In this document: one piece after another, positions 1-64,000 of the stretch
How the letters are laid out: each line of letters begins with the position of its first letter
Numbering within the stretch: the first letter of the stretch is position 1
NCBI RefSeq assembly: GCF_001194135.2
Contig: NC_068983.1
Coordinates: forward strand, 67,251,249 to 67,315,248
Origin: Octopus bimaculoides
Taxonomy: Eukaryota
Direction: 5' to 3'
Length of the DNA stretch: 64,000 nucleotides
Position numbers and translations under genes: made by a program
Notes under the pieces: model-generated
Databases searched by the model: none
The model's input: only the letters and a program-made list of their open reading frames with translations
Told to the model about the DNA's origin: nothing

Positions 1-971
1 TATATATATATATATATAAAGGTGCATGCTTAGTGGTTTGTGTGTTGCACTTATGATTGCGAGATCATGGTTTTGATTCCCAGACTGGGTATTGCATTGT
101 CTTCTTGAGCAAAACACTTCATTTCGCATTGCTCTGCTATCATTTCATCATGTGACATGTCATGCACCTGGACAAGGAATGTCGATTTGATGGAGAGAGT
201 GAGTTTATATGAACACAAATATTTGATCACTATAAGCAAATCAACTTTGTGGTTGTTCAGCAAGAAATTTCAGAACACTCAGATATCATCTAACAACAGA
301 AGAGTTCATGATAATTGTATGTATATTTGTATGTCTGTATATAATTGCCAGCCTTAACACTGACTCTGTCTCTGTCTCTCTCCCCTTGTTCTGTATTTTA
401 TATTTGTACAAGAGAAGGAGTTGGAGCTGGAAGCTACATAAGTATATTGATAACTCATAAAAATCCATAGCTTTTCTAATATTTATTGATAATTGAATTT
501 ATTTCCTTATTATATGTCTGCAAAACAACATTTAAGCTTAATCACTACTTACTGTATGCGATCAACTTTCACAAACAAACTTCAAGTCAAAACTTACAGT
601 GTGTCTAGATTTCATGATTACACAATGATAACATTGATTTCCTTAGAAAATTGATAATGCTAATTTTCATTTTTTTTTTCCCTTCCACAGCTTTGCTATT
701 AACAGTTAAGGTTCTTCCACAGCTCTTTGTTAATGATGTTTGGAAAATATATTGTTCAATGAAACATTCTTTTAAAGTGCTTTATATAAGGAATGAAATC
801 ATCATGTTTATTGGTGAAAAACAATACTATTAAATCTGTACAATACTTTACATAAGTATCTGACTAGACATGTTACAATCTGCCCTCAAATATGTACTTG
901 GATACTTGCATAAACTATTGTAAGGATTTAATAATATTGCTACCTACACTTATGTGTGTGTGTAATATGTG

Positions 972-975
<4 letters not shown>

Positions 976-1035
<60 letters not shown>

Positions 1036-1040
1036 TATAT
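976..1040. repeat. (TA)n microsatellite; others at about 1-18, 2780-3020, 34965-35002, 43285-43350, 43520-43570 and 53935-53980
   Basis: Read directly. Confidence 0.95.
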
Positions 1041-1111
1041 CTTAGCTTGTACTTATCCTATGGACAGTGAAAATGAAATGGTAACTGAAATTATGATTTC
1101 ATGCTTTAAAT

Positions 1112-1369
1112 CAGTGGTTCTCAACTAAGGTCCATATGACTCTTGGGGGTCCATATAAGGTTTTGTTGCTAAAATCTATGCGCAGTTAATTGATTATACT
1201 TCTAGAATACACAAAATATGTTAACAATTTTTTTATGCAATTCAAAATAATATTTAATTATAAAAAATATAATAGGATTTTTGAAAAACATCATATGGCT
1301 ATGAGGCTCGACCTGAGTAAAATGGGAGTCAAAGGAGACCCCTACGTGAAAATGGGTTGAGAACCACTG
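1112..1369. mobile_element. hAT (Charlie-like) MITE, 258 bp
   Basis: Perfect 14-bp TIRs CAGTGGTTCTCAAC / GTTGAGAACCACTG; 8-bp TSD CTTTAAAT at 1104-1111 and 1370-1377; no coding capacity. Confidence 0.9.
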
Positions 1370-1919
1370 CTTTAAATGAATATTCAAATGATTATGCCAC
1401 ATTAACTAAATCCCATTGATTTTGGTTTTATATTTGTACATACAATATCATGTATGTCTAAGTACATACATATGTGTATCTATGCATATCAGCATGAGCA
1501 TATATATGTGTGTGTGTGTATACCTAGATTTCCTATATGTATATGTATGAATGTGTATTTATATATACATATTATTCAGAAATGTAAGATAAACTTACTA
1601 ATGTTTTACTTTTCCTCTACTATGGTCCCTTTCTCACTTCTTTAAGTTTACCCTTCTCTTCTTCTTCTACCCCATCCCCCATTGTCCCTTTCTTTCATTT
1701 CTTTATTCCTTATCACTATTCTATATCACTCTCTAGCTTTTCTCCCTCAGAAATCTAATACACACATTCTTGCTTATTGTAAAACTTTAGATAATGATAA
1801 CTGTCTACAGAAAAAAAAAATTCTTTACTATCATCTATATCTATTCATGAAATTAAATTTTGGGTGATTAATTTTGAGATGTATATAGGAAAGATGTTCC
1901 ACTTCAACCATAGGTGTAA

Positions 1920-2320
1920 ATATGAAGTGGTTGTGTGGTAAGTAGCTTGCTTACCAACCACATGGTTCTGGGTTCAGTCCCACTGCGTGGCACCTTGGGC
2001 AAGTGTCTTCTACTATAGCCTCGGGCCGACCAAAGCCTTGTGAGTGGATTTGGTAGACGGAAACTGAAAGAAGCCCGTCGTATATATGTATATATATGTA
2101 TGTGTATGTGTTTCTGTGTCTGTGTTTGTCCCCCCAACATCGCTCGACAACCGATGCTGGTGTGTTTACATCCCCGTAACTTAGCAGTTCGGCAAAAGAG
2201 ACCGATAGAATAAGTACTAGGCTTCCAAAGAATAAGTCCTGGGGTCGATTTCCTCGACTAAAGGCGGTGCTCCAGCATGGCCGCAGTCAAATGACTGAAA
2301 CAAGTAAAAGAGTAAAAGAG
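1920..2320 (+). mobile_element. tRNA-derived SINE, family A (near full length, internal TA/TG microsatellite)
   Basis: A-box-like tgtgtggtaag and B-box-like ggttcagtccc; 3' tail (agtaaaag)n; at least seven related copies in the window; CpGs retained. Ends approximate. Confidence 0.88.
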
Positions 2321-3020
2321 TATGTATATTTTTCTATAGAGTGTTTATTCAATATACTTCTCCATAACCTATGGATGATACTGTGTATTTTGAAAGGAGT
2401 TTGGGGAAAACATAATGCATGAACAAATCTAAAGAAAACAAAAATAGGCTCTTTAGAATAAAATAATACTGATTTTTTTCAAGTTCATCAAAACAGAATA
2501 TTTGTTCCAAAGTGTAGCTACAATCTGTGCCACTTACCAAAAGCAAAGCAGAAAAAATCCAGTTATTAAGGCAAACTGTGATGTAAAAAGTATTTATTTT
2601 CTATCCATTGGTGAGCTAAAATATACACAAAATTTTGCTATCCCTCATCAAATTTTCTCCCTCAAAAATGTAATGTAAAAACTTTATCTTGCTTATCGGG
2701 TTTATATTAGTAAAATGACAACTGTCTAGTAGATTCAATTGGTATTTTGCCTGCTATAGCACACATACGTACATACAAACTTGTGTGTATGCATACATAC
2801 AAGTTTGTATGTATGTATATATAAGCTTGTATGTGTATATAAATATATGTATATATGAGTATAAATATTACTAAGTTAATATATATATGTGTGTGTGTGT
2901 GCATGTATGTGTGTAAGTATATGTGTGTATACATACCTACATATATATGTATATATGCAGGTGTGTGTGTATATATGTATATGTAGGTGTGTGTGTGTAT
3001 ATATATATAGATATATATAT

Positions 3021-3406
3021 ACTCTTTTACTTGTTTCAGTCATCTGACTGCAGCCATGCTGGAGCACCGCCTTTAGTCGAGCAAATCGACCCTAGGACTT
3101 GTAAGCCTAGTACTTATTCTTTCGGTCTGTTTTACCGAACCGCTAAGTTACGGGGACGTAAACACACCAGCATCAGTTGTCAAGTGATTTGGTGGGGGAC
3201 AGACAAATAAACATATACATATATGTATATATATACATATATATGACGGGCTTCTTTCAGTTTTTGTCTACCAAATCCACTCACAAGACTTTGGTTGGCC
3301 CGAGGCTATAGAAAAAGACACTTACCCAAGGTGCCATGCAGTGGGACTGAACCTGAAACCATGTGGTTGGTAATCAAGCTACTTGTCACACAGCCACTCC
3401 TGCACC
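3021..3406 (-). mobile_element. SINE family A, reverse orientation
   Basis: Reverse complement aligns with 1920-2320 along its length. Confidence 0.88.
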
Positions 3407-4469
3407 TATATATATATATATATATATATATATCCCATGGTGGTGCCCCAACATGATTGCAGCCTTTGAGCTGAAACTAGTTGAAGTATTAGTGTTATAC
3501 ATATATATGTGTATATGTAGGTGTGTGTGTGTGTATGTATACACACACACAGGTATGCATATGTATATCATTAATCAGTGTTTACTGAGAGCTGTCATTA
3601 GTTTTAAATTAAGTTTGCCTACTTTGTTCAAAGATTTTATTTTGGGTGGAGAGATAAATTCTAAAATATAATGAAAATTAATTTTTGCAAAATAGAATGA
3701 TGCATTATAAATTATATAATAACATAATGGTTTCTGGGTACTATTGACTTCATGCTCCTATTTTTTTCCCATTATTGGAAATATTGATGATGACTTTAAT
3801 GACAGTTTTGCTTCATTATTTTAATTACATTTTTACCTTCTTTATTTACAAAATTGTTGCTGAATTTTATGATTCACATGCAAAACTTTATATCATTATG
3901 CGAATTTTTGATGTTACAAGTAATTTATTAAATAGAAATCCTACATCTCAAAGTGTCTCCATCAAATTCCTGATTGAACAATATTTTCCAAGAAATATAA
4001 ATTGTTAAAAATGTCAGTTATTTTTTGTTTCCATGCAATTTTGATAAACATATGGAGCAACTTTGGAACTTTACTCTTGTCACCATAGGTAATACCAGGA
4101 AATATGGCATACATACAATAATTATAATTTAGATTTTATCATATTTCTTGGAGCTTATTCAAAATGATGAAATAAATATTAATTTTCATAAGAAAAATAT
4201 TTATTACCTTAAAATAAAGAAAACATTCAAGAAGTTTTAAAAGATTGGTTACAAAATTACTTTCCCTGTCGATTTTATGCTATGGAAATTCACACACACA
4301 AATGCTTTTTTCTCTCTCTTACATATATGTGTTGTACAGTGGATTCTCCTGTCGATTTTGGTGTATGACAGTCCAACAGCCAGTTCATAGACTACCCACA
4401 CCAATGATTTGTCTTTGGTAGTGAAGGCTTATGCAGGACCAGCCACACATTTCAGAAATATTCTGAAAT

Positions 4470-4655
4470 TTTGGGGGAGGGGGTGTAATCGATTAGATAA
4501 ACCCCAGTATGCAACTGGTACTTAATTTATCAACCCCGAAAGAATGAAAGGCAAAGTTAACTTTGACGGAATTTGAACTCAGAACATAAAGACAGATGAA
4601 ATACCGCTAAGCATTTCGCCCAGCGTGCTAATGTTTCTGCCAGCTCACCGCCTTA
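4470..4655 (-). mobile_element. tRNA-derived SINE, family B
   Basis: Homologous to 44532-44745(+): gagttcaaattcc B-box followed by a ...ctttcatcctttcggggtcgataa..taagtacc-type central domain. Confidence 0.8.
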
Positions 4656-5559
4656 CATTTCAGAAATATTGATAGTAAAATGCCGGTGCAAATGTTTGCC
4701 AGAAATTCAATGAACAACATAGCTCAGACTTTTCTTTTAGAGTTCTCCATCTCCTAACTTAATTTCTTTCACCATGGCTTAGAGTCCAAACCAGAAATTT
4801 CTTAGTTCTCACATATTGGAAAAACTCAACAGGCATCTCATGCCATTTATTCCCTATGCCATTGTGGTTATTTGCCTCTTCAGTGATAGGTGTCCATAGG
4901 GCATTTTGATGCAAATCTACAAGGGTTCTTCTGAGGAACGCTTTATGGCATTATGTTAACACTGAACAAATGGAAAACAATATACTATGATGAAAGATAG
5001 AGTGAAAGGGAAAAAGAGGTAAATGGAGAGAGGAAGAAGAGGAATAGAATGATTCAGCGGGAAAAGAAAGATAATACAAAGAAGGTATGTTCAGGATAAT
5101 AAGGGTATCGACTTTGGGTAGATTTTAAGGTAAAAATCATGTAAGTGCCTTAGAATTTAGATTTCAGCTTTGTTTGTGTACAGAATGTTCTTACATTCCA
5201 AAAAACTATTATTTAGCATTGTAAAAAGACAGTATTTGTTATAAGGGGTCTCTTAGCTTAATGGTACTGAGTGCTGAGCTGGAATTTGTGAGGTACAAGT
5301 TTGATGCTCTGTGGAGACTTACAGGCCACTTTTTTCCCCGTCTTAGGGTATTTATCTGATTTTCAAAGCTGTCTTCATAGCCACCCTGCATTCAAGAATT
5401 CATTTATTTTCTGTTGAACACAGACTCACACAGCTCCTCTAAGTTTGTTTACACAATATTTGCAATATATCAACTTGTACAGCAGTCATACCTTGTGAGT
5501 AGTATAGCAGTATTATCATGAATTGTTACAAAGGCATACACACACACACACGCGCACAA

Positions 5560-7815
5560 TATGGTTGGTGGAAATAAGTAGAGTCATTTAGTATATTGAT
5601 ATATTTTATTATGTGGGTATACAGGTTGTACATGAGGGAGTCATACCCAATGACTGATGTAGCAGCATCGTAGTCAACTGCTATAAAGGTGATGCCTTAG
5701 ACAGGTATATTTACAGATGTATCAAATTCTTAGATCAGGCGATGAAAGTTACAGAGAGGGCCATAGCTCAACTAATTAGGACGAGAGTTAGTCTAGGTGA
5801 GATGCAGTTTGGTTTTGTGCCAGGGAGAAGCACCACTGATGCCATATTTCTAGTAAGGCAGCTGCAGAAGTACTTAGCCAAAGATAAACCTTTGTACTTG
5901 GCTTTGAGTTGACATGGAGAATGCCTTTGATAGGGTCCCATGATCCCTTATTTGGTGGTCAATATGGAAACTAAGGATAGACAAGTGGTTAGTGAGAGCT
6001 GTACAAGCCATGTACAGGGATGCCATCAGTAAGTTGAGGATTGGCAACAAGTATAGCAATGAATTCAAGGTACAAGTTGGGGTTCACCAAGAATCAGTCC
6101 TCAGCCCCCTCCTGTTTATCATAGTCCTCCTGGCAATAACAAAGGAATTTAAGTTGGGCTGCTCATGAGAGCTCCTCTGTGCTGATGATCTTGTTCTCAT
6201 AACCAGATCACTTCCAGAACTAGAGAAGAAATTTCAGGTGTGGAGGTGATGACAAATCAACAGGCCTTAGAGTAAATCTAACAAAAACCAAAGTCTTAGT
6301 AAGTAGGAAAGTGGACAAATCATAAATCCCCTCTGGTAGACAGCTTTGCTCAATCTGTAGAAATGGCCTAGGCAGAAACTCTATAAGGTGTACCAAGTGT
6401 AAGCTTTGGACACATAGGAGGTAGAACAATATCAGAGGAAGGTTATCTGGGAAAATAGTCTTTATGTGTGGAAGGTGCACAGGTACAATAAACGCTACAA
6501 ATGTACAGAAAATAGACTCCATCAAATGCCAGATGGAAAAGCTAGAGGTAGTTGATGGCTTCCATTATCTAAGTGACCAAGTCAGTAGTGGAGGTGGATG
6601 CTCCGAGAGTGTAGCTATGAGAATAGGAATAGGCTGAGCGAAGTTCAGAGAGCTTCTACTTCTGTTGGTTACAAAGGACTTCTCTCTCAGAATGTAAGGT
6701 AGACTGTATGATGCCTGTGTATGAACAGCTATGCTACACAGCAGTGAAACATGGGCTGTGACCACTGAGGAAATGTGTAGGCTTGTAAGAAATGAAGCTA
6801 GCATGCTTCGCTGGATGTACAATGTCAGTGTGCATGTACAACAGAATGTAAGCGTCTTGAGAGAAAAGTTGGGCATAAGAGGTATTAGATGTGGTGAGCA
6901 AGAGAGACAACTGCGTTGGTATGGTCATGTGATGTATATGGACGAGGACATTTGTGTAAAGAAGTGCTGATCTCTAACTGTGAAGGGAACCTGTGAAAGT
7001 GGTAGACCCAGGAAGACATGGAATGAGGTGGTGAAGCATGCTCTTCAAACATTAGGCCTTATGGAGGTGATGACAAATGACTGAGACCTTTGGAAATATG
7101 CTGTGTGTGAGAATACTCATCAGGCCAAGAGAAATCATAGTTGTGGCCATGCCGATATCATGTGAATGGTACCTGTGCAACATAGTCATGGTCACTGCCG
7201 GTGCCATGTAAACAACACTCATGCATCATAATCATGGTCATTGATGGTACCATGTAAATGGCCCCTGTGAATCGCCTATGCAAATGGCATCCATACACTG
7301 TAGTTGTGGTTATTGATGGTGCCATGTTAATGGCTCCTGAGAATCATGGTTGTTGGCAGTGCCATGTAGATGGCACCCATGAGTCGTGGTCATTATCAGT
7401 GCCATGTAAATAGCACCCATGAATCAGAGTCGTGGTCACTGCCAGTGCCATTTAAATGGTACCCATACATCGTAGTCATAGTCGTTGCCAGTGCCATGTA
7501 CATGACACCTGTGAATCATAGTTGTGGTCAAATTGCACCTGTGCATCATAATAGTGGTCATTGCTGGTGCCATGCACACAGCATCCATGAATCATAGTAG
7601 TAGCTGTTGCCAGTGTCATGTAAATGGTACCCATGCCAGTGGCACAGAAAAGTACCCATTATACTCCTGGAGTGGTTGGCATTACGAAGGGTATCAAGTT
7701 GTAGAAACCATGCCAAATCAGAGTGGAACCTGGTGCAGTTCTCTGGCTCATCAGCTCCAGTCAAACCAGCTAACCCATGCCAGTATGGAGGGTGGAAATT
7801 AAATGATGATGATGG
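5560..7815 (+). mobile_element. 5'-truncated RTE-clade LINE; decayed reverse transcriptase, 3' UTR and (GAT)n tail
   Basis: Across frameshifts: GVIPND, MQFGFVPGRSTTDAIFLVRQLQ, AFDRVP, GVHQESVLSPLLFIIV, LLCADDLVL, LRWYGHV, GRPRKTW; ends ttaaatgatgatgatg. Start approximate. Confidence 0.92.
7131..7635 (+). repeat. minisatellite of about 46-bp (and 40-bp) units, about 11-12 diverged copies, inside the RTE 3' UTR
   Basis: Approximate consensus CATAGTCGTGGTCATTGCCAGTGCCATGTAAATGGCACCCATGAAT, read by eye. Confidence 0.85.
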
Positions 7816-10800
7816 TATAGGGTAGCTAAGCTACTTTCAGTTTATATTCCAGTTCTGCATGTTATAAAATGTTTCAGTTCAGTTATTCTGAATAACTAAT
7901 GACCATATAAGGATGTGTTAAGAACTTTGAAAAGTTATTGTATGTATGTCATATACTTGCCTGAACAGGAGCAAAACTTTGGACTTTCTGTTAATAATAA
8001 ACTACTTTCCTGGAAACTACTCCCTGTCGAAGGTAGAACAATTGGCTATTGTAAATATGCTATTTGAAATTAAGACTCAGTGCTCATTGTGGAAACACTT
8101 TTGACTATAGTTCAGCCCATTTGGGAAAGATTTGAAGCTAACCTACAAGTGATCTGAATTAAATATCTGTCACAAGATCAGATGCTTAAAAATTTCGGGA
8201 CTAATTTTGGAATATAGTGGCAGGGTAATACATATTCCAGTTTCAAAGAAAATGTTTTCTCTGAGATTGCAGTCCATTACTCTACAATATTGTGTATCGT
8301 GGATCAATATATTTTTGTACACTTTTCATCCCAGTTTCTGTAGAAAATATTTTTTACAATGAAGTGTTGTTTCATTTGACAGTATCAGAGCAACTTGTTA
8401 GTCAAATAAGTGAGCTTTTACAAGGTTGCTTACAAGTTAAATGAAGATATTTGAGGCTTCATCAACTGTGTTTGTTGTACAGTAAATTATATTACTTTTC
8501 TTCTAAGACAGTGCCAATAACTTTTTCTTTCAGAAGACTTCCTTTTATTAACTCTTGCTTTTAGGCAACTTTGTTCTTTTATCTTTGCTCAATATTTCAT
8601 ATTAGTCTTTTGGCAATATTGGGTTTACAACTATAGCTCATCTTGACTTCATTGAACAACACATGATATTCATATTTGCTCAGTAATTGTCTCTTGTTCT
8701 ATTGCTCATAGAATTCATACTAAATGGTAAATAAAACCTAATAATGTTTCACTCTCTATTTTGTGTGTGATAGTTATTTATGACTTAATTAAACACTGCA
8801 ACTTATTCATGCAGACTGTTTCAGTACATTATCCACATCTGTAAAGCCTCCTCTGAACAACTGTGTAATGGCAGATGTCATTAACAAAACACAACTTTAT
8901 GGAAATATATATAAAATTAGGACCACAATGTCAGAATAAAGGATAAAGTAGTTCATCAGTATGGTGGGAAAAACAATAATCTTCCCAAAAATTGTGTATG
9001 TATGTATGCACATGCACTTGCAAATACATGCACATTAACATTGTCAGATTTATCTTTCACAGATCTGGCCAAATTCATGTTTCATGTTTAGCCAGCATGT
9101 ATCAGCTATCCACACTGTATGTCCAAACAAAAATAGAATGTTTTGTAACTAAATTATTTGACTTTTTGTAAAGTAATATTCCAAATCTAATTCCAGTCAA
9201 ATTTTAATCTCTTCTGCATCACTGTCATACAGTACAATACTTTATACACATTTTTTCCAAATTTTTATTTGGAACAAAGAGAAATAGCCCTTTTTGTCAT
9301 GTAAAAGGAATTCCTTGAATATTAATGATTCATTCTCTAACCAATATACTATCCATATAACCACTTGAAATTTTAATATCAACTATTTAACTACCTACAA
9401 ATTATGTAACTGAGCAAGACTCTTTCCCAGATTCTTATATTCTACCTAGAGATTGATACTTTAAGCTTTATCTTCAAAGTCTTAAAATGTTTATCTGTAA
9501 TACCTAAAAAAAGTCTACAATAAGTACCAGATCAATCATCACCATGTGATGTTTTTTCAAAATTATTGATTTTCAAATTCCTTTGTGATTGTTACAAGGA
9601 GTACAGTTAGAAGATAAGAGTTGATAACAGAATCTGAATGGATACACTAATTCTCATAGGAATCACTGTCAATCTGAAACTTGCATATAGCACTCTCATA
9701 TATGATCTTAACTCTTTTATATTTGGCATTCAGCCTCACCAATTTTTTGCAATACCTAATGTGGAAGCACGCATGCATACACATGGAATGGGGGGGGGGG
9801 CAAATATTTGTATGAGTGAGTTCATATAGATATATAAATATAAAATATTTATAAATATTTGCCTTTAACTTGATTTCTAAATCTTATTTGGAAAGAAAAG
9901 GCAGAAATTGCATGTAATATTCTTTTACTTGCCTTTTTCTGAGATCATATTTCACAAAGGAATTATCTTGATAATAAAATATACAGAAAACTTATTAATT
10001 TCTTTAAAATTTCCCATTAAATAATCTTTTAAATACTCTGTCATCCCAAAAAACAAAACAATAAATTTTCCTTACTTTAGTTTAAGAAAATAATTCCAGT
10101 TATCCTCTTGTTCACTTTTTTTTTTTAACTTTGAAGATTTTGGTGAAACTTTTAAATTTCCCACAGTACACATCTTTTACATATATTTGTAAATGTTTTG
10201 TTTGTTTAAGACATTGCCATGTATACCTTGTTAATATTCAAGTTTAAGCAAACTCTTGTAATATAAATATATAAGCACTGTTAGGTGCTAAATAGGTTAT
10301 TTTTTATGTATTAAAATCTTACCATCATACAATCTAACAAAGCACTGATTTTTATCATACCAGTATATTTTAATGGCTACTTGGATTGGTATATTTATAT
10401 GTGTGTATATAATTGTTTTATTATTAATATTTCATCAGTTACATAATATTCACTCTAAATTATTCACAACCGATTCTATTTTTTTTAGCATGCACCTGGA
10501 GTATGTATAATACTTTTTTACTCCCTTGTTCACATAAACATGTATATACTACTGCAATATATGCATGCATACATCTGTCTACATACATATGTATGTATGT
10601 ATGTATATGTAAAGTAGCATGCCCCACCTCTATTATCTTATACTCATGAACTTTAGAGTGAAGTAACCAATGGAAAAATAATTAAGGCAAATTAAAAACT
10701 ACATTTTGTAGAATGCATGAATATGTCTTATCCAATAGAAGTATAATTAGACATGAAGAATCATTAAACATATACATACATATCATTGCATATTATTTCG

Positions 10801-11299
10801 TGTAATTTTGGTTTCATTTTGCATGCAAATACAAATATACATCTGTTAATTTTGCTATTGCTTTTTTTTTTTTTTTCAAAAATTAAATTCGTATAATTAA
10901 CATTTGGTGTATTAAATTGTTTTTATTTTGTGCTAATGAGCCATCAAATGTAAACACAGAAATGCTTTTATCTTAAAACAATCATGTACAAAATTAACAT
11001 ACTTGCATAAAATTCATTGTTTTGTTTTAATATGTTTACTTTTCTCATTTTTGTATATTTTGTTTGTTTATTTTGTTGAAAAGTTATTTTGTTCTCTGGC
11101 ATTGGTTCTCTTTTTATTTTTGTAATCTCTAGAATGAACTTACAGTTTGTATTGTTTTATTATCATACATATTGCATAATACATTGATTAGTTCTTATCT
11201 TTATGAATTGAATTTAAAATGATTTTGCTACAAATTTCAGCCTTTATTTTATATCTAGATTTTTAACAGTTAACAGCTTTTTTATTAATTTGTTTTTAT

Positions 11300-11940
11300 A
11301 AATGGCAGCTCCTAAACACATTTATAAAGAGTGCAACTGCCATTTCCACTTCAAAATAGATCCAAAGTTGATGTAGCCTCTCAAGATGTGGAAGTCATAC
11401 CTCAATCATGCTCTACTCATATTTAAGTGAAAAGAAGTTTATAATTAGTTTCCTATTTCTTTAGAGTTATTGAAGTATGGATAAAGAAATTCATCTGAAT
11501 GAACATTATAGAAATAATAAGCTGATCAGAGGAGGAAAGGCAGACTGAAGAGATAGATACACTAGATGTTCAGCAGCCTCAACACCTGTAGGTTAGTGTC
11601 TGTTGGAGGATAGAATTCCAGAGTATCTCAAATTTTTAGAGTGGATCTTGGAGAAGAGACAGAGTAGTAATAATGAGGAGGCTTATGTATGGAACAAATG
11701 GGCCTAATTGGAGAGAATATTTAAATAGCTAGTTCAGAAACCATTGTAATATCAATAGAAGGATCAAAGAAAAGAAATTACCTGTCTTTGAGATAGTAAT
11801 TTAAGCTTGCTAGTGATTGAACCTTTGCCAATCAGCTGAATGTTTTTTTGAATTAGCTTTGGAGAGGGTTTAGTAACTGATTGATGAAGTTTATGAGATG
11901 TGTAGAGTCATCATGAGTAATGAATGTAAGGACTAACCTT
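11300..11940 (-). mobile_element. highly decayed CR1/L2-like LINE fragment
   Basis: Minus-strand HDDSTHL resembles YADDSTL; layout similar to 44830-45650. Weak. Confidence 0.35.
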
Positions 11941-14607
11941 TGAGTGTTTTAATTATCTGTTGTTCATGACTAGAGAGGGTGTGTAATATGGGAATTTTGT
12001 TTATAAATGTAGTGATTAAGGCATTTAACTGTTGAAAGAAAATTGACTACCATGTTTCCATTTAAAGATTCTCTCACTGTTTCTGTTTGTGGATTCAATG
12101 TCTGGAATGAACTAGTTAGGCTGTGTTTAAATAATGCCTGTATGTAGTAGATTAAGTTTAGGAGAAGAATATCATTCAACTAACACTGGGTGATAACAGT
12201 GGTATTTAATCATATAACTATTTTTGTTTTGAAAACACTTTATATCATGAATTTTATTGTTTCACCTGTCAGTCTAAGACGTAAATTATTCATTTAAAAG
12301 AGGATGAAAAACTGCTACCAAAATTTTAATAATGAAAGTTATTTTGAAAATTTTGGAATTTTCAAAATAAATTTGTTTGTAAGTATGCTGAATATGAAAT
12401 ATTTTCTCTAATGAGAAAGTCTGTTCCAGAGCTGATGTTAAAGGCTATTTAGCTGTTGTAACTGTACCCACTAAATGTTTAATAACAAAGATTAAGGGGA
12501 AACAATGGATCTTTGTCATAGTACTGAACTAAGTAATATATAGAGGGTTTGATGATTAAACAGTCTAAAGTTAAAATTCTGCTATGACTTACTATTTAAC
12601 ACTGGACTCATAACATTTCTGAGTTTGAGATATACCATAACCATTTAGTTATATTATGTGTTATATGTTTGTTTTAGTATTGTTTTGCCAGAGCTAGATA
12701 CTCAAAAATTGTATTTGGGATTTCTAATCCATCTGAAGAATAACTGCAGATTTTATTTTAGTACATCTATTATATCATTGAATGTTCTCTAGTTTGATCT
12801 CTTAATAATACAAATTAAATAACATCTAATTTTCAAGAGAAATCGGTAAATTTATTATGTTGCTATATACATAATTTAGTAATGGAGCTATTAGAGCAAA
12901 GCTTCTTAATTATACATTAGCTGGCTAGGCTGATACACTCTAGTCATTTATTTTCAACTCTAACCCTAAGTTCTCTATAAATAATATATATATATATATA
13001 AACAAAGAATAAGAGTTGTCATACAACGGAACAAAGAATATTTCTCTAGTTCTCTTTGAAGATATTTCAGTGTAAGGCGTTTAATTTTTGAGGGTGGAGG
13101 TGGGTCATGTGTATGTTTTTATAGATTACATGAGACCTTAACTATAATAAATATAACATTGAATTAATGTAATTTTTTCTAAATGGCAAATGGTTGAAAT
13201 TGAATTCTATTCCAAATGTGAGAGAATTTTGTTTTTACTATTGAATATTTTATGCTTTCTATAAAATCTCGAAAAGTATTTCAGAAACATGTTAGAAAGA
13301 TCTCAATACACAAATTGAAGTTCATTAAATTTTATCATATTCCAGCATGTCCTTCAATTATTTTCTTTTGTTAGTTATATTTGTTGTTTTTGTTTGTCAA
13401 ATATATATGCATTATTTTTGTGTATATGTGTATTCATTGATGTACATGTAGCCTTTGGTGAGTATATATCTACATGCATACATGCATAGTTAAAGCACTT
13501 AAGCTACTCATGTATGATATCAAAGAAATGTATTTTGTATTTGTAACTATGTGATGAAATGGAATTTTCTGTTCATACAAAGTAAATAGAGTTGCAATAT
13601 GAATCAGGCTCTTAGATTATTTGTAGTTGCTTATTTTCATAAGTATTCTGCTTATGACCTTGCACAGAACAGCTAATGGTATTAGCTGGTCTACCACGAC
13701 TGAATCAAGAGATCCCTGACATTTGTGAGGATTCAGTTAAAGTATGTGACTAATGTGACTAGAATAACAAATAACTTTAGCATTTGTCATATAGAATGCA
13801 ATTGTTATTTTTATGGTAGGTATTAATTTTTCATTGGAGATAAGCTGGTGTTTGATAATATTAAATACATTTAACAGTCTAGTGAAACCTGTACTTAAAC
13901 TTTCATTGATTTCAAATATTACCATATCTGTTTGGATGATTGTATGAAATGTCTCTTCTCTACTCTTCCTTGTGGTTAAGTATGCACACACACATGTATA
14001 CACACACATACACTTCCACTAATGTTTACTCAAGAGAATTTAGGATATATTTTCATTGACCAAGACCCATAGTTCAATGATGTAAAAAGATTTTGGTTTA
14101 CCATACTAAGTACTAAAATATATTGTATTTCTAATTGTATAAATTTTTGTGACTTTATGAATAACTATACACAAAACTATATTACTAATTGAATAATTAA
14201 GAATATATTTTGATTGTTCTTTTCAGTCCAATTCAATTTTTTATATCATTTTATTTTTTGTAAGTATTTTTCAAATGCAATGTAAAGTTCTTAAAAATCT
14301 ACCTGTCAAGATTCATGTTCATACAGAATATGTATAAAAATACATTTAGAGAGAAATTGAATACAAGCATTAAATCATACTGAAGTTTTGTCTGTGTGAT
14401 AGTGAACTATAAGACTATAAAACAATACTTCAAAGACATTTTTTTTTGTATATTTAATTACTAACATTTTTATGTATTTAACTACCAGTCTGTATTATCA
14501 TTTTAGATCCTTCACCTTTCTACTTATATATTTCTTCTTTTCTGTCTTTACTGTACCACATTTATGAAATATTTGTTAGATAAACATTTTCAACTCTTTA
14601 TTTGCAA

Positions 14608-14635
14608 ATCATCATCATCATCATTATTATTATTA

Positions 14636-14676
<41 letters not shown>
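14608..14676. repeat. (ATC)n/(ATT)n trinucleotide microsatellite
   Basis: Read directly. Confidence 0.95.
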
Positions 14677-16310
14677 GGTATGTGTGCCTGTGTGTGGGGG
14701 ATGTGTTTTGTATTATGAACATGAAAATACATTTTTTGTCAATTTTCAGTTGTGTGAAAATTATAAAGCTTTCCACTAACACTTGTATTTTTTGACAGGT
14801 TCATTTTTTATCTATTTTATATGTATTATTATTGATCTTTATTGTATTCTGCCTTCTATTTATGATGATGTTGGTAACAGTAGTTGCTAGTTTCACTAAA
14901 ATTACTTGCTCTTTTAAAACAATTCAGATTTTCCCTCTTCCTTATACAGATTATCATTTTGAATGCTATGTCAGTTGATCTAAATGTTATCGTTTACATG
15001 ATTTGTAACAAGTCAAAAATTTTATTATTGCTAATCAGTTGCTTTTATCTGTGCCATAAATCTTGAAATGAGTGAGGCCAGATTGACATCAGTCAATGCA
15101 AACTCAATCCTAAAGCATTAAACAGAAATCTTTATTCCTGAAAAATGCTGTTTTGTTTGTAGTTTGATAAAAGTATGAACATTTATATCTATTTAGTTCA
15201 GCTACTTATTCTTCAGATAAGAAATATATATCAAAAGTACTTTTTAAATAAATACTTAGCTGTATTGAAAATGTTAAATTGTTATAAAGTATTTTCTCTC
15301 ATTTTAAATGTTAAATTACTTTTACTAAACTCATCATCATAGCAATCTTTCATTTACTCATAGACTTATGATTAATTATATAATAATACTCTGCAATATA
15401 GCAAAATATTTTGTCTATATATGAAAATATATAAATGTTGACTGCTATTTATATTGGCAAATAAATTCCTGTACCCATGTGTATGTTACAACATTAAGCA
15501 AACCAATACAATAAAATGTCAATACATGCTTCAATATTATATATCAACCAATATACACTTTAACAAAGTAGAATACTAATCAATGTAAAGATACATCAAA
15601 CTCTTTAGTTCTCCTCTTTCTATTGCACCACACACAAAATAAATATAATCTACTGCTCACATATAGTATTTTTCAGACTTACATGATGGTAGGAAAGCTA
15701 TATAATAGGATGGGTGTAATGATAATAAATAAGCATGTATTTCAGTGAATAAAGTGTAGTCAATCACAGAAATTTAGTTTAGTAATGGATGTTTCCAGCC
15801 AGTTCAGCTACTAAGATCTAAAACATTTCAACTGAAATATTGAACACAACCACTTCAACAATATTGCTTACTTAAAGACTATAGCTTCAACTTTTCAACT
15901 CTAGATCCATACAAAATAGCTCTTGTGGCAGGCCAGTGTTGTGATACAATTTGAACCGCAACAGTTTAAAAGACAAAACCATTCTATTGGAGGGACATAA
16001 GGAAACACTCATGATATTCATAGAATGTATCAACATAAATTGTATGATAGCATGGCATGTTTATACTTTGTTACATGACTGATACAGTAGTGAAGAACAA
16101 ATTATTGAGTTTTGCAAACTGTAATGGCTATTTGAGTGTAATAATATATTCATAGCAGTGTGCAAAGTTTTTTCTAACCAAGGTATACTTTTGTAACAAT
16201 AAACAGTTTGTATCAATATTTACATAAATCCTAGGAAAAGCAATACATAATTTTTCAATACCTATATTTATGTTTTGCTATAGTATTTTCAATTACACTT
16301 ACACACACAC

Positions 16311-16530
16311 NNNNNNNNNNNNNNNNNNNNNNNNNNNNNNNNNNNNNNNNNNNNNNNNNNNNNNNNNNNNNNNNNNNNNNNNNNNNNNNNNNNNNNNNNN
16401 NNNNNNNNNNNNNNNNNNNNNNNNNNNNNNNNNNNNNNNNNNNNNNNNNNNNNNNNNNNNNNNNNNNNNNNNNNNNNNNNNNNNNNNNNNNNNNNNNNNN
16501 NNNNNNNNNNNNNNNNNNNNNNNNNNNNNN
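16311..16530. other. assembly gap (220 N) next to a (CA)n run
   Basis: N run. Confidence 1.
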
Positions 16531-16544
16531 TTCAAATGAAAACA

Positions 16545-16925
16545 ATCTTAGCATGACTGTGTGGTAAGAAGCTTGCTTACCAACCACATGATTCCCTGTT
16601 CAGTTCTACTGTGTGGCACCTTGGGCAAATGTCTTCTACTATAGCTTTGGGGTGACCAAAGCCTTGTGAGTGGATTTTGTAGATGGAAACTGGAAGAAGC
16701 CCATCATATATGTATGTATATATTTGTGCATGTATTTGTTTTTGTCCCCCACTATCGCTTGACAACCGATATTAGTGTATTTATGTCCCAATAACTCAGC
16801 AGTTCAGCAAAAGAGGCTGATGGAATAAGTACTAGGCTTACAAAGAATAAGTTCTGGGGGCAATTTGTTTGACTAAAGGCGGTGCTCCAGCATGGCCACA
16901 GTCAAATGACTGAAACAAGTAAAGT
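16545..16925 (+). mobile_element. SINE family A
   Basis: Colinear with 1920-2320. Confidence 0.87.
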
Positions 16926-17429
16926 AATAAAGGAATCTTCAATCTTTTCATTATTTTTCTACTTAAACATTATTGTTGCTTTGATAGGAAAACAAAAAGC
17001 AATATTTTTTATATATAAATAAGATGGATCAGGAATTTTTTTTAAATATCAGTTTTATTATCGAAACATTCTTGTAACTAATTTAATCTAAAACAATAAA
17101 CTGATATATTCTAGAATAAATTAAAAAGTAGAACGGATGATTGGTGGTATGTGGTTTTTGAAAGTTGTGGTAATACTGTGCATGTGTGTATATATATATA
17201 TATATATTTGAATATTGGATATGTTCATAGTAGTTAGCCTATGAAGCACGTTCACTGCCTATAGCTGTCTGATGTCATCCACAGTATTTACACAATTGTC
17301 ATTGAATCTATCTCAGTAATTCCTCAGTGTTCTTTGAGTATGTAACATTTACATCTCTATCATTTGATATATTCCACTTTCTGTCCCTATCATTTGTTAT
17401 ATATATAAAACAAGCATGCACATGCGCAA

Positions 17430-18350
17430 CTGGACCCTTTCAACCAGTTTCCTTCCCTCTTATGATGTCACCTACCACTACCGAGAATCTCCCTAAGTAC
17501 AGATCTTCTTTGGTACCTCTTAATTTTCTTATCACCTAAAATGATTTCAATCCTTATCCATTAATACTTTTCTCTCCCCCTACACTTTCAATGATACACC
17601 TTGCCACTGAGCCACCAAATTGCCTCTCCGACATACATCTCTCTTTCTGCTCAGGCACTACACTTACCTCTCTCTCCACACACACACTCCATACCCAACC
17701 ACATGTTATCTCTTCCATTCTTCTTCTGTCTAATGTATTATCATTACAATTCTGCTGATCTATACTGTCAGTCATCTCTTGATCCTTTTACCTCCCCTAA
17801 CTCATTGCCATCCATCCCTTAATCCTACCAAATCTTTGCAGTGGTTGTCTCTCTTCTCTCACCTATTCCCCATTGCTCACTCAACCATATTCCCCTGCAA
17901 TCTCCACCCTGCCACACTCCTGGTCTCTGTTCCATTTCTACCCACCCAGTACCTTGAGGGTCCACTCTGACACCAATATTTTTATCTTTTTCCAACTCCT
18001 CCCTGATCACATCCTCCCTGTCTGTGAAGTTGTGAGTATTATGCAGCTACTGGTCTGCTCTGGCGCTGTCTCATACTTTTACCTCCCATCTCCTTACATG
18101 AAACTGCCCCTCCTCCCCTCTGGGTCCATAGCTTGCAAGCTGAATAGCAATCTCACTAGTGCTGGTGACTTGGAAAAACCACAGAGTATCAACTGCAAAG
18201 TGTTTGGTATTACGAAATGCATCCAACTGTAGAAATTATGCTAAAACAGACTGGAGTACAATGCAGTCTTTTGGCCTGGCAGAAACTTTCAAACAACCTA
18301 ACCCATGCCAGCCTGGAACATGGACATTAAATGATGATGATGATGAAGAT
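17430..18350 (+). mobile_element. RTE-LINE 3' UTR remnant (CT-rich region plus conserved terminal segment and (GAT)n tail)
   Basis: Terminal segment ...cccatgccagcctggaacatggacattaaatgatgatgatg matches the tail at 7680-7815; CT-rich part resembles the reverse complement of 21780-22560. Confidence 0.7.
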
Positions 18351-19157
18351 TTATGCTTCTAATGAATATGTTTATTGCTAATCTACATCTTATACATCCA
18401 GAAACCTATAGTAGTAATCACAGGCTGACATAAATTCAAATCTTTTCTCACTAATCTTACTGAAAGTTACAGCATACATTATATATATATGAACAACTTT
18501 AAATATGTGTGTATTTACATATTTATACTTGTAAATATTTTCATATCTGAATCTAAGTGACATACTTGCAATAAAAATATAATGTAATAAGTTGATGCTG
18601 ATTATGGAATGGTTTTATTGAAATAGTAGTTCAGTGTAGTGAAGTTGTACACTACAAATATAAAGAAGTTAGTTTCTTATTTTTCCTATGAACAAAATGC
18701 TTGCTTTATTTTTTAGTAATATTTAATTAATGTAATTTTAAATATAAACTTCATGTCTTTTGTATGATTGTTTGTTGTTAAATAGCCTTGATTATCTATT
18801 TTGAGGATATGTGTGGGATAGAGATTGTCATTCAAACACTTAACAACAACTCACATAAATCTAGCTTCCCAAATACATTGATATGTAACATACAGGTCTG
18901 AGTTAAACATTAATGCTTCATCTATTGCTATCATTTTTTTAGAACAACCTTTAATGCTGCCGTGAAATTTAGAAGTTAAAACATGTTCGTAATTTTAAAT
19001 ACACTGGGAAATTTGTTGATAAAGTTTGTTATATAAATGCTTGGTACGCTACGATTGGACATATCAAATATTTATACAAAATCCCTTGCACTGAACCATA
19101 TTCACTGAATGCACCACTTGCAACAATGTAAAACCAATTTCTTCAGTTAACAAATCA

Positions 19158-19522
19158 AACAAGAGCACTTAGAGAGTGCAAACCTCCTCCAAGGCAACAC
19201 CAATGCCCTTTCAACGATTAACCAGAGATGATTTTTAAAATGAGAATATCTGAAATAATCATGACTGCTCTCTCAAATGAGAATACTAAAAATGAGCCCA
19301 ACCGCTCTTAAAAATTAAGTAAAAAACAAGAAAAATAATCCAGAATCCTTGTCCGGTACTGAATCGATCTCAAAATCTAATCAGTTCGTGCCAGTCATGA
19401 GGCCAAACATCTCTGAAAGTTTCGTCCAAATCCATCCAGTGGTTCTTTAGCTATCTTGTCCATGGACAAACAAACAAATAAATGCAACTGAAAACAATAC
19501 CTTCACTAAGGCAGAGGTAATA
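19158..19522 (+). mobile_element. non-autonomous Helentron-type (HINE-like) element
   Basis: 5' aacaagagcacttagagagtgcaaACCTCCTCCaagg; 3' acCTTCACTaaGGCAGAGGTaat, i.e. a subterminal inverted repeat plus an imperfect 3' hairpin; short (CAAA)n run near the 3' end. Family assignment is from recall. Confidence 0.55.
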
Positions 19523-21524
19523 AAATGCAACTGGTCATTAAAGACTACAACCTTCCACACAAGGTTTTCATATACACTCAGTTTCAAGCTATCTTGTATC
19601 ATCCTTTCCTGAATACCATATCTTCTGTATTTAAATTATAAGCAGAAGTATTTTAAAATATTAATTCTTATCATTCATACTAACCTAACGTGTTATTATA
19701 TTCCATATACACTGAATTAATAATTCATTATGCATAGTAACAGTTTATTGCTGCTTAGCAATATCAAATTTAAATTAAAAGCTATACTACTTAAAAACAA
19801 GCCTGTTAAAATGGTGCAATCGAAAGTTGTAATTGATAATAAATTTATTTATTCTTTGGGATGTTGTTGTTCGGCAATAGTTGCAGATGATTTAGTGGAG
19901 TAGATAGTTCCTATTATCTAATAAATGAATAAAAGAAAACAAGCAAACATTTATAACTAGCTAAAATAAAATGAAAAAACAGGCACTTTTACAGCAGGCT
20001 AAAGTAAAATTATAATTAAAAAACTAAAATATAAATTAAAATTTGATTCATACATCAACAGACATAAATGTACTGATAGCTATTAGGACAGGTGGCAATA
20101 TAATATTGTTCTTTATTTCACATGGTACTTTTTTTTGCATGATTAATTTTTTAACCAAACATAAAGAATTAATATTCTAAAATGTATAGTGGAAATCATT
20201 AAACAAAACTGAATGATGCAGATTTAGAGGAAGGTATACAGAGAAGTTTCAATCAAGATTCTTTAAAATTTGACCTACCAAGTAGGGAGATTACCATTTG
20301 TTGTTTCCAACAACAAATAGTAAAAGTCAGAAAGGGAAAGAATAAAACAAATTACAGAAATACTGCAATTTTTTTACTCAGAAAGAAAAGGAAAAATTTT
20401 TAAAATATATATGAAAAGAAAAGAAAACTAAAAACAAAGAACAAATTTTTCTTTATATTCTAAAAACTGATTGAAAATATAATGGGTTGAGGAGTACATA
20501 CTGCTTTCTGTTTTTTTTCCTTTCATTCCTTCTACTAGTTTTATTCAAATCAAAAGATGTCTTGTTTGATCAAATGTTAACTCTGAAAACTTTGTAAATG
20601 CAGTTTTGTTAATTTTAATAAAAAAAATTCATTAAAGAAGAGGATAATTCTTTCTTTGTCTCTCTCTCTCTCTCTCTCTCACTCATTTTTTTTTTTTTTT
20701 TCAATATATTCCTATCAGTTTAGTTATCCTACAGAATAATAGTGATTTTGCAGAATAATGTTGCTTAAACCGAACTATAATTATTTTCTCATTTTACCGT
20801 GCTTTATTCAATGGAAATTTCATTTAACAAAGAAACAATGAAGTTAAATGAAGAGAGTCTTATTTAGCATTTTGTTTTACCTGAAATAATTTTTTTCATA
20901 TTGACTTCTTTTATTCTTTATTTTTTTTTCTTAATTTATCATTATATTATATTTGATAGCCTATCTCCTTGTCCTATACCTATTATTTTACTTTCAACCT
21001 AATTTTGACTAAATAATACTTTGCTTACTATCAAATTATGACTGTAAAAATGCAACTCGGTATAACAGTTTTGATACAAGCAATAAGAATTAGATTGCCA
21101 CCAATTTAAAGGTTAATTTATTTTGAGCCAACCTGACTAATCATAGTTGCAATCATTTTATGGCAAAAATGAGGATTTCGTTTTGAAAAACTCAGTTTCT
21201 ATAAAACCTTACTATACCTTTGCCATGGAAGTGCATAGATTTTTATCCACAAATATGCCACCAATCATGTTCATTTCTGTCTATTACTTGTTACATTAAT
21301 ACTGTGGATAGTTAGGGATATTAGCCAGAATATAGTGACTAAAGGCAAAAAATGTTATCAATAGGCTTTCTAACTTCTTAAACTGAAACTTGTAGATGTT
21401 TGTTTTATATTCAGAAATAAATAACAATATCTTACTCTAAACTGAATTACATACTCTAAATTGTACCATTGCCAAAATGGTGTTTACTATTCTTATTTCA
21501 TCAGCATCATCTTCCTGCTATGGT

Positions 21525-23110
21525 CCATCATCATCATCATTGTTTAACGTTGTCCTTCCATGGTTTGGATGGTTTGACAGGAGCTGGCCAGGTGGAAGCT
21601 TGCACCATGCCTCTGTGTCTGTTTTGGCATGGTTTTTATAGTTGGATGCCCTTCCTAACACCAACTACTCCATAGAGTAGGCTGAGTGCTTTTTAGGTGG
21701 CACTCACACAAGCGAGCATTTTACAGCTGGATGCCCTTCCAAATGTCAACCACTATATTGTGTGGACTGAGTGCTTTTTAATTTGCACCTGCACTGACAG
21801 GGTCACCAAGTAACTTGCAAGACAAAAATCTTTTGAGAGGGGAGGGGGCACTGGAGGAGGTGATCTTGTATCAGATGATGAAATGTTATAGTGAGACAGA
21901 GAGACAGAAACAGGCATCTTGCTGTAGAGGAGGTATAAGGTTACTCTTCCCAAGAGAGAGAGAGAGCAGGGGTCAGGAATGAGGACAGAAACAGGTATGC
22001 TGCTGCAAAGGGGATACATAACCTGAAAGAAGTTCAGGAGGAGAGAGAGTGGGAGACATCAGGATAGAAATGGTGGCAACGTACCGGGCATACTCACAAG
22101 GGACAAGGATCAGAGTATAAATGGGATGGTTGAGTAAAGGCAGAGAGAGATATAGATGGTGGCAAGTGCCAGGGCATACCCTTGAAGTTCAAAGGTCATA
22201 ATATAAGTGGAAGGATAGAGCCAAAGAAGAGTGATTTGAAAGTGGGGAGTGGAAGTGAGTGATGTGTGGGGAGAGTACTAGATAGCAATGATACAGAGAA
22301 ACAGGGCTGTGAGGACAGGATGACAGGGTTGGGGAGTGAGAGGTAGGCATAGTGCAAGAAGGAGGAAATGTGAGGAAGAGAAGAGATATAGATTGGTTTG
22401 TTGGAGTAGGGTAAGTGAAAAGTTTTCTTGTTACATGTGGGCGGAACACACAAGTTGGGGGCTGGCGGAAAGCAATGATATAGATGTAGTTTGGTTTGTT
22501 GCAATAGGGTGTGTAAGAACTTTTCTTATGTGTGGGTGGGACACACACTGCTTCTGAAACTCAGTTTTGCTGACTTAGGCGGGTCTTCTCAAGAACCTCA
22601 TATCGCCAGACATCTTATTCCATTACCATTTCCTCTGTGAAACCCAACACCCTAAGAGCTGTCCTTACCACTTCATCCCATATTTTCCTGGGTCTCCCTC
22701 TTCCACAGGTACCATCCACTTTCAGTGATCAGGACTTCTTTATGCAACTGTCCCTATTCATACGCATCACATGTCCAAAGCAATGTAGTCTTCTCTTTTG
22801 TATGCTACATTTTATTCTTCTTATGCCCAACTTTTCTCTCAATACATTTTCACTTTGTCGTACATGTGCATTGATGCTGCACATCCAATGGAGCATACTG
22901 CCTTCATTTCTCTCCAGTCTACACATGTCTTCTCCATTCAAAGCCCATGTCTCACTACCATGGAATATAGCTGTTCACACACAAGCAACATAGTCTACCT
23001 TTCACTCTCAAAGAGAGTCTTTTTATTGCCATCAAAGTTAATAGCTCTCTGAACTTCTTCCACTCTATTTTTATTCTAGAAACAATACTTTCAGAGCATC
23101 CTCCACCATT
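21525..23110 (-). mobile_element. RTE-clade LINE 3' portion (RT C-terminus plus about 1-kb 3' UTR, (CAT)n tail)
   Basis: ORF 22729-22941 (RLERNEGSMLHWMC...LREKLGIRRIKCSIQKRRLHCFGHVMRM) is homologous to 6731-6970. Confidence 0.88.
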
Positions 23111-24399
23111 GCTAGTTTGATTACCTAATATAATATGATATATATGCAAAGATTGATTACTCATTTCTCTGAATCTCAGAGAAAACAATGGCTTATAGCT
23201 GTTTATAGTGTACATGAACTTCGATAAGCTAATTTGCATGATGGTGCAAGTGCAAGCAACCTGATTCTTGATTTACTATACAGTTTATAAACTGGGATGT
23301 ACTATATACTTGTAGTATGTATTTTCAGGGAACACATATCTTTTTAACTTCACTTTTTTGTATCCTAGCCACACAGAGAAAAACATGGTATTTACTTTTC
23401 ACTGCCAGGCAAAAAACATATACTTTCTAAAGATAAATATACACCCTAAGTTTACTTTTTATATCTCTATTTAGATTTCTAGTCACTTTTTTCTATTTTT
23501 GTTTTCAACCTTTAGAATTTGGTAATGTAAAACTAATATTTTCAAAAGCAGCAATATTTGTTTCCTTATTTAAATGTGTATGATTTAAGTTCAAGATTTT
23601 GTAGTTCTATTTACATGAAATTACATTGTATTATGGTCAAACACATCATATAATTTGGACAAGACATTGCTTTTATTCCTATAATAATAGGTGACCCATT
23701 CAGCTAGGGCACCAGCATGTCACTAAAACTGAAAATTCTTCTTTTCAAGAAGACCCTTGAAAAATCTCCAAATACTATAACTTTCCTTTTTACTTTCTTT
23801 GTCTTTTATGTCATTTGTAATGCTAGAAGTACAGGAAAAGCACATCTTTGTTTAATACTGATGGTAAATTGTTATTACATTAAGAGGTAAAAGACTATAT
23901 GATGTTATATGTAAATATCTATTAGTCAAAGAAAACTCAGTGAAGAACTTAATCAATGTGAAAAACTGTCCAAGTAAATATCAAATGAAGTGTGTTCATT
24001 CCAAAGAATTATTTCAGTGTCAGCAGTATCCCACTTCACATCTAACATGAAATAGCTTACAAATTTATTTTTAGCACATTTTACAGTTTATTATTTAGTC
24101 TAATCACTCATCTTCCAATCCGCTGTAAATGACTTCAGTCTTTGGTATAGGTAACATGATCTCCATAATCTTTTGTCTTTATGCGTTGTTACTATACTTT
24201 CTGTTTACCTATTGTTATTTGCTTTCACTCATTATCTTTAATAGAAATTACTGCAAGTTATGTTGACAGATATAAAAGATGTTGAACTGATAGCTTTAAA
24301 ACTACCAAATATCTAACAAATGTTTCTCTGTACAGTTTTAATTTACAAGTTTGTCAGTGTCTCTGAGAGTAAGTTTTCCCTAAATTCTAGTATTTCTCA

Positions 24400-24745
24400 A
24401 TGGGTCTGCTTTCCATGCTAGCATGGGTTGGACGATTTGACTGAGGACTGGTGAACCAGATGGCTACATCAGGCTCCAATCTGATTTGGCAGAGGTCCTA
24501 CAGCTGGATGCCCTTCTAACGCCAACCACTCCGAGAGTGTAGTGGGTGCTTTTACATGCCACCAGCACGAAGGCCAGTCAGGAGGTACTGGCAACGGCCA
24601 TGCTCGAAATGGTGTATTTTATGTGACACCTGCACAGGAGCCAGTCCAGCGGTACTGGCAACGAACTCGCTCGAATGTCTTTTCACGTGCCAGGAAGGCG
24701 ACGTTGGTAATGATCATGCTCAAATGGTGCTATTTACGTGCCATT
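24400..24745 (-). mobile_element. RTE 3'-tail fragment with an internal tandem duplication of about 66 bp
   Basis: catgctagcatgggttggacg...gatgcccttctaacgccaaccact matches the other RTE tails. Confidence 0.8.
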
Positions 24746-27700
24746 TGTATGTTGATTGATTTCTTGGGATAGGAGAAATTTCTGAGGGAGGTTGTAAGAA
24801 AGGTGGTAAAATGTATGAACTAGAAATCAAGACATTGCTGTGGACCCAAACTTACTGAGCTCTTAATATCAGACTGCATAACTTGTCACATGCTAAATAT
24901 AAATAATAAATCTACTGACTAGTTTTCTATATATATTTCTTGTTATAAAATTGGCCATTTAATATCAATTCTTTCACTTTATTGATATCAGTACTTATTC
25001 AGCCCCTTACAGTTTCACTTTTGTGATAGAGATTAGATTAGTATAATAAATCTCAATATTTTCTGCTTGCTGTTTTCAGAGCAACAGCTTATATTTTAAC
25101 AATCACATTTTATTCTTTCCCTAAACTACAGAATTTGAAACAGACTCTCCAATAAAAGTTTACTTAATCAACTGGATGAGATCAAGCATCCATTGTCTTT
25201 CATGTCTTTATGAGAATAATGGTTTCATGCAGCTGGGGATTTGTTTTCTTTTCTATTCATCAATCTTACAGTCAATTCTGTATTTTATTCATAATCAGTT
25301 TGGTTGATTTGTGCTTTGGGATTATATCCCTGTTGTGTTTTAGCTGTATTGCTGGCTATTTTTTCTGTGCATTTGAAATTATATTTATAATGTACATATT
25401 CCTTAGGGCAATGCACTACCCATTGATCTTGAAGCATTATTAGTAGTAATTGTAGCAGTAGTATTAAATAATGTGTAGATCACTAATATATTAACTGTGA
25501 AACTTAATTAGAATAAGGAGCCAGAAACTTTTAAGGCTGCTTGCTTCTTTTGTTTTTAACTAGTAACATATTTTAGTAAAATTACTACAGTTTATGTCCC
25601 ATTCTACCGCTGAGACTTTAACACAAATATCCTGCTAGGAAACAATATTTGCAATACCAATTTTTACAGCAGTTACTATTGTTGTTGTAGTCTTCATCAT
25701 CAAATCATAATCCAATATCTAGAACTTCTTGAACTGAACTTCTTGTCAGGTCCACATTTCGTATATTGACATAATTTCTGTCATTGAATTCTCAAGGGAA
25801 GACTGTCAAAAACGATAGACAAAAATGTTTCAAATATATTAATGGAACAGTATTGGGAACATGTGCTTCAAAGAAACAAAAAATTACATTTTCTCTCAAT
25901 CAGTGGAGAATTTAGCTTATTTGAATATTGTATTGAAAGAAATAATGGTTTTACATTAAGCAAAAACAACAGTTAAATTTTGGCTTTAGTGACATATTTG
26001 TAGTTACCAACTATGTTCACCCTCTTGTATTTGTAAACAAAAAAACTACTTTATTATAAATGGGTCCAGCTTTGGTAACTGTCCATTTTAACTGCTTTGT
26101 TGTAATTCTAAGACTTAGTGCCCTATCAGTTTGTTGCATATGTTACTTCACATTATTTTCGTTTGAAATCAACTGACACTTTAAGTACACAGTTGCAAGT
26201 GACATAGGTTGCTGCAGAGAATGCGATGCTGTTATCTGTATAACACAATTATAAAGCAAAGAGTATGTTGGACTTAATGTTTATTGTAAAGCAAAGAAAA
26301 AGTTGATTCAAATACTGAGGCATTAGAAAGTTGTAGTATGCAAATGAACAAGTAGAGAACAAGAATAGAAATCCTGTTTTATGAGTACACATATTTCAGA
26401 ATTGTATAGGGTGACAAATAAATACATAACATATATTATTTTTGGTTTCTTGCATCTTTTTAGATTTGTGATCTCAAGATCATTCTCTAGACCCTTATGT
26501 TTTCTAAGAAAAGTGACTAAGCCTTGAAACTCTGGCAATTATCAGTTACATTTCTCACTATTTTTTTTTTTTTTTTTGTTAATCTTTATTCTGTATGCTG
26601 CAATGTCTACTCTTTAGTTTTATATATTAGCAGGGGCACTTGGCATTGTCTATGCTCTAAATAACTTTATCAATTGTTTCTGATAAATTCAAATGACTTG
26701 TAGCAAGTTTTCATGTGGTTGCTTTTGTATGTAATTATATTTGCATATATTTTCCCATTATAATACAAATATATATCTAAAGTTAAATCTTTTCTAGACT
26801 TCTATGATAAATGAAACTTTTGAGACTGTGTTTGTTGATGATTTTAATTTTGTGAATTAAGGAAACACTATCTGTATATCTTTCTTTATAAATTTTCTTG
26901 TAGTACTAAACCGCTATGCAACACATAAAACAATACATAGAATGGAAATATGTTTCATTGAGCTAAAGTACTGGAGAAAACATTTCTTGCTTGGTGATTT
27001 GTGTTTGATGAAAAGATATCTGCTTGCCCCATGTCATGAGTGTGTAACAGAGTTGATAAGGAAAGAAATATGGTCTTGTCAGTTCAGCTCCATCAACCCT
27101 AGGGGACTGTCCATGAGACATGCTCATGATCAGAGAAAAAGACTGTGTCATTAGAAGCTAATTGACATTAACTGAAATGGCATATCTGATGGGCTGATGA
27201 GAATATATATATACAATGAAAACTTTTCCTTTACATTATCAGTGATAATGTTGGCTTAATTGCATGGGACACAAAATTTTGACAGCAAGTCTTAGACTAT
27301 CACAGAGTTTTGGTGCACCCTAAATTTCTTAGCAACATAAAAATGTGCTCCCTCTTTCAGTCTTATATTAGGTTGGGAGACATGAGTGGGCTCAAGAGAG
27401 TTGGGAAACTGTTGGATACTTAACAGAATCAAGAATATTGAGTACACTGTCAAATAACCTGTACCATCTGAAATTGTCTGATGCCTCTTGAATGATCATA
27501 GTTTTAATATCTTGCACAATATCATTCTTTGGAGCCAGAATTTTCTCTTGTAAGCTTCATAGTAATTTGCACAGAAATATTTAGCAAATATTTTGAGATC
27601 CTAGAATAAGGTTGGACCATAAACACTATGAAAAACGTTGCCTGAAATAAAAGCATTCAAAAATGCTAGGAATGCATAATAAATATATGAACTAACACTT

Positions 27701-28225
27701 CACTGGATTTGATGAGTGTGACCAGGGATTGTTGAACCCTGTTTTCTTAGCAAATGTTTTTTTCTTTTCCTCTTCTTGCTTGGTATAATATCTGGGTACT
27801 TTGTGATTGAGAAGATTTCTTGTAAAAGCACAATTTCATTCTAGCAGAATTTCTTTTGTGAAGTAAACTCTTTTCTCATTCACTGAATTAACCTCCAGAT
27901 ACATAACACTGAAGTGATGCTCATGAATAGGAAATTTCATAACACCCCACACAGCAGCATTACCACTTTCTGAAATGCAAATACATCGTTACATCAGCTT
28001 CCCTTGCACTACAGCTCAAATACTTCCTGATCACAACTTTTGTTGATGTAATTTTAGACAACATTGATGTGTACTTGAAAGAGCATAAAAGGAGAGGATT
28101 AGAGAGCACTACCTACTCATTGTTAATGATACTTTCTTGTTGGGTGTCACACTTTGAGAATAGTGGTGTAATCCTCCATCATCCAGATTTCTTCTCTTGT
28201 ACAAAGGACATCCATTCTCATATAC

Positions 28226-28461
28226 TCTTTATTCTTACTCTTTTACGCATTTCAGTCATTTGACTGTGGACATGCTACAGTATCACCTTTAGTCAAAGAA
28301 ACTGACCTCAGGACTTATTCTTTCTAAGCCTAGATTTTATTCTATCAGTCTCTTTTGCCAAACTGCTAAGTTTTGGGGACATAAACACACCTACATCAGT
28401 TGTCAAGCGATGGTGGCGGACAAACACAGACACAAAGACACACACACATAAATATATATAC

Positions 28462-28538
<77 letters not shown>

Positions 28539-28695
28539 ACAGGCTTCTTTCAGTTTCCATCTACCAAATCCACTCACAAGGCTTTGATCAGCCCAAGGCT
28601 ATAGTGGAAGACACTTGCCGAAAGTGCCACACAGTGGGACTGAACCCAGAACCATGTTGTTGAGAAGCAAGCTTCTTACTACATAGCCACACCTG
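28226..28695 (-). mobile_element. SINE family A with expanded internal (TA)n (about 28474-28534)
   Basis: Reverse complement colinear with 1920-2320. Confidence 0.87.
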
Positions 28696-29149
28696 AGGTT
28701 TTTGAAGAAGTGATATAGGATACCTTGTTGTACATCTCTTCTTTCGTGCAAAGACACTAAGTACTGAGCTGGCAATGGAGACTATGAAGCATGTATTTCA
28801 CCACCAATACTTTGAGCAATATTTGGATGTTGCTAGATCCTACTAATGATGTAATTAACTACACAACGCTTATCTTCTAACCAGTACAAAGTGTGGATGT
28901 ATGAAAATCCATGCTTGTGCCATTGAATGGAATTTGTATCACCTGCTGTCTTTTAAGGGAGCACCTTTTACAAAAGTTAGTGGAATCACAGGTAGACTAA
29001 AGAGAATGTAAAATGCACTAGAATATTGCATAGTATGAGCACATTGATTTTCATAGATTTTCATAAAGGCCCAGATGGCTCACTAGAAGTAGTTATTAGG
29101 TATTGATACCATCAAGATGTAATTAAATATAGAAGTGTTACTTTAAAAG

Positions 29150-29830
29150 TATATTAGCCAGAGTAAGAATGGGTTCAAGAAAGTTCATGGAACTGCTATT
29201 GCTAGTGGCAATAAAGGTCTTTTTCAGAATGAAGAACAAATTGTATGACACTTGCATTCAAATTGCAGTGCTGTGTAGTAATGGGTCGTTGAGAGAAAAA
29301 AAAATGGGCATTAAAGGAAGAAGAGGAGTATGCAAGAAAGAAGGCTACACTGGTATAGGCATGAGCACAGCTGTATAAAGTGCCAGTTGCTTAATGTGGA
29401 TGTATCTTGAGGAAGACTGAGACTCAGGACCATGACTCTTACAGATGATAAAAGACTGGAATGTGGTTCTTTAAAAGACCAGCTCAACTTAATGAAACAC
29501 TTTCTGGAAGCACTGTGTGTGTATACATATGCAAAACCAAACTCTTCATCCAATTTTCTCTTCAAGACAACCCCATGACCCATCATCTCTCTAACTGCAG
29601 CTTTTCCTTGATATCCATCTTTCATCTTTAATACTGTCCTGTACACCTATGTTTTACATTCATCACCATCCCCTGAGACACGAGATTATCTCTCCTTCTC
29701 CACCTCTACACTCTTACAACTACCAACCACACACATCATATCTCTCTCCTTCTTTTTCCTCCTTCCTCTATTTATTACATCATCAGTGATTTTCTACTGC
29801 TCTCCACCCCCATGTACCATTGGTCACCTT
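29150..29830 (+). mobile_element. decayed RTE fragment followed by CT-rich UTR-like sequence
   Basis: RKFMELL...LYDTCIQIAVL...LREK resembles the RTE C-terminus at 6620-6900. Confidence 0.5.
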
Positions 29831-31844
29831 TTGCCCCTTTTTAGATGCTTAAGGCTGGTTCTCATGAACCAGTATTCACAGCCAGTTATGTCATTTCCTA
29901 TCATACTATAAAAATAAGAGCCTGTAAGAAGTATTTTATACAGCAACTGTTCAGTGGAGCATTCTACGTATTGCTAAATGTTTTCTTTGATAATCTGTAA
30001 AGGTTAACCCAACACTTTTAGTCTGACATTTGAAAATTTTAATTATTAAAAGTCAGTTTTGTAATATACTGTAGAAAATAACTTTAAACTTAACTTAGAA
30101 TGCAAAAACAATACACCTTTATTCTTTTTTGAAGTATTGTTTCCTTTACTCATAATGTAATTATAAAGTGTGGTACTGTGAAATATGAAAAGTTAATTTT
30201 TCTCTTAGTGTTTTTTCTTGCATAATCAAAATAAAACTGGAATTAGAATTTATGGACTCTTCTATTTAAGTAGTATAATTTCATGAGGAAATAGATATAT
30301 GAAAATATGCATATAGAAATCATCTAAAACAGTGAAAACAAGTCAATTGATCATAGCAAACTGAGTTTAGTTTCAATTAGTAAGTTTAGTTATATGTGAT
30401 TTCAGGTGAATAAAATTTCACTTTATCAGTTCAGTCCTATAGTTTCAAATATATAAATACATTTAGAAATATTCATGAATTAAGAAAATGGAAGGAGTAG
30501 AGGCATCCTTTCCTGTACACTATTGGCCCCCTTAAGCTGTGGATTTTCACTGAATGATCTATTCATACTGAAGTAGACTAGTTAAAGATTTAACCTTGTA
30601 TATTTTTCATACTTTATTCAATTTTCTTTATAAAACTGTGCTATTTGAATCAGATTATCCATAACTTCTGACGATAAAGGAACTATATTCTATTATGATC
30701 TAAAATCAAATACATTTGAAAAATGTAAGCACTATGCATACCCTGAAGTAGTTCAAGTAATATTTATTCCTGCATTAAAAATATTGATGTTGTATTTGTA
30801 ATCAAATTTAAAGAAAACAACTTGGTAACTATAAATATGCATATATTTGGTGTATATGTTTAAATGTGCATTAAAGTGTGAAGAGGCAAAATTTCCATTT
30901 TTATGAGTATAGGATATACTTTTTAACAAAAACAAGCTTCCCTTTTACTCATACAAATATGCAATTATAGTATGTATGGGAAAAAAATAAATATATTTTA
31001 TTGGTAACAGTATACACCTGGTTACATATATATATAACACTTGAAAACTGACGTCAGGTATACATATTTCAGATGACTGGGAAATGTTTTTTTAACCTAG
31101 CATTAATTTGGATTAATTTCTTTAAAATACATCTAAAATTATGATGTAATATATCTAGACTATTCTGAGGGAAAGCAGACTTAATTTGTTGATATTAAAA
31201 ACATAGCAATTTATTCATACTATAATTTATTTATCTAAATGAAACAAATATAAATTTCTTATACAATTACAGCACTTTAAATTTATAAAGGTGTGACTTT
31301 GCTTCCCTTCCTCTGAAACATTATTGTTGAGACTGTATGTATCAAACATTGAGTCTACAAGGAAATGCTGAGATAGTAAAATATGTGAGATAAATTATGA
31401 TTGACTGTTCGTCACATAATACAAAAATCTAAGCAAAGGGCAATCTGATTCAGATAATAAATTTCACTAAGTACTTTTTCTCTCTCTTTTTATCTTACAG
31501 TGAAACTATTCTTCCATACATCAGAACTATTCTAAGCTCATATCACAAATCTTTATAAAAGTTCATATCAGCTTTATGTATTTGCTTTTATAATCATTTT
31601 ATTGGCATTATATCAGTTCCTTGTTTTAGATTTTCAACTCTTCAGAGATTTTGTCTACTATTTGCTTGATCAGTTGTTTGAAGTATTTCACCTCATTATA
31701 TCACATGTGTGAGAGTCAACTATATTTTCTATTCAGAATGCAGAATGCTCCTAAGATATTTTCCCTCAGCCATACTGTTGATATTTATATTTATCTGTCT
31801 GTCTGTCTGTTTCTATACACCTACGTATAGACACAGGCACATGC

Positions 31845-31985
31845 ATGTCTGTGTAGTTAAGAAGTTCACTTCCCAACCTCACAGTTTAGGATTTAGCCCC
31901 TCTCAGGACAAGTATCTTGTGTTATAGTCACAAAGTGACCAAATCCCAGTTAGTGTATTTGGTAGATAAAAATTGAAAGATGCCA
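31845..31985 (+). mobile_element. SINE family A, 5' head only
   Basis: Similar to 1925-2075. Confidence 0.65.
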
Positions 31986-32679
31986 TTCATATGTATTTAT
32001 ATATGTATGTACATATATATGTATAGTATGTGTGGATGTAAGTGCCTGTGTGTCAGTGTGTGTTTGTTTACATTTGCTCTTTTCCAAAAATTGCCAAGCT
32101 ACAATTAGCCATTTCATTGACATTTCCTCTGCCAGCAAATCATCTGCTGGCTTCTCACCTTCAAAATCAAGTGGAATAAGAGATCCCTTGCTAGAAAAAC
32201 AGGTGAAAGTTAGCAACAGAAAGGGTATCCGCCCATAAAGCAATACCAGAATATATATTCATGTCATCCATGCTGGCATGGAAAAATGAATTTGGAAATG
32301 AAGCAAATAGTAATCACTCTTAGTTTAGTCAACTTAACAGAGTATGCATTGATGAGTAGGTCCAATAAAACCGAAACATATCCATTGCTTTTATCAGTAA
32401 ACTTATTATTAATTCTATTCAGTATTGATGGGTCCAGAAATTTTGATCTGCTAATCTTAAAGGAATTTTGCCTACTGATTGCTTTGATAATCACCGCTGA
32501 GCAAGGTTGTTCAACTTAATCTATTACATGTGTAAGACACAACTGTACGTATTTAGTATGCAGGCTCCCTGAGATAATTTCCTTCAGTCATTGTTATGAC
32601 TAACATTCATTCAAACAACATATACATTCAAATTTCCTATTACAATCGGATATTAAATAAAATGCTGAGTTATGTTATA

Positions 32680-32805
32680 TCATCATCATTTAATATCCAT
32701 TTTCCATTGTTGGAATGGGTTGGAGGCTTGACAGGAGATGACAAACCAGAGCTCTAAGTCTACTTTGGTGTGGTTTCTACAGTTGGATGCTCTTCCTACT
32801 GCCAA
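32680..32805 (-). mobile_element. short RTE 3'-tail fragment
   Basis: catcatcatttaatatccatt...gggttggagg...ggatgctcttcct. Confidence 0.65.
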
Positions 32806-33779
32806 CTTTCAATTAAGCTCATGGAAACAAAACTGAATTTTCACACTAATACACTAGAATTTCTGAAAGTATGTGAAAGTTTCAAAAATTTGATAGTGTA
32901 AAAATGTATTTCATTAAAATTTGAATATTATAAGTAAGAAATTTATGAAAATGAGATTAGAGCTTCAAGTAGTGGATAAAATAAACCCGTACAGAAATTT
33001 GTTTTCTTCATTTAAGATTTGCTTAGCCAAACTTCAGCTTTTTGTTGTTTATTAAGATAATTAACATTTTAGAAACTAGTTACTCTTTTAACATGTGATA
33101 GATTATTAAAGACATGAATGAACTATCTTCATTAAATCAATTTCTTTTGCTCTCACTCTCCATATGTGTGTATGTTTATATTTTCAATTAAACAATGTCT
33201 CAAATATGCACTACAGTACAATTCAAGTTTAGTGGTTCCTCTTTATTGTTAAAAATATATTCAAAATTATTAATGGCAGCCAATGCTGTCATAGTGCATA
33301 TATTTAAGCTTTGCTACATTGCACCAGTAGTAGCAGTTCATGCAGCATCCATAAATCATATTGCAACAACATATGTATTATTGAGAAACTGTTTCATTGA
33401 TATAAATATTTGTGAATCTGTGCAATAAATGCCCTGCTAGATATCTGCTACCATAGTTATTGTTTACAAGTAGTATTCATATGCGGCAATTGTGGTCAAT
33501 TTGCATTTAAGCAATCATTGCAGTAGCTATATCATCATTTTTATGCAAGCATTGTTCTGTAGTACCCACATTAGATTTGCTATTTTCAAATCATGTTAGC
33601 AATGTGCAGCTTCTAAGCAAGCATCACTGTACACCTGATTCCAAAGCTTTATTGTGAACTATCTATATATTAAATTCAATGTTACATCTATATGCTATAC
33701 ATTATCTTCTGTTTTCAGTGGTTAAGCCAGCATCCCTAATTTGAATGCTTATATCTAACAATTTCATATTTTCTTGCAG

Positions 33780-33938
33780 ACAATATTGGTTGGAGTGGAT
33801 GAAAAGTCAACAGTTCAAGATCTCCTGGAATTTGTATGCTCAAAACGAGGTCTTAGTACAGCTGATCATTTTGTGCGGTTACAAGTATCTCAGGGCAATT
33901 ACAGCATCCCACATAGATGTGAACTAATAAAAAAGCTG
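33780..33938 (+). CDS. sif: sif/TIAM exon: Ras-binding (RBD, ubiquitin-like) domain, [25 protein letters not shown]...IKKL
   Basis: ttcttgcag acceptor, 159 nt open, ctg|gtaagt donor, phase 0-0; TIAM-type RBD pattern (T..D.L...C..R.L....HF.R). Confidence 0.9.
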
Positions 33939-34164
33939 GTAAGTTTTAAAGATAATGATAATCCTTTCAACTATAGGCACAAGACATGAGATTTTGGGGG
34001 AGGGGTACAATAGCTGACATCGACTCTAGTGTTCAACTGATACTTATTTTATCAAACTTGAAAGGATGTAAGGTGAAGTTGACCTTGGCAGAATTTGAAC
34101 TCAGAAGACATGCTACTAAACATTTTGCCCAATGTGCTAACTATCCTGCCACCTCACCACCTTC

Positions 34165-34202
<38 letters not shown>

Positions 34203-34964
34203 TCTTCATTGGCCACAAAGGCTATAAAAACATTTAGGGCAATACAAAGACATTTAATTTTGACATTTAAGAACAGCAACAGAAGGAAAAAGAATTATGC
34301 TTTCTCTTATTTCTACCGACTGAAGTAGTTAAGATCCTTAGATTACTCATGCCGTATTTTTAGCAATAACATCTGTTTATTCTCTTTCCATTTTCCTTTG
34401 ACTGCAATCAGATCATATTCTACTAGAATCTGTCGAAGTCAATACATCAGTGGTGGGGAGTCAATCACCTTAACCATGGAATCCATACAAAGCATCTACT
34501 TTTTGATGTTTTCTAACATATGAAGATTCCTAATTAGAAACATTTGTGTTCTAGTTACACTAACATCACGGACATTGTATGATAATTTTATAATGAACAG
34601 TATATCTGTTAGGTTATTTCGATAACACATATAAAATGTCTTAGAAGTCAAATTGACTGACTTACACATCAGAATATCCAGGTGTGTATTTTCAGTTACC
34701 AATAGCAAGTTATCTTCACTTCATATACACTTTTCTTTTCTTCCTTTCCTAACGGCAACTGAAAATGATACCCATATTCTATTCTCATCCTTTATTTTGA
34801 TTCTCACTATGGCTATTGGTTGTGTGGTAAAGAAATTTGTTTCACACCCACATGTTTTTGTGTGCAGTCTTAGTGTGATGCCCTAGGCAAGTGTTTTCTT
34901 TTCTGGCTCTGGACCAGCCAAACCCTTGTGAGGGAATCTGGTAGATTGAAGCTGGGAGAAGTTC

Positions 34965-35004
<40 letters not shown>

Positions 35005-36782
35005 CATATATATACATGTTTTGTATCTGGACAACTGCCTGACAAGTGCCTGGCAGACAATTGCTTGACAGACAAATGCAATATTTTTTGTTAAATCTTG
35101 ATATTTTTCCCTTTTTGGATGAAGGCTGATGTCCTACCAGCATTTGGTTGATGATCATGTCATTAAGTACTTGTTCAATCTTCAATACCTGAAGAAAACG
35201 CCAGATATTTAGATAACTTGACATTATATTCACCTGTAAATGGTTATGCCATCCCGTCAAGGAATTAATTATTCGTGGTAAATCATTTCATATGCAGTCA
35301 TACATGTTCCACATAGAAATTGGAAAGAGTGGGTTGCCTCTGTTACACTGTCGTATTCTACCGATATAAGAATCTTCAAGGTAATGAATGATTGAATTTG
35401 CTTCATGGCACAAATTTTCTTGTAATTGCTCATATGCTGTTACAACATTGTCTGCTGGCACAAAAGCCAAGGCCTTTCAATGCTTGGTGGTTCTTTACTT
35501 CAGCAAACTGAGAAAAAATACAGCTTTTAAGTACAGAAAGATTCACCCAAATGACAGATAAAGATAATGTAAAAGTGTCTGCTGGGGAGATATCTATCAG
35601 ACAATTGTCCGTCAGGCTATTGGTCACCGAGCAGTTGACCTAGAACCATATATTACAAAAGATTAAGTAAACAAAGATAGAAATTTTCATTAGGTTTCTA
35701 TTCATATCTACTATGGAATTATCCCTCCAAGAAAATAATAAATATAGAAGATTATTATTATTAGTTAATTTAAACAGTAAATTTTTTTATAACAACTAAT
35801 TTGAATAGATAAGAGTTGTTGTATTGAAAATGTAATTTTTTATATATTTTTTCTTGTATATCAGGAAAATATATATATATAAGTCGAAACAATTTGTTGG
35901 CCTTTTATGGCTTTTATAATTATTCATATAATATTTTGTTGTCATATATTATATTCATAGTATTTAATGTAAAATTGTAATATAAATAAATTATTGGATT
36001 GGCAATAGAATATCTCTATATTTAATTTATCTTTGTATATCATCATCGTCATTTAACGTCCGCTTTCTATGCTGGCATGGGTTGGACGGTTTGACTGAGG
36101 GCTGGCAAGCCAGAAGGCTGTACCAGGCTCCAATCCAATCCAATCCGGCAAAGTTTCTACAGCTGGATGCCCTTCCTAATGCCAACCACTCCGAGAGTGT
36201 AGTGGGTACTTTTTACATGTCACTGGCACAAGTGCCAGTCAGGCAGTACTTGCATCGACCATGCTTGAAAGGTACTTAATACATACCACCAGCACAGGAG
36301 CCAGTCAACTGGCACTAGTACTGGCTTCGACTATGCTCGAATGTGCCACTGGCATGGGTGCTAATCAGGCGGTACTGTCATCGGCCAAAACAATAGTTTC
36401 ACTTGTCTCAACAGGTCTTTGCAAATGCAGTTTATTGCCCAATGATTGAAGGGTACTCTTAAATGGGCGGGTTATGCTGCACTGGCATAGGCCATGGTTA
36501 CGGACTCACTTGGCTCTTCTCAAGCACAGCATATCTCCAAAGGTCTCAGTCATTGCCTCAGTGAGGCCCAATGTTCAACGGTCGTGCTTCACCACCTCAT
36601 CCTAGGTCTTCCTGGGTCTGCCTCTTCCACAGGTTTCCTCTACTGCTAGGGTATGAAACTTTTTCCCACAGCAGTCCTCATCCATACGCAACACATGACC
36701 ATACCAGCGCAGTTGTCTCTCTTCTTGCACACCACATTTGATGCTTCTTCAGTGCAACTTTTCTCTCAGGGCACTTACATAA

Positions 36783-36828
<46 letters not shown>

Positions 36829-36887
36829 ATGTGTGTGGGTATATATATGTGTGTGTATACATATATATATATATATATATGTATGTG

Positions 36888-36920
<33 letters not shown>

Positions 36921-39900
36921 ATATATATATAAACTGATGCAAGAATCTAAATTGCTTTCTATCTGTAGGTATGAATGCCAATTCAGGTTCTACAAATTTT
37001 AAAATTTCATCAATCTGAAAATCATTTATTTCCCACATATACTATGTTTATTTCATGCAATATCGTATTTATTCTCTGCAACGCCATCATAAGTGATACA
37101 TTATTTGCATCATGTGGAAAATTTTCCACCAATATTATCCAAATGATATCGCTGTTATATTTACAATTTACCCAAGACTAGGCCTCTGTGCAATGCATCC
37201 CCTACAAAGGTCAAGATCACACCACATAAAAACTTTGCAACACAATTTCTTCACTGCAAATGGGCCTTCTCTTTTCAATGTTATCCCGAAAGAAATTAAA
37301 GTAGAAAAAGGCCCAACAACTTTCAAATGGTACCTGGACAAATTCCTCCAGGAAATACCAGATAAGCCACCTACACCTGGATACATTTCAACCAACAACA
37401 ACTCTTTGCTTGAGTGGCCCATGGTGTCCCAAAACAATTAATTGAAAGACTTTTCGAGGTGGTGGTATTGAGTTAGTCATGGTTTAGACCATTAATGGCT
37501 GAAACCAATCTAAGTTAAGTTATCTAATCTAAGTAATCTGTTTTACAAACTTTTAAAAACAAATTTGAACAAAAGGAGGGACATAGATAATAGAAAATTG
37601 AGCCAGATACTTCACAGTTTCATGTTCAGTGCTGTTTGTTTCTGAGTTCAAATGCTGCAGGATTTAACTGTATCTTTCATCTGTGTGTGTGTGGGAGGGG
37701 GGGGGTTAACTATATAAATGGGAGTAATATATGGGTAAGCTAAGTAACATCTTATTTTTTTACAGTATTCTCGTTTTAGTAATGTTTAATAAGCTAACAT
37801 ATTTTTTCTATCGTCAGTGTAGTTTGTTTTTTTTTTTCCTTTATAGCAATGAAAAATTGCTTTACTTTCTAATACCTTGTAATAATTCTGTTTATGTATG
37901 TGTATGTTTTTATTTATTAATTTGTGTATCATTTTGTTTGTATTTGTTTTGTTCTACATTTCTTTTTGATCTTTGTTCTTATCTTCTTCAGAAATATGAA
38001 GCCATTGAAGTCTGCCAGAAAAGTTTGTTCCATATTGAACTAACGAAATCAGTCGCAGATCCTGAATTTGGCTTCCGAGTGGAGGCAGAATTATCAGATC
38101 ACTATGATAAGGATGATGAATTACAAGTTTATGTATGTGAGATCAAACCAGGAGGTTTAGCTCATCGGAAAGGTCATTAGAATTTCATCTTTTATTATTA
38201 GAAATATATATTTGTGTGTGCATGTAATATTAGCCCTTTCTTAGTCAGCACATGAAAGCTATGTTAATGCAATGGCTTTGTGTCATTCTTCACAAGCAAA
38301 TCTTGTTAATAAGAAATAATTGTCAATATAAAACATTTCGAATAGCTTCTGCAAATCAAAGACTAAAACATTTATTATAGAAAAAAATTTTCAGACTAAT
38401 TTCATCTAATTTTAGAGATGAAAGATCATGTGAAATGGGAGAAAATCAAGATCAAAAGTGCTGATGGATTAACTTAAAACTGAAAAATATCACAGATGCA
38501 AATAACCAACAGATAATTCTATCAAAATGCTGGATATATACATGCATATATATATATATATATATATATATANNNNNNNNNNNNNNNNNNNNNNNNNNNN
38601 NNATATATATATGTGTGTGTGTGTGTGTGTATTTTTTTCAATGTGTATAAATAACATGGAAAAAATAAATAGTTACCAGGGTAGCAAAAGTTCACATAAG
38701 TGCCAAGGATATTATACCCTACATATAAAGGTATAAATTCCAGGGTTAAGTAAAATGTCTTTGTATAACAAAGATAAATTAAGAAATGGAATTAAACGCA
38801 GGTGTTATTCAAATCTTCATACTTCCGATATATGTTTCGAAGAAAACATTGATATTATTCCGGATGGAATAAAAACTATGTAAAACAATGTAATCATCTC
38901 GTCAGGGAAAAAAGAGAAATAAAAAAACACATCAGTAAGCCATTTTAACTGATTACCACATATATGATGAACGGGAATGCTGGCAAGTTATTTTCTAAAA
39001 TAACGTTAATAGATTTAATGTCAAAGGCAATTTAGAGAATTGCCTTTGACCTTAAATCTATTAACAGCATTGTCTGTCACTGAACAGTCTGAAATGCAAA
39101 TGGCAGTCTCTTTCACAAAAGCTGCACTTGTGACTTGTTCCAGTACTGTTTAAGTTGTTGTTTTTCCTTGGTCTTGTCTCTTCAGTATAGGGTGTTCAAA
39201 GGGACTCAGTCCTGGGTGATATGATATGGAAGACAGGTTATTGCTTATGCAGCATGTTTTCCCTCTCCACACTACTGATGCAGTCAAAGGAACAGCTCAG
39301 CCATTACAATTTCACACTAGCGTCATCATAGGAGTTGCCAGAATGAGGTTGTAGACAACATTGGACTGCCTCTAAGACTCCAACTCCCAATTTTTTCTCA
39401 GGCTTTATTCTCAAAGTCTTTTCCACAGCTGGGTATGGCCACAAGGTAGTGGGGGTTTGGAATCAGAGTTTTCCTTCTCCTAGATGGGCTGCCAGCCCCT
39501 GAGCTAATGAGCTCTATCTGCCCTAACTGACTTGCTAATTAACCTCACCTGAGACCAGACAGGTGTCACTATTTCAGATCAGAGTAGACCTGGGAACAAT
39601 AGTGGCTAAGAGGTGGTTCCACAGCCCTCAAAACCTTGGGATTCCCAAACTAAGACCCCACTACAGTGTTATCTTGCCTTTTACTTTTTTACTTTTTCTT
39701 ATCTTAAACAGTCATAGTGTATTTTCAGAGTTAGTGTGAAGAGTTTGAAGAGACTCCAGCAACTGAATTAGCTGTAAATTTAATTGCATTTGGAAATAAT
39801 GGAAAGTGATTACCTGTTGTCATTGGATGTATTTCAGTCTCAGGCTTCACAACGATATAAAGTAGATTTACTTGGCAGTGAACATCTTTCAAAGTATCCA

Positions 39901-42900
39901 GAAACAAGTTGTTTATTTCTCTTTGTATGGTCAAATATATTATCTATTTATTTCATGCACATTTGGAGCTTTTATTGGAAGATGATGCATTAAATTGTTA
40001 ATATCAAGTAAAATATTGGCTTTAGCTTTATTTCATTTATTTATTACATATTCTATCCTTTTTGTAGTTACAAGTATGTTGAAAATATTCAATGATTTCA
40101 TAGTATTCTATCCTTGTAGTTCTTATCATTGTTTAGTTCTACATTAGCTCTCATCAAGCAAACCTATGATCAAAGGCATTCCAGCTGTGACTTTCCATCT
40201 TTTGATTAACATGTCTTTTTAAGACATAGGTATGGTAAGAAGGGAGATGCAATGGCCCAATGGTTAGGGCAGCGGACTCGCGGTCGTAGGATCGCGGTCG
40301 TAGGATTGCGGTCGTAGGATCGCGGTCGTAGGATCACGGTTGTAGGATCGCGGTCGTAGGATCACGGTTTCGATTCCCAGACCGGGTGTTGTGAGTGTTT
40401 ATTGAGCGAAAACACCTAAAGCTCCATGAGGCCTAGCAGGGGGTGGTGGCGAACCCTGCTGTACTCTTTCACCACAACTTTCTCTCACTCTTATTTCCTG
40501 TTTCTGTTGTTCCTGTAATTCAAAGGGTCAGCCTTGTTACACTGTGTCACGCTGAATATCCCTGAGAACTACGTTAAGGGTACACGTGTCTGTGGAGTGC
40601 TCAGCCACTTGCACGTTAATTTCACGAGCAGGCTGTTCTGTTGGTTGGATCAACTGGAACCCTTGACGTCGTAAGCGATGGAGTGCCAACCACAACAATG
40701 GTAAGAGGGAGATTAAGCTGCTATTTTTAGCAAGCAAAATTATCTGTGGATAAATATTTTACTTCCCTTTTTTGTGTTTTTAGGTTTTCTTTTACCTTTT
40801 GTATTTAGTGGGGTAAGTAATGGTTAAGTTAAAAACACAAGAATTCTTTATAATTTTTAAGAAGTTGTGTCATTTCCAAATTGGGCTTATTTCTGATATA
40901 GATATTGGTTTTACTATTATAACTCACCAGCAGTATAATTATTACAATGATGTTGCTTAACTGTTGATCTGACATAACTTTAGATATTCTCTTATTCTTA
41001 TACTGTTATATATTTTCTTTCTTTGAGATCAATTGATATGGTGTTTTTCAATAGCTAACTGGTGTATTTATGAGAAGAATATTCATGTATTTGCATGCAC
41101 ATGCACGTCATTAATGCATTCAGACACATAGTCATACATTTATACATATGTATGATGACATATTTCAATCCTATTGCATTTTTGATATTGCATTTATAAC
41201 TCTTTTAGAAACATGTTTACTCATAAATGAACCAAATTTTTTCTCTTTTTTATTAATGAATCAGATGAAGCAGAGCAGTTTGCATGACCTTGCAGGCTAG
41301 TGATATTGGTAGATAATATCTGTATGTTAACATCTATTAGGAAAACATTGATTGAGGAGGTATTGTAAAAAGATGCAGTGATATGAAAGAATGGCTAAGA
41401 TTTTAGAGTGAGATATTGTAGGACACAACAGGAATGCTTAGGATATGGATGTGTGTAAGCTTTTTCATCATTGCTTCTAAGTTTTTTTTATTTTCTTAAT
41501 TTGCAGGGTTGATTCCTGGGGATGAAATTTTAATCATCAATGGAAAGATAGTCTCAGAGCTTGATATGGTATTCATTGAAGCCTTGCTTCATGAATCCCA
41601 TTCTTTATGTATGACGGTTCAAACCTGTCGTGTTCAGGTTCCAACTGTGGTCAATGCAGGAGGGCCGTCAGCAGATACCAATGACAGCATTATCCAAAAT
41701 ACCATTGGCACTCCTCCACAGCCTAGAGACAAAGCCTTAGCTGATTTGTCTGTAGGCTCTCCAGGTAATATGTTTTCTGTTACATATTTCATTTTCTTTC
41801 TGGATATGTTTTCATTTGCATATTAATGTTGCTTTCTATTTATTTCACTATTTCCTGAAGCTGCTCCTTGCAGAAACATGTGATTCAATATACTACTTTC
41901 TATGGTGCATATTTAAAAGCTAATAATTGAACAATATAATTACACTGTTAGAGGATGAACAGTGTTGCTACTGTAGATATAGGCTGTTTATACATTAAAC
42001 GTAAGATCCAGCAGAGCATGAAAAATAGAGGTAGAAGCTGAAAAACATTATTTAAACTAAAATCAGAATGAGAAAAAAAACGACATGGTCAGGTGAAGTG
42101 TGAATAATATGCATTCGATAAACTGATACATAAATTACAAATCACAAAAATATATAAAATTATGAAATATTCAAAAAATATATGGAAAAAGGATTTATTA
42201 TTATTAACGTACCCAAGCAGAATTCCTAGAGTTAAAGGAATAACCAACTAGACATTCCACCTGCAAGAAATAATAGTCAAATCCCTTTTGAATTCCATCC
42301 TGTCTTATAGCATAGATATGCTGTTCCCAAAGAAAGGATAGTACAGTAATGGCTGGAACACCTTTGATTATTTGTTTGCTATGTCAGAGATGACTTGTCT
42401 CTCTCACATTAATAGATATGTGTTTGATAGTCACAACTGACTTCAATAAAAACAATTGCAAAGTGATTCTAGATATCTCGGGTTTTCAGTAGTTCAAGGT
42501 TTTTACTGTACCTTAATATTAAGGAGTTATTGTTGAATATATTTGGTTTCAAAACTTCTTGTTTGTAATGATAAACACAATACTTCACCTGTTTTCATTT
42601 TTCTATTATTCCCTATTTTATCTGTGAGATGTATCAGCTTTAAGCTAGGTGGTTGTCAAACACGTTATTTCAATCTAACAAAAAGGACATGATTAAGTAA
42701 TGTGATACATTAGTGTATTCATTCATGTGAACCAACTAAGAATATTATTGACATTTAAACACAACAATTGACTTTCATAATAATAGCTTCTTTCATGTAA
42801 CAGTTACTACTAGACATCTGACATGAAATGTCAAGTTTTATTGAGCAAGGTGAGAAATATCATTGGACAAAAATGGATACAATTTTTGTTCTCATCATAA

Positions 42901-43536
42901 TATGCACCTTAACATATAGTCAAAATATTTTTCACTCCAGCTCTTCTTTTATTTCTGTTAACATAGGTCGAGATTCCAGACAGGGCACTTTGTCACCACG
43001 AAAATCACCATTACCACCAAAGCTCTCTCCAAAAGAGATTGATGTTCTTCTAAAGGTAGTTGTTATTTTTTAACCATTTCTGTTTACTCCTGTTTTCTCT
43101 TTATAAATCTCTTTCTGACTGCTTTCATCAAACCTATACAACTTGAATTATTATTAAATGTAAATATAATAGATACTACATATTGTGGAAATGTATGTTA
43201 TGAGTGTTGTGCTGCTTCTAAGCCCGTAGATATTAAAAGATATGAATTATCAACTTTTTTAAGGAATGTCTATTCTTATTAAAATTGCTTGTGTGTGTGT
43301 GAGTGTATGTGTGTGTGTGCATGTGTGTGTGTGTGTATGCACGTGTGTATGTATAGTTGTTGGTATCAAGGTATCTTTTCTATATTTACAGACTACAAAC
43401 TATTTATATCCCAAAAAATTAACTTTAGGAAGTTTTCCTTGTTGTCTAAAAAATACATCTTGTACACACACATATATAGAATAGCAAGTATATCTTATTA
43501 TATACATGGAAACACAAATATATATATATGTGTATG

Positions 43537-43569
<33 letters not shown>

Positions 43570-46500
43570 ATAAATAATGTTTGTTGCCACTTCAACATGG
43601 CTGTTCCATATGGAACAATGTTACCACTCTCTTTTAACCCCAGGTGAACCCATGATATGGTAAACTTTTGGCTGCAATTTCTAGCAGGTCAAGCAGCCAC
43701 AAAAATTCTATGTATTTGTAGTACATGTGATGGCTTGATTGTAATATGTTTGATTGATGTGGTGCTCAGTATACATTTCTTGAGATGTCTAACATCTTTG
43801 TTTTGGTGTTGATAATCTCAACACATAATAGACACATACAGTAGGGATATAGGTAGAGTGTATTTAATGTGATTTCAGAGACACCCTTATGGTAGGATGT
43901 CATTTCATGTAAAATGAGAATATTTTTCCAGTATGGAATTATCTTCCACACTTGATTTGTGTTTCCATGAATCATATAATTTTGATTGAACTTGCTGTGG
44001 TGTTTGTTTAGCCACAGATCAGGCCTATTCTACTCATGGTTAGAAGTTTTCCAACATTCCCAATTTTTGCTTCTTCTCAAAAATATGGAACTACATTATT
44101 TAATATGTATTTCCCATTTTGAAGTACATTATTCTGTGATATAGAAGCTATTTGAGTGTCTACATAAAGCTTTACTTATAGGCAAATTTATAATCATGAA
44201 ATATAGCCTTATTGACAGATACTTCTTTCTAACAATATAGGAAATACCAGGCTTTTAAAGGCACTACTCAGTTATTAACAGCTATACTCTGAAAAAGTAT
44301 ATACCCTCTGGAACATAGGTTATCAGTCTTTATGTGATGAATATGTCTTCAGTTTTGTATTATAACTGTACAGTTAAGAGGGAAAGTTGTTTGTATTTTG
44401 AGAATTATATCTATTCAAAGCTGAGACATTAAATCCTCTAAGACTGAGCTTTTAAATTCATTTGCAAATAATAACTGCTAAATTCCACTCTAGGATATTC
44501 TTTAACCAATGTTTTCATTATCATAGTTTAATAAGGCAGCAAGCTGGCAGAATCATTAGCACACCAGGCAAAATGCTTAACGCATTTTGTCTGTCTTTAC
44601 ATTCCGAGTTCAAATTCCACTGAGATTGACTTTCCCTTCCATCCTTTCGGGGTTAATAAAATAAGTATCAGTTGAGCACTGGGGTCACTGTAATCAACTA
44701 AGCTCCTCCCCTGTAATTGCTGGCCTTGTGCCAAAATTTGGAATTATTGTTATAGTTTAGTCAAGAGGAAGGAAATGTGCCTATGACTTCCATCGACTCA
44801 GTGAGGTCGATTCCATTAGTGTGCTTTTTCAGTAGTTTTAAGTTGATAGCTGCAAGTAAAGCATGTGCAGGGAGGGATTTCCAGAAAATGTTCTGAGGAT
44901 AAAGGACTTTGCTATGTTGAGGATATATCCTCACTGGGAGTAATGCTTAGTAATGGTGAGGCCCAGCATTTGAAGAGTTTGTGAGGGTCCTAGTTGCATC
45001 TTGTTCTTGTTTTGGAAAGTGAGACGTTATAATGCTTTGTGATTGTGTCTTTTTACTATTAATAGAAACAAGATTGGTATAGCTCCATTGGAAGATATTT
45101 TTAAGGTCTCTATTTATGGAGCCATTGCAGATTTGGTTTGAGGTGTCTAGCTTGCCTGTAGACACTTGGGCGCTGAAGGTTAGAGGGAATGTAAAAAGGT
45201 ATCATCTGTGTAGGGGTGAGTTGTGCTTGAGGTGATAGCATGTAAGTCAGTGATGTGTATAGCATGACAAACTCAAATCCTAGAGTACTCTAGAGTACAT
45301 AGAATGTGGGTCAAAAAATCTCCATCACCATATGTTCTGAGAACAATCTATGAATCCAAAAGACAAGCAATAAATGAAGTCCATAAGTGACCAGTTTTAT
45401 TAAGAGACTCACCTGGTGGATATGATCAAAAGCTTTACTAATGGGGAAAGCAATAGCACTACTTTCACCAAATTTCTTGAGCCACTGATGAGTGATATGA
45501 GAGAGTATGTCTTGAGTAGATCCATATGGATGAACATTAAGAAGGAGAGAGGTTACAAGCTCTTGGCAAATTGAGAGTAATAGGAAATACATTATCAGAA
45601 GAGATGGCCTTGTTCGCTTGATGCAAGTGGAGGTACTTTCAAAATTGGTATCTGTGTGTGTATGTGTATGATGAAATCATTGTTGAGTTAAAAGAGATAT
45701 TTTGAAGGAGATTTACCTGATGTATGCAGTATGTATTTGTATGTAAAGTGACATTGTCTGTAGGAATACTGCTCACACAACCATTATGGTTCAATAGTGC
45801 TGCAAGGGGAAATTCTGCAAAGTTATTAATGATTCATGTAGCATGGGATCAAAAAGATAAGTACAGTAGGAAGCATCCATCATGGCTTTTGTGAATTTGA
45901 TACACAATTACCTATTTCTGAGGAACAGAAATGTTGTGGTAGCAATAGAATTCAGAGAGGAGGCTGTATGTCTACAGGCAAGAAACTGTAGTGTTTAGTG
46001 CACTTCTTTTGCTAGTCAGTATGCTTTTGAATGCTGTCTAGAATATTTGTGGATTCCTAAATACTTTATTTTATACCAAAATATATAGAAAAATTGCATT
46101 TAAGATTTTAAGCATTTTAAACAACATTCTGTAGGTAATAGATTTCACATTTCTTTCAAGTTCACTTAAAATATTTTACTGAAAATGAAACTGATCTTAC
46201 ATGGTGTACCAAGAAAAAAATGGAAATACATTTTACAGTATATACAAAAAAACATACAAATTGTCTGTTTTTAATACATGCACCAAGAAAGATAAGTTTC
46301 TGGAATAGTTGAATTTGATATGTATGTTAGTTTTTAGCATTTATTTCTCATGATTTCTGGTGAAATTGGTTATACCACGATACAGTTGTTCTAATTTTAT
46401 AAATTTTGTTCAGAATACTGAGCAGGTGACTGCAATGTGCCGTCTTCCTAATGAACCTTACCAGTTTGGAGAAGCTCCTTCCAGACCCTTATCTGAAGCA

Positions 46501-49500
46501 CAGAAGTTAAGGAAGGTCATCATGGAACTTCTGGAAACAGAGCGTGCCTATGTGAAGGTAATATTGATAGATTTTGAAATATTTGAATTTGTAACTTGGA
46601 ATGCCTCATCTATAATCAATTAAAGCAAACTAAATATAAGTGCTTCTCATCCATTAAGAAAATTGCATCAGGCTTTTGATTGCAACTTCTAATTCAATCA
46701 TTGCTATTATCTTGATTACAAATAAATAGTTGACTATGTCTTCAGAATAACTTGTAAAAATAGTAAGTGTAATGCATTTAAATTGGCAAACCTCAGTTAA
46801 CAGAACTGGAATTAATCATGTTCAGCTACAACAATGCTGAATTTGAAATAGCAGGTTTCATAATAGCCACAGCTAAAAAGTACTCATCTCATCATCATCA
46901 TCATTTAATGCCCATCTTCCATGCATGCATTGGTAGGACAGTTAACAGGAGCTGGACAGGTAGATGACTATCCCAGACTACTGCGTCTGTTTTGGCAAGA
47001 TTTTTATGGCTGGATGCCCTTCCTAATACTGACCACTCTGCACAGTAGACTCAGTGCTTTTTACATGGCACTATCACAGGCAAGATTAGTTCTGGCATCA
47101 TTTTTACAGCTGGATGCCTTTCTAAATGCCAACCACTTTACAGTGTAGATTGGATGTTTTTTACATGGCACCAGCCCTGACAGAGTCATCAAGTAACTTG
47201 CAAGACAAAGAATTTTGAGAGGGGGCAGGGACATTTGAGGATGGAACTTGTGCCAGAAGATGAAAGGTTAGATTGGGACGGAGAGACAGAAACAGCTGTC
47301 TTGTTATAACAGTGGGCGCATTGAAGGAGGTGATCTGGTGTCAGATGATGAATGGTTAGAGCATGGCAGAGAAACAGGTGTCTTGCTATAGAGGAGGTAT
47401 ATGGTTACCCAGCAAGAAAGAGAAAGTTGTGTTAGTGAGATAATGTCACAAATACAACAGATGCACCTTAATTTTTCTAACAAATAGTTTAATTGCAAAG
47501 TATCATCATAAATTAAATCTTAGAAAAAGTTTTGATTTATACTTCAATTAAATTGTTTCTTGTGGGAAATGATTTGAGAAGACATGTTAAATTTATTTGA
47601 CTTGTAACTGAAAAACTGATATCATCATAAATGCTGATCAATTATTTACCAACCACTTACATGTGACTTTGGTCTAAAGTGGAGTTTTTTTTTAATGACT
47701 AGTTATGTGCATGATAGTAAAAAAAAAATGTAAAGTTAATTCCAATTGTAAAGCATTGCTTATAAAAACACTATTTCCTTTCATTTTATTGTATACCACT
47801 TATATCATATCTGTACAGGACCTCAATGTGTTGATTGAGCGGTATTTAAATCCTCTGAAGGCAGAGACACTCTTGACATCGGATGAGATAATGCAGTTGT
47901 TTGGTAATATCCAGGAGATTGTTCAATTTCAGGAACAATTTCTGCAAAGTTTAGAAGAAGCCATAGAGCTAGGGGGTGACTTCTTCACCCTTGATGACCC
48001 AAAGAAATTTCGGGTAAGTGAACCTTAAAACTAAAACCAAATGTGTTGTCATTTTCAGTAATGTTTTTGTTTGGTTTTCAAAAATACATTATTGTTTATT
48101 GCAACAAAGAACAGCAATTAATTAAACTTACCTTTCAGAAATATTGTTTCTGCAGTACACCATTTGCTTTTTGCTACCATTTATCTTTCAGCCTAACAAC
48201 ATTTTTCAACAAATTCATCAGTCTGCTAGTAATATGTGAGATACAATAGCCAACATGGGCATTTACTGTTGAACTTAACTAAAAATTACACAATATTATG
48301 AAATTAAATTTTTTTAGTGGGATGTTGTTTAGACAAATTAACCCTCTAAAATTTGATAGCTCACACAAACGTTATCATGCTTCAAAAAGTACTCATAAAA
48401 TACATTGGGTTTTAAGGATCATTGGTATCAACAATATAATGAATATACTGTATTTTGTACTTTATCATAAGTAGGTTTATGTTTTCTTTCTAAATTTTAG
48501 CATTAGATCTTATGAGCCTGTCGTTTTCTTTGTTCCTCATATTTGATAGCTTTTTCAAGGTAAAATTTTAGTATATCCAGACCAGTGTGTTTCTTTTATT
48601 CTGAGCAAAAATAGGGATGCAACCATAACTTTATGCTTAATAGAAAAAGAAAACAGATTCATTAACTATTTCCTATCAGAGTATTATATCACTAATCTAT
48701 TTTGTATATAAAAGATGTATTTAAAAAAGGGTACAAAAACATACTATTTATTATTCGTCATTGACTGAAAAATATTTTAAAGAAATTAAACATTTACTAT
48801 CAGTCTTAAAAAGAAAGGTAATTTTAATTAGAGACAATATGGAATTGTCCACCTTAAAACATTTTATCTACATGAACTCCAGCTATGCCTACTAAATTGT
48901 TGCTATTTGTTTTACCCCAAAACTTATTTTAGTTATGGAGATGACTAAAAGTATTTTTATGATAGCTTCTACTACCTAAAAAATGCTGAGAGATCTCTGT
49001 ATGATTTCATATTTGCATATTAATTGCTTGTGTAAAATAAGGAATCACTTCTACTTTGCCTATACACCAATACTTATATATCTTATTACAAAGACACAGT
49101 ACAAAACTGTGGGAGCAAGGAACTATTTATTTCAACACTACTATGTATATATAATACGATTAAAGTTTGAATCTTTCAAAATGCTGCATTGCAAAAGACT
49201 ATTGTAAATAATAACAAGATGTCTTTCCCCTAATCTGTCAAGTAGGAAATGATTGGTTAGTATTTAAATGAAAATTGCTTTAATATTTCATTTCACTATT
49301 TTCTTCCATTTCTTACCAATTCCTTAAAATCTTCACAAAAATAGATGCATGATATTGTTTGAAAAAATATTTGTTTTCATTCATTTTAATATTGTAATAT
49401 AAAAGAAAGCCCTCTCCCCTCTCCTCCAGCTTACTGGTTGCTTTATAAATAAAATGTATAAAAAAACTTTATAGGCTGTTGCAGGATTCTCTTTCACTAG

Positions 49501-52500
49501 CTGTGAATAATTCTACAATGAGTAAAAGTTATTCATTGTTTAAGAACAAAGTGTTTTCTCATTATTACCTCCACTGATACTTTCTAGGTGTGTATACAGC
49601 TAAAAATCTGCAGAGGTATTCAAGTATTGCTGACAGTTCACCACACACATACAGAACTGGAGAGAGCAAGATTATTTACAGTAAAATATACTACACTGCA
49701 TACTCAGAATGACAATAAATGTTGGCCTTTGTTTGAGCAGTGAAATCAGTGAGGCACAGCTACATCTACTTCATGCTGTCCACTGTTGTAATGAACAGCT
49801 ATTTGCCATTGGTATAAATTGTCCAAATAAATAATTAATTCTGGGATAGTCATTTTTATGAGGTTCCCTATTTTTATGAATTTGTGTATATGTTATGGAC
49901 TAATTAAACTATCATCTTTATTATTACCATCATCTCAATTTTGAAGAGTTTAGAATAGTATTAACATTTGGTTTATAGCAAAGTACAGTAGATTATATTT
50001 TCAAAACTATACAAAATATATAATAAAATATCTTTCAAAATATATAGCAATTAGAGTGAAATAGTTAAAATTAGTTTATTGTGCAAATTTGTGTTTTTAA
50101 AATATCTCGTATGATTTCTGTACGAGATTGGATTCTCAGTGAAAAGATCTTTTGAAATTTGAGCATTTCACCTATCACATAGAAAAGTTCTTAGTGAACA
50201 ATTCGCTAATATTAAGTTTTGCCCATGTTGACTTAATGAAATGAAAGATAAAACCATTTTCACTTTTGCTCATTTGCTTTTTATTTATATTCTGGGTTGA
50301 TTTTGTCTGCATTTCCCCTCATTCTTAATTTTACCTCATTGATCAAATTGTTTTTATTTTCAAAAAGATAAAACTGTTTTACATTGTTCATTCATTATTT
50401 TCTTTCTGCTGTGTGTTTGTTCTACTAGGATGAAGAACTCAGGGTATGTACTAACATTATTAACTGTTGCATAAAAACAGTGACATTCGCATGGATTTTA
50501 CTCTTTGTTTATCATTTTATTCTTTACCTCACTTATTAACCTCATGTGAAACCCATCGTTGACAGTTTATTTTTCTCTGCTTGTTTGCGGCTACATTTTA
50601 AGAACTGTCTTTCTAGCAATGTACTGCGCTGAGATTGTTTTTACTGCTGTGACTACTGTTGTGGCTGCCATGTTTAGTGTACTTTTAACATATAACATCA
50701 ACAATTAGAGCATTTCTTATTTGAAGTTTCATCTACATTAAGTACTTATAAAGAAATACCACCTTTTATCTCCTCTCACTTCTCTGGCTGTACTTGTCTT
50801 CATATATAAAATAGATTTCTTTCATTCAAAATGCTTTGTATTCATTAGAAATATGTTTGTGTGTCTTTTTTTTTTACTTTAAAAAGTAATAGAATAGTTG
50901 TCTCTTTTTTTTTTTCATTTCATCATTGTGGTGTCTAAGCATTTTTGATTTAGTTTTTTTTTTTTTTCTAATAAGAATAACTTTAAGATTTTGCCATTAA
51001 AGTTAGTTTTTATTTATAATTTTTGCCAATTTAATGCTAAATGTTTACTATTTGTAGGTGCCCTGTTTATTCAATACTTAATCTAATGACTTCTTGTTTA
51101 AAAGTTACTGAAATTATTATCAGAAGATAAGGTTGCTTTTATACTGACCTCTTAAAGAATACACATTTTTATTAACTTTTATAGAACTGTAATCTCAAAG
51201 CTGCCAATATGAATAGTTATAACATTTTAGATATAATATTTTAAATACAATTTAATGTTCATTACAATTATTGCCAAGATTTATCGCCAATAAAATAGAA
51301 TTAACAAGGTGTTAATCAGAAGAATTAGATTCAATATTCCTCTGTGGTATAATATTAAAAATCATATGCATTTTCAGTAATAGTGATTAGGGTTTGTATT
51401 TTTTTTTTTTTTTTTTTGAAACCATAATAAATTTACATTATTAGCTATTAAACTGATAAGAAAAATAACTTTAACATTGAAAAATGTCATTATGGATAAC
51501 TGATTTCTGTTGGAGATGTTTGCTATATGCTAATATATTATAGTATCAAACTACTAAATTTCTAACAAATGTAGATAGTAATTTGACAAGCATGAAAGTC
51601 TGATAGAATTTACATTTAGTAAATTTCAGCTTTATTACCCCATAAAAATTAAACTTTTCTTAAATTGTTGTCTTTTAGTTAATTTATATTGACATGGCAA
51701 AATTTATCTGCAAAGCTTGACATTAACTAAAATGTAGATGCTACTACACAACTATTAAGTTATTAAAAATATTAATAAGATACATAGGTTATTTTTTCTT
51801 TCATCATTTCATTTAATATTATGCATATTCTTTATAGGATTATTAAGATGTGTCATTACATTGTCTAATGCAGTATTTAGAAATTAAGAAGACTGTGAAA
51901 AGGCTATACATAATTTCCATTAAAATTTTTCAGAAAATTGAGCACCAAAACTCAATCTACAAAATCTGTATAAAAAATCTAATCTACTAACAAACTAACA
52001 ATTAGAAACTATCAAGCAGTTCTTAGTATAAGCATAAATCTAATCTACTAACAAAATAATAATTAGAAAAGGAGTTTTAATCTCAGTTGGTCAAAGTTTT
52101 TCGACCCACTATATTGGTTCTTGAGTATCTTACAGTTAAAATCTTAGAAGTCCTTTATTTGGATTTTATGTAGAATGTATTCAAGTCAATAATTTTAGTT
52201 AGAATGTACTCATTTAATTCACTACCACTTAAAGAAATGCATTGTTTCCACAATGTCCCACTTCACCCATCATATCATCATAATTATCACTATCATTATT
52301 CATGATTTAATTCTGATTTTCAATCTTGAGTAGTGTCATTTGCTGAATTTTTATAGCTGAAATCATTTTCTAAAGAGGTTTCCAATAACTCTTACCTTCA
52401 TATAATAGTTAGGTACATATTCAGCTACAGGTAACCACTACAGATTTCATTAAAAAATTAAGTTTCAGGGTAGTATGTTTTATTAAGGGACCAGATATGA

Positions 52501-53940
52501 AACCATCAAAGTCAGCAAAATATTCTTCAAAATAAAGTTTGGTTTGCTTATCTCAGTTATGATGATAAAATTCAGACAGATAAAAACAAACTAAATCATC
52601 ATGTATCCTCTTCTCTCCAAATCTACATCACCTTATTGAAAGCGCAATATGAATAAAATATGACTTCCTTTCATATTTAGATATGTGCTACTCTCCAAAA
52701 ATCATTCATGTGTTATGAAAAAGAGAATTATTTTGATGTTGAACCATAAGGTCAGCTCAATGGATTCTAAATATAAACACTTACACACACATATACAAAC
52801 AGTGAAAATCCTTCATATAATTTAAGTATTCTAGAGATCAGGAAACGTACAAAGTTAAATTAATCTTGATAGAATCAATATCCAAAACATGTGACCCCAA
52901 GCTTAAGTCAGCAAACTTATCTTAATTCTAAACTATATGTAAAAACTAACATATGTCTGTAAGTATAAATCATTAGTATAATGTTAGAAAGTCAATTTAA
53001 ACTTAATGTCTGTAATAATAGTGCTTAAGCATTATTGACAGCCAAAAGATTCTTTGAGTGTTAAAGATTAGTCATATTCTCTTTTTGCAATAACTGTTTA
53101 TGAATTTGAAAAGAAATTAGATAAATACGATTTTTAGAAGTTCAGATATTTAATAGATAAACTTCAGTTTAGCAGCTAGACTCTGGTTCAGCATTTAATC
53201 ATAATTGATATATTTAACAAAGAAACTATTTGTAAATTAGAAGCAACTTTTAATGGTCAACTGGGTGTCTATAACAATATTATTATGAATACAGTGTTAT
53301 AGTCTATCCTTACTATACTGAAATAATTCTGTCTTCAGTATTTGAGTTTTATAATCTGTTTCAAAGTATCATTAATTCTTTTTTCATTAGGTTACATCAT
53401 CATCCTCATTTAATATTTGTTTTCCGTGTTGGCATGTGTTGGAAGGTTTGAGAGGAGCTGGCAAAGCTAGAAGCCATACCAGGTTTCATTGCTTATTTTG
53501 GCATGGTTTCTACAGCTGGATACCCTTCCTAATGCCAACCGCTTAACCAGTGCTTCTTATGTGGCACCAGTACTGACAGAGTTGCCAAGTAACTTGCAGG
53601 ACAAAAATCTCTCAACTAGGAGGGAAGTAGTAGAATTGAGGGTGTATGGCTTTGTGCCAATTGAGAGATTTAAGGTATAGAAGGGGCTAATATAAATGTC
53701 TTGTAGAGAAGATATACGGATTCCTCAGTTGGAAAACAAAGCAGAGTGAGTTAGAGAGTCAGAAAGCCAGGGGATGTAGTATGTGCTTAATGAATTATAG
53801 ATATCCTTTCAAACTCATTTAGTTGCCCTTTTGTTAAAAATCAGATGAACTGTTTAACTTTTATCTCATGAAAATCTTAACCCTTGGATTACACAACCAT
53901 TGTTCTGACAATATACCAAAATAAGAGGTTGGATGAATAC

Positions 53941-53979
<39 letters not shown>

Positions 53980-56900
53980 AACACATCACCATAAAAAATT
54001 TCAATCATCATCAGAAATAAGAAATATGAAATGATACAAGATAACTATCTCGTTCATTCATTCTTTTATCACCATTTAAAATTCACTTTTCCATGTTTGC
54101 ATGGTTTAGACAAAATTTATTGAAACAGATTTTTCTACAGCTGGATGACCTTCCTGTCACCACTCATCACCAGTTTCTAAATAAGTAATATTTTCCCAAG
54201 GCTAGACATGGTTTTCATAGAAGACTGGAATGAACAATCCCATTAGTATGACAATGGTGCTCATTTACAACCGTCACATAGTGTCTAGTCATAGGTACAG
54301 GCAAACACACACATGCACATATATATGACAGGCTTCTTTCAGTTTCTGATTACCAAATCAGCTTTCAAGGCTTTGGTCAGCATGAAGCTGTAGTAGAAGA
54401 CACTTGCTCAAGGTGCCATGTAGTGGGACTGAACCTAAGATCACATGGTTGAGAAGCAAGCCTAAATCGCATCCATATTTAATTCAATGAAAAAAAAAGA
54501 AAAGAACATATCATCATTGTACTAAATATGGATATGCTAAACAAATCAGTAACCAAATATCTAGCCTTTCATTGTGAGAATAATTTCTAAACATATGTTA
54601 TTTTATCCTTTATATAAAAGCTAATGTTAGTTTTTGTGTAAAATTGGTTTCAAATTTTGGCACAAGGCCAGTCATTTCAGGGTAGGAGTAAGCCAATTAC
54701 ATCAGCCTCAGTGCTGAACTGGTACCTATTTAATCAACCTTGAAAGGATGAAAGGGAAAGCTGACCTCTGCAGAATTTGAGCTCAGAATGTAAATGCAGA
54801 TGAAATACTGCCAATCATTTTGCCCAGCATAACAAATGATTCTGCCAGCTCACCATCTTAGTTTTGCAAAATTTTACAAAATATTTTTTATTGTGTTGCA
54901 AATAAAAGACAATAAAATACAGAGAATTTTGATTGTTAGTATTTCTACAGTCTCTATTTTAATGTTTTCTCTTACCTTTTCACAAAGAAAACAACAAAGA
55001 TACCTTGCTTCAAATTTGTGAAGATAAATTTAATAATATTGACTCATTAAATACACAGTTGATATTCAGTGTACTTATGAAATATTAAATAGAATGTAGT
55101 ACTGGCAAGGTTGGAACAACGATTTTCCAATACTTTTGTAAAATCATGTTCTTCTATTAGATTGTTTAATTTCTTGAATGTGGCATTGCATATTCTTGTG
55201 ACTATATGCATTTATATGCAAATACTTATTTAGCTCTAAAATCAACTATCCAAAATCCATTATACAAATATGCACTTACAGACAATAACATATAATCTCT
55301 TCAGCAGAATAGCATTTTTAAAGGAACTAAGTGTTTTTATCAGCATTTCCCATCTTAAGAAAGTTGGAGGGAAGTTGTCTATTGAGTTAACAAGTAAGGT
55401 TAAAAACTATTTAACAGAGGAACTCAAATGTAAGAACTTAGGACTTAAATTCTGCAATACAGTACCCCTAGTTTTGTAAAGCAACAAAGAACTCATTGTT
55501 TCCAGACAAATGTCTAAAACCGGAAGAAAAGATCTAAGTATGTATATTCATAAACACCGGTGGAAATGGGTTTTAGGAACTAGTGGTAGGCCTGTGAGGT
55601 TAAAGTTGGGAATGTGGGCGTTAAATGCTCTATGAACTTATGAACTGATAATCACTGTTCACAAATGTATACACCACTGTGTATCTTCACAACACTTTAA
55701 GTACATATATATCTGGACATTTTTGTCTCAACAAATAAGAAATATCTTTAGAGTAATTAGGTTTGTCTTTTTCTTTTAGTTTTATTTTTTTTTTGTTTTC
55801 ATGTTCTTCTACCTCCTCATTGCCATCAATAATGATTCTGCCTTTCTTTTTGCACACAGCACCATTTTACTCACTGGGCTTCATAATTTAGGTTATACAA
55901 GTCACATGCTTTCGCAAGAGTTCACTTTACACTCAAACCTTTCTTAAATCAAAATTCACTTTTCCAAAAAGTGTTTTTCACCTATTTTTCTCTTCCACAC
56001 TTAAGATGAAAGATGAATCTTCTAAATTTAATTCATTTATCATTATCATTATACTCATTATTGTCTTGTATTGAAATAGTTGATAAAATGCATTATCTAT
56101 TCTTAATATAATTGTATATCTAATACTCTGAATTGAGAGGGAAATTTTCCCTCATTTATGATAATTGCAATGCTGCTCTTTGAGGAGGCTTTGAATTCTG
56201 TATAAGATTTACAATAGTGAGAAACATTTGTTCAATATTGCAAAGAAATACATTTAACTCCATTGTACCAATTTAGGCTATATAAAAAAAACATATATGC
56301 ATGACTAAGCATACTATCTGATGATATTTCAAACTTGGTAGCAACTAGAATATGCTTGCAATTCTTTTTTGGAAACATAGAAATAAGCTTCTAAAAAGTT
56401 TTATGTTAAATTAGCTAGTAATACTGACAAATATGAAATTTTCATTGAAATGTCCCTATATATTAAAATTGTGTGTGTATATATATGCACTACATGTATG
56501 CGTGTCTGTCAGTGTGTGTGTATGTAGAATTAGTTCGTGCAACAGTACTTATGTTTGAGATACACTCTGTTCAAAATGCATATAATTTGAAACTATATTA
56601 AGATAATTTCAAAAAAATACATTGTAAATAAGTAATTTTATTAAGTAATTTTTATGTCATTGTCTGTAGAAAATTGTCTCTTAAATTGAAAATGATATGG
56701 AATAAACTGAAGTAAAATAATCCAAGATTGCAAATATAAAGAACAATTGTTAAGTTTAACTTATTTCTAAATTTCCTGAACATTGTAACTTATTACATTT
56801 TTTTTTTACAATCTGATAAGGCTTATATGTGTTTTGTAGTGTGTCTATGACACACTCTTAAATTTAAGTTCATTAAATTTCACTAAAATGTTGAAAACAT

Positions 56901-59900
56901 ATTTCAAAAAAAAAATTAAAACCATTTAAAATGCTTTTAATTTATTGATTAACCCTTTCGTTACTATATTTCTGACCAAAATACACCCCTCATGAGTTTC
57001 AATTAAATTCTAAAATAATCATGAATTTAGACTTGTCTCATTAAACACCTGTAACTTTTTTATTTATCAACATATTAATGTGATATTTGGAACATAATTA
57101 AAGAAAGGGTTCTTAATCAATTCTATTGCATAATTTTTGTCTCAAAGTTCTCCACGTACTGGGAGGGGGGGGGGTACTGCTAGTGTCGCTCACATGTAAA
57201 TATTGGTTCAGCTTCACAAATCGTACTCGTTCATAATACTGGAAATATATTCATCGCCAAAAAGTTCCTGATCGCTCCAGTAATTTGTTATTCTGGGTAA
57301 CTATCAAATACCCATAATAATATTTATGGCAAAAAATGCCCGTATTTCATCTACAGTTGCAGGAAACCGCAAGCTATCTTTTTTTTCTGGTTTGTTTACA
57401 TTGTGCGTAACGGTTTGTTTCCGCAGTAATCATTTCAAACAAGCATGAAAAAGAAGTCTAAAGGTTTCGCTTCCTGAGAAAGACTATGAGTAGATGCTGT
57501 TTCCTCAGAAAAATTGTTAATAAAAACGTTTTTTTAAGTTTTTACTCCATTCTGGTGTAATATCATCATCGCTATCGCCGTCGTTGCTTTCAGAATCGCT
57601 GATTTCAGTTTCGGATACAGAAATATCCGATTTATTATCGTTCATCCCGTGCTTTTGTAGCTCATTCATTCTTTTCTTCGATGTCTCCATATCTTCTGTT
57701 GAAAAACCTTCAAATTCGGAATCACTGCTTGATAGCATGTAACTCCTCTCCATCTTCAAAGTTGAAAAAAATTAACGCCGCAAAAAATGTGGAAAAAAAT
57801 CTTCCAAAATTCACTGAGTTCAAATATCACGCGAAACAATGTCGGAGACAATAACTTAACTGTTTGCAAAGTAAAATCAGGTGTTTTAACGAATGTACTA
57901 ACGAGATTTGGGTTCAAATATACATTTAAATAACAATGGGTACGCTCGGCCGGCTACGGCCGGGTTAGTCTTATGAACCAAAAAATTTTTCGGCCGGCTT
58001 AGTAACGAAAGGGTTAATGCTTAGGTGTCATTCTAGGAAAACTGAAGAGAGATATTGAGTAGGTCTTTATGCCATCATAGGATAATTTTTGAAAGGTTGT
58101 CAATTTGCAGTTAGTCAATTGTGTCACTGGAAAAATGAAGGCAATGCAACAAAAGCTATTTGATTAGCAGAAAGGAACTGATGTCAAAGTTTTCATTAAT
58201 CATGATCTATTATCTCTCTGTTACAGTGACTATATTAAAAAATCTTAGGATTGTTTACACTTTAGCTAACTTTTAAAAGCTATAGAAGAGATAAGTCTTT
58301 ACTACCCATTACTTATGCTATGCCTTCAAAGAGAAGAAATTTCAATTCTCATTTCTTTTGCATGTTAGTCAATTGATAGATTTATCATCATCATCATCAT
58401 AATTTTTATCATCATTTTAGTNNNNNNNNNNNNNNNNNNNNNNNNNNNNNNNNNNNNNNNNNNNNNNNNNNNNNNNNNNNNNNNNNNNNNNNNNNNNNNN
58501 NNNNNNNNNNNNNNNNNNNNNNNNNNNNNNNNNNNNNNNNNNNNNNNNNNNNNNNNNNNNNNNNNNNNNNNNNNNNNNNNNNNNNNNNNNNNGAATATAC
58601 ATTTTTTCGATGAGTCATTAAAATATTATCTGTGCTATTAACAGGAACAATATTTATGCACCTCTTTTTACACAAAATCACACTTGCACAATCTAAATAA
58701 GTAATTACACACAAATATTACTTCACAAAAAACATATATGTATGTAATTCATGTATACATCTGTATTGTGTAGGTTGTTTGTCATCTCATGTATATAAAA
58801 CATAGCCAACCAAAGGCCTGAATAATTAGAAAGAACAAAGATTTTTTCAAATATGTTGCTTTTGTTTTCTATTACAGCGTGTTCTGTTTTCTCTGGGTGG
58901 CTCTTTTCTGTATTATGCCAACCATTTCAAGGTGTACAGTTCCTTCTGTGCTAGTCATTCAAGGTCAGCCAAATATTTGGACAGGAACAATTTGATCAAC
59001 TATTCAAAAATGTACTTAAGTACTAAAGTGGCTTGTTAAATTTTATGGTGGAGGAAAGTCCAACCTTATTTATTGACCAGAATGTACTGGCTTACCAACA
59101 GACTAATTACCTCAGACAACTAAAGTAAAAGTTGTTCAGAAAAATATTGTCTATTGATATTCAATATTGCTGAAATAGTTTGTATTTATAAAGGACAGTA
59201 TCAAAGAGGAAATTTTAAACATGTCTCTCTCATAGCTATCAGATATTCAGATATTTCATGGCTCAGTCCTTCTTTCTCTTGTTGTTTTGCTAACTGTTAT
59301 TCTCGTAGTTTCAAAACAACATACTGAAAAGAGGAATATAGTTAGTAAAAGAACATCCTCTTGATTAATTAACTTCTATTTGAAACATCAGACATTTCTG
59401 TCCTTGGCTCTAAGAATTTGTAACTTGCCTTTGATATTTTTTCACATCATAGGATAATTTTTGAAAGGTTGTCAATTTGCAGTTAGTCAATTGTNNNNNN
59501 NNNNNNNNNNNNNNNNNNNNNNNNNNNNNNNNNNNNNNNNNNNNNNNNNNNNNNNNNNNNNNNNNNNNNNNNNNNNNNNNNNNNNNNNNNNNNNGCCAAC
59601 CATTTCAAGGTGTACAGTTCCTTCTGTGCTAGTCATTCAAGGTCGCAAAAGATCCTCAACCCAGGTAAGTGATGGATATTGTGAGATAATTTGAAAGATT
59701 ACTCCACTTCAACATATGTATATGCTTTACCATATACTCATAACACACGTTTATATAATTATATATGATATACATGTACTGCTTTAAATCTACTTAAAGC
59801 ACACTATACATATATGTGTTCTGTAACATTCATTAGTCTCACAATACCATTGGATTTGTCCAAATTCAACCTCTCCTACTATCACCTTTATTACAAGCCA

Positions 59901-62596
59901 CCACCCTTTAACTCACTTTCTTCTTTGTCTTACCATCATTTATCATTACTATTACTCATCTTTCAGTCTCTCTATAACATTACTCTTTTCTCTATCACTC
60001 ATTGTTAATATCCATCACTTTTGTTGTCTCCTAACACTGAATCCTTTTAATTTTTATTACTCTCTCTCTCCCTCCCTCCCCCCTTCTCTCTCTCTTTCTT
60101 CAATTGGCCTTCTTCATATCAGATCGTATCCCTCTTCTTTCCCTCCCCTCTATCACTTTCAAGCCCTGGTTTTCTCTCCTTTATCACTCTTCTATTCACC
60201 TCTTGATCATGTTGCCTTGATCAAACAGAAACAATATTTTGTAGAGAGTACTCTTTAGTGTTACTAAGAACACAACCTTTCCATACGATGTCATGACAAA
60301 GTGCTTCCAGTACACATTGTAAAATTGTTAGCATTAGAAAGATCAATCAATATAAAAGCAGTGTGCTTGATTCATCTAGGTGAGCAGAAAATCTAGAACA
60401 GAACTGACTTGGACCACAATGACCTGATCAAACTATGCCAGCATTGAAAAGTGATGAAGTGAAGATGATAAAGATGAAGAAGAGAATTATATGCATGGTC
60501 ATTATCATCATCGTTTAATATCTACTTTTCATGCTGGCATGAGTTGGTTGACTTATCATAGTCTGAATCAATGTATATGCAAAGTTACTGTCCTTCTAGA
60601 TGGCTCAGAGAAGCATGTCTGGCTTATATATTTTGTTTGGCATGGTTTCTGAAGCTGAATGTTCTTCATAGAACCAATCATTTACAGAGTACACTGGGAA
60701 CATTTAATCCTAGGAGGCTGTCATGTTCTCCACTGGTCAAGACTAAAGAGTACTTTCAGCTTTGTAACTGCTCAGACATTTTACAGAAAGTACTGAGTGT
60801 ACTTTATTATGGTACCAGCACAAATGAGATTCTTCTATGTGACCAACAGAGTAGTTGGAAGAGAGTATGAGTATAAAAGAAGAACTAGGGTGAGAGGTGG
60901 AAAGAAGCAAAAATATGATGTACAATACAAAGTGATCCAGAGTCATTATACCATTATTGTCTCTCCCCTTCCACAGTATGGAAGGAGAAAGACAGTAATA
61001 GTATTGAGAGTTGGTAACAGCAGAAGGTATTGAGAGAGAAAGAGAGGAAGACTCTGCTGGTAACTACATGTTTGTTGGTAAGAGAGTGTGACAGATGTCA
61101 GTAATGAATCAGTTGGGAGAGAAAGAATGTTGGCTGGCACTATAGAAATGTAATGCTACCAGAAAAAGCATGAGTAATGAATAGTCAAAAAGGTAATAGT
61201 AGGAAAGTGTGGGACATCTGAGGGAGTGATGGCTGGTAGTACTGGAAGATGAATTAGAGGGATTTTTTTCAGATACCACTAGATCCAATACAGTCTCTTG
61301 TTACTCATTAATTTGGAAGAAACAGAGGATGGTTTTAATGATATGGATAGTGGTAGTTAGGGAGTGAGTATGATTAGAGCTAATGTTTTCCCTGATGATA
61401 TGAGTAGCATGGTGCGGTGAATAGGCAAGGAGGTGATAGTGAAAGATAGGAAAGTATTGAATAGACAAAAAAGAGCTGCAGAAGGAGAGCAGCAGGTACA
61501 AAATTGGCAAAACTCCCAGATAATTTATATATATATATATATATGAAATAACCCAGCCTCCATCATTATTCCCATCTTGATATCGAAATATTGATATTTT
61601 AATTTAGAAATAAAATCTCTGCCTGTTTATGTCTGGTCACTTTACCAGTATAAATTATTGATATTTGTTGAGCCAACAAGGGAACTGCTATATAGTCTCT
61701 TAACTTATAGCCAAATCTCTCTCTCTCAAATTGCATTCTGCTATCATAAAGAAAGAATGATATATTGCAGAACATAGTTTTTTTAGCACAGGAAAAAATT
61801 GTCAGAATAGCCATGGTTACAATACCATTGGTCATAAGTTTGCTCCTTTAAGACAAATCTAGGGCAAAAAACAAAAAAAAGATTATTTGTCATCAGAGAG
61901 AGTGTTTTACCACTATATCATGGCCAGGTTGGTGAACTAACTTACTGATGATGCCTTACAAGTTTGCATCCATTTACAAATTTAATATCTATTCTTGATT
62001 AGTTACTCTAATGTTTCTTGTTTCTCACTTTCATATAAAAGAAAAAGTTCAATACATTGTGCTGCATTCTGACATTATAAACATTTCATTTTAGACGCTA
62101 ATGCAGCCTTGAAGGAATTTCTATTGGCAAGAAACCCCAAGCAACAACACTCTTGCACTTTAGAGTCATTTTTAATTAAACCGATCCAGCGAATTTTGAA
62201 ATATCCACTTCTATTACAACAGCTGTGCCAACTGACTGATCCAGAGACAGACGAACATTACCATCTCTCAGGTATTCACTCTTAAAGATCTCCTTTTCAC
62301 AGTTTATTGCAAAACTAAAATGATGTTATCACCTCATCATTTTTTCCTTATTGTTTGCATTAAATATTTTGGTTTTCAAAATGCCTTATGTCAAAAACTA
62401 AGATTAAAATATCAGGAAGAAAGAAGAGGAAGATTAGAAAAATAGCTTCATATATTTTTATTTTCTTGCAGAGGCCCTTCGTGGAATGGAAGCTGTAGCA
62501 GAACATATCAATGAGATGCAGAAAATTTATGAGGAGTATGGTTACTCTTTCGATGAACTATCTCGTATGTACAAAGAACATCATCCACACAATAAA
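33780..62596 (+). CDS. sif: still life (SIF)/TIAM1-2 family Rac guanine nucleotide exchange factor, partial multi-exon CDS (RBD-PDZ-DH); gene extends beyond both window edges
   Basis: Exons 33780-33938, 37992-38172, 41507-41764, 42967-43055, 46414-46557, 47819-48013, 58878-(gap)-59664, 62095-62271 and 62472-62596 have AG/GT boundaries and matching phases (0,0,1,1,0,0,0,1,1,0); together 1437 nt. Motifs [60 protein letters not shown] and [13 protein letters not shown] match SIF/TIAM1 DH sequences as I recall them. RBD-PDZ-DH order is diagnostic of the family. Confidence 0.95.
33976..34165 (-). mobile_element. SINE family B, about 37 bp downstream of the RBD exon, followed by (AAT)n at 34166-34202
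   Basis: Homologous to 4470-4655. Confidence 0.75.
34806..34965 (+). mobile_element. SINE family A, 5' half, truncated at its (TA)n tract
   Basis: Similar to 1925-2085. Confidence 0.7.
35040..35650 (-). mobile_element. MULE (Mutator-like) transposase remnant, C-terminal catalytic region
   Basis: Minus strand reads [16 protein letters not shown]...YLEDSYIGR...[12 protein letters not shown], then [12 protein letters not shown]...[13 protein letters not shown], matching the MULE motifs LAF.P, YF..T.I, LFP...WN, RTNN..E.WH and P.IW.F. Frameshifted; no TIRs found. Confidence 0.78.
36040..36780 (-). mobile_element. RTE-clade LINE 3' end (RT C-terminus plus about 480-bp 3' UTR)
   Basis: atcatcatcgtcatttaacgtccgc tail; 36510-36766 is the reverse complement of sequence like 6880-7130. 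Confidence 0.88.
36781..36930. repeat. compound (TG)n/(TA)n microsatellite
   Basis: Read directly. Confidence 0.95.
37040..37445 (+). mobile_element. 3' end of a CR1-superfamily-like non-LTR retrotransposon
   Basis: [13 protein letters not shown]...[19 protein letters not shown]...NSL, a common C-terminal motif of this LINE group; clade assignment is from recall. Confidence 0.65.
37992..38172 (+). CDS. sif: sif/TIAM exon: end of RBD and first half of PDZ ([10 protein letters not shown]...[10 protein letters not shown]...[19 protein letters not shown])
   Basis: atcttcttcag acceptor; 181 nt; aaag|gtcatt donor, phase 1; EFGF carboxylate-binding loop. Confidence 0.9.
38573..38602. other. assembly gap (30 N) within (TA)n
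   Basis: N run. Confidence 1.
39005..39065. repeat. near-perfect inverted repeat: 28-bp arms, one mismatch, 5-nt loop
   Basis: GTTAATAGATTTAATGTCAAAGGCAATT-tagag-AATTGCCTTTGACCTTAAATCTATTAAC. Confidence 0.92.
40241..40697 (+). mobile_element. young tRNA-derived SINE, family C, with six tandem 14-bp repeats between its Pol III boxes
   Basis: A-box TGGCCCAATGG (40253-40263); B-box GGTTTCGATTCC (about 40366-40377); TSD ATGGTAAGA at 40232-40240 and 40698-40706; CpG-rich. Confidence 0.85.
41507..41764 (+). CDS. sif: sif/TIAM exon: second half of PDZ ([28 protein letters not shown]) plus linker
   Basis: ttgcag acceptor, 258 nt, ccag|gtaata donor, phase 1-1; GDEI..ING PDZ signature. Confidence 0.92.
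42967..43055 (+). CDS. sif: sif/TIAM exon: proline-rich linker ([30 protein letters not shown])
   Basis: acatag acceptor, 89 nt, aag|gtagtt donor; converts phase 1 to phase 0 as the flanking exons require. Confidence 0.82.
44532..44745 (+). mobile_element. SINE family B
   Basis: agctggcagaatcattagc head, gagttcaaattcc B-box and central domain. Confidence 0.8.
44830..45650 (-). mobile_element. CR1/L2-type LINE reverse transcriptase fragment
   Basis: GSTQDIL...[28 protein letters not shown]; [10 protein letters not shown] (YADD-like); [23 protein letters not shown]. Confidence 0.8.
46414..46557 (+). CDS. sif: sif/TIAM exon: [10 protein letters not shown]...start of DH domain ([18 protein letters not shown])
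   Basis: ttgttcag acceptor, 144 nt, aag|gtaata donor; DH conserved region 1. Confidence 0.93.
46890..47460 (-). mobile_element. RTE 3' UTR/tail fragment
   Basis: (CAT)n tail and colinearity with 21530-21990. Confidence 0.78.
47819..48013 (+). CDS. sif: sif/TIAM exon: DH domain ([13 protein letters not shown]...[22 protein letters not shown]...KKFR)
   Basis: tgtacag acceptor, 195 nt, cgg|gtaagt donor, phase 0-0. Confidence 0.94.
50429..50443 (+). CDS. sif: candidate 15-nt alternative microexon (DEELR) within the DH domain
   Basis: Pyrimidine-rich tract ending ctactag, then GATGAAGAACTCAGG, then agg|gtatgt. Frame-preserving between two phase-0 junctions. No transcript evidence available. Confidence 0.55.
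53395..53780 (-). mobile_element. RTE 3' UTR/tail fragment
   Basis: Colinear with 21530-21950. Confidence 0.72.
54060..54462 (-). mobile_element. RTE tail fragment (about 54060-54250) followed by a SINE family A head (about 54325-54462)
   Basis: ttctacagctggatgaccttcc; ggcttctttcagtttc...gtagtgggactgaacc. Confidence 0.65.
54655..54860 (-). mobile_element. SINE family B
   Basis: Homologous to 44532-44745. Confidence 0.75.
56953..58013 (-). mobile_element. piggyBac internal-deletion derivative, 1061 bp
   Basis: TTAA TSD at 56949-56952 and 58014-58017; perfect 14-bp TIRs CCCTTTCGTTACTA. The minus strand from 57759 to about 57175 encodes an acidic N-terminus and PGBD4-like motifs ([40 protein letters not shown]) across frameshifts and stops. 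The catalytic DDD region is absent. Confidence 0.93.
58422..58592. other. assembly gap (171 N)
   Basis: N run. Confidence 1.
58878..58966 (+). CDS. sif: sif/TIAM DH exon, 5' part ([30 protein letters not shown]); this copy lacks the exon 3' end and runs to TAA at 59037-59039
   Basis: attacag acceptor; matches the TIAM1-like motif [13 protein letters not shown]; diverges from the downstream copy after 58966. Confidence 0.8.
59495..59594. other. assembly gap (100 N, probably a placeholder size)
   Basis: N run flanked on each side by 50 nt identical to upstream sequence. Confidence 1.
59595..59664 (+). CDS. sif: sif/TIAM DH exon, 3' part ([23 protein letters not shown]) with true donor; its 5' part would lie in the 100-N gap
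   Basis: First 50 nt identical to 58917-58966; ends ccag|gtaagt in phase 1, matching the next exon. Confidence 0.88.
59810..60480 (+). mobile_element. decayed RTE 3' UTR/tail remnant
   Basis: CT-rich block, then ...atgccagcattgaaaagtgatg...gatga tail. Confidence 0.6.
60505..61520 (-). mobile_element. decayed RTE 3' UTR/tail remnant, tail-to-tail with the preceding copy
   Basis: cattatcatcatcgtttaatatctacttttcatgctggcatg tail followed by a GA-rich block. Confidence 0.65.
62095..62271 (+). CDS. sif: sif/TIAM exon: DH conserved region 3 ([36 protein letters not shown])
   Basis: ttttag acceptor, 177 nt, tcag|gtattc donor, phase 1-1. Confidence 0.95.
62472..62596 (+). CDS. sif: sif/TIAM exon: DH C-terminal helix ([24 protein letters not shown]...HNK)
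   Basis: ttcttgcag acceptor, 125 nt, aaa|gtaagt donor. Confidence 0.94.
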
Positions 62597-63052
62597 GTAA
62601 GTTGTAAATCTATAAACTTATTGTTATAATTGCTATTCAACATTAGAGAAGTTCAGTTGAAAGTGACAATCTTTGTGGTAACTTTGTCATAATACCTTCC
62701 TTGGCTAACTACTAAACAATATGCACAAATGAGAGAGACTTTACATGGTTTCTGTATCTACTAGAAATAACAGCCAGATCTCTCAAATTACATTTTACCA
62801 TCTTTAGTTTAAAAAAGGATATGTTAAGTAATGTAACCTGAGATAAACTATTTTTTAACTAATTTAATCATAGGTCTGCTCCATCAGGGCTAATTGGTAC
62901 TAAATGTCAACAATATAACAATAAGATATTGTCTTCATTTTGTACAATAGTTTTTATTGTAGAAATGCAAAAACACCAGAGCTGTAGTTATAAACATGTT
63001 TTTTTGGTTTCATGGAGTTTAAACTGAATTAGAAATATTTTGAGAAAAGACA

Positions 63053-63600
63053 TAGGTACAGGAGTGACCATGTGGTAAGTAGCTTGCTTACCAACCACAT
63101 GGTTCCGGGTTCAGTCCCACTGTGTGGCACCCTGAGCAAGTGTCTTCTACTATAGCCTCAGGCTGCTCAAAGCCTTGTGGGTGGATTTGGTAGATGGAAA
63201 CTGAAAGAAGCTCACCGTATATATATATATATATNNNNNNNNNNNNNNNNNNNNNNNNNNNNNNNNNNNNNNNNNNNNNNNNNNNNNNNNNNNNNNNNNN
63301 NNNNNNNNNNNNNNNNNNNNNNNNNNNNNNNNNNNNNNNNNNNNNNNNNNNNNNNNNNNNNNNNNNNNNNNNNNNNNNNNNNNNNNNNNNNNNNNNNNNN
63401 NNNNNNNNNNNNNNNNNNNNNNNNNNNNNNNNNNNNNNNNNNNNNNNTGTGTTTACATACTTAGCGGTTCAAGAAAAGAAATTGATAGAATAAGTACTAG
63501 GCTTACAAAGAATAAGTCCTGTGGTTGATTTGCTCAACTAAAGGTGGTGCTCCAGCATGGCCCCAGTCAAATGACTGAAACAAATAAAAGAATAAAAGAA
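63053..63600 (+). mobile_element. SINE family A containing a 213-N gap (63235-63447) at its internal microsatellite
   Basis: Head and tail colinear with 1920-2320. Confidence 0.87.
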
Positions 63601-64000
63601 TAGTAAATGATTTTAGATTGGGAATTATCAGTTGCAAACTAAGCATTTATCAAATTTTTTTGTTTATGCATAAATGTTTACCTAGATGTTTTGTACATGT
63701 TTTCATATGTATTATTTAAGGTAACATGTAAATTGATTTCAATACAGAATGGAAAGACACTAGAATTGTTGTTATAACCAAAAATGGAATCACTTTTAGT
63801 GCTGTGTTAATGTTCCAGAAACATACTAATTTAAATTATCACCATATGTTATTTATAATTTCTGTATTTTTGAAGCACTACTCAACATAGCAAATGTATT
63901 TCTGTTGGTTTTGACAGATAAACTTCATATTCATTGCATTAGTATGTAAACAGCTGAGTATTCCTCAGAAACTTGTATACTTAATATAATTCTCAGACAG

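Follow-up and report, generated by a model that had tools for sequence, protein, structure and literature searches.

Within one intron of a Rac exchange factor gene, the 64-kb stretch of DNA analysed here (the window) contains an open 15-nt segment flanked by AG and GT, predicted to be a microexon of the catalytic DH domain. The locus raises the question of whether this segment is a genuine coding exon and, if so, whether its use is constitutive or regulated, through which signals, and with what effect on the protein.

The DH domain encoded in the window was matched to Pfam RhoGEF over profile positions 1-180 of 180 (E 6.9e-47), and its best match in the PDB was the DH-PH structure of mouse TIAM1 (1FOE, E 8.7e-79, whole domain), followed by P-Rex2 (3.7e-20). 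Upstream of the DH exons, on the same + strand, lie an RBD exon at ~33.8 kb (E 1.7e-6, above the cut-off) and PDZ exons at ~38.0 and ~41.5 kb (E 7.7e-10). Given this succession of RBD, PDZ and complete RhoGEF domain along the + strand, and TIAM1 as the best solved relative, the host gene is, on its predicted RBD-PDZ-DH architecture, a TIAM/SIF-type Rac GEF, with the same domain order as TIAM1/TIAM2 and SIF. The TIAM-type C-terminal PH domain falls at the edge of the window or past it; at a related locus (L005), a PH_Tiam1 match was observed downstream. The DH exons were placed as follows:

46414-46557, + strand: DH exon E1, carrying CR1
47819-48013, + strand: DH exon E2, upstream of the candidate, covering the end of α1 and α2/CR2, ending DDPKKFR, with the donor CGG followed by gtaagt, phase 0
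58878-58966, + strand: first copy of DH exon E3, downstream of the candidate, starting RVLFSLGG and providing the acceptor for the microexon junction
59595-59664, + strand: incomplete second copy of E3, on the far side of an N gap, with the conserved donor CCCAG followed by gtaagt
62095-62271, + strand: DH exon E4, carrying CR3
62472-62596, + strand: DH exon E5, carrying α6

E3 is thus duplicated around an assembly gap: beyond 58966 the first copy differs from all relatives, the second matches the relatives' ..SHS[RK].QK[IV]LNPG, and the true exon end is at 59664, before gtaagt. The donor implied for this exon in the original prediction is doubtful for that reason.

The candidate and its flanks comprise the following features:

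50400-50428, + strand: 3' splice region, a pyrimidine-rich tract with ttctttctgctgtgtgtttgttctact and a UGUGUGU run
50429-50443, + strand: 15-nt microexon, GATGAAGAACTCAGG, encoding DEELR, phase 0 to phase 0, by direct reading and translation
50444-50449, + strand: 5' splice site GTATGT, the exon ending AGG before it
50449-50464, + strand: TACTAAC-N5-TAAC (TACTAAC 50449-50455, TAAC 50461-50464), matching the bipartite QKI/STAR element
50489-50493, + strand: GCATG, a core of the Rbfox type at +46 from the donor, weak evidence by itself

The coordinates originally given for the exon, its splice sites and the motifs were each reproduced by re-reading the window. The acceptor AG is at 50427-50428, directly preceded by ttctttctgctgtgtgtttgttctact, and the 3' splice region holds a single UGC at 50407-50409, at -22 from the exon start. 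At the donor, GG followed by GTATGT is common to 7 of 11 orthologues (described below). AG and GT flanks, an open frame, a length that is a multiple of 3 and phase-0 junctions are all present, and translation confirmed a symmetric exon, in phase 0 on both sides, between ..KKFR (48013) and RVLFSLGG.. (58878). The surrounding intron measures 10.9 kb in total, with 2.4 kb before the microexon and about 8.4 kb after it. The length of the AG-exclusion zone was considered as a discriminator and dropped, the nearest AG upstream of the microexon acceptor being 61 nt off, no further than at constitutive E2 (65 nt).

Two rival readings are that an open 15-mer stands between AG and GT by chance and is never spliced, or that the sequence is conserved but non-coding, for instance an enhancer or a splicing decoy; the intron alone contains 21 stop-free AG-N15-GT sites. 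It also holds 286 AG..GT candidates of 3-51 nt that are in frame and free of stops, and by a crude splice-site score the microexon ranks 1 of these. Among 884 stop-free AG-N15-GT sites in 351 kb, one scores at least 16 against DEELR, and it lies inside a real PDZ coding exon; DDELQ at 38112 was rejected as a neutral false positive, as it sits within the PDZ coding exon. The true microexon site was the top match in every intron by a wide margin, and the expected chance yield of such an exon is about 0.01-0.04 per intron.

Related loci were reached by searching a collection of 5.8 billion proteins with the spliced ..KKFRDEELRRVLFS.. query; all 27 matches were prokaryote-style ORF calls running from exon into intron, and these served as entry points to related genomic contigs. 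Accessions for the loci compared include ERZ26222911, ERZ25084518, ERZ25069859, ERZ26859052, ERZ27297344, ERR14368248, SRR26215655 and GCA_013332715.1. Orthologous exons were then located by pattern and translation scans of the homologous introns; blastn-short with the microexon ±130 nt against the related loci returned low-complexity noise only. Twelve further loci (about 10-11 independent lineages) carry, in the homologous intron, an exon with AG/GT flanks: 15 nt encoding [DE]-x-[DE]-[LI]-R at 11 of them, as DLELR (L025), DDDLR (L003, L010), DRELR (L016), EKDLR (L018), DADLR (L004/5, L027), DEDIR (L006), EEDLR (L009) and EGDLR (L007), and an 18-nt variant, EQNLLR, at L013, its length differing by a multiple of 3. 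In codons 1, 3, 4 and 5, every second position is invariant among the orthologues and third positions vary freely, while first-position changes are limited to Leu CTN/TTG (with CTC, TTG, CTA and CTT all seen), one Ile ATT (L006) and Arg AGG/CGG. Apart from the microexon, the introns could not be aligned between loci; in a blastn comparison of L003 with L010, E2, E3 and the microexon were the sole alignable segments.

A joint chance probability below 1e-10 for recurrence in about 11 lineages, together with substitutions clustered at wobble and synonymous Leu/Arg first positions and a length variant that preserves the frame, leaves the chance or non-coding reading very unlikely, and an Rfam scan of the window intron gave no family match. 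From its conservation in the homologous intron, 50429-50443 is judged a genuine, evolutionarily old protein-coding microexon, as the original prediction had proposed in outline.

The depth of conservation was gauged from protein divergence only. In the exon-bearing loci, the neighbouring exon is 57-69% identical to that of the window (57% in L009), nearly the divergence of an insect-like sequence (60%), and the earlier suggestion that the exon may be lineage-specific does not survive this comparison. The originally suggested lack of an equivalent in fly SIF and TIAM1 agrees with the loci recovered here: in an insect-like homologue (L020) no intron interrupts the microexon site and the exon is missing, and two vertebrate TIAM1-like loci (L021/22 and L023/24) share the phase-0 intron position, between ..F[RK] and [RK]VLF.., but have no such exon within it.

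For the position of the insertion within the domain, a sequence alignment to 1FOE was combined with helix names taken from another DH domain. Without the microexon, the encoded domain aligns collinearly with TIAM1 (1FOE); with it, the domain gains 5 residues, an insertion that crystallised TIAM1 lacks. In this alignment the extra residues fall in the loop joining DH α2 (CR2) to α3, directly at the N-terminus of α3. Inclusion between ..KKFR and RVLFSLGG.. would add five residues of the form acidic-x-acidic-Leu-Arg. A hydrophobic residue followed by Arg closes the upstream exon (FR) as well as the microexon (LR), so that α3 would probably be preceded by the same pair in both isoforms; on inclusion, the α2-α3 loop would become longer and more acidic, with helix register unchanged. 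The GTPase surface of DH domains is formed by CR1, CR3 and parts of α3 and α6, and dimerisation of the Tiam DH domain has been reported (PMC2892021). We infer that the insertion lies away from the CR1/CR3 GTPase surface. Because that surface comprises CR1, CR3 and parts of α3/α6, a direct effect on catalysis is not the likeliest consequence of an insertion in the α2(CR2)-α3 loop, which weakens the original proposal that it could tune Rac GEF activity; contacts within the molecule or with partners, on the side facing away from Rac, would more probably be affected than the catalytic surface.

Whether every transcript carries these residues is a separate matter. The explanation that best covers the whole, and one held with moderate confidence, is of an old coding TIAM/SIF microexon, most likely a regulated cassette, inserted in the α2-α3 loop. 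Splicing would retain the cassette in a subset of cell types, probably neurons, and omit it elsewhere. The signs of alternative use are indirect. At the end of E2, ..F[RK] is conserved in exon-bearing and exon-lacking lineages alike, as expected if the skipped junction is also used, and homologues without the insertion include the crystallised, active TIAM1. Exons of ~15 nt usually need dedicated enhancers and are typically regulated.

Under a constitutive alternative, the five residues would be present in every TIAM/SIF mRNA of these lineages and would have been lost in vertebrates and in insects, in the latter together with the intron. The good splice signals (the first rank noted above), the strong constraint on the peptide, the lack of a consistent regulatory-motif set common across lineages and an AG-exclusion zone that is ordinary compared with E2 would all fit such a history. 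Set against it are the size of the exon, 15 nt between introns of 2.4 and ~8.4 kb, the continued conservation of the FR end of E2, as in exon-less homologues, and, at the level of flanking sequence, a conserved UGC-rich flank in one clade and triple UGCAUG in another. Constitutive use is rather unlikely on this evidence, and regulated use is retained as the preferred reading in what follows.

The flanking motifs were compared among lineages. In the 60 nt upstream of the exon, UGC occurs once in the window, at a background of ~0.7 per 60 nt, 3-5 times in L003, L013, L016 and L018, and not at all in L004, L006 and L009. The TGC about 20 nt upstream, originally likened to those of eMIC exons, is present at -22, but as a single copy it equals the background rate. 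L016 and L018 still align over 32 nt of the UGC-rich sequence upstream of the microexon, but over just 2-3 nt beyond constitutive E2. Downstream, UGCAUG occurs three times in L004/L005 (+23, +45 and +70) and once in L013 (+84), and GCAUG occurs at +46 in the window and at +95 and +117 in L006; GCAUG is absent in 6 of 10 lineages, and a single GCAUG within 150 nt is expected at ~15-20% of sites by chance. Both motifs, UGC and GCAUG, are inconsistent from lineage to lineage.

These features resemble two known systems in part. Like the neural microexons dependent on eMIC (Srrm234/SRRM3/SRRM4), the exon is short (15 nt, within the ≤27 nt of that class), keeps the frame, is flanked by long introns, and would add a few charged residues in a loop adjoining a structured signalling domain. 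The cis features reported for eMIC exons are UGC close to the 3' splice site and pyrimidine-rich tracts (PMC8797185); pyrimidine-rich tracts are shared here, and UGC near the 3' splice site is shared in several lineages, whereas the window has one copy, at background, and three lineages have none. Microexon programmes of the eMIC type are reported to be almost completely rewired between phyla (PMC8797185), in contrast to a TIAM/SIF microexon kept across quite divergent genomes. With Rbfox-enhanced cassette exons, the locus shares downstream UGCAUG or GCAUG in L004/L005, L013, the window and L006, but the motif is found in 4 of 10 lineages only, and the single GCAUG is of the kind expected by chance at the rate given above.

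Control by a Quaking/HOW (STAR) protein acting on ACUAAC-N5-UAAC, 6 nt into the downstream intron, was the mechanism suggested by the description of the motif as a complete Quaking/STAR element. The sequence match stands: the segment at 50449-50464 fits NACUAAY-N1-20-UAAY exactly, and across the window a motif of this kind lies within 30 nt of only ~1.4% (core) or ~0.9% (bipartite) of GTRNG sites. Exon inclusion is associated with QKI sites on the downstream side. The functional part of the claim fared less well, as ACTAAY is missing from the 130 nt that follow the donor in all 10 orthologues examined, and the only nearby cases, branch-point-like ACTAAC at -38 in L006 and at about -30 in L025, lie upstream. 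Base composition accounts for the frequency of the motif: ACTAAY is slightly under-represented in the window (85 observed against 115 expected), 41 copies fall on its + strand, 16 of them with TAAY no more than 20 nt downstream, and ~40% of ACTAAY cores would gain a TAAY half-site by chance at the 32% GC of the window. The motif was moreover picked post hoc among many possible RNA-binding-protein motifs, and the region ~6 nt from a donor is paired with or occupied by U1/U6, which the site overlaps. A functional role for ACUAAC-N5-UAAC at the microexon donor is doubtful, and control of inclusion by a Quaking/HOW protein improbable. For the regulated cassette, recognition would instead proceed through the strong pyrimidine tract, the donor and lineage-variable intronic enhancers.

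A more specific form of the regulated reading is put forward tentatively, as a possibility. It describes the exon as an ancient switch (at least pan-molluscan, possibly lophotrochozoan or older), neuron-enriched and of eMIC/Rbfox type, in which an acidic D-x-E-L-R turn at the α2(CR2)-α3 boundary, on the face opposite the Rac-binding site, where the reported Tiam DH dimerisation takes place, would act as a toggle on self-association, partner binding or autoinhibition and not on catalysis, with independent losses in insects and vertebrate TIAM1. If true, it would be among the few microexons kept across very distant invertebrate lineages, unlike the near-complete rewiring reported for such programmes.

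Among the papers searched, none links a microexon with TIAM1, TIAM2 or sif at this site, and in the Drosophila eMIC supplement the sif entry, among the matches listed, is a 3.6-kb exon only. Gene predictors routinely overlook exons of 15 nt. This one may already be among the isoforms annotated automatically for sequenced molluscs, and it can be sought in the intron between ..FR and RVLF.. with the pattern YAG, then GAN NNN GAN (C/T/A)TN (A/C)GG, then GT. Given the reported rewiring of microexon programmes between phyla, an exon kept across such divergent genomes would be useful as a counter-example or calibration point for the age of invertebrate microexons. TIAM/SIF proteins act as Rac activators in synapses and growing neurites, and five residues inserted into their catalytic domain, conserved and probably regulated, would offer a simple, testable handle on the tuning of Rac between cell types in molluscs and their relatives.

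The candidate microexon lies in a TIAM/SIF-type Rac GEF gene with the + strand order RBD, PDZ and complete DH domain, the last consisting of five exons (E1-E5) and the candidate between E2 and E3. RBD, PDZ and a full-length RhoGEF domain were all confirmed by Pfam, and the nearest solved structure to the DH domain is TIAM1 DH-PH of 1FOE (TIAM1-Rac1 complex, E 8.7e-79). The microexon sequence and coordinates of the original prediction were all reproduced on direct reading and translation.

Features of the gene in the window
~33.8 kb, + strand, RBD exon
~38.0 and ~41.5 kb, + strand, PDZ exons
46414-46557, + strand, DH exon E1
47819-48013, + strand, DH exon E2, ending ..DDPKKFR/gtaagt in phase 0
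50407-50409, + strand, single TGC, -22 relative to the microexon start
50427-50428, + strand, acceptor ..ttctttctgctgtgtgtttgttctactAG
50429-50443, + strand, microexon GATGAAGAACTCAGG, encoding DEELR
50444-50449, + strand, microexon donor GTATGT
50449-50455, + strand, TACTAAC
50461-50464, + strand, TAAC
from 58878, + strand, DH exon E3, starting with RVLFSLGG
62095-62271, + strand, DH exon E4
62472-62596, + strand, DH exon E5
16311-16530, 38573-38602, 58422-58592, 59495-59594 and 63235-63447, N gaps

The window has a GC content of 32%, several assembly gaps, numerous CA/TA microsatellites, and transposon-type ORFs, some reverse-transcriptase-like, inside introns of the gene (5650-6970, 24480-24770, 36000-36740; for example ..FGFVPGRSTTDAIFLVRQLQ.. 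at ~5.7 kb). E3 is doubled around assembly gaps (58073-59664), with 58917-58966 identical to 59595-59644 and 59445-59494 identical to 58073-58122 (50 nt each); the first copy diverges from all relatives past ..CASHSR, and the conserved SQKILNP(G)/gtaagt is found only in the second. The doubling probably arose as an artefact of scaffolding, with overlaps of 50 nt, or else as a true tandem duplication, and the originally predicted E3 donor (58963) is probably wrong.

The product lacking the 15 nt is collinear with TIAM1 (..VDQFK/KVLFSLGG..), and the product containing them is five residues longer. Stop-free AG-N15-GT sites number 21 in the 10.9-kb host intron, where 286 AG..GT candidates of 3-51 nt are in frame and free of stops; on the bare pattern, the 15-nt element is not above chance in the window. 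Scoring with a crude splice-site matrix (used for ranking alone) placed the microexon first of the 286, which suggests a real exon and is not decisive. The segment 50444-50480 also reads as donor GTATGT, then TACTAAC (yeast-type branch-point consensus) and ..aaaaacAG 26 nt further on; as a 37-nt mini-intron it would be below typical animal intron size and put a TGA in frame, and it is probably meaningless.

Genomic DNA of relatives was reached via protein-database matches, which are exon-plus-intron read-through ORFs on eukaryotic contigs of metagenome/run assemblies. Every relative reaching far enough past the ..F(R/K) exon, insect-like and vertebrate-like ones excepted, has one short exon with canonical flanks, 15 nt long throughout except in L013, and in contigs that include the RVLFSLGG exon it lies between E2 and that exon, always closer to the upstream one.

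Orthologous microexons in comparison loci (locus, peptide, position)
L025, DLELR, 1160
L003, DDDLR, 11326
L010 (= L011, L012), DDDLR, 2461
L016, DRELR, 2352
L018, EKDLR, 10483
L004, DADLR, 11475
L005, DADLR, 11288
L027, DADLR, 2369
L006, DEDIR, 13449
L009, EEDLR, 11655
L007 (= L008, L014), EGDLR, 1309
L013, EQNLLR, 18 nt, GAACAGAATTTACTGAGG, 1117-1134

The L013 exon, apparently 18 nt, would shrink to 12 nt with the inner AG as acceptor (a length variant, multiple of three); it has lost the position-3 acidic residue and kept L-R and the GTATGT donor.

In a background scan, all stop-free AG-N15-GT sites were scored against DEELR with BLOSUM62, and the true site was the best match in each intron (score 11-20, second best ≤6); only one of 884 background sites (351 kb) scored ≥16, and it sits within a real PDZ coding exon. 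The expected chance yield was ~0.006-0.04 per intron, which gives a joint probability on the order of 1e-11 for six introns taken as independent. Substitutions across the orthologues follow a coding pattern: all second positions of codons 1, 3, 4 and 5 are invariant, first-position changes in these codons are limited to Leu (CTN/TTG and, in L006, an Ile ATT) and Arg (AGG/CGG), with third positions free to vary and codon 2 unconstrained (E, L, D, R, K, A, G). By blastn of L003 against L010, across 6-10 kb, only E2, E3 and 26 nt around the microexon were alignable. From these comparisons we infer that the microexon is real and under protein-level selection, and that the element is no exon at all is very improbable.

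The insect-like TIAM/SIF homologue L020 (1031-1370) has E2 and E3 fused, with the microexon-hosting intron missing, and reads ..EQFKNILFSIGSAF.. straight through. The vertebrate TIAM1-like pairs L021/22 and L023/24 share the phase-0 intron (..QFK/KVLF..) and have no comparable exon; in a further homologue, P0001, the intron is only 60 nt. Since E2 identity to the window is 57-69% for exon-bearing loci (57% for L009) and 60% for the insect-like locus (TIAM1, 49%), the microexon is not lineage-specific in the sense first proposed.

A UGC had been taken as a cue for eMIC-dependent splicing; the window has one in 60 nt, the background rate, and enrichment is confined to some other lineages (3-5 in L003, L013, L016 and L018; zero in L004, L006 and L009). 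Between L016 and L018, alignment runs 32 nt into the UGC-rich flank, but only 2-3 nt past constitutive E2, a hint that this clade has a splicing enhancer under constraint; cis features reported for eMIC-dependent exons match this flank (PMC8797185). These two related species also share a ~90-nt block (76% identity; L016 3250-3337, L018 11594-11679) in the intron between microexon and E3, containing CAAATGTCA(G/A)AA(T/C)TTTGATTGGC (CCAAT-box-like GATTGG) and GGAGGATCCAGT and no obvious splice sites, which may be a regulatory element, alternative promoter or shared repeat. Three UGCAUG copies follow the DADLR microexon in L004 (11490-11570) and L005 (11303-11383), at +23, +45 and +70, a classical Rbfox-enhancer arrangement. 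Both loci were obtained from one sample and show 85-94% identity, introns included; they could be haplotypes, paralogues of recent origin or sister species. Downstream UGCAUG occurs once in L013; GCAUG lies at +46 in the window and twice in L006 (+95, +117). The motifs do not indicate one regulator common to all lineages.

The + strand of the window has 41 copies of ACTAAY, 16 of them with TAAY ≤20 nt downstream, and the motif is somewhat under-represented over both strands (85 observed, 115 expected). Since 1.4% of GTRNG sites in the window have the core within ≤30 nt and 0.9% the bipartite form, the motif beside the microexon donor, spotted post hoc, is mildly unusual. ACTAAY was found within 130 nt downstream of the microexon in none of the 10 orthologues examined; nearby copies are upstream only and branch-point-like (-38 in L006; ~-30 in L025, read from the flank). 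The motif of the proposed Quaking/STAR element is present in the window, and its function is unsupported.

By alignment with TIAM1, the insertion falls between the CR2/α2 helix and the α3 helix. In DH domains generally, the GTPase surface comprises CR1 (α1), CR3 (α5) and parts of α3 and α6, one passage naming the C-terminal portion of α3 within the overlapping interaction surface (PMC2892021). The insertion adjoins the N-terminus of α3 and is therefore probably remote from Rac, leaving the suggested tuning of Rac GEF activity doubtful. With F-R at the end of E2 and L-R at that of the microexon, hydrophobic-Arg would precede α3 in both isoforms, which fits both junctions being in use. Alternative use would further be argued by the small size and long flanking introns, working homologues lacking the microexon, the E2 FR end retained in exon-bearing lineages, and clade-specific conserved flanks and motifs. 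We lean moderately towards a regulated cassette and hold constitutive inclusion to be rather unlikely.

What survives of the original prediction is the exon; lineage specificity does not, and its Quaking, UGC and catalytic arguments are unsupported or doubtful. In the literature searched, no description was found of a microexon at the corresponding position of TIAM1, TIAM2 or sif. By analogy, it behaves like conserved microexons that keep the reading frame and modify signalling domains, and since the rewiring of microexon programmes between phyla is reported to be nearly complete (PMC8797185), a well-conserved invertebrate microexon has some value.
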